A DNA stretch of 62,577 bases, the filler included. It is 11 parts of 11 records of this genome, joined end to end, with 100 filler letters (N's around TTAATTAATTAA, not from the genome) between each part and the next. Parts side by side here need not be neighbours in the genome. Positions count along the whole stretch, not along the records: positions 7,025 to 19,133 come from SRR15195285_3103; 10 more parts are not named here. One strand, given 5' to 3'. Positions 1 to 62,577 of this stretch are shown one piece after another. Made by a program: the position numbers and the translations under genes. Below the pieces are notes generated by a model. The model was not told the origin of the DNA, did not search any database, and worked only from the letters and a program-made list of their open reading frames with translations. Each line of letters begins with the position of its first letter. Position 1 is the first letter of the stretch.

Positions 1-3000
1 AGGCAGTGTCTGATCCAGAACTTGACTGCAATTCTGATGCTACACACGTGTCGCTATTTACGGAGGCTGTCGTCGTTCAGTCAGCAGCAAAAGTGCGTCG
101 AAAGCGTTCTGGCGCGTTTGTCATCCAGTTTCACAAGTTTGACTTCGAGTGGGAGACGACATCAGTGGTCATACAACAGGTCTGCGTTGCTGCAAACTTG
201 CAGACGAGCCCACGTATATTTTGTTGTGTTCATGGTGTACAGCTGCATACAATGGACTTGCCGCTGTTTCAATCAGGTGCTGAAGGTAGCGAGGTAGTGC
301 GCTTGAAGTACGAGGCCGACACAGTTTTGCGAGAGGGATCTGAATACTCAACCTTGCCCCACAGCATCAACATTGATTTGGGTGCTTTGGATATGGAATG
401 GCATCAATCTGCCGTGCTATCGGCACTGCGAGCATTTGCTCGGCTGAATGGCCACATGCAGGAGCTCGAAGATGCGCTGGTAATACAACCGCAAAGGATG
501 CCTGAGGATTCAACGCAACTCGCAGAAAAAGGCTTGGCCCAAAAAATGTCGCACCAGGACGTGGTTTGCCCGAGGCGTTCGGCTATCGTGAAACTTCAAC
601 TCATGGCGGAACGGGTTCGAGCCAAAATGTTTCCTGGCACAGACGGAACGTCAGAATCGGCACTACTACAGGCGACGCTTGGAAAATGGAACCTGAAGCT
701 TGAGTACCGCATGACCGACGATTTCATCATCCGAACGGAACTAGACGAAATGCTCGTGCTCGATCAGGACGAGCGTACAATGTACCCCACTATCATTGGA
801 CCATTCGAGGAAGGAACAACGGTCTTTATCAGACTCGATGTAACCGCTGCACCGACCATCCCGCTCCGCATTGAGATGAAGGTGACCCCGTTCAAGGCTG
901 TATACTGCAGTGAATTTTTTGCCCACGTCATACAGTGCATCAGCGAAGCTCAACGACTGCGCACTGAGCTGATCGAAGCTGTTGGAGCAGCAAGGGCAGA
1001 AAAAGAAGAAGCCGGAACGCCCACTGCAAGTGGATTTGTTGTTCCAACCAGGCGGGTGTCCATTCAAAGATACAACGACGTCTTTGGAATGATCATCGAG
1101 CATGATGCAGTTGTCTCTGCTGTCAACTCGAATTCACATGCGGCTTCATGTGGAGTTCGGAGTGGTGACCAAATCGTGGAGGTGAACGGTACAGCTGTTT
1201 CCAATCGGCACGAAGTTGTTGCGCTCTTGCAGCAGTCTCAGAACGAGTTCACCCAGTTCGGCTTTTTACTAGGATGGCAATACTCGGTTGACAGCATTAT
1301 CGATATGCAGATGCCTGAGTTTCGATATGTTGAGAAGCGCAATTCTCGAGCAGCTACTGTTTTGTCATCGCAACGTGTTCTCGCTCGGCAGACGGGAAAA
1401 GACATTTCCATTTGCACAGCTGAGGATAGCGACGAGCTAATGCTTTCCCTTCAGCTTCTTGCCGACTTTGGTGGATGCACGGCACCGATTGCCGATTCAG
1501 AGCTGACGCTCTCTTCTCTGAAAGTTCTGTTGCCAGTTCCACGTAAGCAGGATGACACAAACATGAAGGTTGATGCTACGATGAACTTCGATGTGAAAGT
1601 GTGGAATCCGGTCAGTGCAACTTGGCAACGATTTGCCTACCTCGACGCCCTGCAGCAAGGACAAGTGCCGCCAGCGTTGCAGCTTCACTACAGATGTACT
1701 GCTGATGCGACAACCACTGTCCAAGTAACGACAGATAGCAGCGTTCCGACTCTGCGCATTTCTGCTGGTGTCATCGATTGGCTGGCGCAGGCCGGCCGTG
1801 CAGACTGTGTATGCAGCACGCTCGAGAACCGCTGTGGTGTACCGGTGCAGCTGTTCTGTCCGGACAACACCTCGAGTAAACTTCAGCCAAATGACACAGC
1901 TCAATTTGCCACAAAGCCAGGCCCTTGCAGATATCCAACAGATGTACACACAGCGGCGAGTCTGCCTGAGCTCACCATCTTCGTCGAAGGCTTCGAGCCG
2001 TCCGTTCGACTCTCGATTTTTGAAAGCTCAGACCGTCAGTACATCCTGACACGTTCTGACAGCGTGCAAGGAGGGCAGGGGCAGATCCGGATTGTCTGTG
2101 TAGTCGAAGTCACGAACGGAGCTGTTCGAGTGCAAGTGCGTTCGACTCTGGAGATTGTCAATAAGACAAACCATGACCTAGAGATCTTAACTGTTTTGGG
2201 CGGCGTGGAAGCCCATTCGGCTGGAGTCGTTGAAGGGTATGGCAAGCTCGACGTGCCGACGCTACTTGCTGGTGTTGACGAGTGTCGAGTTCGTGTTCCT
2301 GGAGTCAAGGATGACGCAGTTTCAGGGTCGCCCTTGCTTGTCGCAGACGGCCTAGCAGCGCAACAGCTAATGACTGTTTCTCTACCTGGCGGTTTCCATC
2401 TTCACTTTCGTGCCATCTCGAGCTGGACAACACATCGCAGAGTCACTCTCGAGCCAGCCTTTCATGCGACCAATCTGCTCGCCGAAAAAGCAATCATTGG
2501 CCTGCAGAAGACTGAGACGGAACAAGGCAAATCGCCGGAGTACGAGCGCGTCCAAGCGCGCGCAGGTGAGACGGTAGAGTTCTTCAGCGATCGACTCGGA
2601 GGATTGCAACCAGTGGATCTTGTTCTTCAGCTTTTGCCTGAAGGTCGATTCTCACCTGGAGCTATAACAAATCTCGACTCTTCGTCCAAGCGAGATGACG
2701 AGAATGAACAGCAGATCGTGTTGCTCGCTGCTAATGGTCTCACAAAATTGCGCATCAGCGTGCGTTTCAACACTCCGTATCATTTGGTCATTTTTGCACC
2801 ATTGTGGTTTTCAGACCGTACTATGCTACCTTCCTCGTGGCCTTTGCTGGTCAGTTGTCCTAGCCAGCACAGCGGCTCCGACACGGAGGTTGGATGGCAA
2901 CATTGGCCGGGGGTGGGCTCCAGAGAATCACTCGCAAGCGGCAAAGCATCACTCATTAGTATGGACACCGGCAACTTGGACAAACTGAATTTTCGCATCG

Positions 3001-3521
3001 GGTCCTCAACTGGGCGTGTTGTTGATATCTCTACGTTCAATGAGCAGACGCTTGAATGGAACGGGCTTTGTGCACTCCAAGCCATGATCAACCCGGCGCC
3101 ACTGGGTTTCAGAAGGACAAAAATGATCACTGTCCGACCGTACCGCGCAATTCAGAACACGCTGCAGAGAAAAATTTACCTGGGTACATCTGGTGACCCG
3201 TTGGTGTTGATACCTGGCTCGATTTCGCCGCTGTTTCATGATCTCAAGACGCCCTTACTTCTTGGATTATCGTTCACCAGACTTGACGGTAGCAATATAA
3301 TGTGGTCGGATCCCATTCGCATTCCGCCGGACCTGCTGGTGTCGAAGCGTGTTCCGGTCGCGGTCGCTGATCATATGATCTCGTGTGATATTCGTCTAGG
3401 CTCTGTGGAGGCAGCGCAGATGGTTGTTGTGTGCCCCCACGAAGATGACATTGATGCAGCTTCCCCAGATGACGCACGTTTCTTCACAGAATCTATGAGA
3501 GACTCTATGAGAGACTCTATG
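1..3521 (+). CDS. VPS13: VPS13-family lipid transfer protein (partial at both ends) with inserted PDZ domain
   Basis: 1187-aa open frame truncated by contig ends. It has VPS13 adaptor-binding (VAB/SHR-BD)-type repeats (VRSTLEIVNKTNHDLEI, TLEPAFHATNLL, LVIFAPLWFSDRT, RTKMITVRPYRAIQN), beta-groove-like segments upstream, and a PDZ (FGMII...GVRSGDQIVEVNG) at ~1050-1266. Confidence 0.75.
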
Positions 3522-3621
3522 NNNNNNNNNNNNNNNNNNNNNNNNNNNNNNNNNNNNNNNNNNNNTTAATTAATTAANNNNNNNNNNNNNNNNNNNNNNN
3601 NNNNNNNNNNNNNNNNNNNNN
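3522..3621. other. Artificial contig-join spacer (44N-TTAATTAATTAA-44N)
   Basis: Identical 100-nt spacer with stops in all frames. It recurs at 6925-7024, 19134-19233, 24178-24277, 27445-27544, 34394-34493, 38380-38479, 47603-47702, 53444-53543 and 59264-59363. Confidence 0.99.
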
Positions 3622-3814
3622 GATTTTAATCTGGGCACTGTGCTTGGAACCATGCTTGGAACCGCGCTCAGTCATCGGAATCGGTGTTTTAACAGGGACG
3701 TGTGGTCAGGACGTGCGTACTAGTATGCGTCGGACTCGCTCGCGATCGCACGCATCGTGCTCGTGCCAGGCGTGGTACAGTAGACGCGCCGGGGTACACC
3801 GACAGCAGACGTTG

Positions 3815-4552
3815 ATGCAGTGGGCGAGCTTGGCAGCCATCCTAGCAGTGTGCACGGCCCAAGGCGACGGTACCGGAGGGGGTGGTGGCGCTGGTGCCGC
3901 TGATACATCCCTTCCTGCATGTGCGAGCTCCGAGGCGCGCTGCAGCCGCTACTCCTTGATCAGCAGCGGCACCTGCGATACCACAGATGGGTGCCAGGCC
4001 ATTCTCGAGGAGGATGCATGTCGGGAGCTGCACACTGTGGTCGATATGGTGTTGTGCGTTGCGTCGCCTCCACGCGCACGCTGCGCCACTCTCCCTCATC
4101 TACGTTTCTTCGCTCCATCCGCCCACAGCGTGTTCCGACATAACAGCGGCTGACCCACGCGGCTCGCCTAATGCAGCCAAGAAGGCAACGGCCACTTTAC
4201 GATGGGCGTAAGCCAGCAAGATGCAGCCGCACCGGGCTGCATTAACTTCCCCAGGGCTGGTGCCAATCGTCACAAGTTCAATCCAAAAGCCGACTCGGCA
4301 GCACTGTGCAACGCGGATTACCAGTGCTTCTGCTTGGGCGACTGTGCGCCGATTGCTGCTCATCCTAACCCAAACAGCGTGTCTACTGAACCAGGCACGA
4401 GTGGTACCGGCGGCAACGGCGCTAGCGACGGCAACGCTCAGGGTGCGACAGAGCCCTCCTCGCCGCCTCTCGACCGTGCCAGCTCGAGTATGCTTGGTGG
4501 TCCCGTCGTAGCTGGGCTCGCGGCTGCAGCTGTGGCTGCAGCTGCTTGGTAA
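3815..4552 (+). CDS. Small secreted Cys-rich, probably GPI-anchored surface protein (2 exons)
   Basis: Exons 3815-4053 and 4177-4552. Intron GTGCGT...CTAATGCAG is phase-compatible and removes two in-frame stops. Signal peptide MQWASLAAILAVCTAQG, Cys-rich core, S/T/G/P stalk, hydrophobic C-terminus (MLGGPVVAGLAAAAVAAAAW). Confidence 0.7.
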
Positions 4553-4762
4553 TTGTTTGTTTGAATGTAAATTTTAGTATTGCAATAAGTCTTCGTCAGT
4601 GTACGCCACGTAGGGCGATGCCGGTGGATGCGGCTGCTCATTTTATTCCTTGCAAAATGCGCTCTGCATCATTCTGCTGTACTACTACCTGAGGTCAGCT
4701 AGTCTCATGGCTAGAAAACCATCATTGATGGCAACGAATGCCGAAATTAGACGCACCGACCA

Positions 4763-6924
4763 TCACGGGTCGTCCCGAGGTGGTGGCGGGATCCCTTCTG
4801 TGGGTCCATCAACTGTGGAGCGATCAGCAGTCCTTGGCAGGTATTGAATCAGCAGCGCAATCGTTTGTGCATCTTTGAGCACCATCGTAAGTTCTGCGGC
4901 CGGCCGATGGATCAGCGTCGGGGCTAGAACCTTGCCCAAATTGATCCCATTCATATAAGTCGTGTCCTCTGCGTCCGCAACTTGCTGCAGCAACGCAATG
5001 ATCGATCTCGCAAACGGTTTGTGCGTGAACTTGTTGAAGAATGCCTGGACCTCTGCTCGAACGTGCTCCTTGCTGTGTTGGCGGTTGTACAAGTCTGCGA
5101 TCGCCTCAGATGCACTGAGTAGCTTCTCGGGAATCACAGGAGTCTGCTCAACCATCGTGTATAGCCATCGTTTGAGTACCCCAGTCAGAACATGCACGTC
5201 GTGCTCATGTGACAACACGTGTCTGATCGCTGGCAACGAGTGCTGGGACCCCAGACGGCTCAGCTGGTCCTCCAGCGCCTGCACCTCAACGAGCGCCCCA
5301 CTCTCCCGAAAAAGTCCGGGCACGGCGAAAGCTTGCAGCTCGAACAGCCTGTTCGAAATTGCGGTGACCACCTGCGGCGCTATCGATGTGTCTTGTGCCC
5401 AGCGTATGGGGGCGTCCAGCGTCTGCCTCACCTGGTCCTTTGAACGCCTACTTGGCACCTCTCCTTTGTGTTCACCACGTCTGATTTGCGGTTGATTCGC
5501 CGCGAAGATGCTATCTTCATGATATGAGTTCGAAGCTTCCGGGTGAGACTTTGCGAAGCCGCTCCCATCGTTTCGGTTGTGCCTGGAGTAACTTCGCGGA
5601 AGCGTCTTGGCCGAGGCCTTATCAGCCTTCGGTTGGACGTTGCTGGCCGAGTAGTTCACAGGCATCTCGACAGGTCTACTCGATCGAGCCGCTAGATGAC
5701 TACTTGACAGGTTCCCACGAGGTAGTGTGCCTGTGCCACTTGTCTGCTGCGGTTGCAGTGGATCAGAGCCCTTAAAAAGGCTCACTTTCCCGAGGCTGAC
5801 TGCTCGAGAGTCAAGCGCTCTCACCTTGCTGGCAACCTTCATCGCCTGCTGGTGTTCGTTGGTTCTGCCACGAAACACGAGGCCAAGATTCAGCAACACT
5901 TCCGCCTGCTTTCGTATGTCGCCAAATGATGTAGAAAGACGCTGCGCTTTGTGCAGCTCATCTTTGGACCCCCGCAGTTCCTGGTATGTCTGTGCGCGGT
6001 GTGCCATTGCCAAACCTTTCAGGCTGATAGCTTCAGTGGGGTCCGTTCCAAGATGGGTACAGCCTTCGATCGCGGTCTCAAGAGAGGCCAACACGGCGTC
6101 AAACTCGTTTCCTGCAATCACACGTGAGTGAAGCCTAGAGTTATTCCTCCTATGACCTTTGCATTGACTTAATAGCTTGGAAACGTCAAGACTTGGGTCA
6201 AGTTGTCGTATATAGCCTATCAATCGCAGACTCGAGACGAATTCGCCAATGTCTATATGCATCATCGCAGCTTTTTGGAGAAACTGTATTCTGTGACAAG
6301 TGTCCATCGCCTTTGACACGAAGCACCAGCAACCGAGTGCGTCAGCAAGCATGGCGAGGCACAGCCCACAACCGGCCACCTTGTCCGTGCGTGCCACTCT
6401 CGCGTGGTGCCGTCGGTACTTGACAAATCGTCGACATGCTGTGAATATACCGAATGCCAGCCGATATTCCAATATCGTGTCATAAAGCCGCATATACTGT
6501 TCCCCAGATCCGGTCTGAGGCTGCACGAAATTAAGCGCTGCAACACGCAGTGCCCCCGCCGCCGCAGCAAAATCTTCCGTACTGAGAAAGCGTTTCGCTG
6601 CAAGTATATTTTGCAGCGCGTCTGCGCCGTGGTCCAAAGTAAGCACCGGGCCGTTTGCAAGCTGAGGCATTTCTACCAACCTTTTCGCAAGACTCTCTTG
6701 CTGTTGCAGCCGCTCATTATGTCTATGGAACTCTTCGCGGAATGCTTGGTTTGAATTGGCAGACCTCCCCACTGCTCCAGTACCATCGAGTTGGGCTTGG
6801 ATTCGGTCTTGGTCTGCATGCATGAATTTCCACATCTCACGAAACTCGTGGAAGTCCATTTCAGTGTCGCCCCCTGCATACTGCTCAAGCGCAACCATCG
6901 CCATCTCTTCAGCATCCTCGCCAT
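4763..6924 (-). CDS. RhoGAP-domain protein with N-terminal EF-hand-like motif and helical/TPR-like region (5' partial)
   Basis: C-terminal RhoGAP motifs: PGLFRESG (Arg finger), DVHVLTGVLKRWL, MNGINLGKVLAPTL. EF-like GGDTEMDFHEFREMW near the N-terminus. Frame is open to the contig edge. Confidence 0.8.
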
Positions 6925-8067
6925 NNNNNNNNNNNNNNNNNNNNNNNNNNNNNNNNNNNNNNNNNNNNTTAATTAATTAANNNNNNNNNNNNNNNNNNNN
7001 NNNNNNNNNNNNNNNNNNNNNNNNCGCTTGGTATATCGAGAACTCACTGAGAAATAGCGTTCACTCCGGTTCTGAATGTATACTGAATGTTACCATTGGT
7101 AGAATACTGTACGTGTAGATGTAGTGCTACCGTATTGTGTGTCCGGGTACACACAATTTATCGATAGTGTACACACTGGCCTACAGTACTAGATCTATTC
7201 ATAGTACGTACAGTACTGTATTGGCCTGCAGACGGTACCGGTACACGCACTCACACGCCGGCGGTGGGTCTGCTCTCATGCTCTGCCCGCTCTCCGCGAT
7301 GGGTGAGTCACTTCCGGTTTCTCACCACGCCCGGATCCACGCGGCATACTAGCTAGTAGTAGGATCCTACTATTGATAGATCTATTACATAGTACAACGT
7401 CATTATTGTAATGCACGCATGTCCATACTAGCTAGTAGATAAAACTACTACATAGTACAGTACCATTCATACAATTCAGTATACAATTTAGTAGTAGTAT
7501 AGTACAGCTGTACAGCTGTATGGGTTCGATTTTTGGTGTTGAGGAAGACGTCTTCTCGCTGCGTCCATTCAGGGGCCATTCAACGGTGACTCGAGTGACT
7601 ACGCCACCGTTTGCGCGCGCGGCTGCCTGCCTGCTCGCGCTGTGGGGTGACTCGCGCGCGCGCGGAACGTCGTAACCCCAGTATAGCGGCGAGCGCAGAC
7701 GGCAGTTGCGTTAGGCAACTGTTGTCCCCGGCCGGGGACGGTGCAGATAGAGGTGCAGCTGGCCTCTCTCTGGAGAGGTGCGATTAGCGAGGTGCCAGTT
7801 GATCCGTCCCGACGTCTCTGCGCCGGCGAATCACAGTGGGTGTAGGCAGTATGGCCGCGCGCCGCGGTAGGCCGTAGGCAGCGGCGGTTGTTCGATAACT
7901 GCGTATATAGAACGCAGCAGGGGCTGTAGTGGCTGGGGTAGCATGAGCGCTGGCCGCCGATGCTCCGGAGGTGTGGCGAGATCCCTAGGTAGTGATCTGC
8001 CCGGTGGCTGCGCGGCCATGGCACTGCGCGAGGCGGTCGTTGCGGCAGCCACGAGCTAGCGCCCGGC

Positions 8068-11000
8068 ATGTGCAAGGTTGTGGTCAAGCTATGCCTGTAC
8101 GGCTTCAATGTGGCCGTGTTTCTGGGCTGCCTGGCCGTGCTGGCAGTGCAGATCTTCGGAACTTCGGAAGGCCTGACGAGTATGGGCATCGTCAGCCCAG
8201 AGCTGGTGGTACTGGGCATCACGCTGGTCTGTCTGTGGGTGCTGTCCATCGTCGGGCTCGTCGGGGCGTGGAAAAGACGGGGCAGGACCCTGCGGATGTA
8301 AGGCAGCTGTCCGTTCAGCAGCTGGTGCTGGCACATCGTTGAATCCACTTGCGCTGACATCTGCCTGGGTCGCTGCGCGCAGGTACGCCTTCATGCTGCT
8401 GGTGCTGATTGTAGCGCAGATGTCGATCTTATGGGAGGTTTACCGCAACCTGGACTCTACGTTCACGGACCAGGTTGCACAGGTGCTCAACGGCCTGTGT
8501 TACGCTAGTGCAGAAGCAGCCACAGCTTCGGAAGCTGCTGGCTCGGTAGCTACGGAGCTGGCACAGGCTGCGGACGATGGCGCATCTGGGCAGAATATTT
8601 CCTGGGCTCCCCCTGGCCTGGCAGATTCTGGAATAGACGTCCCGCTGGCAACAGCGAACGATACGGTCGCTGCGTTAGACGATCAAGCATTCCGTGCAGT
8701 TGCGTCAGTTGTCGAGCAGAGCAGCCAAGCTCTGCGAGAATTGTGCGAGTGCACCGCGCTGAGCGTGCCTCGTCACTGTATATCGGAGTGGGTTGCTCGC
8801 CAGTGGAAGTATGCCTTGGGGTTAATAGGGCTCCTGTTCGCGTTCGAGGGCTTGTGCGCCATCTTGGCATGGTCGTTCGTGGAGGAGCTAGACCACGACA
8901 GGCTGGAAGCGAAGCAGCAGAAGAAGGAGAGGCGGCAGCAGAAGCCCAACGGTAAGGTGCGGAAAGCTAACAAAGCGCCGGGTTGGGGAGTTGTTTCGCA
9001 GTCACTGCAAACGATCACCACGCTTAGTGAGCCTGTGCTCAACAAGGCTCAGCACGAGGTGCGATCTCGTATTGGACAGTCACATTCGCTGCTAGCGCAC
9101 AGCGGTCGTCGTTGAAGAAATAGTTGACTGTGCTGTGTGTTGGGTTTGCTCAGACGGCGCTCCTAACCTCGACATGGTATTTCGAAAGCACAGTGCTCTT
9201 CGCCTGTCTGATTACGTTCCTCGTACTGGCCTTGCAGAGCAAGACCGTTCCACCTAGCGCGACACTACAGACCGTTATCAACATAGGAGAGTTGTTTTTC
9301 ACGCTCTTCTTGACAGTGGAGACCTTCATCCAGCTTGCGTTCAACATGACTCGCACAGAACGAGCACGCATAATGCGCGGCAAAATGCCGTGGCTGGTGA
9401 TGGATTTGGTGGCGCTAGTTTCGTCCTGGGGATATCTCGTGGCGCCATCGAAGGCTTTCTCGATCGGACGGGTACTGCGGGTACTGCGTCCAATCCACAC
9501 CCTGCGGATGCTACCAGATATTGACGAGATACTGCAGACTCTTGCCGAGGCGATGCCGCTCTTTGCAGACACGTGCCTACTCATTACTTTTCTCCTGATG
9601 GCATATAGTCTCATCTGCATGAGTCTTTGGAGTGGCGCACTCAGTCACCAGTGCGCACTGGAGCCTCCGCAGAGTTTTAGCGGGAACTTGTCACTGGGAG
9701 CTGGCCCGAGGCTCTCGAGCGCGAATGCAGTGACCAGCGCATCCAATTACACCGATGATACTGTGACGTCGTCTGTAATGTCAGTATATGTGACATACGA
9801 AGATCTGATTGAGTGTCCGGCGTGTCTCAAGTGTCCAACAGACGACGTCACCGGTGAAGCGTGGTGCAGGGAGCTGACTTCGCCAAGATTTGTTCGCTCG
9901 GAAGACTTCGGATTTTCTGGGTTCAACTGGTTCGTTCAGGCTATGTTAACCATGTTTGTGCAAATGACCGGTGACGGAGGAATGCAGGACATAGCGTTCG
10001 CGCTGGAAGACTCCCAGGCAATTCTCTCCCAAACTAGCTGGTTGCTGATGATGACTGCAGTATTGATATTGACGTTGCTGGCCCTGAACCTATTTTTAGC
10101 CGTTTGCTGCTCGGCATTTGATGACGTGCACGACCACATCAATTCGAAGATGCAGAATGCAATCCAGAACGAGCAGCACACCGTCGCTGTCACCCTGACG
10201 CGCACCGACGCCATCACGTTTCCAGATATTCTGGGCACCATTTCGAGTGCGGCGCAACAGGCGAAGCAATCGAATGCGAGCATAGCACTGCGTCTGAACG
10301 AAACGTCCGGAGCGAACAGTCACATCGAGTACAATTTAGAAGTTGAAAAAATTGACTGGACTGGGAGATCAAGTGTTGCCGGGTGCCGCAATTGCGCGAA
10401 AGGCTTAGTGCATTCAAGGTGCTTCAACGTGGTGCTAAATCTAGCTGTCTTGATGAACACTTTGGCTCTGATGGCCAACCACCACGGTATGCCCCCCGAC
10501 TGGGCTCCAAAAATTCTACTGGTTGAGTCGATCTGTGTGCTCATATACTGGTTTGAGTTGGCCGCGAAGATTCTCGGCCTTGGTATGAGCCTGTACTGGA
10601 AGAAGGCTGTTCACCGTCTCGACGTGTTTATTCTAGCTAGTGCATCATCTGGAATCTTTGCGCAAGCACTGGTTGTGGGGGCTGAGATGATTGGGTCAGA
10701 CGCAGCAGGACATGTCGTGTTAGCCCACCTGCACTCTTTCTCATCGATGAGGTTTGTGAGACTGTTGCGAGTGCTGCAGATGAGCCGATGGGTGTACTCA
10801 CACAAAGAGATGAGAAACCTGCTTGAAACTGTATTTGCTAGTTGGAAGCCGGTTGTCCTAGTAAGCATTTTTACGGTCTTTTCGACCGTTATGTTTGCAG
10901 TGATATCGATGCACCTATTAGGTGGATCGCTCGGGCCTAGCGCAAGAATTGACGACTACCCTCGTAGAAACGTCGAGACTTTCTGGCACGCGCTCTCGGT

Positions 11001-14000
11001 GAGCTTTCAGTACTTGACAGGTGACAACTGGAGCGAGGTGATGTACTGGTATATGGAACATACCGATCTACCTCCGTATGGTGTTGCGCTGTACATGATA
11101 GTGCAGTTTGTTTGGATGCGTTGCATCATGTTTTCGCTGTTCGTTGCTGTGCTACTCGTTAACTTTTCCATCGATGAAGACGACAAGCTTCCGCGGCAGA
11201 AAGTAAAGTTTGACGAGGAAGAACGGGAAGCTTTGGAGGCTGGTCTCAGAAGTGGAAGTGATATGTTGCGTGCGCTTCAATACAAAGGTACAGGAGCAGT
11301 ACCTGCAGAGCAGTCGCGCGAACGAACACCTCTGCAGATACTTCAGGCATACAATCTTGCCTCACCGATCGGAAGTCCGAGTCTAGCATTGATGAACGGC
11401 GACGGCTGCACTGTGAAACTTAACAATTTATCTGCGTCTTTGGAGTCTGAAGAGTCACTTGAACAGGCTCTGAAGCCGGTTGGTCCAGTACGGGCCATCA
11501 GTATTCGTGTCCGGCCAGTACAAGAGAAGTTAGAACACAATATATCGTCCTGGGCACTGGTGACGTTTGTGGAGTCTGCTGACGCGGGGCGCTTGTTGGC
11601 TGGCAACGCAAACGAAGCTTTGGCAGCTCTCGGGCTTGAGGTCCAGAAATTTGACATGAGCAAGGCGCAAACCAGTCAGAGTGGAATGCAGTTCACAGGC
11701 CAGCAGCATTTGGCAAAACTTGCAGCCCTTATGCCGGAGCAGAGAGATTCATCTGCCGACGTGGATTACACACGTCGGTCGCTGAATCTTTTAGATACAA
11801 CACATCCTGTGAGGCTCTTCTGTGCAACGGTCGAAAGTCATCCCTGGTACCACCGTGTCGTCATGTCCATCATACTGCTCAGCTGTGTCCTAGTCGCGTT
11901 CGAATCTCCTTCGATGATGGCTAAGTATGGCAATTTTTTCAATGCTTACAACGTGCTGATTCTATGTGTGTTGGCTGCACAAATGCTATTGGAGATGATT
12001 GTCCATGGTGTACTGAAACCGTCAGGCCCAACGGTCCCTTACCTACAAAATAGGCTGCATCGCTTGGACGTTTCTGTGATTGTGGTTGTTGTAGCAACGT
12101 ACGTGTTGCCTGCAGTCGGCCTTGTCCAGGGTGTAGCTACCCGTGTAACTGGATTAATTCGAGTGATGGCACCGATGCTGTTGCTACTGCGTAACAACAG
12201 TCTCAGACGGCTGATAAGCACGTTTGCCCACTCAGTGCCAGCTGTTGGCGCAATCATGCTGATATTGACACTACTTCTACTTGTGTTTAGTGTGATTGGT
12301 GTCGAGTATTTCGCTGGAGGACTTTACCGCTGTGTATATGTGAACGACATCTACTCGACAGTACCCGCTGTCGAGGTTCAGAATGCAACTGAATGTTTAG
12401 CCCGCGATGATACTGAGTGGAGAAATCCAAGCTGGAACTTTGATAACGTCTTCTCGGCATTGGTTGCCTTGTTTTACGTTCTTGTCAATGCCGGGTGGCT
12501 CGAGATTGCGGAGAGCACTTTCGATATCACTGGCGTGGACAAGATACCAGCACAAGACAGCAATCTGGGTTCCTGGGTTTATTTTTTGACCTTTCATTTG
12601 ATTTTTACGTTCTTCATGCTCAACTTGTTTATCGGCGTCTTGAGCTCTGCCTTTGGTGAAAAGAGTGGGTCAAATCTTACCACTAATCTTCAGCGTCGAT
12701 GGATCCGAGTCCTTGCGATGTTGAAATCTTTTCGGGTGACTGCTCCACCAATCCCGAAGCCTGCTGTGGGGTCGAAGTTGTGGAAGCTACGCAGAAGGTG
12801 CTGGAATATCGCGGAAGATGCCAATGCCGAACGAATCTGGACTTTCGTCATTTTAGTGAATGTGGCGATGTTGACATTCGATCATTATCCTGCAATCCCT
12901 GGTTGGGCTGATATGATGCAGTGGGCAAATTTTGCCTGCCTCATAACATTTACTGTAGAAGTGTGTGTCAAAATACTCGGCTACGGAATCGCAGGATTTC
13001 TGCAAGATGGATGGCGAAAAATGGACTTGGTGGTTGTGATTGGATCTTGGGCATCACGGATCTTTGGTCTGCAGGCCGGTGTAGCTGTCGTGCGTGCGTT
13101 TCGGACCGTACGGCTTGTGCTGCTCGTCAAACGAATGCCAGGATTGATGGCTCTTATTAACACAATTATTGCTTGTATCGGCCCTGCAATCAGGTAAGCT
13201 CCATTTGACTGCCTTTCATCATCTTGTTACCGTGGTGGTTGAGCACAGCTGGCTGTCTGCACACTGATATCTTGTTGGTGCAGCATTGCGGGCATCAGCT
13301 TCCTTGTATTCTACATCTTTGCAGTGATTGGCATGAAGCTCTTCGGCGATACTCCTACTGACATGCCTTACTACAACGATCAAAACAACTTCAAAACATT
13401 CTTCAGTTCGTTGAAGCTACTATTCCAGCTCATTAATGGACAAGACATCAAAGGGATGATTAACGATCTTGGCATAGGCACTGAACTAGGATGGATGCCT
13501 CCGTTCCTTTATCTTGCTTCTTTTTTCTTCTTGACCGGTGCGCTACCAGCAACGAATTTGCAAAACTCTGTTTTTGAGAAAGAGGTTTTGCAAATTCGTC
13601 CGTCGCCTTTGTCAAATTTATCATTTGCACCTTTTCTCGCCATTTCCTAAATTCCTGCCCATTCTCACTTTTCGCTATTGTCGAATGTTGCAGTGTTCAT
13701 TTGCATGAATCTGTTCGTTGTAACTGTGCTGGACAACTTCGCCAACCTATGTAGTATGGACGACGTTCAATTCGGGCCTGATGACATCGATGGATATGCA
13801 GAAGTATGGCAAAGCCTGACATACGAACGTATCTGGAGGATCGATCCAGGTGCTGTTGGTATCGAAACTGACGAAGCAATGCTTGCGAATATGTCCGAGC
13901 AAGATGTTGCGGACATTTATGCTCGAAAACGAGAGCGTGAGGCTTATCTACGACTACACAACTGGGCGGAGTTCCGTCGACTGTTTCCGCTGCCCATCTA

Positions 14001-17000
14001 CATTGATCAGCACAACCCGATGTTTCGCGGATGGCTTCATCGTCCGAATGCGTTAGACTGGCTCACAGCGAGTGACCAACGATTTTTCTGGATCGATATG
14101 AGCTGTACCGAGGCAGATGCGATTGGTCACTTGTGTCTCAACTGGTACAGCGAAGGCTCCACGCTGCGTGAATTGGATCGCCTGCATGAAAAAAATCAGC
14201 TGGTCATCAACCGGGTGCAAATCAAGAAACTCGTTACCGCAGTTCCCGATCCGAAAGCAGCATCACTGGTTGCTGTTGCCAAGGACGACACTGCTGAAAC
14301 TGGAAAGATAGACAAGATGGAAGCGGCACTAAGTGGCCGCGGGTGGCTTGTTGCTCTTGCGAATGCACAACTCAAATATCCAGGCAACACCATGGCTGCT
14401 GCCTTCAGCTTGGCTTGGTATGATGATGTCCTGGGCGATATGACGCTGGCAGGCAACGCCGACCCAACACTTTCGAGCCCCAAGATCGGAGTTTCTATGG
14501 AAGATGAAGAAAGCTTGTCACCTCTCCAAGCTCGTCTTCGCCAATGCATACAGTCTGGCATCACTATGCCGCACTCGACTTCAGACAGCACACCGGGCTG
14601 CTATGCATGCGAACCAGATGATTACACTGACTTTTGGCCACTCTTCAGTCGCGTGATAGCTCGCGTTCATGGATTAGATGATGATTTTGTTCAGTCTGAT
14701 CCGATGTGCTGGCCCGAAGAGGCAGATGATGTTCAGCCGAACAACGGCACAGACGACCAGCAAACAGTGCCATCCACACAGAAAAAGAAGAAAGGGAAGA
14801 AGAACAAAAAGGATAAAAAAGGCAAGAGCTCGGGAAACAAGAAGAGAGCGAAAGAACAAGGAGCCAAAGGCAGTGAGGTGGAGGCAAAGGAGATGGTTCA
14901 CTCCGTGCCTGGCGACAAGACGCAGTCGTGGAATCTATCCAAAGTAGATCGGGCGAGCTTAGCAACACCCGAGAATCTCGACTTCGGATTCGATTTATCA
15001 TCAGCTGGGTTAGCTCCAATGCCGGTTCGATTGTCAGTTGTTCGCAATCTGATCGGATTCAACCTGATTGCCACTATGCAGAAGGATGATCGGCTAACGC
15101 TAGAAGATCTGGTTTGTGACGCAATCAGGCACATTATGCGCAAGACCCAATTTCGTGGCCGTTACGTTTCGCTCACCCCAGGTCACCCCGATGAAATCCG
15201 CCAATCAGAGCAAGAGGAGCTTGCTGAAGCAGGACTGATGTTTCCTACGGCCTCAGAGAACCCAGAAATGGAGGCAGGTGGGTTACTGACGGACTGGCCG
15301 TACGGGCGTGGATGCTGGATAAGCAAGGACGAACGTATGACGATATGGGTAGGATACGAGGATCACATTTCCATAAACGCTGGTGGTATGCACGAAACTG
15401 ATCTTGCAGAGCTGTTTGATCGGCTTGTTGCAGTCGTTAATGTGGTTGAGAGCACAGAATCTATCGTGTTTCGTCACGAACCAATTCGTTGTGGCTACGT
15501 GACATCATCTTTGTTCAACTGTGGAAGTGGCATGTGGGCAGAGGCAGCAATTTGTCTCCCAACTCTAACTGTCAACGGGGCTGGCCGTGTCCGCGAAGTC
15601 ATCAAGGGACTGGGCCTGGACCTTGTTGTGCTGCCGAAAGATGCAAACAGCGCAACAGACGCGTGGGAGTTGCAAGGTTACGTTGATTCTCTTGTCAGCG
15701 ACCCAGAAGTAGGTAGCAGAGGCGCCGTACGAGTCGCGGTGAGACGGACATTCGGAGTCACTGAAGCGTTCATTGTTTGCCAGTTGTGCGTCGGGCTTGT
15801 AAGTTTGTGGAAGTCTGAAGAGGTAGCAGCCGCAACCAGCAGCACAGATCAGGAGATTGAAACGATATGCTGTGGGTTGCGCAACGCACAAGAAGCGGCG
15901 GGGGCAAAGAGTGAAAAGCAAGCACTGGCCGATGCTCTTCGAGCTGCTGCTAACGCAGAGTTATCTGACAATTCAATTGAGATCGAGGTCATCCCAATTG
16001 ATGCGCCCGCTTTGCAACGAGACGCAGCAGAGATTGAGCTGGAAACGATTACGGATGCAACGGTCCTGAGCACACCAGTGAAAATGCCTGATGGTATGAC
16101 TCGTCACGGTTTCGTCTTGACCGTATTCGACACCGAAGGCGTCAACACCGCCGGCGTTGACACCAAAGCTGGCCATGTGAAGTCCGGTGGTCCTGTTGAA
16201 GAAAAATTCGAGTTCTACCTCGATACAACAGCCGAGCGAGATACATGGTTTGACGCACTAGCAGCTGCTCGTACTGGTCAGTACACAGGCGAGGCAAAAC
16301 AGGCAGTACTCCATATGCCAAACGTGGGATGGGGCAAAGCGTACGCTGCACGTCACTGCACTCTGTCCGGGTCTGGTTTGGTAATGTCAAGCAACGATGG
16401 CACAACCACAATGCGGCTTGTGGCAGAGTCAGAAGAGGAGAAAGCTGCCTGGGCAGTCGCACTGCAGTGGCTACAAAACAACTGTGAAGGGAGCCCGCCT
16501 CGAAACGATCCCAGGTATGTGCAAGCAGCATTGCCTAGGTAGCTGCAATGTGCAATTCCGCTGACCGGCTTCAGTTGCAAGTGCGTCTAACCTAAATTTG
16601 CGTCTGCGCTGAGCAGAATGTACCCAGGTGGAATTCCGCCAAAACCGCTGGACCAGCACGAGTGGGCTAAGATCAGGAGTCAGGTCGGACTGCTGGACAT
16701 TCCTTACAGCAGCCTCAGAAAGATGCTTCGCTTGCTACAGAACCGTGGCATTTTGGATGTTAACGACGCCTTTTCAAGAAGTTTTGTACTCTACGCTAGT
16801 TTCCAAATGGAAATGCACGCGTACCGGACCGCTGCAACGGACGCAGCGCAGCGGGCCTCCGGAATCGAAAGGGCAATACAAGCAATCGACGGCCTGAATT
16901 TCACGAAAGTCTTGGAACAACTGTGCCTGGTGTCATGCGGCAGAGCAAACTCGCTGTCGTATGCAGAGCTGTGTAAATCCTATAAGCTAGACTCGGAGTT

Positions 17001-17373
17001 TATTGCGATGCAAACCATCTTGGCTGGAGTGAGCGCGTGGGTTGCACTGCGTGCTCATGACAAGTGGGGTAAGAGGGAGAGCCCGCATCCGACGAACCCC
17101 ATATGGCGACGCAACCCAGCCGCATACCGCGCTGGGGTACGCGCCATGCGTAACCAGAGGTTGCGTGTACTCGGAGACCTCAGGCGGGCCATCGCAAAGG
17201 ATCAGCCCCAAGTGGATTTAGACGCCTTTCAGGCGCGCGAAGGACAACGCCGGACAGTGGACCGTGCAGCTCAGGATTTTTCGGCCAAACGAGAAACAGA
17301 TTTCGGTGCGGCGACATTTCCGAATCCGTTGAACGATATGTCCACAGCATCGGCCAACGCTGTCGACAAGTAG
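8068..17373 (+). CDS. Four-domain voltage-gated Ca/Na-type cation channel fused to an N-terminal tetraspanin and C-terminal PH and ATP:guanido phosphotransferase-like domains (6 exons, ~2925 aa)
   Basis: Exons 8068-8297, 8383-9058, 9154-13193, 13284-13537, 13694-16514, 16617-17373. All five introns are GT..AG and phase-matched; spliced length is 8778 nt. S4 segments include RVLRVLRPIHTLR, RFVRLLRVLQMSR and RAFRTVRLVLLVKR. Four pore loops; S6 motifs LNLFLAV, FSLFVAVLLVNF, MLNLFIGVL, MNLFVVTVLDNF. Phosphagen-kinase motifs GCYACEPDDY, DWPYGRG, WVGYEDH. Confidence 0.85.
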
Positions 17374-17529
17374 TGGTCGTTCTTGCAACGAATGTACAAT
17401 CAAAAAGTGCAGCGACAGTTTTGAATAAAACCCACACGCTCGGCTCTTCCACCTCCTTGCTGTTCCCACACGGGGACCCGAACAAGAGCACCATTGACTC
17501 GCATGCACAGGATGGCAAAATAGTGCGTG

Positions 17530-18831
17530 TCAAAGGTTGGACCGAGCCTTTGCTGATTGCTGCATCTCCTCGACAACCCACTCAATCGCATCGGCCGTAG
17601 TTCGAAATGTCCCCGCCGCCCCAGCTGCAAGCAGCTGGTCAGATGCTGCCGTGGCCTCTGCGTGGGTCTCGCAATTGTTGCACACGCCGAGCACATGCGC
17701 GATGCCTGCGCCAACTGCTGATCGAACGCCTGCAACACTGTCTTCGAATGCAACTGTGTGTTTACCGTCGTTGCCGACAAGTTCAAGCTATGCGTACAGT
17801 CATGGGTGCACTCAGTCGCTCGCCACAGAACGATGCCCCAATGCCATGGTGGGCTGTGAAGCAACGCACAATAGGGTTAGATGGCCGGGCTTACTGCACG
17901 AGTGTACGGGGTCGGATCCGGCTTCATCAGCTCGTTGCCAATGTCTTCTTGCACAATCCGCTTTCGAAATACGTCACCCATTGAGCCTGCCTCTAGGATC
18001 GCATTCACAATAGGACGCAGATTGCTCGTACAAAGGGCAAGATCCACCCCGTTGCTGTGTAGCTTCCGCACCGCTTGCTCCACGCCAGAGTACCATAGTG
18101 ACCGCAAGTCTGGACCGCCCTCCGATACAGGCCGATGTACAGAAGCCACAGACTCTGCCCGCTTCTTCGCAACCAACTCTGCCGCGGTATGTGTGGTGAT
18201 GCGAAACAGCTGCATCACGTGTTCCGCGATAGCTGGCGCGGATGCACCTGTACCACACAAAAATGTGGAACAGATGCAACCACAATGCACACAGCTGCAA
18301 GGTGAGCGTACGCCCGAAGTAAGTGTTTGTCGATGGGTGAAGTTAACACCTAGCAGCCCCGCACCGATAAACTCCGAGGAGCGAGTGATCGTTTGCACGC
18401 TATCTTCCGGACCCATCGCACCAATATCGTGAAGCACTTTGTCCCACGCTAAAGGGTTCAAATATTCACTGGCCACCTGCAACGAATCCGGGACAAAGCG
18501 GCAGAGTCGCATACATGTTTGAGAGCACTTAGCAGTCGACAAGTACATGTAGGAAGCAGATGATACCATGACCTACGGTAGGCAAGCGGAGCGGAACTGA
18601 CTCTAGGACTTTCTGATAGCCAGATCCGTAATCGAAATCAGCCTAACCAGGCAGGCACGTGGGCCGAACAGAGCATAGAGAAAACTACGATCGTGTATGC
18701 TGCGGGAGAGGAGAGCAGGGCGTGTCATTATAGCAGTCGCGACTTATGTAGTATACCAGTGTCCCGTCAAGGTCGAACAGCCCCGCCACAGTGGCTCCAC
18801 CAGACGACAGTGGGGGAGGTCGTCGCATCAT
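17530..18831 (-). CDS. HAD-superfamily hydrolase (CbbY/beta-phosphoglucomutase/phosphoglycolate phosphatase-like), multi-exon
   Basis: ATG at 18831 gives MMRRPPPLSSGGATVAGLFDLDGTL (motif I). Motif II LALCTSN and motif III KPDPTPY lie in ORF 17877-18569. The last exon, read on the - strand, has motif IV VAFEDSVAGVRSAVGAG and stops at 17530-17532. Internal exon boundaries are not fully resolved. Confidence 0.8.
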
Positions 18832-19380
18832 CTCGTGTTGACACCTCAGAATGAGGGTGGTCAGCTGGTCACCTGCACAGTCTATCTAGCGCTGTGAGAA
18901 AACAATCGACTCTAGCAGACACAGCCCAGGGCGACGGTGCTGCCACTCTTCCTGAGGCACGACCCTCGTATTAACTTGTCAGCAGCTGGGCCGGGACGGA
19001 CAGTGGGCTGAATAAAGCTCGCTCTAGTAGTACGTAGTTTTGCTGCTAGCCAGCAACTGATGATCGCGAGAGCACTCACACGCCCGCGCGCGCCGCGGAT
19101 TCACTCGCAATTCATGTCATGTGCGGCGGGGCANNNNNNNNNNNNNNNNNNNNNNNNNNNNNNNNNNNNNNNNNNNNTTAATTAATTAANNNNNNNNNNN
19201 NNNNNNNNNNNNNNNNNNNNNNNNNNNNNNNNNGTATTTATTGGTAGAGTGTTCTACTACAGCACTCTACGCTACTGTACTAGATCTAGTATATTCGATA
19301 CAGCATATGAATCCAGCCGTATTTTGTATATGGAGAGCGTGGCAGCGGCGCGGCGGCGCCGGCGGGCCCTGCCTCGCGAG

Positions 19381-19394
19381 CGCGCGCGCGCGCG
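19381..19394. promoter_or_regulatory. (CG)7 tract upstream of a start codon; candidate core-promoter element
   Basis: Lies 85 nt upstream of ATG 19479. Similar (CG)4-6 tracts precede other genes at 7653-7664, 19085-19092, 24075-24082, 54091-54098 and 59167-59178. Confidence 0.4.
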
Positions 19395-19478
19395 AACACT
19401 CAACGAATAGAAGGCCTGTGGCGGGCTACATATACGTTAGTCGCACAGATCTAGCTGGCCCCATACTTGTCAGTGAAT

Positions 19479-21896
19479 ATGCGAATGCTCATGGTTGCGG
19501 CCATGATAATGTCCGCTGCTACACGGTCCGAGGCTGCCAGCCGCAGCCTCGTGGTCACGTCGCTCGATAAGTCGGTCTCTGTTGCTGTCGACCCTCAGAC
19601 CGGCAAGATCAGTTCGCTGACATCGCGCGGCACGCGGCACGGTATTGTGGGCGGCGTCACCTTGCAAGGAACGAGACCGTTGGAAATCTCGGCCAAGTCG
19701 GTCGGGGAGGGCGGTGAGAGCGTACTCATCACGCAAATTGTGTGCATTCCAGCCGCGGACGTGCCATGCAGCTCCAAGCAGGCCAAAGTGAACAGCCTGT
19801 TTACGCCCCGCGCCACCTCGGTTGGATGGACGCTCAATATCTCTTCGCCTGTCTACTCGACCGACCCTACACCACTTTGGACAGCACCTGTGGTGACAAA
19901 TATCACGTTCGCCAACTCTGGCGACAAGCAGTTCTGGGCGCCCTGGAGCCGTGGCGAGACCAAAGACCCTCTGACGCCATCTGACGGTGGCTTCTCCTGG
20001 TGGACGGGAGAGTATCTGCTCGGGGCGCAGGTGATGCCAGCCTCTGACCACGTGATTCATGAGATGGCGACCGTGCTCGACCCAACCCATGATGTCGGCG
20101 TGTCGTTCATCCCGTCTCCAGCTAATCCTCCAGCCCATCCAACTTGGCTCAACATCTCCGGTGCCGGGATGGACTGCCACACTGCAGATGCTTGCTCTGG
20201 CCCAGGCTGGTTCGCGGTGTCGCGGCACCACTTGCGTTTTGGCGACGGAGCTCGTCCACACATCTTTGATACCGACATCGTTGCTCACGAGGCATGCTGG
20301 CGCGCCGCCCTCGGCTGGTCGGTCCGAACCCACGCAGAGTACTGGGAGCCAGTGAATCCAGTCATAAAGGAGATCGAAGGCTTGGGATCTTACAGCTCGT
20401 ATCTTGGCGACCTGACAGACCCGAAGTTCAAAGAAATGGATTACGCTCTCAACTGGGACCTATCAGGGCGTTTCTTCCCTTACGCGGGACAGTTCCTTCC
20501 ACCGGTCAAGAGGGGTGAAATCTGGCTCAACGATGGCGAAGGTACACAGCCACGTGCAAACGTGAGTTTCGAGATCATCGACGAGTTCTACGGCAGGATA
20601 CAGCGCCAAGGATTTGCCACGCTGTCATACTTCAACGTGTTTGAATACGGAGAAAATATCTGCGGAAACTACCCTGGCATGGCACCACTCTGCAATCGAT
20701 CCGGAGAGCCGACTTTCGACGCCTTGGAGAGGCAGCAGGGGCACACAGCATACCCCGTTCCGTCTTCCGCAGACCCCTGGGCCAACTCGACTTGGTTCAT
20801 GCTTGAAAACTTTCCCAAGAGTCTCGTCACTGCCTACGACTGCGGTGGCCACAAAAGTGGTTGCAGTAGTACTGGGGACGCAACAGCGGCGAGTAACGAG
20901 AGCGCTCGGCGACAGATTGGAACTTGGCAGGGTGGTGTTGTGGTTGATCCGGTCGATCCGCAGCTAAAGGCGCACTTTGTGGCGCAGCTGGAGCGCAAGT
21001 ACACGGAAATCAGCAACTTTCAGGGCTTGGTGGTGGACCGTTCAGATTGGAACACTGTATACAATTACGACTTCGATGATGGTGCGAGTTTCATTGGCAA
21101 TTCCACCGCTCATCTCAGCCAATACTCTTACTTGGACACAATTGCGGCACTACGCGATGTCATGAAGAACAAGGAGGGTGACATGCTTCACAACCAGACA
21201 GTAATGCTGCAGAATGCACTGGGATTCACACAGCTCAGCTTGATGAAAGATTTTGACGGCACCTTCTCCGAAGGTGGTGTGGTCAACTCAGTCGGGCTCC
21301 TTGGAGCACGGAGCACAGCCATCTTGTGGACGTACAATACGAAGGAGTGCTGCAGCAGCTTGAGCGTTGCAGATGAGTACTTTCAGCGCCGGCTCCACCT
21401 CAAGGTCTTTCCGATGGCTCCATTCCCGCAGGCTGACCACTGCATCGCGTCTGACCCGAAGGCGGAGGCGATGTACATCACTTACGGTGGAATGTTCAGT
21501 GCACTGCGTGGGGCAAAATACTTGCTCCGCCCACATGCCATCAACATGACAAAGCCTGCGCTGGCTAATGTCTACGAACTGCCACACGCGCCAGGACTGG
21601 CGACGCTTTGGTCGGTAATGCTCGGTGGAAATCAGTCCTCGGGGGTCCTTTCGGTTGCTTTCCTGCCCACAGCAACTACTGTTGGAGCAACTGCACCAGG
21701 TCTCGATGCTAACCGATTTGAGGTGATGCACCCGGGAGCGCACGATTGGAAGCCACTCCCTGCGACTGCTGCGCACCTTGCAGATGGAGGTGGTGCAGCG
21801 AAGCTGACAGTGCCGCTGAAACGTGGGTGCGCACTAGTTCGACTCGTAGTCGATTCACCTGATGGGAAGCCACTACTACAGCAACTGGGACTGTGA
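19479..21896 (+). CDS. Secreted glycoside-hydrolase-like protein (unclassified)
   Basis: Intronless ~805 aa with signal peptide MRMLMVAAMIMSAATRSEA. Beta-rich N-terminal part, aromatic/Asp-rich central barrel-like part (YALNWDLSGRFFPY, LSYFNVFEYG, GLVVDRSDW) and beta C-terminal part, i.e. a GH-D-clan-like layout. Family not identified. Confidence 0.5.
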   Translation: MRMLMVAAMIMSAATRSEAASRSLVVTSLDKSVSVAVDPQTGKISSLTSRGTRHGIVGGVTLQGTRPLEISAKSVGEGGESVLITQIVCIPAADVPCSSKQAKVNSLFTPRATSVGWTLNISSPVYSTDPTPLWTAPVVTNITFANSGDKQFWAPWSRGETKDPLTPSDGGFSWWTGEYLLGAQVMPASDHVIHEMATVLDPTHDVGVSFIPSPANPPAHPTWLNISGAGMDCHTADACSGPGWFAVSRHHLRFGDGARPHIFDTDIVAHEACWRAALGWSVRTHAEYWEPVNPVIKEIEGLGSYSSYLGDLTDPKFKEMDYALNWDLSGRFFPYAGQFLPPVKRGEIWLNDGEGTQPRANVSFEIIDEFYGRIQRQGFATLSYFNVFEYGENICGNYPGMAPLCNRSGEPTFDALERQQGHTAYPVPSSADPWANSTWFMLENFPKSLVTAYDCGGHKSGCSSTGDATAASNESARRQIGTWQGGVVVDPVDPQLKAHFVAQLERKYTEISNFQGLVVDRSDWNTVYNYDFDDGASFIGNSTAHLSQYSYLDTIAALRDVMKNKEGDMLHNQTVMLQNALGFTQLSLMKDFDGTFSEGGVVNSVGLLGARSTAILWTYNTKECCSSLSVADEYFQRRLHLKVFPMAPFPQADHCIASDPKAEAMYITYGGMFSALRGAKYLLRPHAINMTKPALANVYELPHAPGLATLWSVMLGGNQSSGVLSVAFLPTATTVGATAPGLDANRFEVMHPGAHDWKPLPATAAHLADGGGAAKLTVPLKRGCALVRLVVDSPDGKPLLQQLGL

Positions 21897-22696
21897 GGGG
21901 CCAAATGAATTCTACGTAATCAAATCCATGACGACGATGCACAATGTGTAGCGAGACTGCCAGCGCGTGGCTCTTTGCACACGAGGACGGCGCACAAGAC
22001 CGTCCACAGTGCGCCGTGCGCATTGCAACCTCACCAGTCCGGGAATGGACGGCTATAGAGACTGACTCAAGCAGACTTTTCCCGCGAAGCGCCAGCATTG
22101 CGACGAGACTCCAAAATCGTGGTCGCTGTCTCCGCAATAAGATTGTTGACAATCATAGGGCATAAGGCCTTACGCCCTATGCCACGGTAATTGTGTGGGG
22201 AGGGTGGGCAGTGATTTGTATCGGCAGGGTGGGCAGTGATTATATACTACGACGGTCCAAACCTGGTCTTGAACCCTGAAACTGGGCTGTCGCAATAATT
22301 GTGCTACGACGGTTCAAACCTACCTAAGCTAAAACCCACCGAAAACCCAACTCAACTACAGCTGATGGAAATTGATCCGTCGTCCGGGGAGGAGGTAGCA
22401 GCAGTCGGCGATATCCCTGCCCTGCCTGGGTTGCAGGTATCACTCGATGTCGCGGAAGCTCGGGTATTTCTTCTAGGTAGTTCGTCATCTTCGCCAAAGC
22501 CTGACTAGTGGCATAGATCCTATGCCGATGCGACAGTACGAACCTCACATGTGCTTCATATCAGCTCTTTTGAAGCAAAATCGCTAGTTGCTTTGCTAGG
22601 TACGTAGCACATGAGCTTACTAGTATGCGTGCACGGGCATACGAGTACATTACGTGGGAGATTATCGATCAGTACAATACCTCATAGTAGTCGTGC

Positions 22697-23978
22697 TTAG
22701 AGCTTGGATCGCGGCTTGACACCTCTATGGACAACAGCTATTCCCGCAGGACCGTCATGCTCCGTTTCATTATCTACTTTTGCGATCGTGTACTTCCACT
22801 GTTCAAATCCTTCAACCTGGGCGCAGTCCAGCAAACGCTCTCAATTCAGCTCAGTCGGGTGCGCTCTCTGATGCCTTGAAGTTTCTGTACGATATCTCAC
22901 ACATGGAGCGTACACAACTTCACTGCCTACTCACTAGCAAAGATTCCTTCAACTCGTCCTGAAGGAGCTTCGCTGGATGCGAGCTACCCGCATCATCGCC
23001 GTAGTGGCGCCGTGCACGGTTATATATCTGTTCTGCGAGGCCAAGCATCTCGATTGGCGCGCCGACGCGCTTCGAAATATCATAGCCGATGCCTATGATT
23101 GTGTAGCAACAACTGTGGTTAAGCAGTGTACTTCAAGTGCAGATGCTGGTCCACGGATTGAAGGGGAAGTTAACTCACCTAGATCCTTACAATGAAGAGC
23201 AAGTGTGAAGTCCGGGTCAAACGACTGATTGAAGACTAGTGGCACCTCTGTCTCGAATACGTAGGAGTTCCCAGCACTCAACCGAATGGCATGGAAAAAA
23301 CTCTCCAAATCGATTCCTGACTTCTTCGCAAGCATCAGTGCTTCGCCTGATACAACTGTGTGCGCAGCGCAAAGCATATTGGAGACAATCTTCGTCACGG
23401 CGGGTGTACCATGTCGGCCCATTGGCAACTGAGTTGCGGTGTAGCAGCTGACAAAAGGTAGGCTTGCATCGATATCCTCCGTCTCTCCGCCCAAGTAGAC
23501 GGTCATTTTACCTTCTCTTAGCAATGTGACTCCGCCAGTGATGGGAGCTTCAACGTACCGAATGCCGAGAGCTCGGGTCTGCTTGGCGATACGAGGGGGC
23601 TCGTCTGGGTCAGTGGAGGTGTGGTCAATCCACAGTGCGCCCTTTGGTAGTGCTTTGCTGTGAACGAACAGCAGCAGTCAAGGTTGGTACGGCGTTCAAG
23701 GGTGACCTTGCACCAATGGCAAGGACTCACAGCGCTCCATCGTCTTCCATCGCAGCGCGCACGTGCTGTGGCGCCGGCAGAGCAGTCAACAGCACATCGA
23801 CGTCCTTAGCCAGCACGGCAGGGCTTTCTGCCCAGGTCGCGCCGTAATCGGTGAGCAGTGGCTGTGCCTGCGCCGCGAACTTGTCGTGGACGACCAGCCT
23901 GTAGCCACGTGCGAGCAAGGCCTTGGCGACGGCGGTCCCGACGGTCCCACAGCCGATCAAACCAACGCGTTCGCTCAT
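22697..23978 (-). CDS. NAD(P)-dependent beta-hydroxyacid dehydrogenase (3-hydroxyisobutyrate dehydrogenase family), C-terminal PTS1
   Basis: Exons 23978-23731, 23657-23179, 23092-22935, 22816-22697 with GTGAGT..AG introns in phase. Rossmann VGLIGCGTVG, WIDHTST, YVEAPITGG, catalytic TKIVSN, FTLALHCKDL; ends PRSKL*. Confidence 0.88.
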
Positions 23979-24468
23979 GGCAGCAGATGGCAGTCGGCGA
24001 CCGCTTGGCTCTCCAAGCTCCGTCTACACTCGCTTGCGTGCTGCATGCTACTAGTACATTATGCATCACGCTGGCGCGCGCGGGCGTACATACATATACG
24101 TACCGGTAGCCGTAGGAACTTCCTACTAGTACCTATTCAAAAATATAGAGTGCTACGCCCGAGGCGAGGCCCCAGATNNNNNNNNNNNNNNNNNNNNNNN
24201 NNNNNNNNNNNNNNNNNNNNNTTAATTAATTAANNNNNNNNNNNNNNNNNNNNNNNNNNNNNNNNNNNNNNNNNNNNCACAGGGACGGGTGGGAACCACG
24301 CAGGTGATCGAGAGGTCTCTGGAGTATGATGTACCATACAGGGAGCAGCCTGGCAGCGGCGGCGGCGACCGTGACGACGACGGCGGCGGCGGCGGTGGCG
24401 GTGGGGGTTGTGGAGCGTGGCGTTAGGGACGTCGGGCGCGCCCAGAAGAGCACTCGCGTTGCAGACAG

Positions 24469-25868
24469 ATGGCCTACAGCAGCGCGGACAAGGCGGCCGT
24501 CGAGGCCGGGATGGGCCTACGATTCGTAAGCTCATGCCTTTGATCTTCGCACAGCCATCGTGCCTACCGTGCGCGCAAGGGCACCGATCTAAATGCGTAC
24601 GTGCTCGCGAACAGGATGTGGGCGACCGGGTAGAGTGTAACACTGGTGAGTGGGCCAAAGGCACGGTGATCAAAACTTGGTACCGCGAGGATGAGTGGCC
24701 AGAGGACAAGTTCGCGGCGTACCAGGTGAAGCTCGACATGGGGCAGTACATCTATGCACCCGTCGATAAGGACGGCGTGTGCAGAGCAGCGGCACAAGAT
24801 TTTAGCCCCAAGGACCAGGTCGAGGTTGTTGGGCTCGCAGGACACACCGAGCATAATGGCAAGGAGGGAACTATCGTCCGTTGGAACGCGCAGAAGGAAC
24901 GCTACCTCGTAGATATTGGCCTGAAGAAACCGCTTGCAGTTCGACAGGCGAACCTCAAGAAAGTAAACTTGATGAAGAAGCTGCAGAACATCATTCGCAC
25001 GGGCAGTCTGACGAAGCTCAAAGGTTTCGTAGATCGCAACCCTCAGTACCTGGCGCTGCCGGATGAAGACGGCAACACGCCGCTTTCATCCTCCATCAAG
25101 TTGCAGCTGTGGAACGTTGCGCATTGGTTTGCGAGTCACCGCAACGCACAGCGCTTCGTGGACACCCTTGACTCGGAGGGTGAGAGTCCGCTGCAAGCGG
25201 CCACTCGTGCTGAGCAGCTTAAGCTGGTGGAAACACTCCTCAGCTCTGGTGCAGATGCGAACTTGAAGTCGATTCGGAGCAACGAGTACACACAAGGCAA
25301 CTACGACTTCATCGATGCCACCACCGGAGAGAAGAAGGTAGTCTCCAACGAGCACCGCACTGCCATCTTCGAGTGTGCAGAAAACGGAAACGTTGCGATT
25401 GCGACGCTGCTCATCAATGACGGCGGGTGCAACCTGAATAGCTTGGACGGAGATGGCTGCACTGCCTTGTATGTTGCGATGGACGAAGGCAACGACGAGA
25501 TATGCGAGCTGCTGCTGAACTCAGGAGCTTCACCCGACATCGGCAACGCTGATATTGGCCTCGACAACACACTACTGGCCTGGAGTGCATCGCGTCGCCG
25601 TCTCAATCAGGTACAAATGCTGTTAAAGCACGGTGCTGATCCTAACAAACCAGGCAAATCTGGCATGTACCCACTTCATATGGCCGCCCGTTGTGGCGGG
25701 AAGGCAGTGCTACAAGAGTTGCTTGCGAACGGTGCCGACCCGACCTTGACTTGCAAAACTCACAAGACGTGCTCGGGTGTGACAGCCCGCCAGGTAGTGG
25801 AGAGGAACAAGCAAGCAGTGGCCGCTGGCTGTTTGGATGTTTTGCCAACAGTCCCCACTACGGAGTGA
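24469..25868 (+). CDS. Ankyrin-repeat protein with two N-terminal SH3/KOW-like modules (2 exons)
   Basis: Exon 24469-24525 (MAYSS...LRF) splices via GTAAGC..ACAG (24526-24614) to DVGDRVEC...WYRE...YQVKLD. A second module follows (VEVVGL..HNGKEG..RYLV), then about 6 ankyrin repeats (GNTPL, GESPLQAA, GCTALYVA, GMYPLHMAA). Confidence 0.82.
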
Positions 25869-26752
25869 TGAGCATGATTGTGCCAGAACATCACAGTGTC
25901 AAATCAAACGACAATTCGTTGTACCGCAAAATATTCCAAAATCGGCCCTCAGTGGCCATTTTGCTGCAGCAGTGTGGTCCCCCCGATATATCGGGGTTTC
26001 GACATCCGGGCATACTGGTAGATCTGAACGGAATAATTTCTGCATTCTGCATTCTCATGCTGGACGTGTATTGTATTTGTCTATGCGCTCTGCTACAGCC
26101 ATCGCGCCCTCCCCTATAGCCATCACGCCCTCCGCCGTTAGTGATGCCGTACCACCAAGCGCGTACATAATGTTATATATGTGAAACATACGCAGCAGCA
26201 CGCAACGCTGCGTACACCTTGCGCGATTGTCCAGCTCGTTGTTGATGCACACGTGCTGGCGCTCTTGCGTCAGGAAGATCAGCACCGCCTTGGTCGCGGG
26301 CGTCACGGGGCCACGGATCACGCCAGCAAGTATGAGTAGCCGGCTTGGGCCTTATGCCCTGTGTCACTAGTGCCACACTAGCGTCCTTGACTTTGTGGTG
26401 CGAGTCGTGCCCCTCCGACGCTTAACCTGACTCTACAGTCTACACGACTACCTGTCTACTTAACACATCCCCTCATTTCTAAGACCCAAGCCCATGCTGG
26501 TCATAGGAATGCTCCCTGACAGGTCCTATCATCATCAATGCGGCGACTTGACTCTTCAGTGCAGTCTCTGCATCAGGAATCTCCGGCCACGGCACTTGTC
26601 CGCTGATTATCTCCCTACGTGATGCTCGATCTGATGAACCGCCGCACGGCGAAACCCTTCGACGACATCGAGAAACGTGCCCAGCAACCCACGCAATCCA
26701 GGATCGGGCAGGGGCAAAGTGGGCCATTCAAAACGGGCCACGACACCAAAGG

Positions 26753-26947
26753 CCCATTTTATTATCGGGCCTCCCGGACCAGGCCGGCAATAAAATGGGG
26801 CGGCCCAGTCGGGCCCTAAGACAGGGCAGACGCACCCTAAGACAGGGCAGACGTGGTTTACTCGTACAACCTCTCTTACATAGTACCTATGGTAGCTGCT
26901 ACTAGTAGCTAGGCCTAGTACTACGAGTAGCTAGGCCTAGTACTACG
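26753..26947. repeat. Cluster of short inverted and direct repeats
   Basis: 11-bp inverted repeat CCCATTTTATT (26753-26763) / AATAAAATGGG (26789-26799). 19-bp direct repeat CCCTAAGACAGGGCAGACG (26814-26832, 26835-26853). 22-bp tandem AGTAGCTAGGCCTAGTACTACG x2 (26904-26947). Confidence 0.85.
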
Positions 26948-27171
26948 AAGGAACCACATTATTAAGACAGTAGAATCTATAGCCAGATGCCGGAGAGCTG
27001 AGGCGCTCGACGGGTACGGGCGCACGTACTGAACGTTCTTTTACATTCGGTAGCGGTCTACTCCAAGACCAAGTTGCCAACGCCACCACGTTGGTCTTTT
27101 TGGCCGACACTTAGCCAAACCTCGCTAGGCGCAGTCGGTGGGGCCGATTCAACTTAAACGCTCGCCGGCAA

Positions 27172-27444
27172 TTACTCCGAGGCCGTGGTGTTGTAGCAGT
27201 CGGCGTTGGTGATGGGCCGATATTCCATATCGCCGGTGAACTTCTGGCACCTGTCCGTCACCCCTTGAGGGAACGGGCAGGAGAAAGCGTTCCCCGAGCA
27301 GCCTGCTCTGCCAAAATCTGCGGCGCCGCAGAGGACGCACTGCGTCATGGCGCGGTAGTTGAGCACAGGAAGCGCCCCGTTGAACTTGGTGTTGCGCACG
27401 CTGAAGTTCTTCACCTTCTTCCATGCAGACATCGAAGCGGGAAG
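27172..27444 (-). CDS. C-terminal fragment of a probable extracellular LRR protein
   Basis: VKNFSVRNTKFNGALP resembles a plant-type LRR (LxxNxFxGxLP), followed by a Cys-rich cap (NAFSCPFP..C). Truncated at the contig edge. Confidence 0.5.
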   Translation of the reverse strand, partial: LPASMSAWKKVKNFSVRNTKFNGALPVLNYRAMTQCVLCGAADFGRAGCSGNAFSCPFPQGVTDRCQKFTGDMEYRPITNADCYNTTASE

Positions 27445-28131
27445 NNNNNNNNNNNNNNNNNNNNNNNNNNNNNNNNNNNNNNNNNNNNTTAATTAATTAA
27501 NNNNNNNNNNNNNNNNNNNNNNNNNNNNNNNNNNNNNNNNNNNNGTGACCTGAAATGATGATTCTGCAACATGGAGGGGGCCTGCTGCTCTTCGATGATC
27601 CGGTCTGGCATTTGTCGAATTTGAGGCATGATGATGTCACATCGGGACGTTGTTGAAACGGGATGCATGCAGTGCTCGCGATTCGTTGGGCGCGTGGCGG
27701 CGAAGGGCCTCAGCGCGAGCTTCTCCTCTGGACCGGGCACCTGTCTACCGAGCTGGTACTGACTGGGCGATGAAGACGCACACTATCGCGGCGCGAAGTG
27801 GCGGTCGTCGGAGAGAGCAGAGCTGTTGCGCCTCGCAGCTTGTGCATCACTGCCGTACGACCTCCAGCCGCCGCTCTACTTCTCCACCACGCTGCAGCAC
27901 GGGCTGGTCAGTCCTTCATCGCGCCAAGCATGCTGGGCCAGCACAGCCAGCTGTGCGAGGCAGCAGCAGCGCAGTGAGTGCAGCCGAACAATCGAAGCGC
28001 CACGGCCCTGCTCAAGGTACACGGAGCCCGGGTGCGAACGGCCAATGGGCTTGCCTAACCAGTGCCCAGTCGGTACCGAATGCTCCGCTGGAGCTGGCGC
28101 GCAGCGCCCTCGAAGTGTCTCGTCTCCTCCG

Positions 28132-30930
28132 ATGGCGGCAGCCAAGAAAGGGATCGAGATGCTTCGCACCAGCCGGCTTACAAACAAGTTCAAGGACAAG
28201 GTCAAGTTCGCCAAGGCCGATCAGTTTGGCGGCAGGGCGGTTGGCGGCCACAGGCCGCTCAACAAGGAGCTCTATCGGACCGTGCCGTCATGCGACTACC
28301 TGGCACCGGACACGAAGCAGGAGGAGGCTTACCACCGCTCGTTCACTCCGAGTATGCGAACTCGCAGACATCTGTTCATCTGGTTGCTGTACACGCTCCT
28401 CGCAGTCGTTGTTGCGGTCGTAGTCCTGGCGATACTGGCGGCATGCGACACGATCATGAAATACCGGGCAGAAGTAACTGAGGAGCAGCTGAGAAACAAG
28501 GGCCTGGCAACGGCATGGATGGTCTGGACGGGCTCCAGCATGGCGCTGTGCCTCGCCGCGTGCGTGACCGTACTGTGGCAGCCTGCCGCCGCCTCTTCTG
28601 GTATCACCGGGCTGATTGCGTACATGAACGGCGTCATGCCACTAGGGGGCAAGTCGACGATCACAGGGAAAATGACGGATTATCAGGCAAGCCAGACGCT
28701 GTTTGCAAAAATCATCGGCATGACGCTGTCCGTCCCGTCCGGCCTCGCGATCGGTCCCGAAGGCCCAATCATCCATATTTCCGCAATGCTGGGGCACTGT
28801 ACAGTGCAGTGTATCCAATCCCTTTCGCGCAAGTGCCTGCCGAAGAGGTTTCACTTCAGCCTTCGGCCTGGCGAGGACCGTGACTTCATGGCTACTGGTG
28901 CAGCATGTGGCATATGTGTCGCATTCAATGCGCCGTTGGCTGGTTGCCTGTTCGTGATTGAGGAGGCCGCAATCGCGATCACCACAGAGCACTTAGACTA
29001 CACGTTCTTTGCCACCATCATTGCATACCTGGTCGTACTATCTGTTGCTCACCCAGACGACGGGTTCACCAAGTTCAAGCAAGTTACAGGCCCTTTCTGC
29101 ACCGTCTTCGATGGCTTCGACATGCTCATGTTCGTCGCCGTAGCTGTGACGGGTGGCCTTAGCGGAGCATTGTTCAATTGTTTCGCAAAAAAACTGGACC
29201 TTTTCCGGGCTAAGCACATCAGACACAGTGCTTGCCGGAAGATGTCTGAGGTCGCAGTGCTCACGGTAGTGACCGGCACTGCGGCTGTATTTCTTCCAGC
29301 ATTCTTCAGTTGCCAACACCCTACCCGGTCACTTCTGATGCAGGACAGCATTGGTTGCCTTTCCCAGGAAGATGCCTTTCAAATATCTCACGGCTACGTC
29401 TCGCATGATGCCATGGCTCAACTTGTCGGCAATACAACGGCTGCACAGCTGCATGTTGCCGACAGGCTGGCACAGCATCGGGTTCGCGATGATTTGCAAG
29501 ATGAACCGTGGAATGACGTTGTCTGGATTGACAACGCCGATGATGAACAAACCATACACTTGCACTACCAGCACTCGTACACTTGCAACGCTACAGAGTA
29601 CAGCAGTATGTCCATGCTCTGGCTCAATGGTGGAGTGAAAGGTGTCAAAGTGTTGATGCAGCGAGGATTTCCGCACATGATCAGCTGGCAGGTGCTGCTC
29701 ACTTTCTTCGTGGTATACTTTGTGCTGACTGTGTACACTGCTGGCGTGAGCGTTCCAGCCGGCTTGATCGTTCCGATGCTGCTGCTAGGTGGATCATATG
29801 GAAGAGCAACTGGGCTATTAGGTATACAGCTGAAGAAGGGCATGTGCGAGCCGTTGCGTGACCTCAGTGGCGACGTAACAGATGCATTTTATTGGTCAAC
29901 AATTTATCGCTGGGTAGGCCTAGAGTGTCGATTACCAGACCCAGGGATGTACGCAGTAGTCGGCATGGCCTCGTTTCTCGGTGGTTCTACTCGTATCACC
30001 ATGATGCTGGCTACAGTCATCGTAGAACTTACGGATGACGCGTCGCTAATTGCTCCAGTCGGAGTCGCAAGTATCATTTCGATGATTGTTGGCAATGTCT
30101 TCAACCATGGACTCTATCACGCACTTATTCCCGTACTCAGCCTACCGTTCCTCAATTCAGAGCCAGCAGATGTTATGTGGCTGGTGAACGTCGTGGATGT
30201 TATGACCAAGGATGTCGTTGTGCTGAGTAGGACATCTTCACGGCACAGCGTTCTTGATATCCTTCGCAAGTGTGACTCTGGTGAGCTCTCTCATCATGCT
30301 TTTCCAGTCGTCGACTGTCACATGAAGCAACGACGACTGCGCGGCATAATTACCTTGGAAAACCTCCGACTGGCAGCAAAGGGGCAGAACACCGTGCAGG
30401 GCGCCAACGGGCGGACGCGGCGATTTTCTTTGACTGGCCAAGGGGACCAGATCAACCTGCTCGATTTTGCAGATCGTAGCCCCATAACGACTGTGCCGCA
30501 TGCAAAAGTCGCAAGAGCGTTCGAACTGTTCCGCAAGATGGGCATGCGGCATTTGTGCGTTTGTGACATTGACGGGATCCTGGTTGGCTTGATTACACGA
30601 AAGAATCTGATGACGTTTGAGCTGGCAGATAATATTCGGCTACACAAAGCGGAGGCAATGTTGCGCGGCTGGGCGAGCCGATGGCGAGCTGCACGTAAGC
30701 GGCGCCAGAAGCAGGAAGCGGTTGCTGCAACCGCCGCAACGATTTGCATCCGACAGATCCCACACGACTGTACCTCCGCGGAGCTCCCTCCAGCATTGGA
30801 GAAGTCTTCGAACGTGCTGCCACGCTCCAAAGCCACTGGCATATCGAGATTACCTCCGATCATTCTGCCAGGGATTGCTCGCACTGAATCTACTGAACGC
30901 GACTATATGGCCAACGGTACCCTGCCTTGA
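28132..30930 (+). CDS. CLC: CLC chloride channel/transporter (CLC-6/7-like) with two CBS domains
   Basis: Motifs SSGITG (GSGIP equivalent), GPEGP (gating Glu), FNAPLAGCLFVIEE (proton Glu), PAGLIVP and GLYH. CBS pair includes HHAFPVVD and MGMRHLCV. First plausible ATG is 28132. Confidence 0.93.
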   Translation: MAAAKKGIEMLRTSRLTNKFKDKVKFAKADQFGGRAVGGHRPLNKELYRTVPSCDYLAPDTKQEEAYHRSFTPSMRTRRHLFIWLLYTLLAVVVAVVVLAILAACDTIMKYRAEVTEEQLRNKGLATAWMVWTGSSMALCLAACVTVLWQPAAASSGITGLIAYMNGVMPLGGKSTITGKMTDYQASQTLFAKIIGMTLSVPSGLAIGPEGPIIHISAMLGHCTVQCIQSLSRKCLPKRFHFSLRPGEDRDFMATGAACGICVAFNAPLAGCLFVIEEAAIAITTEHLDYTFFATIIAYLVVLSVAHPDDGFTKFKQVTGPFCTVFDGFDMLMFVAVAVTGGLSGALFNCFAKKLDLFRAKHIRHSACRKMSEVAVLTVVTGTAAVFLPAFFSCQHPTRSLLMQDSIGCLSQEDAFQISHGYVSHDAMAQLVGNTTAAQLHVADRLAQHRVRDDLQDEPWNDVVWIDNADDEQTIHLHYQHSYTCNATEYSSMSMLWLNGGVKGVKVLMQRGFPHMISWQVLLTFFVVYFVLTVYTAGVSVPAGLIVPMLLLGGSYGRATGLLGIQLKKGMCEPLRDLSGDVTDAFYWSTIYRWVGLECRLPDPGMYAVVGMASFLGGSTRITMMLATVIVELTDDASLIAPVGVASIISMIVGNVFNHGLYHALIPVLSLPFLNSEPADVMWLVNVVDVMTKDVVVLSRTSSRHSVLDILRKCDSGELSHHAFPVVDCHMKQRRLRGIITLENLRLAAKGQNTVQGANGRTRRFSLTGQGDQINLLDFADRSPITTVPHAKVARAFELFRKMGMRHLCVCDIDGILVGLITRKNLMTFELADNIRLHKAEAMLRGWASRWRAARKRRQKQEAVAATAATICIRQIPHDCTSAELPPALEKSSNVLPRSKATGISRLPPIILPGIARTESTERDYMANGTLP

Positions 30931-31072
30931 AGCAGGACAACTCACCTTGGAAAAGACACCGTTCTACCTGCTCGCCCATGCTGAGATGCCTTGACGCAGC
31001 GGGACATCTGTGGGCTCAGGTCCTTAATGATTGCAAATGAACGGCTTAAATTTTGTGTGTAATTGGCCACTC

Positions 31073-34000
31073 TCAATTTGAGGCCGTACTAGTCGCTGGT
31101 GGCGCACCGGAGACACCTTTCTTTTTGCCGCCACAAATCGCCTTGAGCGACCGCTTGAATACGCGACGATCTTTCGCTGCCAGCAAAGGCCCTAACGCCG
31201 TCGTTCGGGCATCCGGCTTCAATCGCCGCACCGGATAAGGCAGTACCTCACTGCAGAGCGCGGTGTGCAGGACGGAGCCCAGCCTCTCACCTCCGACAAA
31301 CTCCCCGAGACCCCAGAGAGCATCAGCAAGATTGTCAATCATCCATGGCGGCAGCGCCCCAGACGCAGCACCCAGAATTCCGACCGTGGTCGCTAGCTCC
31401 CCTCTTGCAACCAGCCATTGCTGAACAAGCTGGGACAGTTGGATGCGTGAGTCCCCCACTCCGGGCTGTGCAAATGCCCAGTCGTTGATTTTTGCAATGA
31501 TGCGGAGTCCCACGATCCCGGCAGTGCGGTCGGAGGCAGCGCAGCCATCAGCGCGCAGCAGATCGTCCACCAGCATATCTAGCAGTGACAGTAGCTGCGC
31601 GGCATCTCTGCAAAGCACTGATGGGCATTTTAGTGCCATATCAAGTATGAGCGAGTACATCGACGACCATACCGCTGCATTCTCATCTGTGTCCCTGCTT
31701 GCCTGTCGCATTCCCTCCAGAAACACCTCTGCTGCAGTTGGGAATGATTCCGCGAGTGCTTCGAGCGCCGAGCTGCCTTCTTGACAGCAACGAACAGTCG
31801 CGGACAGTGGCTGCAACCAGCATGCACGATTCATTAGGCTGGGTGCTGTGAAGCCAGCGGTAGCAACATCACAAAGAGACGCAGCGGCGTCCCTTTCGAG
31901 GGCTGCTTGGGCAAAGCTGGGAGCAACGAAACACCGAGGGACCTCAACAAGCACTCCAACGATCGCGTCAGCAAGTTCCTGAAACGATGCATCTGCCGAT
32001 CCAAGTGTTCGCACAAGCTGCACGGCGTTGACGACGGTTTCCCAAATCTGTGGCCAAAGTAAGCACACAGCATGGGGTGGCGCAGCACTGATCGCAGCGC
32101 CCAGCAGGCAGAGACTGCTGGTATATCTACCACACCAATGGCTCCATACATCTGCATCTATAAACGTGACTTCCGGGACCTCGTTAGTCCCAGTCTGAAC
32201 CTCAAGTAGTATTGGTCCAATCACTGAATTTGCGCCTCTAGCAAGCTGCCCGTGGCTGTCGGGGCTGTCGCAGCTCAGCACACCAGCTGACAAGACAGCA
32301 CAGAGCCCCTTAACAAGTAGCTGCCTACCATCCGTCTGCCGCCCATCCCATCCCCGAGATTCCATAGTCGCACGCACCTCGGCAGTCATGGTCCCACCCG
32401 CCAGCTGTGGCAACGCAGGCCAAAGCTGAACCGCACAATTAGACGCCAGACGCCAGAATGCAACACTTCCGACGTGATCCTCGCCCCTCCCCCATGCTCG
32501 CATTGTTGCTGATGGCAGGGACAAACTGGCTCCCACAATTTCCATAGCTGTGTTCAGGACACTGCTAGACCGTCCGGTAACGAGTGATAGAGTACCAATC
32601 GCCACGATACAAGTGCGGTGAAGCAGTGGGACAGATGCAAACAGCGGGACTAGCGCGCAGATCTTTTCCAGCAGTTGTAGAATGCATTGCGCCAAGCCCT
32701 CCAACGCCTCACCAACTTGCACGGAGCTGTCTGGCGACAGCTCTGCCTTGCTGCAACCGTTCGACAGCGCGGCCCTTCCCACCATCGATACCGTATACAC
32801 AACGGCCTCGAGTCGGGCGATTTCAACTCCGTCGCTGCACCCAGCTGTCATTTGTGAGCGTTCGATAGATGCAGCAAGCTCGCTGTCCAGCTGCAACATC
32901 AGTGCAAGAGCATGCGATGGCGGGCCGTCCGCGACTGCTTTCAACACGTCCGCAGCACTTACACGAGCATCTTCTGCCTCCTCCTCGCCATCTTCCAATG
33001 CCGGCGACAACAGGAAAGCCATTGGAAGCACGCAGCGCGAAGCGCACACACCAACCATCCATTGCAGCAGCAACAAGTTTGCTTCGGCGCCGGGGGTTGA
33101 GGACAGTGCGTCTGCGAGAGCGAGCCAGAAGTCTTGGCAAAGCTCTGCGAGTGCCTGCTCTTTGTCTGTCGAGCAGGACCCAAGCGTTGTAGTGAGCCGA
33201 CTGAGCATCGGCCCTTCTGAGCCGCCAGCGCTGGGTGCCCACGCGAGTAAATCAGGAGCCATCGCTACACCGATCGCCACAATGCTTCTACATGCACACC
33301 GGCGAACTGAGAGCGGTGTTGAGTCAGCTTCTACACTGGCTGCGAGTGTGTCGAGGTGAGGCAAAACCTGGAGGAGCGGATCCCTTCCAGACATCGCACA
33401 AGCTGCGCAGAGCACTTCCACCGCTTCTTCGCGCACAACGTCTGGCACACTGGCGCCAACGACTGCAACGATTGCAGCTTGCAGCAGCGGGCTTGCAGCA
33501 ACCAGGTGTGGACCCAGCAGGTCAAACGCAATCCACGATTTTAAGCAGCGCAGTGCTGCGCCAAGCTGCGGCGAGTGGTGCCACGAGAAATCAGGGCCCA
33601 CTTCTGCGCTGCACGCGCCACATATCCAGCCCTCGACTTCTGCAGACGAGGCGCAAAGCGATTCGCGCAGTGCCTGCCGGCGCGCTGGGTTCATCGACAG
33701 CCGCTTTTCATCCAGCTCCTCCGGCAACAATGCGATGAGCTCTAGTTTCACCACATGCGGGAGCGCGTCTGCGGTCAGACGTCCGAGCACCTCGGTCACC
33801 GGCCATTCCAGCGCCCGAGCACCAGCTGCCGCAGCTGTGAGGCACAGCTGAGTCACGACTGGTCGGCCGTCACTGCGCGTGGCTTCGAGTGCCAGCAGCT
33901 GCAGTGCAGTGGCTACCATCTCTGGCCCGGTGGGCTGCCGCTGCCGCTGAGCCTGCGCTCTGAGAGTCTGAGCCGTAAGCATGCGCACCCCAAGCTCAAG

Positions 34001-34159
34001 CGCAGGTTCGTATCGGATGGTCTCGCTCGCCGCCGTCCAGCTGGTTTGACTCTTGCGCAGCGCACCCACGAATACTTCGGCTGCAGCGCGCTGTGCGGCC
34101 GTGCTTCGCCAATCGAGCAGCGTGCGGCACGCCGCCGCGATCTCCACCACGTCCGCCAT
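31073..34159 (-). CDS. Importin-beta family karyopherin (transportin-3/importin-13-like)
   Basis: 1028 aa, all helical. N-terminal IBN/Xpo1-like motifs (AEVFVGALRKSQTSW, AQTLR, VVTQLCL, LELIALLPEE); C-terminal FKRSLKAICGGKK. Confidence 0.8.
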   Translation of the reverse strand: MADVVEIAAACRTLLDWRSTAAQRAAAEVFVGALRKSQTSWTAASETIRYEPALELGVRMLTAQTLRAQAQRQRQPTGPEMVATALQLLALEATRSDGRPVVTQLCLTAAAAGARALEWPVTEVLGRLTADALPHVVKLELIALLPEELDEKRLSMNPARRQALRESLCASSAEVEGWICGACSAEVGPDFSWHHSPQLGAALRCLKSWIAFDLLGPHLVAASPLLQAAIVAVVGASVPDVVREEAVEVLCAACAMSGRDPLLQVLPHLDTLAASVEADSTPLSVRRCACRSIVAIGVAMAPDLLAWAPSAGGSEGPMLSRLTTTLGSCSTDKEQALAELCQDFWLALADALSSTPGAEANLLLLQWMVGVCASRCVLPMAFLLSPALEDGEEEAEDARVSAADVLKAVADGPPSHALALMLQLDSELAASIERSQMTAGCSDGVEIARLEAVVYTVSMVGRAALSNGCSKAELSPDSSVQVGEALEGLAQCILQLLEKICALVPLFASVPLLHRTCIVAIGTLSLVTGRSSSVLNTAMEIVGASLSLPSATMRAWGRGEDHVGSVAFWRLASNCAVQLWPALPQLAGGTMTAEVRATMESRGWDGRQTDGRQLLVKGLCAVLSAGVLSCDSPDSHGQLARGANSVIGPILLEVQTGTNEVPEVTFIDADVWSHWCGRYTSSLCLLGAAISAAPPHAVCLLWPQIWETVVNAVQLVRTLGSADASFQELADAIVGVLVEVPRCFVAPSFAQAALERDAAASLCDVATAGFTAPSLMNRACWLQPLSATVRCCQEGSSALEALAESFPTAAEVFLEGMRQASRDTDENAAVWSSMYSLILDMALKCPSVLCRDAAQLLSLLDMLVDDLLRADGCAASDRTAGIVGLRIIAKINDWAFAQPGVGDSRIQLSQLVQQWLVARGELATTVGILGAASGALPPWMIDNLADALWGLGEFVGGERLGSVLHTALCSEVLPYPVRRLKPDARTTALGPLLAAKDRRVFKRSLKAICGGKKKGVSGAPPATSTASN

Positions 34160-34572
34160 CGGACCGTTGGGCCTGCGCTGACGTACGGTCTGCAGCAGGC
34201 CTCCTGTGTCTCAGCGCTCCGAGCTACTGCCGGCACTATTGATCAGGCTCTGCCGCCACTGCTGCTGGTGCTCGTGCAAATTTATTTAGGGCGGACGTAC
34301 CGGTAGGTTGTCGTCTCGGGAGACGGAGTCCCCGCCAACCATAATGATTCCAACACGGAGCCTACACCGCTCCAGCATGCACTCCAACTGTCGNNNNNNN
34401 NNNNNNNNNNNNNNNNNNNNNNNNNNNNNNNNNNNNNTTAATTAATTAANNNNNNNNNNNNNNNNNNNNNNNNNNNNNNNNNNNNNNNNNNNNGACACAT
34501 CAACATACACAACGAAACGTCCAAGAGCCGGAAGCTGGGTCGAGGCTGCGCCAAGCGCCTCAGCAGCGGCGG

Positions 34573-37500
34573 ATGGCATCCAGTGCACCACCCCCATCTC
34601 CTGCTCCTGAAGCCGCAGCTGGTTCCGCTCAGGTACCGTCGATGGCGAGTCAATCGTCTCCTTACAGAGCAGCTGGAAAGAGCACGAAGCCTGCGGTGGA
34701 GCGGCAGGAGGCCCAAGACGAGCTCGGCAGCTTGCGGGTGACGGTACATGCTGCAAGAGGGCTTCCGAACGGAATTCCTGTGCGCTGTGCTGTCTCGCTC
34801 GGCTTCGGCACAGCAACCGGCAGAAGCAGTCTGCAGAGCCGAAGGTGTAGGGCTGATCACCAAGATTCGGTCCGGTTCACGTCGATCGTCAACTCTGGTG
34901 AGATACAGTCCGGCTACGCAAGCTGGACCAAGCCACATGACCTGAACTTTGTCGCTCCTGAAGACCCTCAGTTTGTCCGCATCCGGTGTGAGCATGAGAA
35001 TGGCGATGGTCAAGGGCAAGGGCGCCATATTGGCACTGTCGTCCTTGACATCACCAAGATGGTTGCAAAGAGCCAGGCAGCGGTGTGTGAGTGGGTCAGG
35101 ACTGCAGCAAAAAGTACCAGCAGTGGCAATGGCAGTCAAAGCAGATCTAGAAGCAGCGGAGGCAACAGATCTGTGGAGAGAAGGGTCTTTCTTGGGCAAG
35201 ATGGGCCACGCATCACCAGCTCTGCCGACAACTCAGACGAAGACGCTGGCATCGTCAGCTCCGATGATGAACTTGACAGCAGCGGCTCTGACTATGGCGT
35301 TGAGCTCCGAGTACGAGTGAGCTGGCTTTCGGCAAAATGCCGAAGGCGGCTGCAGCACCCTTGTGGCAACGTCACCGGCGTATGGCATGTGTTTGGCACG
35401 ATGGATCCTGGCGACGATGCCGACGACAGCGAAGGTGGTCTTGCGGGGGCGACGCTGCCATATGAAGAGTTCCTTTACCTACATCAGGACCACAGTGGAC
35501 AAATCAGTGGCCATGAGGCTGCCGAGCGGGGTTCACACGGGGACCCATTCGAAGTGGCTGATGCAAATGTCGTTGATGGCTGCAAGCTGCAGTTTACACA
35601 GATCTTTCTGCGAGGGCAGCAGGAGGCACTGGTAGGAAGTGAGGCATCAGGGCTGGTGGCACAGTCTTGCTTCTGGAGCGCGACAGTCGATGGGAACGGA
35701 CAGGAAGCAGTCGCTATGCATGGCCGAATCAGCGGCGCTATTGAGTGCGACTTTGTGGCGACGCGTCAGGCTGGCGTGTGCCCGGTGACACGCTGTATCC
35801 CGCTACACCATCTACTGCAGCACACTGCACCCATTCAGCCGCCGATCCTAGACCATAGCGGCAGGAACAGTGGAAATACTGGCGCTTCGAACAACTCTGC
35901 GATACAGGCATCTGGATCTGCGCGTGCTGACCAATCTGCTATCAGCAGCAACACGTCGAAATGGCAGGTGTCATCCAAGACGTTTGGTCAGGTGGAGTGC
36001 ACAGCGCACCAGGTGGCTGAGTGGCGATTTAATGCATCGCGCGACATCGGAACCATCCGGGCCAAAATTCTTGCAGTAGCGGATGTTACATCGTCAGTGC
36101 GCGGATGGCTACTGAAGGAACTCCGCTGCAGTGTGAAAATTGGCGACACTACATTAGCTACGATGCCGTCGCCGGTAATAGAGCAGCAACATGAAAATTC
36201 GGCTACGCGTAGGCCTTCAGCGGTGGTTGGGACCAGCGAGGATGAGGAGCAGACTGGTCAAGGACAAGATCAAGGACGGCGAGGTGGGCGAAGTCTTGTT
36301 GAAGCAGAGCCAGTGGACGAAATCCTTGAATTTGAGGTGGAAACTGCAGCGATAAATCCAGTGGTTCTCATCGAGCTTTCCGGCTCCGGCACCCGCCAGA
36401 AGCCGCGAGCCACTGGGCGCCGCCTCGCAGCAGCGGCTACTCGTGGGCAAGACGCGCATCGTGCAGAGATTATGGTCGGCAGTGGCGCAGTGACATTAGG
36501 TCCAGAAATATATCGTGGGCCAGACCGGAGCCTGACTGAGCTCGTGGTGCAGATGCGAGACGAGGCAGGCGAATCGTGCGGCACTGTGACGATTGAGCTT
36601 GAGTGGATGGCGACGGGCAACGCGCTCGACTACTCAGTCTTCTTCTGCGCAGCGGGGCAGCATCTTGCGCGGGAGTGTGTGGACCGAAAGCGTCGTTTGG
36701 AGCACACTGGCCACTTCACGCCTCAGGCAGATGGGACTCTCTACTTCATCTTCGACGACGAGTTTTGGCCTCTACAGCAGCAACAACAGCAAATGGATCT
36801 GGACGAGCGTGGTAGCGTTGATACGAATACGAAGCCTGGAGTACTGACGATCAACCTGGGAAGCTGCAGATCCCTGATACCAGCCGACCGCTCAGGGCTC
36901 TCTGACCCCTATGTGGTGGTTAGCCTCGGCCACGAGACAGCCTCAAGCACCATCATCATGGACACCGTTGATCCAGACTTCGACGAGACACTGACGCTGC
37001 GTGTGGACACGGTGCAGCACACGCCGCTCACACGGCTGCGTTTGGAAATCTTTAGTGAGGACGCAGATCGCGACGATCACTTCTTAGGTGAAGTGGAAAT
37101 TAGCCTGGAGTCACTGTTCCGAGGGAACACTGCCGCCGACACTCCACGGCTGACAAAGCAACCCTATCCACTAGGCGATCCAAGTGGTCGAGTCAGTACC
37201 CTCGACCTCCGGCGTCAAATGCGGAAGCTTCGCTCCAGCTCCATCAACTTGTCGGCTACCAGCAGCTCGATCTCAGCACAACAGAGCCCGCTGGCTGTTG
37301 CTAGCTCCAACAACGGTGGTGGGAACGAGCGTGAGAAAAATCAGAGCAACAACGCCATTAAGGAGACCCAGTCGACATACGGGACCATCGAGCTGGGGGC
37401 GTCGTTCGTGCCCGATGGTGTTCGGCATCCACCAGGCGATGGCACAGTTTTCATCACACTGATTGGTGCGACCGGGCTCGTCCCTGGATTTTCTTCGACC

Positions 37501-38379
37501 TGCAACCCTTATGCGAAAGTCACTATGCCAGGAGCCGCTGCCACAGGGGCGGCTGTGGGCACCGGCTCGCACACGCGCACACACACGCACACGCACAGAA
37601 CGCAGCCCAGGGCCAACACAGCCGATCCTGTATTCAACGAGCTCTGCCACTTTGAGCTCCGCAGCGCAGAGAACACAGAGAACGACTGGGAAGTAACTGT
37701 TGAGATCTGGGACAAACAGTCTCCTGCAGCTGATGTCTACCTCGGGGAGTGCAGACTCCGGATGCGGGATGAGTTTGCGTCGACCGGAACGGACTCCTGG
37801 GAGACCGCCTCAATTGATAAACGCTGGAGGCTGAGCGATCCGTTATCGCGAATCTCAACGGACAGGTTGCAACGCCATCTTTCTAGATCGCTCGGAAGCG
37901 CTCAGCAGCTTGAAAATTTTCGAAGTCTTGGACCGTACGGAATGGTGCGGCTCAAATTCGGATTCGCACTATCGACAGGCGCAGAAGGCTTCGCTGGCGG
38001 TGGCATCTCGGCAATCCCTGCGGCGCACGAGCGGTCACAGGAGCAGACGGCCCAACAGCGCCTCACATCGACATCGTACGGTGACAGCCTGTCCGGTGTT
38101 TGGCATGCGATGGGCACGAGCACAGACAGCATTGAGGGAGAACCGCCGCAAGAAGAGTTCCTCGTGCTGAGGCAAGATGCAAATGGTATCATCAGCGGGA
38201 ACGACCTCGGCGGAGCGAAGGATTCCGATGAGGCTAGTTTCTCCCTCACAGACTCGGCACTGGTGCTCTCAGACGGTGGTAAATCGACGTTGTCCTTTAT
38301 GCAAGTTTACAACGACGGCACCGATCGTATGCAATGGAAGGCGGAGCTACAGAGCGTTGACGAGCTGCATGATCATGGA
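34573..38379 (+). CDS. Multi-C2-domain protein (3' partial)
   Basis: C2 motifs: GSLRVTVHAARGL; VLTINLGSCRSLIPADRSGLSDPYVVV..DPDFDETL..DDHFLGEV; GTVFITLIGATGL..NPYAKV..DPVFNE..VEIWD..YLGE. A degenerate C2 lies near 36050-36610. A duplicated GVWH..EEF module is also present. Confidence 0.8.
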
Positions 38380-38535
38380 NNNNNNNNNNNNNNNNNNNNN
38401 NNNNNNNNNNNNNNNNNNNNNNNTTAATTAATTAANNNNNNNNNNNNNNNNNNNNNNNNNNNNNNNNNNNNNNNNNNNNACTCCTCAAGAATCCAACCCA
38501 GCCTGTGACGAGGACCGTGGGGGGGCCCTGTGGGG

Positions 38536-38716
38536 GAGGTCAAGCACAACAAGGTCAAGGTCAAGCACAACAAGGTCAAGGACAAGGTGCTCGAGGTCAA
38601 GGTCAAGCACAACGTGCTCGAGGTCAAGGTGCTCGAGGTCAAGGTCAAGCACAAGGTGCTCGAGGTCAAGGTCAAGGTCAAGTTCAAGGCGCTCGAGGTC
38701 AAGTTCAAGGTGCTCG
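38536..38716. repeat. Degenerate CAAGGT-based tandem repeat
   Basis: Mosaic of CAAGGT, CAAGCA and GCTCGAGGT units, all multiples of 3, about 180 bp long. Confidence 0.9.
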
Positions 38717-38780
38717 CGGCCGAGTCGTGGGCCCCCTGACAGGGACGGCGCACAGGCGACGGATTGCGCCGGCAGCGTGG

Positions 38781-40085
38781 ATGAGCGGGGCGGCACGGCT
38801 GTGGGAGGCGGCGGAGCGAGGGGATGCAGTGGGTTGTTTGGAGGCGCTTGAGAGCGGCACGCCCGTCGATGCGGCCGGGAGGACGGCGTGGACGGCGCTG
38901 CATCGTGAGAGAGAGCGCAGCCGGCCTTGCTCTTCTGTTGTCTGTGTGTGTGTTCTCTGTCTCTGTGTCTCTGTGTATATCTATGTGTCCGCCTGCCTGC
39001 CTGCCTGCCAGTGGATGTCGATTCGAGCACGATCGTTGTGGCTTGGAGCAGGTGCGGCGGACAGGGGGTGGGTGAACGTGCTGCGCGTGCTGCTCCAGAA
39101 CGGCGCCAGCCCGGCGCGGAAGACCGAGACGGGGGCGGACACGCCGTTGCATCTCGCAGCGGCGCGCGGACACACCGACATCACGCGCGAGCTGCTCCGC
39201 GGGGGCGCGGACTACCGCGCGAAGGCTCGCAACGGGTGGACCCCGCTGCACGCTGCGATGTTCCACAACCACACGGAGGTCGCCCGGCTGCTCATCCGCG
39301 CGGGCGCCGACCCGATCGAGGCGACCGTGCGCGGGAGCACCGTGCGCACGCTCTCCACTGGCGGGGCCGCGGAAAAGTGGACCCGCGCGCCGCGCGTGGG
39401 CAGCTCTTCGATGTCCGGCTACTCCGATGGGTCGTCGATGGCCTCGCCGGGCGGGCGCGCCACGTCTCCGGCGAGGGAGCTCGTCAACGACGTGGTGGCG
39501 GCACGCCAAGCCGCCCTGTGGGAGCTGCGCGAGCGGCGCTCGCAAGAGCGCGAGCGCGAACGAATCGATGGAGCCGAGGCGGCCCTACAGCAGCACCTGA
39601 CCCACCAGCAACGACGCGACGAGAAACGCCGACAGCTCGAGCTATCCCTCAGCATCCGCGTAAGTCCAAACACGCTCCTCGCTGCAGCTTGCCCGAATCA
39701 GCCAGCCTCGTGCTCTCGCCCGTGTCAATTCTGGCAAACACCAGAGGCGTGGCTGTGCTTTGTAGAGGGGCACCACCACGATGCTACTCCCTGCTCGCAC
39801 CGGCTCGCGGTCTCCTCCGTCATCGCCATCTACCTCGTTCCAACAGCAGCAAATGCAACCACCAGCGGCATCGCCGCTTTCGTATACAGGTGCTATGGCG
39901 TCGCCGGCCGCATCTCTTGGACTTTCGCCAATTGGTGCGTTGCTACTCTTGGCAGCCTTGGTGGAAGCCAGCGCCCATGCAGTTCCGTCCAATACTTTTG
40001 ACGCTGCATTTGTGCGCGTCCATGGGTACGTGTAGGCTCTACACTGCCGGAGCCAGCGCCAGAGCCGGAGCCGGAGCTAGGGTGA
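38781..40085 (+). CDS. Ankyrin-repeat protein with coiled-coil and low-complexity tail (4 exons predicted)
   Basis: Exons 38781-38904, 39052-39659, 39766-39934, 40036-40085 with phase-matched GT..AG introns. Splicing restores WTALHRAADRG; also DTPLHLAAARG and WTPLHAA. The start may extend upstream through the in-frame G/Q repeat. Confidence 0.7.
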
Positions 40086-41312
40086 CACAAATGGCGCGCA
40101 AGGGCAGTCTTAGCAGAGGGGTGCTGCACAGAACCCGACGTGTCTACAGCATTGGACGTGTAAACGAAGCTTGCACTGGCATAATTAGTCAAGTTGTCCT
40201 GCGTGTTCTTTCACAACCCCATGCGCCGTTTTCAACGTAGAGAAGCATACTCTTCATTTGCGAACAGAAGCATCTCGTAGGGCAATTGTCAAAACGCAGA
40301 GAAGATGTTGACATTCCTCAGAGCTTCTGCGCTCAGACTGCTCAGGATCACGGATCACGTAACAATCGGCGGGCCGGGGCTTTGCGCCACCTGAGGTCTT
40401 CATTCAAATGTCGTGGGCAACGTGACACCGGGCATACGGCCCGTATGCCAGGTGTCACAGGGCGAACGGTGGAGGACAACATCGCCCCTTTTTTGCACCG
40501 TTGTAGGCCGTCCACTCGTTCAGGATAGGAAGGTGGACTAGGATGGTAGAGTATGGTGCCTAGCTGTTTCGGGGTGGGCGTGGGAACTGGTTTGCAGTCA
40601 CAACAACAAACGCCCATTTTCGGTCAGTCATTATCATTGGATGATTGTAAGTATGCACCACACAGAACGTATAGTGATGCTAGCGCCGTCTGTCTCATCG
40701 CACACCAAACTTCAGTTGCCCACACGAACTTCTTAGCCGTGATTCTCCTCCCGGTGGACTCATAGCGTGTCTCTCGAGGGGACGACCGCCCGCTCCACGG
40801 GGATGATTGCTTTCAACGTTTCATCACAAGAAGCGTTTTGGGATCGGTGAACTTACATAGGGTGTCGCAAAGCGACACTGCGTTTATTGTTAGGCAGCTA
40901 TGCATGCGTACCGATACTCTGAGGAAATGATTACTATCCCAGTCTAAACTGCGACTGGTGAGATGATTTGACGTCCACAGTCACCTTGAGCCTGATGACG
41001 CTGACCCAGGTTGTGATAAGCATGGTTGTCGAAAACATGATCATTGTGCACTCTGAGGTTCAGCGTACACGCACTAGAACAGGATGCTGCCAGCTACTAG
41101 TAGGCTCAAGCGTTTCACCTAGGCCAGTGCCTGATTATCATCGCCAGAGCGACGATGATACTACTCACATCCTTACAACTCGACGCTTGGGGGTCATAGC
41201 GGTCATACTTCGGCGTAAGTTGCTTACACCATATATTGCAGACGGTCTACCCTCATGATCAAACGACGTACACAGCTATGGGTGTGGGCGTGGTTACTTC
41301 TAGATGTTCAGC

Positions 41313-44300
41313 CTAGCTAGCTCTGTCGTCCCACTCCTCCTCGGTGATGATGCGGCCGGAGTGCGCCCGCGTCTCCATTGTGACATGCACTGTCGTGTGC
41401 GTCACGTGCCCTTCCAAGCCCCCCATGCCCGTCGTCCCACGCTTCCGGTGCCTTTCATTGTGGCGGTGGATGATGTGACCTGTCGAGGAGATGTGGATCA
41501 CACCGGCCTTCATCATGCCGGTCATCACGCCACCGAGCCCACTGGCGGTTACACCGCGGCCGTCCTCATCAAAGTCACGCCATATCTCCATCGTCTGCTG
41601 CAGCTCCTCGTCGGTGATGCGTGCGGCGGAGTGCGCAGCCTTCGTCGTTTTTTGCCACCAGGAGATGAAGCGACGATAGTTGAGCGTTCCCGCCCCGCTA
41701 AGATCGAGCTCGGTGAAGATATGCGCGGCAGCGGCTTTGCCCGCCGCCTCCACCGCCCCGTGGTCGACGTGCTCCCCGACGGCCTCGACGGCGACGCGGC
41801 TGCACCGCGCAGAGCCCGTCTGTGCCCGCTCGAGCAGCAGCTCGAGCTTGGCAGCGTCGATACCGTGCTCGGTCGCGAGGGTCATCGCCTTCTGCAGGTC
41901 GGCGAGAGCTTTGCTAGGCTCGCCCAGCGATAAGAAGGCCTCCGCCTGCTGTCGCAATGCCGCTACCTGTGTGCCGAAGACACGGATCACCTTGGATCGG
42001 GCGTAGATATCCTCCGCGCTTTCAATGGTCGGCTCCAACAGCCGCAGCGGCAGGTGGCCGGCCCGCAGGTCTGCTGTGTCGCCCTCGAACTGGGTCAGCA
42101 GTGCCATTTTCTTCTCGGCCTCCTTCTCGACCTCCGCCTGCTCCTGGAGGTCGAACTCGAAGCATTCCTGCTCCTCGTACTCGTCGAGGTCGTCGAAGGT
42201 CTGCTCGGTCACCTCACCCTGCTTGGTCAATCGGACGGTGAACGGCGTCGACTCGCCTTCCACAGTACGCTTTTGGTTGTTCTCAATCCAGATTTTGTAG
42301 TGGCCAGCAGGTGCGGTCTTCCAGTAGATATTTTCGACGCATTCGGTGGTCAGATGCTTTTCGGATGCGTTCATATCCACGTCCAGATGGCCGGAACATG
42401 TCCCCACCTTGGCATTCCAGAAGATGTGGGAGTCGGTCGGCCCAATGCAATGGAGGTCGAGGTCATCGGTGTTGTCCCACATCAAACTACAAGTGACATC
42501 GCCGATCTTCGCACCTGCTGCCTTGAGCCGGCGCCCAAGCTCGCCCGCATGCGCCTGCTCCTTCGCCTTCGCGAGGGCCACGTCGGCTGCGGAGGTGTCG
42601 TTCGCCATCGTGATGAGCATTGAGGTTGGGACCATCGTGTGCCATTTCGAGGCCTCCACCGCCAGCTGCGCGATTTGTTCCGCCTTGGCCCAGTGCTGGA
42701 GCGTGATCTCCGAATCGGCCGTGTGCACGAGGTCGGTGACCTTCGCCTGCGCTGCCTCGCCCTCCTTCGCCAGCAGGAGCAGTGCGCTGATATCGGTCTT
42801 GGCGTGATCATCACCGAGCTCCTCGGCTAATGTGAGGGCCTGGGAGAGCAGATGCACCGCCTCAGTGTAGTCGCGTGCGATGATGGCCTTCTCGCCCGGC
42901 CTGCGGAAGCCGTTCATCGCTGCTACCTGCTGTGAGAGTGCCGCCGCAGCCTCTTGCTTCGCTTGTTCCGACACTAGCTGGATCTGAAGCTTAAGCGACC
43001 GCAGTTTGGCCACGACCACCTGGTCGGCCGACATCTTGAGCATCGTCAGAGCGCTGTTGATGGTGAGCATCGCTCCCGATAAGTCTCCAGTCTCTAGCTC
43101 GTGCGTGGCCGTGCGGTAAGACGCCATGCCGTTGCGGAGCCGCTTCGACTGAGCGAGAAGTATCTTGATCTCGGGGTCGGTTTCATCCCGATCGATCTCA
43201 ATCGCGTGCTGGAAGAGGCCGACTGCGGCGGTATAGTCTTCGCGCGTTATTGCTGCAATCCCTTGCGCCTTCAGGTCAGCAACCTTGGCCAGCCGAGCCG
43301 CTTCCGCCTCCGCCTCCGCCATCGCCTCAGATTCTTCCTCCTGCGCTTTGGCAAGCTTGTTCTCGGATTCGGCGAGCTTCTCCTTGTAAGAGCTGTCGTT
43401 TGGGTCTAGCTGGACAGCCCGCTTGTAGGCCTCGACAGCGGCGGTGTAGTCCCTGACATCCATCTGGTGGTCGCCCTGGTGGCAGGCGCTCGCTGCTTGC
43501 TGCTTGTGCTCTGCTTGCTCGATCGCGGGCGGGAAAAATGAGTCAGTCGGGTGCAACGACAGCCCGACCTTAAAGTCCTCAGCAGCTGTTTCGTATTCGC
43601 CTTTGTGCATCGCAGCTAGACCCCCGATCTTTAGCTCCGCCGCTCGCTTGTACTTCTCAGCCAGCTGCTCCTCTTCTAGCACGGTCTTGTTGTCCGGCTC
43701 GTAGTGCAATGCTTCGAGGAAGGTACGGACTGCAGCGCTGTAGTCGTCTTCCTTCATCTGCTTCTCGCCAAGCTTCTGCAGCTCGCGCGCTTTGACGTGT
43801 GCTTGAGTGGCGTCGAGCGACTCCAAGAGCGACTGGTCATCAGGTGCTAAGGCGAGGGCGGCTTTCAAGTCTTCCACTGCCGCTGCAAAGTCCTCGGCGA
43901 GGATATGCACGTTGGCGCTGTCCTTCTGCCCCCTGACCTTCTGCATGCGCAGGCAATTCTCTCGCTCCGAAACGGCCGTGTCACGGAGATCCGCCTGATC
44001 GTCTGAGATTTTGGGCACCAGCTGGTTATAGATGTCGATCGCCTCGGACCAGTTGCGGTGCGAAGCCTGTGCGCGTGCCATGGCCACTAGCTTCGCGACC
44101 TCCGCTGCTCTATCAGCCAGCGCCCGTGCCTTGTGAGCTAGGTCGATGAGTTCGAGGTCGCTCCGATCGAGGGTGCTGGCCTTATCATACGTTGCCGCTG
44201 CCCCAACGTATTCGCCTGCCGACATCTGCTCTTCGCCTCGTTTACCCAACGCGGCAATCTCAGCCATCCGGTCTCTGTTTTCTTTGGCTTCCGTCTCCTC

Positions 44301-47300
44301 AGCCTGCAAAGCCGTGTCGCTGGGCAAAATCTCAAGCGCCTGATCAAAGAGCTGTACCGCAAGCGTGAAGTTTTGGTTGGCAGCCGCTTGCTCCGCTTTC
44401 TGCTGCAGCTCCCACCCACGGCTTAGATCCGAGAGGCGTCGCTCCGCTTCCTCCTCTTCTGTCTGCAGTCGTGAGTTGGATGGGTCGAGCTGCAGCGCCT
44501 CCTGGAACTTCGCGACTGCGGCTGCATACTTGCCCTGGGCCACCTCCTTCTCTGCAGCGGTGACCAGTGCATTGCCCTCGGCCATCTCCTTCTCCGCGTC
44601 AGCCCAGAGCTTTTGAAGGGCGCTGTCATTCTTGTTGTGCTCCGTACACCAATCAAGCTTCGCTCTGAGCGCGGCGCAGTCCGGGGCAAGATGTGCGCAA
44701 ATCGTGTAGGCGTCGATCGCTGCCTGCCAGTCAGGCACGCCCGATGCCTTATCCCCGTCTCGAACGCTCGACTCGAGCCGATCGACGTCTTGCACAAGGA
44801 TATCGATAGGACCATACTCTGACTCGAGCGCGATGCGGCGGGCCGCATCAAAGCTACCGCGAGCATCGTCACACTCCGCTGCGCGGAGGCTCGTTTTTCC
44901 AAGGCCGATCTCAAATTCAAGCGCTTTTCGTCGCATTGCAGAGGCGTCGTTGCCGAACGAGTCGACTTCGTCGGCATCCCCACTCAGCAGCACGAGCGCA
45001 GCACGCAGGAGCAGCTGGATTTCATCGCTGGCTGGCGCAATGAGTAGTGTCTTCGTGTAGGCGTCAATCGCCTCCTTGAGCCGATTGTGCTCAAACGAAT
45101 CGTCACCGACTCGGCGCAGGCGTGCCAGTTCCACTGCCTCTGCGTGACGTGGCTTGATCAGTTCTCGGAAATCACAGAGCAACAACGGAGCCAGGTCACT
45201 GCAGAAGTCAGTCTCGAAGTCAACAACCCGTACCTGCCACTGAAAGTAGACACAAGTATCCCCGACACGCAGCTTGGCATAGTACGCTGCCCCGTTCCTG
45301 CTCGGAACTTCGGAATCGTTGAATTTGAACCGGAAACGAATGCGGCCAGTGGCGTCGGGAATCAGCTCTGCCATTGCGAAGCGTCCCCCAGTGTCCTCAA
45401 CCGTGACGTCTGTCACTGCAATTCTATCGTTGGGCTCAAGTTGGGTGATCGTGATCGTCTCTGTGGAGTACTCAACAGCGCCTGACTGCACGCGCAGCGG
45501 CGCAAGAGCGAAAGGGTTGCCAAGTGAGCCAGTGCCGTCGGCAAACGACGCTTTGCCGTCAGCCTGCATGCACGTCGAGGTAAATTGAGGCTGCGGCTCG
45601 CTTAAACCGTCCTTGGGATGGCCTTGCAACGGCTCGCCTTCTGGCAGCCCGTTGCGGAGCGCAAGCACGTCAGCACCAGGCGCACCATCACCAGTCAAGC
45701 CTTTGATTGGAGGCGGTGATGAGAGCAGAACGGTCGTAGGGAGATCAAACTCGGGAAACTCTGCCGGGCATTCGTCAAAAATCACTTGCTTGATTTCTCG
45801 TCCGGCCAACGGAAAGCCGAACTCTTCTAGCCGCCAGAGCCGCTGCTCGATGTCGTCGTAGCTCAGGTCGCCACCCTCACGCGCGTGCACGATCAACTTG
45901 ACAGTGGTTCTGTTGTCGGAAACTGAAATCACTTCAATGAAATCTAGAGCTGAGGCATCGGCAGGAGAGATCGTAGGCTGCTGCTCCGCTTTGCTTGCAG
46001 GCTCGAGCTCGCGGAGGACCTGTTCATAATCCTTGAAGGCATCTGTGCCGTGGCCACGGCGCAAGGAGCCATCAGCCCTAGTCTTAATTGGAGGCCATAG
46101 GAGAGCATTCACACTGTCGATTTCAGTCTCCTCCACGTACTTAAGGGAACGGTCTCGGCGTCGACACCAGCAACACAAGACAAGCATGCAGCACGAGCAC
46201 ACGACCAGAAGAAGAATCAGCAGCAAAAGCAGCATGTTCTCATCGTCGCACTCAGCATCAAAGTCACCATCATTGCTGTCTACTGAGGCATCGTCCAATT
46301 CCACGGAGGCATCACTACCCGCGAAGCAAACGGTCGGGTCGCTGTCGTCGACGTCAACACCGGCGATGCAACCATCAGAGTCAGCGTCAATAGGAAGCAT
46401 CACGGTGCTGCCGTCAGTTGTCCCTTTGACAACCATGCCTGGGTTGCCGGCCAGATCAGCGAATTCGATCAGGAAGTCCACAGCAAAGCCGCTGTAGTCC
46501 TTCATCGGCGCAGTGTATGTGGCCGTGTAGACATCAGTTTCTTCCACACGTGCAAACACAACGCTGTTTGCGGTGTCACACGAACCCTCGAAGTCATTCG
46601 TGCAAACGGGCACCCGTGAATCGAGCACTACCATTCTGAGTACATCGTCATGAAATTGCAGTGGCTCGGAGGGAGTGAACGTGACGGCTATTGGGATCCC
46701 AATCTGTGGTGGCTCAAGCTCGTCTGACCAGGCGGGGTCGGCCATGTCGATGGAAACAAACGGAAGAAGGGGTGCCACTGTGTCGATCGTCACTACAGAG
46801 CCGTCATGAAGATCCGTGGGGCAAGGGGTGCTGGTACCTCCATCTAGGCGGTGCCCACAGCCTGTAGCTGTGATCGTAGTCTCTGAATATGGACGCTGTC
46901 CACGATCAGCCAGAATCACTGAGAAGTCAGTGTTGCCCTGCTGGTCACTTTCGGTAACGGATATCGTCGCTTCGAACGAAGGTGTGTCAGCGATTTTCAC
47001 CACGTCCGCTGAACGACCTGCAATCTGGACGAATGGCGCCATCGCTGGGACGATATCCAGCGTGATCTCAACCGTGATAGTTGAGCCAACTACGGCATAA
47101 TGTGTATCTCCGTCGAGGAGCACACGCCGCCCAACACTAGTCGCAGCAGTAGCACTTGTGAGTGCTCCCTCTGGTATCGTCAGGATTGACGCCTCGATGA
47201 GTGCAGCACGAGCAACAATGATCTCTACCCAAGAAGTTCCACCGTTCTGAACGACTGGGTCGCCAGGGTTGCCACCCAGGTCAGAGTACTCAATTGTCAC

Positions 47301-47602
47301 CGCAACTGTACCTTCTGCTGGATGAGGCTCCTCTGGAACAACGACCGTAGCCTCACACTGAACTTGTCCAGTGGGTGGCGCGGCGTCCTTGCAGATGACG
47401 TTCGCAGGCACCAGGCCTGCAATGGTGACTTCTACATTGTCGCCGAGCGGTTCTGATGCTACAAAAATCAATGTAATCGCGCTATCAATTGTCGCAGGTG
47501 TGTCAAGAGAGAAAAGTGAGACCTCTGACAGCGTCGGGGTAACAGTGTCAATAATCAGGTTGTTGTCCTCCTCTGCATCAGGTGTGCCGTCCCCATCGCT
47601 GT
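41313..47602 (-). CDS. Large single-pass membrane protein: Ig-like ectodomain, TM, TPR array, YfaP/DUF2135-like domain, EF-hands (5' partial)
   Basis: Over 2050 aa. Beta-sandwich repeats (F.ASEPL..V.IAG, Y.DL.GN.G), DADSDG Ca-binding-like loop, TM MLLLLLILLLVVCSCCMLVLCCWC followed by RRR (~46235-46155). Many TPRs (YAAAVAKFQEALQLDP, YTAAVEAYKRAVQLDP). SLMWDNTDDLDLH..LDVDMN..VENIYW..APAGHY. EF loops DLSGAGTLNY and DEDGRG. Confidence 0.78.
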
Positions 47603-47702
47603 NNNNNNNNNNNNNNNNNNNNNNNNNNNNNNNNNNNNNNNNNNNNTTAATTAATTAANNNNNNNNNNNNNNNNNNNNNNNNNNNNNNNNNNNNNNNNNN
47701 NN

Positions 47703-48739
47703 GAGCCAGAGCCAGAGCCAGAGCCAGAACCAAGTGGCAGTGTTCCTATACCTCCCGCTGAGGAAGCGGATTCGGCAGCGCCCCCTCTAGTACAGCTGCG
47801 AGTGCGCCTCGCTGCTGTACCACTGCCACGCCTATGGAAACGGGTGGTCGCCGAAGTCATTGATCTCGCGATAGTGACGTTTCTAACGAGCTTCCTCCTT
47901 GACGACATCGATCTTAGCGAGCTTGACCATGGCCTCCTTATTGTGCGTGGCTGTGCACTCCTGCCCTCTTAGTGGGTGAAGTCTGTTGCGCCCATTCTAT
48001 TGTCCCCGGAATTAATCTTGTCACGGCGAACTTCCTTGTTTTATGCCTCTACATGGCTGCGCAACGGCCGCAGGACTTTATTGATGCCGATTTCCTACCA
48101 GATGATGTGCTCGAAGAAGGAAGCCTGACGATCTTGCAGCTGCTTGAGCTACTGGTGACACGCTCGCACCTCGTGCAGTACCTCATTGCCCAGCATGTGA
48201 TGATCTGCATCTACAACTTGATAATGGTGTACGCCTTCGCCACTACGCTGGGGAAGTATTGTACTGGTGCGTACTCAAATTCTTACGGGTGTAGTAAACA
48301 TCCACGATGGAACTCAACCTGAGAGATGTTTGGCTTGGCAGGCATGCGGGTGATCTCCAACCACACGACTCTTCTTCCGAGTGGCGCAGTGGAGTCCCGC
48401 GGACCGACGCTCATGAACGCAGCTACACGTGCCTTTGCGAAGAGCATGACCTGGCTTTGCGCGATAGTGTTTGTCGCCGCTGCCATCGACCCGAGTGGGC
48501 AGTGTATCCACGATCAGATGGCGGGGACGCTCGTCGTCAGGCGTCCTAGCAGGTATGGGCATGGACGTCGCAGCAGCTCGCGTCAGGTGTCTGTCTGATG
48601 CGTCGTCTTTGTCGCTGCACTGCCATAATTATCGTGCAGGCGTGAGCGAGACGCAGACCTGGACTTAGCCGGGGGGATTGGGCCAGGCGGAGAGGGTCTA
48701 CTGGTTCCGTACGACAGACCGGGCCCCAGGCAACGATGA
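47703..48739 (+). CDS. RDD-family membrane protein (FAM8A1-like), multi-exon, 5' partial
   Basis: Spliced reading gives LWKRVVAEVIDLAIV...TTLGKYCT|GMRVI...AATRAFAKS...QCIHDQMAGTLVV, the RDD signature residues. The last exon (48641-48739) is tentative. Confidence 0.75.
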
Positions 48740-49241
48740 ATCGCCCAAAACAATCCCTCGTTGCGAGTGCGTTCCTCCCACCACTGTCGCGCACAACTGA
48801 AGTTGCGCGAGGGCGCATCCGTGTGCAACGCCACGATGATCATCTAGAGCAGCATCTTGGGAAGTACATTGTTGAGAGTGTACATTACATCAACGATTCT
48901 GTCTCGCGACAAATCATGCAAGGGAATTGACGTCAGTCCTTGGCTTCCGACGCTTTGTGAACACGATGACCTAGACCGCGGGGATGGGGATGGGGATGCC
49001 GATGCATTGCCACATTCGCACATGTGCAGTTAGTTGCTGTAGCGGTCAAAGCGCTGCCGATCGTGCACATTGTATTACCAGGTGCTAGATCTAGTATGCC
49101 CGTATCTTGCTGCATTCATACGGTCTGGCTGTACCTTAAGGTAGCGTGACTGCACAAACTTGCTACCAAGCTAGTACTGGGACTGAACAAGGTAGCTATG
49201 AGAAACTGGGTCAACGCATTTGACAATCAGCTACTACTCTC

Positions 49242-52200
49242 TCATCCTCTAAATCCAGTATGCCCGCCTCCACTCTGCAAGTTGTTTGTCGTGCCAGAGC
49301 GCTGCAAGCCGAAGCCACCACCGCCACCTCCAAATGCTCCGAAGCCAGTAGCTGCCGGCGACTGGCCGAATCCTCCGGCAGCCGGCTGCTGTTGACCGAA
49401 GCCACCACCGAACCCGGGTGCTTGTTGGCCAGCACCAAACCCGCTGCTGCCTCCGAACGTGGGATTCGCCTGAGCTGCAGCCCCAAAAGTGCCTCCGCCT
49501 GCGCCGCCGCTAAACGTCGGATTGGCAGCAGCAGCAGGAGAGCCACCGAAGGTGGGTGTGCTAGCGCTACCACCTGCTGCAGCGAAAGACGCAAATCCTC
49601 CACCCGCCGGGCCGCTGGAGCTCGCAAAAGCGGCGAAACCGCCGCCGCCGCCACCGCCCCCACCACCAATCCCACCACCAATCCCACCGCCTGCAACAGC
49701 ACCAAACCCACTGGCACCAGCCGGCGACCCAAAGCCGCCTCCTGCTGGACTTCCAAACCCAGCGCTCTGCCCGAAGGCGGGTGCGGGTGCGGCCACTACT
49801 GCCGCCAACCCGCCGCCTCCGAAGCCACCTCCTGCCGGACTGCCGAAGCCAGAGCTTTGCCCAAAGGCTGGCGCAGGCGCTGCTGCTGCCGCAGCCAGAC
49901 CACCGCCGCCGAAAGCGCCGCCTCCACCTGTTGCCTCTTGATAAACTTGGAGGCAGTCCAATTGGTACTTTTTCTTCAAGGTGGCCAACACCTGCAGGTA
50001 CGCTTGTTGCTGTGCTGCGTTGGGTTGCATTGGTTGCCCGCCTGCCCCTGCCACCAGCTTTTGCGTCTGCTTCACGACCAATTGCTCTGCCTTTCCCACT
50101 TTCTCTTGGGAGTTCTCCCCTGGAATCACCTGTTTCAAAGCGGGGAGAGGAGAAGAGGTTAATAGGGTTGTTACGATCAGGCAACTACAGTGTGCAGTAC
50201 TATCAACCACCAAGCCTTTTTGCGTGGATATGTCACATGGTGACAGCGGCAACTTGCGTACCTTCGCATAGTACTTGGTCACGATGTCTGTGAATTGTTC
50301 TGCGGTCAACTGGCCAGGCACCGGTGCTTGCGAGCCAACTCCAGCTGCCACACCAAACGCAGAGCCTCCGCTGGGAGCCGCTGGCGAGCCAAATGCAGAG
50401 GAGCTCGCGGCTCCTGTGGACCCAAACGTTCCAAACCCACCACTAGTCGCCGGCGTGGCAGAGGATGCTCCAGCAAAGGCGCCGAAACCGGTAGCAGCAG
50501 GTTTGCCGAAAGTTCCAAACGCACCACTAGATGAAGTGGTGCCAGCAGAAGATGGTGTAGCACCGAACGATCCAAATCCACCACTGCTGCTACCAGTACT
50601 GCTGCTGTCTTGTTTTGCAAGAGTGCCGAATCCAGGCGTTGATGCAGGGTTCGCTCCGAAGCCTCCGAAAGGTGTAGTGGCCGACGCTGACGCGCTAGCA
50701 CTCCCGGTTCCCGAGCCGAAGAGTGACTTTTGCGCAGTGGGCTTGTTTGCGGCTCCAGTCGCTGCCCCGAGTTTTAGGCTGAACGTGCTCTCCTGTCCTG
50801 CTGCGGAACTTGCCGGTGAATTGCCTCCAAACTTCAGCGTCGCCGGGCCATCAGCGCCAGATGCTGAAGGCGACGCCCCTGCGGCCGTTTCCTTCCATAC
50901 CTGTAGACAGTCCAATTTGTACTTGTTCTTGAGGCTGCTCATAACCTTTACGTACGCTGTCTGCTGCGCTTTGTTCTGGTCCATTGGCTGCCTGCCTTGT
51001 GCTGCGTCCCCTGCCACCAGGTGCCGCGTGTTTTTCGCAACCATTTCTTCTGCCCTTGCTGCTTTCGCTTGCGCGTTCTCGCTCGGATTCACTTTTTCGT
51101 AGTATTTGATCACGATGTCCTTGAACTGTGCGGCCGTCAAACGACCAACTACTGGCACTGGCATCACTGGTGACCCTTTTCCACGTGCAGCCGCGGCAGG
51201 TGCAGCCGCTGCAGCCGCTGCAGGTGCAGCCGCTGCAGCCGCTGCTAGGCCACCTAAGCTTCCAAGCCCGCCGCCAGTGGTGCCGTCCGCCGCACCCGGG
51301 GAGTCACCACTGCCTATCTGAAGCGATAGACCTGGTGGCTTGTTCTTGACTTTTGCAACGCCAGGGTTCGGGGTAAACGCATTTGTCGTATCCGCTGCAC
51401 CTGACGAGTTGGACTTCGCGACGTCAGCCCTCAAAGCGTCACCACCTAACGAAAATCCACTGGTGCCGCCACTGCTGGTCTTGGCGGTGGCACTACCGAC
51501 ACTGGCAGGACGCAAGCTCGTGGGCGACGGGGCCGGCGCCAAAGCCGGTGCTGGGGCCAGTCTGACCTTCTCGAGTTTTGGTGGCGTATACGAGACCACT
51601 GGAGGCTGCGGCTCTGGCTCCGGCTCAGGCTCCGGCTCTGGCTGTGGCTGGGTCGTCTTGCTGAACTCACTGAGCTGTATCTTCGGAAGACTTCGAGTGA
51701 AGTTATCTTGACTGTGCACAGCTGGTACAGACGCAATGTTCTTCGCCGGGAGCAGTGCGACAGGTTTATCTGCAGCTGGCTTTGCATAAAGCTTCGCGCG
51801 CCCAGGTTGCGCCTGGGCGAGTTGCGCTTGCAGCCGCGACTGGCGTGCTTCATGTGCAGCAAACTTAGCAGCTTGGTCGGCATCATTGATACCCAGCAGC
51901 GCGACTGCGCTGTTGATAGCGTCTACACCAGATGTGCTGGCATCTGCTTTGGCTTTCGCTTTCGCCACCTCCTCTTTGAGCTCCTCCAGTGCGGCGAGCT
52001 CATTCTTGCTACGAACGGCCCGTGCCTCTATAGACTGCACTGCGTCACGTAGCGCACGTGCGACAGTGGTCTTGTCCGGTACCCCGCTTGCACTGTGTCC
52101 TTCCTTCAGCCCTGCTATCTGTGCCTTCAGATGTGCATCGTCTAGTTTATCCCGAAGTTTTGTCAACTTTCTCAGCGTCTCTTCTAGCTGTGACTGTGCC

Positions 52201-53443
52201 TTGCTTTTGTCATCGGGCGCGCTAGGCGCGACCACACTAGTACTGGAGTCACTGAACAATCCCTTGGCAAGTCCCGCTAGGGTTGCCGCCTCTGCCACCC
52301 ACAAACGGTTCGCCATCGTAGTGAGGTCACTCAGCGCTGAATGGTGCTCCTCGGAAACGTCCGGTACGTTGGCACCCGCTCGTTTCTCAGCGAAGCACTC
52401 CTGCAGCATCTTTTCTCGTGCATCCTTCGAGGATTCTTGCAGCGCTGTGCTTCTTTTCCATAAGTCCACAAAAGGTGGATGCCCTTGCGAAGCGCTCACA
52501 TTCTGGGCCGAGACTACGGCCCGCCGCAAGTCTTGCACGACCGTTGCAGTTGCAGCCTCAACAGCCGCGTTTTCCTTGTGACAAAGCTGCACGTCCACTT
52601 CGCAATGACGCAGCGTCGCTGCCATACGGTACGTGTCCTGCCTCGGTTTATTGTCCTTTAAGAGGAACAACCGGACCGGGTCGATACCGAACTCCTTCAC
52701 CTGAGCGTCACAGAATTTGTCGAATGAAGTCTCGTTCCAGCCCCTGTCTTGCGACGGACCTGGAGGAATCTTGGCTTCACGGAACTCGGTGCTGAAGTAC
52801 GCCATGCACGCCTCTTGAAAGAAAGTGTACATCTGAGTCCATTCGACGTTGTACTTGGAGCGCATGTAGTCGCGCGCGCTATGAAAAGTTGTATGTCCTG
52901 CCTGCTTCAGACTTTCGCGGTAGTTGGCTGGATTGTGTACCCCCTCGAGAAGGAAGTAGTCGATGATGAGACTGCCCAATGCTGAGTCGGGCTTCGCAAG
53001 CTCAATGGCGAGGCGCCCAGTCACCGGTGCCGATGAAACGGCAGTGGATGCAACCGTCTTTGCTTGCTGCAGCGCAGCGGCAGGAACTGGAGGGGGTACT
53101 GCTGGAGGGGGGGCTGGATCCGGAGTCGAAGCCGGCGCGGCGGGCTTACTGAATGCGAAGGCTGGTGCCGCAGCCGCTCCCACACTTGCGATACTGCTGC
53201 CCGTCGCTGGTGAAGAGAAAGTCGGCGCAAGCGCGCTCGCGACGCCTGAGACCGGAGCTGAAGCTGCCGCAGGTTTGGTCGAAAACGGTTTCACGGGTGG
53301 CTTCAAGGAGAAGCCGCCACCGGCACTGGACTTCGTTTCATCGCCTCCTGCTTCAGTGAGAGACGCGCCGAGGCTTCCAAACCCGAACGCCCCACCGGCT
53401 CCACCTGGCACCACGTCCCCAGATGAGCCACTCACCCCAGATG
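49242..53443 (-). CDS. FG-repeat nucleoporin, Nup214/Nup159-like (5' partial)
   Basis: Dense FG/GFG/PAFG repeats over the C-terminal third and a central coiled coil. An in-frame stop-free intron lies at 50130-50261 (GTACGC..ACAG). Ends GGGHTGFRG. Confidence 0.75.
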
Positions 53444-54238
53444 NNNNNNNNNNNNNNNNNNNNNNNNNNNNNNNNNNNNNNNNNNNNTTAATTAATTAAN
53501 NNNNNNNNNNNNNNNNNNNNNNNNNNNNNNNNNNNNNNNNNNNCACGTGAGGAAGAATGGTAACAACCACTAGAGTAGTGTAACCCTAACCGCGGTACGG
53601 CTCTCTCTTGTCTCTAGCACTACCAGTTTACCTTTCAATATTCATAACTTACCGGGTAGGAATCCTACATGTGTATACTACGGTAGGTCGAGTAGGAGAT
53701 CTGGTGCAGCAGGAACGGGATCGCTTGGTTCCTTGTGAGCCGGTGGACGTGAACTCTACCCGGCACCCGTCCGTCAAACTGGGATTACATGACCATGTAC
53801 ATGCATGTGGTTCCGCTGGGAAAAATTGATCCATTTGGGTTGTATCTTGTAAGGTGCCTCAGTGGAACACTGGTGCGGGTGCTCTTTGTGTGTTTCTTGC
53901 CCCTTAACCGTTAACGCTTGGCTTTTAATGCATCCCGCGCTTGATTGTACACACAAGAGCGCGCCAAGTTGGGGGCGGGCGCGCGGCGTGTCCGCACAGG
54001 TCGGAATTTGCAACCGCGCGCGTCACATACACGACTGTACATTGCCATACAGTGTATATAGCACAGCTAGACAGCGCGCGAGCCGGTACACGCGCGCGTG
54101 CAGATACGATGGTGCTCCGGCCACTGGTACAGCAATGAGCAGTGCGCGCCGCGGGCCTGAGCGCCGAGCTCTCGACGCGCGCGCTACGCGTACGCTGCGT
54201 CAGCGCACATAGATAAATCAGCAGTATTCCGCGCGGGT

Positions 54239-56230
54239 ATGCCAGCGGGCGGCAGCAGCAGCACTGGGAGTGGCGTCGCGCCTGAGATCGACAGTCTGGA
54301 GAGGCAGCGTCGCTGGAGCAGTGGCAGCGTAGAGGGCCGCCGCGCCATGGCGGCAGTGAACAGCAGCGTCGGCTGGAGCGGCAGTGCTAGCGAGCAGGTG
54401 CAGGGCGCCACGGACACGCCGTCCTGTGACCAGACCATAGAATCGCAACCTACGGACGGCCGCAATCTGCGTACGTCGATGGCGGTCGCACTGGACGCGA
54501 TTGGTGGGTATGGAGAGGACGAGGCAACGCTTCCCTGCGCTCGAACTATCGACGGCTGGCTGCCTTGCCTCGCGTCCTTCGTTGGCCCCTGCTGCTGCTG
54601 TGTTCGCTCGCACCCTGACAAGGTGTGGGTGCCGTTGGATCTCTTCACCGAGCGAGTGTACCACCGCCCGCTGGCCGTCGTCACCTTTGTGTCATTCACC
54701 TGGCAAGCGTTCGTCGCGTATTTTGTGGCGCTCAGTGGCACAAACCCAACGGCGTTTTCACTGTGTGCTGGCAATATCACGGAAGCCGTGGGTTTCGTGC
54801 AGCAGCGTTCCAATCCTGTCGGCATCATGTTGCTCGGGATTTTGATCTCGCAAACCGGCTATTTTGGACTGGTATTTGCGACACTTATTGGCGCCGGCAA
54901 CTCGCGCTACGAAAAGCGCTGCTGGGCCTGGATCTCACCGCTCGTGGTGGCTCTCAGTTTTGCTGCGACTGCCCCCGCGCTGGATTTGTGCTCACGAGAA
55001 ATCTCACAACAAGGGGACGATGGACCCTTCTCTCTCTACGCGGGCGCCGTATCGAACTACGTGTCCGCTGTCTTCTACGCGGTTCAACTCTGTCTATCAG
55101 TTCTGCTGCTCGTACGGCGGCGCACTAGCTGCAACGGCAGCGGCGATGGTGAGTGGTGTGGACCAATGGAGTTCAGCGAGCCGCTGCCGATTCGACCGTT
55201 GGCTCCTCGCAACCCCACTCCGCAAGGTGCTCTATCGTCTGGCCTGCTAGCTGATTCCACTGACGTGGAACGTCACGAGCAGCAAGAGCAGTTTGCAGCG
55301 GAGTCAGGGAGAGTGGACCGCATTGACGAGCCTCACCGTTTCAACATACCTCTGCGGTTCTGGATCGCTCTCACCCTGTCTGCAACCGTAGTGGGTTTCC
55401 TCGCAGCTATGGGGGGTCTTTACGGAGTTTTTCTCACTGATCGATTGCTAGCGTGGGCCAAGAGTTCCAATGAACAGATCGGAACCGCTCAGGCGTTTCT
55501 GGAGACGCTCACAGGCGAAGATGCATCTGTGGCTTATTTGATCAGTCTTCTGGAGGGAGTCTCTTCCAGCATTGACATCATTGTTGACAATTTCTTCGCT
55601 ATTCGCCCAGCGCTGTTTACTGGGATGCTGTTGGGACTGGTCAACGAAGCCTCGTGGAAACTCGTTGCCTACCGTGATCTCGTGCGTTTTGCGAAGCGCG
55701 CTGCAGAAGAAAGGGTGGAGGTTACAAGTCGCTTTGACTTCTACTGGGGCTTCTACTTCATTTCATTTGCAGCGTTCAATGCGGCGGCTGCCTTCCTGCT
55801 GGTCGCCACGTTCTGTACTTTGCTGTCCTTCACAATCTACGCACCACTCCTCCGACAGCAGCTCTGGTTTACGCTGTTGCTGTCCTCGAGTCTTGGGTCG
55901 CTCATTCTTGGCGCGATTGGTCGGAAAGTGCTTTTCACTGGCGTCGTTTCCACCAGAAACACCCTACGGTATCATCGTTTTTTTCGGTGGATGGACTTCG
56001 CGTACTCATTCACGCTGGGTCCGTTTTCTGCTGTCGCGAGTGTCGTCCTGCGATATTGCCTGCTGCTTCTATGCTCGCTCTCGAGTCTTGCGCGGATTGA
56101 CCAGCCGCTTATTCTACCGGAGCTCAGGGAGCTTGGGCTCGATGTCTGGGAGCCAGTGTTTGCGGCGTGGGGAGGCATGCTAAAGGCGCACTATCATGCA
56201 GATCTACCAGGTATGCATCTACGCAAGTGA
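54239..56230 (+). CDS. STRA6-like (RBP-receptor family) multi-pass membrane protein
   Basis: About 9 hydrophobic segments. FNIPLRF before a TM, and C-terminal LRYHRFFRWMDF..GPFSAV..R..LARIDQP..D..FAAWGGML..HYH, resemble the conserved STRA6 C-terminal region. The 3' end may be spliced at 56211. Confidence 0.6.
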   Translation: MPAGGSSSTGSGVAPEIDSLERQRRWSSGSVEGRRAMAAVNSSVGWSGSASEQVQGATDTPSCDQTIESQPTDGRNLRTSMAVALDAIGGYGEDEATLPCARTIDGWLPCLASFVGPCCCCVRSHPDKVWVPLDLFTERVYHRPLAVVTFVSFTWQAFVAYFVALSGTNPTAFSLCAGNITEAVGFVQQRSNPVGIMLLGILISQTGYFGLVFATLIGAGNSRYEKRCWAWISPLVVALSFAATAPALDLCSREISQQGDDGPFSLYAGAVSNYVSAVFYAVQLCLSVLLLVRRRTSCNGSGDGEWCGPMEFSEPLPIRPLAPRNPTPQGALSSGLLADSTDVERHEQQEQFAAESGRVDRIDEPHRFNIPLRFWIALTLSATVVGFLAAMGGLYGVFLTDRLLAWAKSSNEQIGTAQAFLETLTGEDASVAYLISLLEGVSSSIDIIVDNFFAIRPALFTGMLLGLVNEASWKLVAYRDLVRFAKRAAEERVEVTSRFDFYWGFYFISFAAFNAAAAFLLVATFCTLLSFTIYAPLLRQQLWFTLLLSSSLGSLILGAIGRKVLFTGVVSTRNTLRYHRFFRWMDFAYSFTLGPFSAVASVVLRYCLLLLCSLSSLARIDQPLILPELRELGLDVWEPVFAAWGGMLKAHYHADLPGMHLRK

Positions 56231-56581
56231 AGCTCCGAATGAGCCGTACATTGACCGCCGTGGCGCTTCGTCTGAATAAGTCGGTACTCAGGAATGCCTG
56301 GGTACGCGCCATCTTGAGATGAGTACACGCCATCTTGAGATGAGGTTGGTTGACACCATCATTGTCACAATCATACGAGGTGATCTGATGCATATCTATA
56401 AATGTGATTGCGAAGAAAAGCAGTACAACTGTGCTGTTGCGTGCTCGGCGTGCGCCTGGTAGTAGATGCGACTACGCATAGTGTACCCACTCTTTAGTGG
56501 ATTCGAATGCAAGTCTCTGCAAATCACCATCGCCTTCCATATTTATTGAAATGCCAAGGTGCTGATTGAACACTGCAATAG

Positions 56582-59134
56582 CTACAGCGATGAATCTCTC
56601 CCGGGCGCAATGAAAAAGAAGGCAAAGCTGTGCGGCCGCAATCCGCCTGTTGGGAACGGCAACATAAGCTCGGACTTGTCGTTCAGCCTCAGCTGCAGTG
56701 TCGGTCCGACTTTGCCCTTGAGTGCCAATCGCTCCTTGTCAACTGACAGCCCGTCTTCTGAAAGCACGGACTCAACCCACTGAACTTCGACCTCGGACTC
56801 GGGCTTCAAGCTTGCGTAGTAGAGCGGAACGCGCAGTAGGTTGCGCTCGCCCGTTGTTGCGTTTCGCGCCAAGCTGTACCTAGTCGCTGACGCCGTGAGG
56901 ATGGTAGCACGCGGATTGAAAAGATGACCAATAGCACGATAGGCCGGGCCTGGACCTGCTGCGGCTGCAGCCGCGTCAGGTTGCACGTGCAATGCACCAT
57001 CAACATCGAGGCCATTTGGCCGCAGCAAATGGATGAGATCAGTGGTGAGCAGCGAGCGATGGTCCTTGAAAAAGTTGATCCAGAACGCAATGAGCTGCTT
57101 GCTCGCGTCGCCGTCGTGCACTCGATCGCAGTTGAAGCACGAAGGCATTCCCTGTCCAAGATACTGTGCGTAGGACAAGTCTACCTGCGGCAGCACCTGC
57201 TCCATCGGCTGCGTGGGGCATTTCTCTCCCATCCATCCCTGAGTAACACTTTTGTAAAAGGTACCATCGTAACCGTACATCCTTCCGATATTCAAGTGTT
57301 CCCAAACATCTGTGACATGACCATAGCCATCTGTGTATCCGATGGGTGAGCTAGAGACACCTGAACTAAGAAAGTACGGGTCCGGGACTCTGAGGTAGGT
57401 ATTGTATCGTGAGCGAAGCTCACGGTAAAATTCGTGGTTCACCAGTGCTTGGGCTTGCTGCGAGTCGGCCAGGCCCCGATGCTCCGTAGTCTGCGCGTAT
57501 CCCTGCCGCGTCCCGGCGCAGGGAGATCCCTCGAACGGACAGTCTGTCGTGAGAATTTCCATACCTGTGCGCTCAATCCACTCGACAAGTGACTCCCGCA
57601 ACTGTCGGTGCTCGCGCGTCGCCATGTCAGCGCCACGGTAGACCCCCGCTTTTGGGGCGGGGGCGGGTGTTCCAGCTGGGTTAACGCATTGATTATTGTT
57701 GGTTGTGTTGACTGTCTTCATCTGCTGCAAACAGACGTACTCTCCCAGCATGACCGGGTTGGGCAGGCTTTTTCCGAGCTCGACCAGTGCTTTGAACCTG
57801 TGCACATGTGTTGTATTTGCTGGATTCATCGGTATGTGATTATTATATGGGGCGGACAGAACAGCATCAAATCCAACAGCAGACGCGTTCCGAATCATCG
57901 CGCTGAAGCTCTCGTCGTCTGGGTGCTTGCCATTATTCATCAGATATACAAAAGATGCCGTGGTCTGCGGAGCAAGGGTGCGGAGCATCGCCCGCCTCCC
58001 AAGCTCTTGACGCTCCTCATCATCGGAGTCCTGCAGCAGCTCGTATACCCGGAATGACTCGAACATAGTGCCACCAGGCTTAATCAGCCATCCAGGCCCG
58101 TACGGATAGGACACGTTAAGGAGAAGGTCAGGAAACACCCTTGAGACACACAGGGCGCCATCGTGCGCGTCATCCTGGTACATGTCATCGTTGAAGAACG
58201 TATGGGTGTCCATATATCCGCCACCCCAGATTGAACCGGGGCCCGAGGTTTTCCCACGGCTCGGGTAGTTGTAGTTTGTCCAGTACGTGTGGCGTGGCAT
58301 GTAGTCCGTCTCCACAAGCAGCCGTGTGCCAGCACCAGGCGACGGAGCGACATGCTCAGGTACACGTAACGTTTCCACGGCGAGGGATGTTATCTCCGTG
58401 TTCGTTGAGGTAAGGCCAGCACGAATTGAGAACTCCACCCACTTTGAAAAGACAGGCAGCCCATCGTATAGCTCGTACACCACGTGCGCAAGCAGGCCCG
58501 GATTAGGACATGATGTAGGTGGGTCAAAAGTGACGTTCAATCGCACCCCTGCTGGCGGCCATGGGAGATTTGTGCGAGAATTGTACTCCCCAGGATTCCA
58601 CGCGAAGCGTGGAGGGTACTTGCTAATCGCCCCCACTGTGTAGCTTCTAAAGCGAAAGGAACTGCTCGCGTTAATCGTCGGCCTGAAGGAAGTGTTTGTC
58701 CGCTGGGCAAAGTGTGTTTGGCCCTCAACGCCACCAATCGAGAAGTCTTGCACAGTGTCGCAGAACGGCTGCTCACACATGATATCTGTGCCGTTACCAT
58801 CAGAACAAGCCATCATGCTCTTGCGCCGGCAGTCGTGCGACAACCGCACTGTCGCCTCTGGCGAAAGCGCGCGCAAAAACGACCCACCACCCGAGTACAA
58901 AGTGTCCAGCCTGCGCAGGTCAACAGTGGCAAAATTCGGCTTGGTGACGAAGCTGCGTGTAACCAGTCCGTTCGTCAGTTCTAGCTCGCCCCCATCGGAC
59001 GTCTCGCTTAGCGTGGCTTTGAACGACGACGTGGCGGGGCTGTGTGCCACCAGCAGCCAGTCGACGGAAGGCTCTCCGATGGCTCCAGGTTCTCCAGATG
59101 CAGCGAGGGTCAGCAGGCTCGGCAGCAGCAGCAT
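56582..59134 (-). CDS. Secreted alpha-galactosidase-like glycoside hydrolase (GH36-related, bacterial-type family)
   Basis: Signal peptide MLLLPSLLTLAAS; intronless. Motifs LTNGLVTRSF, LRALSPEA, YELYDGLPVFSKW, LRVPDPYFL, GRMYGYDGT..K...GW, DLIHLLRPNG..DGALHV, PLYYASL. Confidence 0.65.
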   Translation of the reverse strand: MLLLPSLLTLAASGEPGAIGEPSVDWLLVAHSPATSSFKATLSETSDGGELELTNGLVTRSFVTKPNFATVDLRRLDTLYSGGGSFLRALSPEATVRLSHDCRRKSMMACSDGNGTDIMCEQPFCDTVQDFSIGGVEGQTHFAQRTNTSFRPTINASSSFRFRSYTVGAISKYPPRFAWNPGEYNSRTNLPWPPAGVRLNVTFDPPTSCPNPGLLAHVVYELYDGLPVFSKWVEFSIRAGLTSTNTEITSLAVETLRVPEHVAPSPGAGTRLLVETDYMPRHTYWTNYNYPSRGKTSGPGSIWGGGYMDTHTFFNDDMYQDDAHDGALCVSRVFPDLLLNVSYPYGPGWLIKPGGTMFESFRVYELLQDSDDEERQELGRRAMLRTLAPQTTASFVYLMNNGKHPDDESFSAMIRNASAVGFDAVLSAPYNNHIPMNPANTTHVHRFKALVELGKSLPNPVMLGEYVCLQQMKTVNTTNNNQCVNPAGTPAPAPKAGVYRGADMATREHRQLRESLVEWIERTGMEILTTDCPFEGSPCAGTRQGYAQTTEHRGLADSQQAQALVNHEFYRELRSRYNTYLRVPDPYFLSSGVSSSPIGYTDGYGHVTDVWEHLNIGRMYGYDGTFYKSVTQGWMGEKCPTQPMEQVLPQVDLSYAQYLGQGMPSCFNCDRVHDGDASKQLIAFWINFFKDHRSLLTTDLIHLLRPNGLDVDGALHVQPDAAAAAAGPGPAYRAIGHLFNPRATILTASATRYSLARNATTGERNLLRVPLYYASLKPESEVEVQWVESVLSEDGLSVDKERLALKGKVGPTLQLRLNDKSELMLPFPTGGLRPHSFAFFFIAPGRDSSL

Positions 59135-59363
59135 CGCGCGGACGACCGGATTCGCACTAGTTCCTTCGCGCGCGCGCGCACTACCGTGGCGGCCGGGGCA
59201 CACCGGATTTTTACAATTGAAATAATGACCCTAACGGGTCCACTCGTGCAGGCAGCCACACCCNNNNNNNNNNNNNNNNNNNNNNNNNNNNNNNNNNNNN
59301 NNNNNNNTTAATTAATTAANNNNNNNNNNNNNNNNNNNNNNNNNNNNNNNNNNNNNNNNNNNN

Positions 59364-62266
59364 AGTACGTAGTATTGGAATTTCCTACCTTCCGTGAGGA
59401 TACTGCCGAGCAGTTGGGCAGCACCTCTGAAGCTGATTGCGTGTGCGCGCCTGGTTACTACGATCCTCGCCGACCCTACACAACACCTGACTCACAGAGG
59501 CTCCGCAAGCAGCTCGAATGGGAAATTGGCGACACGGAAATCTCACACGAAGGTCTAGAAGTATTGTGGTGCTACGACAATGGATTGAACGATGTTGCTT
59601 CATTCGGCGAGTATTTGGGAGGCGAATTGGAACCAGAAGCTAAGGCGGAGATCGGGCCGTACCCGAACAAGTGGGCGAAAGGGCTGATGAAGGTGGGCCG
59701 GCGCGGTGAGTACCGAACATACAGAGGATCTCATGTCCGTGTTGACGGCAAAGATCCAGAGCGAGGCGATTTTGGTTACGAAGCAGCAGATGGAACGTGG
59801 GTTGAAGTCATACCCGGGCCGTCCGTCACACGTGCTGACGTGGGTGATGACCCCTCGCCAGACAATCTGGACGCGTTGTACTCGGGTGTATGGGTCGAAT
59901 CATATCACTGGGAAGTTCCCGAAGACCCACCGTTCGTGTACACCCGCGATGGGCATGAGATTATCACTTTCGGCGAGCAGACTGCCGGCGAGTACGACAG
60001 TTTCTACAGCAGGGAAGACATCTCGAACTTCCGCTGCATGCGCTGCCCGGACGGGCCTGACCAGTGTGGCGCTGGTGAGGGTGCAGCATGCGACGCACCG
60101 GGCCCAGAGGATGGCTGTGCTATTTGCAAAGGAAACGAAACAATCGGCGTCAAGCCGGGCTGGTGGGCGGCAGAAATCGAAATCCCTGAGTGGGCTAGAC
60201 CGTGGGGTCCGGTTACGGAGGCAGGAGGTCTGGAGGACAAGCGTGTATCACGGCATATGTTCCGCTGCAAGAATAATGACAAGAACAAGGCCTGCCTTGG
60301 AGGCGAGAACCTCCCGGCCTGTAAGCTTGGCCACAATACCGTCACGTGCGCAGGTTGCACGCGCCGTCCACTTTACGCTAAGGACGGCGAGCAGTGCACC
60401 GTCTGTGAAGGCGAGAAGGTTGGGCAGAAGATCGGTCTGATGGTTTTGGGCGCGATTGGCGCGTCCATTGGTGGCTACTTCGCAGTCAAGTACATCACCC
60501 CGGAAATTGCCGTGAAGGCCAAGATCTTGATGGCCATGGGGCAGGTGCTCGGTGGCTTTAGGGATACTTATCAGATCAAGTGGCCTCCAGCGATCAAAAA
60601 CCTCATGGAAAAGTTCAAGGTTTTCGACTTCGACCTGTTTACCTTCGGCAATATGGGCTGCCAGGTGCCAGAGATCAACAACTTCTACTACAAGATGCTC
60701 AGTTCGTGCATGCTGCCTATGTTCTTGATTGGAGTCATTGTTGGAGTTTATGTCATGCGCATGGTCGTCCTCAAGGGCAAACGTTTGCAGGACAAGGAGC
60801 CACATTCTCGGCTGGTGCACATCCTAGAAGACTTGAATTTCAGAGGTACTTGCTTTTCGAAGGGGTTCTTCATTTTAATCGTGCTGTACCTGAAGACCTC
60901 CGCGACGACCCTGAAGATGTTCCACTGCCGACAGTTCTCACACTGGTCGTTGCCGGTAAGCTATATGTCGATTCCGCGAAACGTGCTCGCTGCTGAACAG
61001 TACGCAGTCGAAAATTATCCGCTGGATGGCAAGTTCCAAGTTCGCGTACTTGAAGCGGACTACAACCTGAATTGCGACGACCAAGCAACCGATGGGTTTA
61101 CAAGTTTGTTGAACCGAAACGCATGGGAGTTTTTTGGCGCAGCTATGGTTGGTGTTTATCCGCTTGGTGTGCCCGGTTTGTTCTTGTTCCTGTTGATGAA
61201 GAACCGTCAAACCATCAACGACTCCATCAACGTACAGAGGTACGGATTCATCTTCAAGGATTACGGCCCAGTCTACTTCTTCTGGGAAATCTGGGATTTG
61301 ATGCGCAAGTTGACGATGAGCGGACTGCTGATTTTCTTTGACAAAGGGTCAGCTGATCAGCTGTCGATCGCCATCCTGTTCTCGACGTTTGCGTGTGTGA
61401 TGCACGCCCGTGCCTTTCCGTATACGGATCCGATGGCGAACTGGATCCAGTTCTTTGTTTTGCTGTCGCTCGAGCTGACTCTGTTCGGCTCGCTGATTCT
61501 GAAGATGCAGACGCGTGACTCCGCGATCTCCGAAGACATGGTTGACGTCTATCTTGTTACGATCAACATCGTAATCCCTGGTGGTCTCGTCGGTGTAGTC
61601 GCTTACGAAATTCAGCAGACGCTCACCGCGAACGCTCGAGCGAAGTTGCTCCTTGCCAAAAAGCGAAAACGGCAGCAACAGCTACTCGAGGATTCGAAAG
61701 GTGTGGATCTTCGCGACATCATGAAACAGGTAGACGACGAGCACAGGGCAGAAGCGGAGGCTAAAGCTGCACAGGTCGGTCTCACAAGCAAGGTCGGTGG
61801 CGCAGTGATGAAGGGTACCGGCATGAACATGATGGGTGTTGCTGGTTTGGCGATGGCGAAGGGTGTAGCAGGCCGCATGAACGTCTTCTCACAGCGAGTT
61901 ACGTCAGCAAAAGATCTCTTCCCGACTCTTGCAGACGAGAAGCTTGCTGTGAAAAAGCTTCAGTTCGATAAGGAGCGTGCCGACGAGAAGTATGAAGAGG
62001 CGGACCGTGAGGCTACTGATCTTGCTGAGTGGATTGCTTTCGCACGGACACACAATGCATCGGAGAACGAGCTCATGAGTTTCGTGAAAGCGTTCGGAGA
62101 TGAGCTGCTGGGTGACGTAGATGTCTCATCAATGGATCCAGGAATGCTCGAAATCGAGCAGCTCGCGGGGAAGCGCAAAGCAAAATCAAGCGCCGTCGTT
62201 CTTGCGGACAACTACCCTTTCGTGCGTTCCGCAGCCATGGCACTTCGCAGGCACCATTTCGACTAA
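59364..62266 (+). CDS. Cys-rich-ectodomain multi-TM protein with C-terminal coiled coil (protist TRP-C/DUF7630-like; 5' partial, 3' end possibly spliced)
   Basis: C.C.PGYY and C..GH....C..C...Y motifs; KILMAMGQVL..Y.I.WP; LEADYNLNC; YPLGVP; YGFIFKDY...YFFWEIWDLMRKL; about 8 TM segments. Confidence 0.65.
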
Positions 62267-62577
62267 AAACGCGATTCAGGTTCGCAACGAGGTAAGGTTG
62301 AACCGAAGACTTGATGGACGGACGCCGAACGACCCCAGACAGGGCAAGCCACACTGGTTAAGAAGAAGAGCGTGCTTGATGAGTGCTCGACGGCGTGCAT
62401 GGAGCTGGGCTTCATGCAGTGCCTTGTGTTGATAAACGATGTGTAATAACTCCTCGGTAGAGCATAACTTGGCTCCCGGCTCCATTTGGTCTACCTGGTA
62501 CATGATTGTGCTGTACCCTGTCCACCATTGGGCTCCTCCTTTTAAAAAAGGGAAAGGGGGACTCCTCTTGTGGGTAG

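Follow-up and report, generated by a model that had tools for sequence, protein, structure and literature searches.

The known auxiliary subunits of four-domain channels are proteins in their own right, and the action of tetraspanins on calcium channels is poorly understood. Among the systems described so far, two invite comparison with the locus reported here. In the first, free TSPAN-13 binds domain IV of CaV2.2 through its TM1-TM2 region and alters the coupling between voltage sensor and pore (PMC3646272). The second comprises the claudin-type Cav gamma/TARP subunits, four-helix membrane proteins with both ends cytosolic that accompany a channel. In TARPs it is the TM1-TM2 loop that is large, with β-strands in it, and tetraspanins are generally membrane organisers (PMC8761850).

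We analysed a stretch of 62,577 nucleotides of marine protist DNA, hereafter the window, in which positions 8068-17373 of the plus strand are, with good confidence, a single gene. Its six exons would encode one polypeptide of 2925 residues, in which a divergent tetraspanin-type module is followed by a linker, a Cav-like channel, an arginine-kinase-like domain and a C-terminal region. This is a new domain architecture assembled from known families, and it extends Cav-like channel architectures at both ends. The features are as follows.

8068..8297, plus strand: exon 1, with the ATG, a 7-residue cytosolic N-terminal tail, TM1, a short outer loop, TM2 and the basic inner loop to the second base of the Met77 codon
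about 8089-8157, plus strand: TM1, in exon 1, containing L-Y-G-F-N
about 8197-8271, plus strand: TM2, in exon 1
8298..8382, plus strand: intron 1, 85 nt, GTAAGG...GCGCAG, phase 2, within the TM2-TM3 inner loop
8383..9058, plus strand: exon 2, with TM3, the large outer loop EC2, TM4 and the basic cytosolic linker with its conserved pre-S1 segment
to about 8440, plus strand: TM3, in exon 2
8441-8809, plus strand: EC2, with Cys codons at 8498, 8744, 8750 and 8777 and sequons at N148 and N169
8810-8878, plus strand: TM4, in exon 2
8879-9058, plus strand: basic cytosolic linker and conserved pre-S1 segment, in exon 2
9059..9153, plus strand: proposed intron 2, 95 nt, GTGCGA...GCTCAG, phase 0, with an in-frame TGA at 9113-9115
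9154..13193, plus strand: exon 3, Cav-like four-domain voltage-gated cation channel from S1 of domain I to S5 of domain IV
13194..13283, plus strand: intron 3, 90 nt, GTAAGC...GTGCAG
13284..13537, plus strand: exon 4, pore loop of domain IV and first part of S6
13538..13693, plus strand: intron 4, 156 nt, GTGCGC...TTGCAG
13694..16514, plus strand: exon 5, with the remainder of domain IV S6, then a cytosolic region, N and C domains resembling phosphagen (arginine) kinase (about 14518-15750) and a stretch weakly similar to PH
16515..16616, plus strand: intron 5, 102 nt, GTATGT...GAGCAG, with two in-frame stops
16617..17373, plus strand: exon 6, conserved C-terminal region, with the stop codon ending at 17373

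The start codon (8068-8070) has an in-frame stop 72 nt upstream of it, and each of the five introns ends in CAG, the intron 2 donor GTGCG being used again at 13538. Removal of intron 1 gives ...LRM-YAFMLL..., a stretch that is continuous in the ORFs of the relatives P0009, P0010, P0015, P0017 and P0018. The TM2-TM3 string quoted in a preliminary description of this DNA is present, but is continuous only after removal of the 85-nt intron at 8298-8382, of which that description made no mention. Splicing of intron 3 leaves the frame open and collinear with P0010, and the alignment with P0010 over intron 5 consists of a 34-residue gap. In tblastn P0010 is collinear with the window over 8071-17361, its residues 41-113 matching 8071-8298 and its residues 2370-2678 matching exon 6 (36% identity, E 1.8e-60), an exon in which Pfam has no family match. 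The same program found no second copy of the module in the window, the next-best match having an E-value of 0.74.

The in-frame fusion of module and channel, already proposed in the preliminary description, is strongly supported by comparison with relatives, not by RNA. With the interval 9059-9153 taken out, module and channel share one frame and are collinear; the interval is 95 nt long, starts with GT and ends with AG and, as had been said of it, is of phase 0 and leads into S1. In P0010, P0014 and P0009 the module, linker and channel S1 all lie within one unbroken ORF, a reading on which it bears that the contigs encoding P0010 and P0014 may be either DNA or RNA. When the window protein, spliced by coordinates, is aligned with these three relatives in MAFFT, no gap falls at the 9058/9154 joint, where the window has ...KAQHE-TALLTSTWYFE and the relatives have ...KARHE-AVLLTRTWYFE and ...KVRRE-ARMLTDTWYFE. 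P0010 is 2702 residues long, matches four Ion_trans domains and ATP-gua_Ptrans in Pfam, and belongs to a cluster of five members of 2701-2702 residues from five contigs of 12-18 kb. P0014 has 464 residues and P0009, which bears the EukProt name Picozoa sp. COSAG02, has 287. Seven other relatives (P0001-P0007) are near-totally identical as far as ...HE, then have V (corresponding to GT) and then unrelated tails of differing lengths. P0008 and P0011 end likewise at the GT, so that nine relatives in all stop being conserved at this point.

These relatives emerge from several searches. The module frame has seven close homologues, with E-values from 1.8e-130 to 7.4e-62 and identities of 52-94%, while searching 1.84 billion representatives with the module profile retrieved 12 proteins at E <= 1e-3, three of which continue into the channel in one ORF. 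With the family alignment as query, a further search for homologues yielded P0011 only, owing to crowding of candidates. No longer homologue of exon 2 was found between 395 and 2000 residues, a weak search since the full fusion exceeds 2000 residues. A scan of metagenome contigs yielded one locus, L001, which at 94% DNA identity to the window is too similar to act as a test of layout conservation.

The contigs assembled from four of nine RNA runs (X1, X2, X3 and X5) contain no splice joints and none bridges 9058/9154. Those RNA-library contigs that map to this locus are unspliced: intron 1 stands in X3 record 17 (8213-8410) and X5 record 25 (8256-8406), and intron 3 in X3 record 22 (13113-13324). 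Because introns 1 and 3 are retained, these contigs cannot decide splicing, including that at 9059. The data are contigs, not reads, and bins 7100-7767 are without cover.

It is highly improbable that the locus is instead two genes, a stand-alone 320-residue four-helix protein ending at the TGA at 9113-9115 and a channel expressed from its own transcript. Such an arrangement would suit the unspliced frame, which is open to 9115, and the fact that spliced RNA was not seen among the RNA contigs. All seven close homologues in the protein collection have the unspliced ORF form, but this form is expected because ORF callers do not model introns. P0012 and P0013 run on past TM4 without a recognisable channel, and from these it appears that stand-alone or differently interrupted forms of the module may exist. 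However, the channel ORF has no ATG before S1, in agreement with the preliminary description: its first Met past the joint is residue 367 (9346-9348), behind S1 and S2, and a separate channel would therefore lose both of these domain I helices. Conservation also breaks off at the GT, the 28 residues before it being nearly invariant and the 19-residue read-through tail being without conservation. L001 has a different stop, with an earlier in-frame TAG and a 3-nt deletion in its intron 2 interval; its gaps relative to the window are confined to the flank and the introns, intron 1 having 6 and intron 2 having 3, with none in the 1023 exon bases. Finally, the three relatives with a continuous ORF over the same point speak against two genes and for the fused polypeptide.

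Within the fused polypeptide, hydropathy analysis (19-residue Kyte-Doolittle windows, threshold >1.5) found four hydrophobic segments, at about residues 8-30, 44-68, 76-96 and 220-242, bearing out the earlier assignment of four TM segments with tetraspanin spacing. Between them lie an outer loop, EC1, of about 13 residues, a basic inner loop of about 7 residues and the 123-residue EC2 (residues 97-219). EC2 contains exactly four cysteines, the number that had been reported for the large loop; these are C116, C198, C200 and C209, all of them invariant in an eight-sequence alignment. Two N-x-S/T sequons, N148 and N169, are also present. The conservation of the EC2 sequons and the cytosolic N-terminus of the channel point to an orientation with both termini cytosolic and EC2 outside, and possession of four helices would likewise put the N- and C-terminal ends of the module both in the cytosol. 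In an AlphaFold model of P0010 residues 1-299 (mean pLDDT 68.9, with EC2 partly below 50) the helices lie as in the hydropathy profile of the window, and the large TM3-TM4 loop is predicted to be helical; exon 2 folded alone gave a mean pLDDT of 41.5 and was set aside. The linker that follows TM4 (residues 243-302) is indeed basic, with 12 K/R against 8 D/E over 60 residues. It is poorly conserved in its first half, while its last ~28 residues make up the conserved pre-S1 segment, which adjoins S1. The linkers of P0009 and P0014 are about 110 residues long and rich in Gly/Ala. Identity of the module across the family is 32-45%, and its maintenance at this level implies that selection acts on the module itself.

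The module is probably a divergent tetraspanin without the CCG motif, to judge from profile, fold and motif comparisons. The only Pfam family to match more than one family member is PF00335, the family against which the preliminary description had suggested an HMM search. It matched 7 of the 15 members scanned, with a best E-value of 3.4e-07, but the best score, 30.6 bits for P0017, falls below the gathering cut-off of 32.1 bits. The other scores are 28.5, 26.7, 23.9, 21.1, 18.1 and 12.4 bits, 18.1 being that of the P0010 module and 12.4 (E 0.12) that of window exon 1 alone, the window exons having been scanned separately rather than as a spliced module. The family profile made a single match among PDB sequences, to uroplakin 1B (E 0.076). 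Tetraspanins fold as a cone-shaped TM bundle with a five-helix EC2, in which there are two to four Cys pairs and a P-x-x-C(C) motif. The six best Foldseek matches of the P0010 model are all tetraspanins (CD53, Tspan15, CD9, CD53 and CD81 twice), although their E-values of 0.19-0.45 are not significant and their TM-scores are 0.24-0.43. VIA-align placed Tspan15 at Z 10.9 (rmsd 6.1 over 178 aligned residues), with CD53 at 9.8 and CD9 at 9.2, and generic helix bundles reached up to Z 11.6. The top three language-model feature neighbours of P0015 are tetraspanin clusters, with scores of 0.86-0.87 that, being below 0.9, count as leads only. The tetraspanin label of the preliminary description accordingly keeps its backing in the best Pfam and Foldseek names and in the TM signatures, but has neither a score at the gathering cut-off nor a significant fold match. 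Claudin/PMP22, L6/TM4SF, MARVEL and CD20 were considered as the module family, and none is among the Pfam matches of the 15 members at E <= 1.

The published TM signatures of tetraspanins (PMC1190194) comprise an Asn in TM1 (L14-F-G-F-N18 in CD9) together with Gly25 and Gly32, a Gly/Gly/Ala heptad and G77/G80 in TM2, a Leu-Leu-Glu/Gln heptad in TM3 with F/Y and I/V/L at d, and a Glu/Gln in TM4. Set against these, L10-Y-G-F-N14 in TM1 of the window is the counterpart of the CD9 segment, G63/G66/A67 in TM2 correspond to G77/G80/A81, and L75/Y78/L82/L85/Q89 in TM3 correspond to L89/Y92/L96/L99/Q103, the spacing from TM2 being 8 residues in both; E232 answers to the Glu of TM4. The strict TM3 pattern occurs once in the 2925-residue protein, at the expected place. 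The places of the published Gly25, Gly32, Gly67 and Gly74 are occupied in the window by C21, Q28, L53 and S60. CCG is missing, as previously remarked, from 27 of 27 sequences, which have C-x-C at the corresponding place; C-x-C...P-x-x-C is found in 17 of the 27, the remainder being fragments or deviating. The module resembles tetraspanins such as CD9, CD81, CD53, Tspan15 and uroplakin 1B in its four helices, short EC1, 7-residue basic inner loop, large and predicted helical EC2, four conserved Cys and P-x-x-C, as well as in the L-Y-G-F-N of TM1, the G-x-x-G-A of TM2, the Leu-Leu-Gln heptad of TM3 with Tyr and Leu at d, and the Glu of TM4. It differs in having C-x-C instead of CCG, in the early position of the first Cys in the loop and in a TM1 without the two heptad glycines. 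Tetraspanins are, moreover, free proteins of ~25 kDa, whereas the module forms the N-terminal end of a channel 2925 residues long.

An alternative is a fused gene whose four-helix bundle is particular to the lineage and has converged on tetraspanin topology, rather than being a homologue. This would account for the lack of CCG and for Pfam scores that all lie under the gathering cut-off. It would also fit Foldseek E-values above 0.1, the equal standing of generic bundles in VIA-align and atlas scores below 0.9. We nevertheless consider it unlikely: four independent methods, each of them weak, put tetraspanins first and name no other four-helix family. Positions and spacing in TM2-TM3 also fit the human consensus (G77, G80, A81, L89, F/Y92, L96, I/V/L99 and E/Q103), as do the L-x-G-F-N of TM1 and the Glu of TM4. 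Less easily set aside, and possible if on the whole doubtful, is that a fused tetraspanin neither touches nor tunes the channel, serving only for N-terminal sorting or anchoring, or being cleaved off in the basic linker. The linker is long (60 residues, and about 110 in P0009 and P0014), rich in K/R and poorly conserved in its first half, and tetraspanins have a general part in organising membranes (PMC8761850). There is no direct counter-evidence, but the second half of the linker, which is conserved, adjoins S1 and the module is under selection.

We favour the reading that the module is most likely a permanently attached tetraspanin partner of the channel. Its end, being cytosolic, would run on into the N-terminus of domain I, likewise cytosolic, leaving a predicted glycosylated, disulfide-bonded loop outside. 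The module might keep the channel within a membrane patch organised by tetraspanins, perhaps a flagellar one, a proposal to which we give somewhat less than an even chance. More tentatively, it might pack on a voltage sensor and tune sensor-to-pore coupling, by analogy with free TSPAN-13 on CaV2.2. That pair, in which a tetraspanin is likewise associated with a four-domain calcium channel, is a closer functional precedent than Cav gamma/TARP; it consists of two animal gene products and involves domain IV, whereas here one polypeptide would have the tetraspanin tethered to domain I. The Cav gamma/TARP subunits, put forward in the preliminary description as the analogue of a putative tethered auxiliary subunit, are four-helix proteins of another kind. 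Although they share with the module four helices, two cytosolic ends and the company of a channel, theirs is a different fold, with the large loop between TM1 and TM2, while in the module the TM1-TM2 loop has about 13 residues and the large loop, predicted helical, lies between TM3 and TM4. The claudin-type family is absent from the Pfam matches of the 15 members. A broader and rather speculative proposal is that in one marine protist lineage, to which Picozoa belong, the whole channel complex would be one polypeptide. The tetraspanin on voltage-sensor domain I would then be an obligatory auxiliary subunit setting gating and/or confinement to a flagellar patch, and the catalytically altered arginine-kinase domain would couple the channel to energy or phosphagen state.

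No description of a tetraspanin-channel fusion was found in the literature searched, and the word 'tetraspanin' is absent from the main text of two surveys of four-domain channels. If true, the proposal would make this the first tetraspanin-channel fusion to occur naturally and a genetically fixed 1:1 model of tetraspanin regulation of voltage-gated calcium channels. A natural, conserved in-frame fusion would fix both stoichiometry and proximity, offering a direct experimental handle, and would show the partnership of tetraspanin and channel arising outside animals. Picozoa-like picoeukaryotes are uncultured or barely cultured, and the fusion would provide a first functional clue to one of their gene families.

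The channel itself is readily recognised. Exon 3 matches Pfam Ion_trans in four stretches (E 4.3e-121) and exon 4 matches it once more (E 4.9e-08), and S4 of domain I reads R-V-L-R-V-L-R-P-I-H-T-L-R, with Arg at every third position. The best match among solved relatives is Cav3.2 (9ayg_A, E 5.5e-77), followed by Cav1.x, Nav and NALCN at E-values of about 1e-70, 1e-50 and 1e-23, respectively. With Cav-type channels such as the T-type Cav3.2 and the L-type Cav1.x it shares the four Ion_trans repeats and the Arg-rich S4 of domain I; it differs from them in the N-terminal four-helix module and in the C-terminal kinase-like domain. The selectivity filter, read by eye from a partial alignment and the sequence, appears to be D/D/A/Q (D/E/S/Q in P0010), as against the canonical EEEE or EEDD of Ca2+ channels and DEKA of Na+ channels.

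At the other end of the protein, exon 5 matches Pfam ATP-gua_Ptrans (PF00217) with 76 bits against a cut-off of 22.4 (E 3.3e-21) and ATP-gua_PtransN (PF02807) with 34 bits against a cut-off of 25.7 (E 4.3e-08), and it aligns with the arginine kinase 4rf6_A at E 1.3e-34. In phosphagen kinases the C-P-x-N-L-G-T-x-x-R segment contains a reactive Cys and Arg. Judged by these residues the arginine-kinase-like domain is degenerate: where 4rf6_A has ...TSCPSNLGTGMRAS..., the window has ...tsslfncgsgmwae..., the Cys being replaced by Ser and the Arg by Trp.

The window is eukaryotic, with long exons and short GT..AG introns. The exons of the gene under study give 2925 codons with no internal stop:

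8068-8297 (+), exon 1
8383-9058 (+), exon 2
9154-13193 (+), exon 3
13284-13537 (+), exon 4
13694-16514 (+), exon 5
16617-17373 (+), exon 6

The ATG at 8068 has an in-frame stop 72 nt upstream. Intron 1 (85 nt, 8298-8382, GTAAGG...GCGCAG) went unmentioned in the preliminary description, although the TM2-TM3 string quoted there is obtained from the spliced frame, in which the reading of 8068-8297 resumes at 8383. Module and linker together comprise 302 codons up to 9058. The four hydrophobic segments (aa 8-30, 44-68, 76-96 and 220-242), the 123-residue loop between segments 3 and 4 with exactly four Cys (116, 198, 200, 209), and the basic tail (60 residues after segment 4, 12 of them K/R) are all present as first described; the loop also holds two N-x-S/T sequons. 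Equally present are the phase-0 interval 9059-9153 (95 nt, GTGCGA to GCTCAG), which when read unspliced runs into a TGA at 9113-9115, and the channel frame lacking an ATG before S1: after 9153 the frame enters S1 directly and, counted along the spliced protein, reaches its first Met at aa 367, beyond both S1 and S2.

The proposal that module and channel are fused in frame as one gene is very probably correct, and its support is comparative and strong. Seven homologues of exon 2 (52-94% identity) are all unspliced genomic-style ORFs. Their alignment hardly varies over the final 28 residues ahead of the donor. V (= GT) comes next in each sequence, followed by unrelated tails of unequal length; at the other end, conservation starts at R-Y-A-F, i.e. 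AG/G. A profile of this alignment, run against 1.84 billion representatives, retrieved 12 proteins at E <= 1e-3. Three of them pass from module to channel in a single uninterrupted ORF:

P0010, 2702 aa: module at aa 41-260, followed by Ion_trans (four repeats) and ATP-gua_Ptrans
P0014, 464 aa: outer loop, TM4, linker and domain I
P0009, 287 aa: from TM2 just into S1

In another three (P0003, P0008, P0011) conservation breaks off at the same E/V point. Of the remaining six, P0012 and P0013 diverge past TM4 and may stand alone or be interrupted in another way; the others are fragments ending earlier. The 90% cluster of P0010 comprises five proteins (2701-2702 aa), encoded on five separate contigs of 12-18 kb. 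P0009 bears the EukProt name Picozoa sp. COSAG02. COSAG assemblies are single-cell genomes of Picozoa. P0010 is collinear with the window over 8071-17361 (tblastn), and when the window protein, spliced by these coordinates, is aligned by MAFFT with P0010, P0014 and P0009, neither splice joint shows a gap. The sole related DNA locus obtained, a metagenome contig locus 94% identical, has the window's layout, with indels confined to the flank and introns and an earlier in-frame TAG within the 9059-9153 interval. The GTGCG donor is seen again at intron 4, and CAG ends all five introns. The RNA evidence speaks neither for nor against the fusion: parts of the region occur in nine runs, and in the four compared, as contigs only, no joints were found, the 9058/9154 bridge being absent among the contigs listed. 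Introns 1 and 3 are unspliced in three RNA-library contigs (X3 record 17, X5 record 25, X3 record 22).

The window group and the distant P0011, which is 24% identical to the module of P0010 in the family alignment, share the phase-0 module/channel intron, placed between the same two codons; it is missing from P0009, P0010 and P0014. Judged from these sequences, it is a presence/absence polymorphism within the family.

Whether the module is a tetraspanin was assessed in several ways. Searching PF00335, as the preliminary description had proposed, showed it to be the sole Pfam family matched by more than one of 15 family members (7/15, E 3.4e-07 to 0.12), collinearly with the model, but every score fell under the gathering cut-off (best 30.6 against 32.1 bits). 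Among PDB sequences the family profile found only uroplakin 1B, at TM2-TM3 (E 0.076). An AlphaFold model of P0010 aa 1-299 (mean pLDDT 68.9; helices 76-87; loop partly <50) gave CD53, Tspan15, CD9, CD53, CD81 and CD81 as its six best Foldseek matches (E 0.19-0.45); VIA-align Z-scores were 10.9 for Tspan15 (178 residues aligned), 9.8 for CD53 and 9.2 for CD9, generic helix bundles reaching 11.6. Language-model features, a lead only, placed tetraspanin clusters nearest (0.86-0.87). All of these tests point one way and none is decisive singly.

The most specific evidence for kinship is the match at motif level. According to passages of Kovalenko et al. 2005 (PMC1190194), tetraspanins conserve L14-F-G-F-N18, Gly25 and Gly32 in TM1; Gly67, Gly74, Gly77, Gly80 and Ala81 in TM2; Leu89, F/Y92, Leu96, I/V/L99 and E/Q103 in TM3; and a single Glu/Gln in TM4. 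The window has L10-Y-G-F-N14 in TM1, G63, G66 and A67 in TM2, L75, Y78, L82, L85 and Q89 in TM3 and E232 in TM4, with eight residues from TM2 Ala to TM3 Leu in both, but none of its counterparts of Gly25, Gly32, Gly67 and Gly74 is a glycine. The signature residues are kept in every family member covering them. CCG, a defining motif according to reviews (PMC8761850, in part), is absent, as had been noted, from the module's 302 codons and from all 27 sequences, C-x-C followed by P-R-x-C standing in its place. The module is likely to be a divergent member of the tetraspanin superfamily that falls short on two formal marks, its scores staying under the Pfam cut-off and CCG being absent.

With an even number of helices the module would begin and end on one side of the membrane. 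Since the channel N-terminus is cytosolic, the loop that carries the Cys residues and the invariant sequons would face outward. The conserved final 28 linker residues run directly into S1; the first half may be a flexible tether, since it ranges in length between about 30 and about 80 residues. Functionally, the closest precedent is TSPAN-13, which, according to the abstract of PMC3646272, binds CaV2.2 domain IV via its first two helices and alters sensor-to-pore coupling, although there the tetraspanin is free. We therefore favour a permanently attached tetraspanin partner of the channel. It would either organise a membrane patch or direct targeting, or else modulate gating, the two roles standing side by side. 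The Cav gamma/TARP analogy drawn earlier is only a loose one: the large loop of those proteins is their first and is beta-rich (PMC8761850, in part), whereas that of the module lies between segments 3 and 4.

By sequence the channel is Cav-like, matching Cav3.2 at E 5.5e-77, Cav1.x at ~1e-70, Nav at ~1e-50 and NALCN at ~1e-23 among solved relatives. The pore loops were read by eye:

about 9950-9990, pore loop
about 10990-11030, pore loop
about 12450-12490, pore loop
about 13420-13450, pore loop

So read, the selectivity-filter positions look like D/D/A/Q in the window and D/E/S/Q in P0010, which would match neither EEEE/EEDD (calcium) nor DEKA (sodium). Behind domain IV, inside exon 5, lie both phosphagen kinase domains (ATP-gua_PtransN and ATP-gua_Ptrans; 14518-15750, +), and P0010 carries the same phosphagen-kinase-like domain. 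Among solved structures, arginine kinase 4rf6 comes closest (E 1.3e-34). Where its C-P-x-N-L-G-T-x-x-R segment has Cys and Arg, the window has Ser and Trp, so the region may be a pseudo-kinase. The exon 6 region (16617-17370, +; ~250 aa) has a conserved counterpart in P0010 (36% identity, E 1.8e-60) and matches no Pfam family; a weak PH-domain match (E 0.02) lies just upstream, at 16380-16514.

The component families are known but the architecture appears new. Among the papers listed by full-text literature searches, none describes a fusion of this kind. In term searches of the main texts of two four-domain channel surveys, 'tetraspanin' was absent from both (PMC5824947, PMC6259924), 'kinase' from the former, and 'arginine kinase' and 'guanidino' from the latter. 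In passages of a brown-alga genome preprint, tetraspanins and Nav/Cav channels come up only apart from one another.

Short contigs from all four runs pile up, to as much as 92x, on a low-complexity stretch rich in Lys and in A/G at 14780-14811; they have loose ends on both sides, and the cause is probably cross-mapping from unrelated transcripts. Long ORFs at 19455-21893, 49245-53441, 54161-56227 and 56585-59230 match no Pfam family. Other genes in the window include:

4766-6922 (-), RhoGAP protein, upstream of the fusion gene in divergent orientation
27763-30927 (+), CLC chloride channel with CBS domains
59366-62263 (+), weak TRP-like membrane protein (E 1.1e-04)

Ten places each hold two 44-N runs parted by 12 bases (880 N in total), several of them breaking long ORFs, a regularity that looks like masking or scaffolding rather than biology:

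3522-3621, 6925-7024, 19134-19233, 24178-24277, 27445-27544, N-run places
34394-34493, 38380-38479, 47603-47702, 53444-53543, 59264-59363, N-run places, continued
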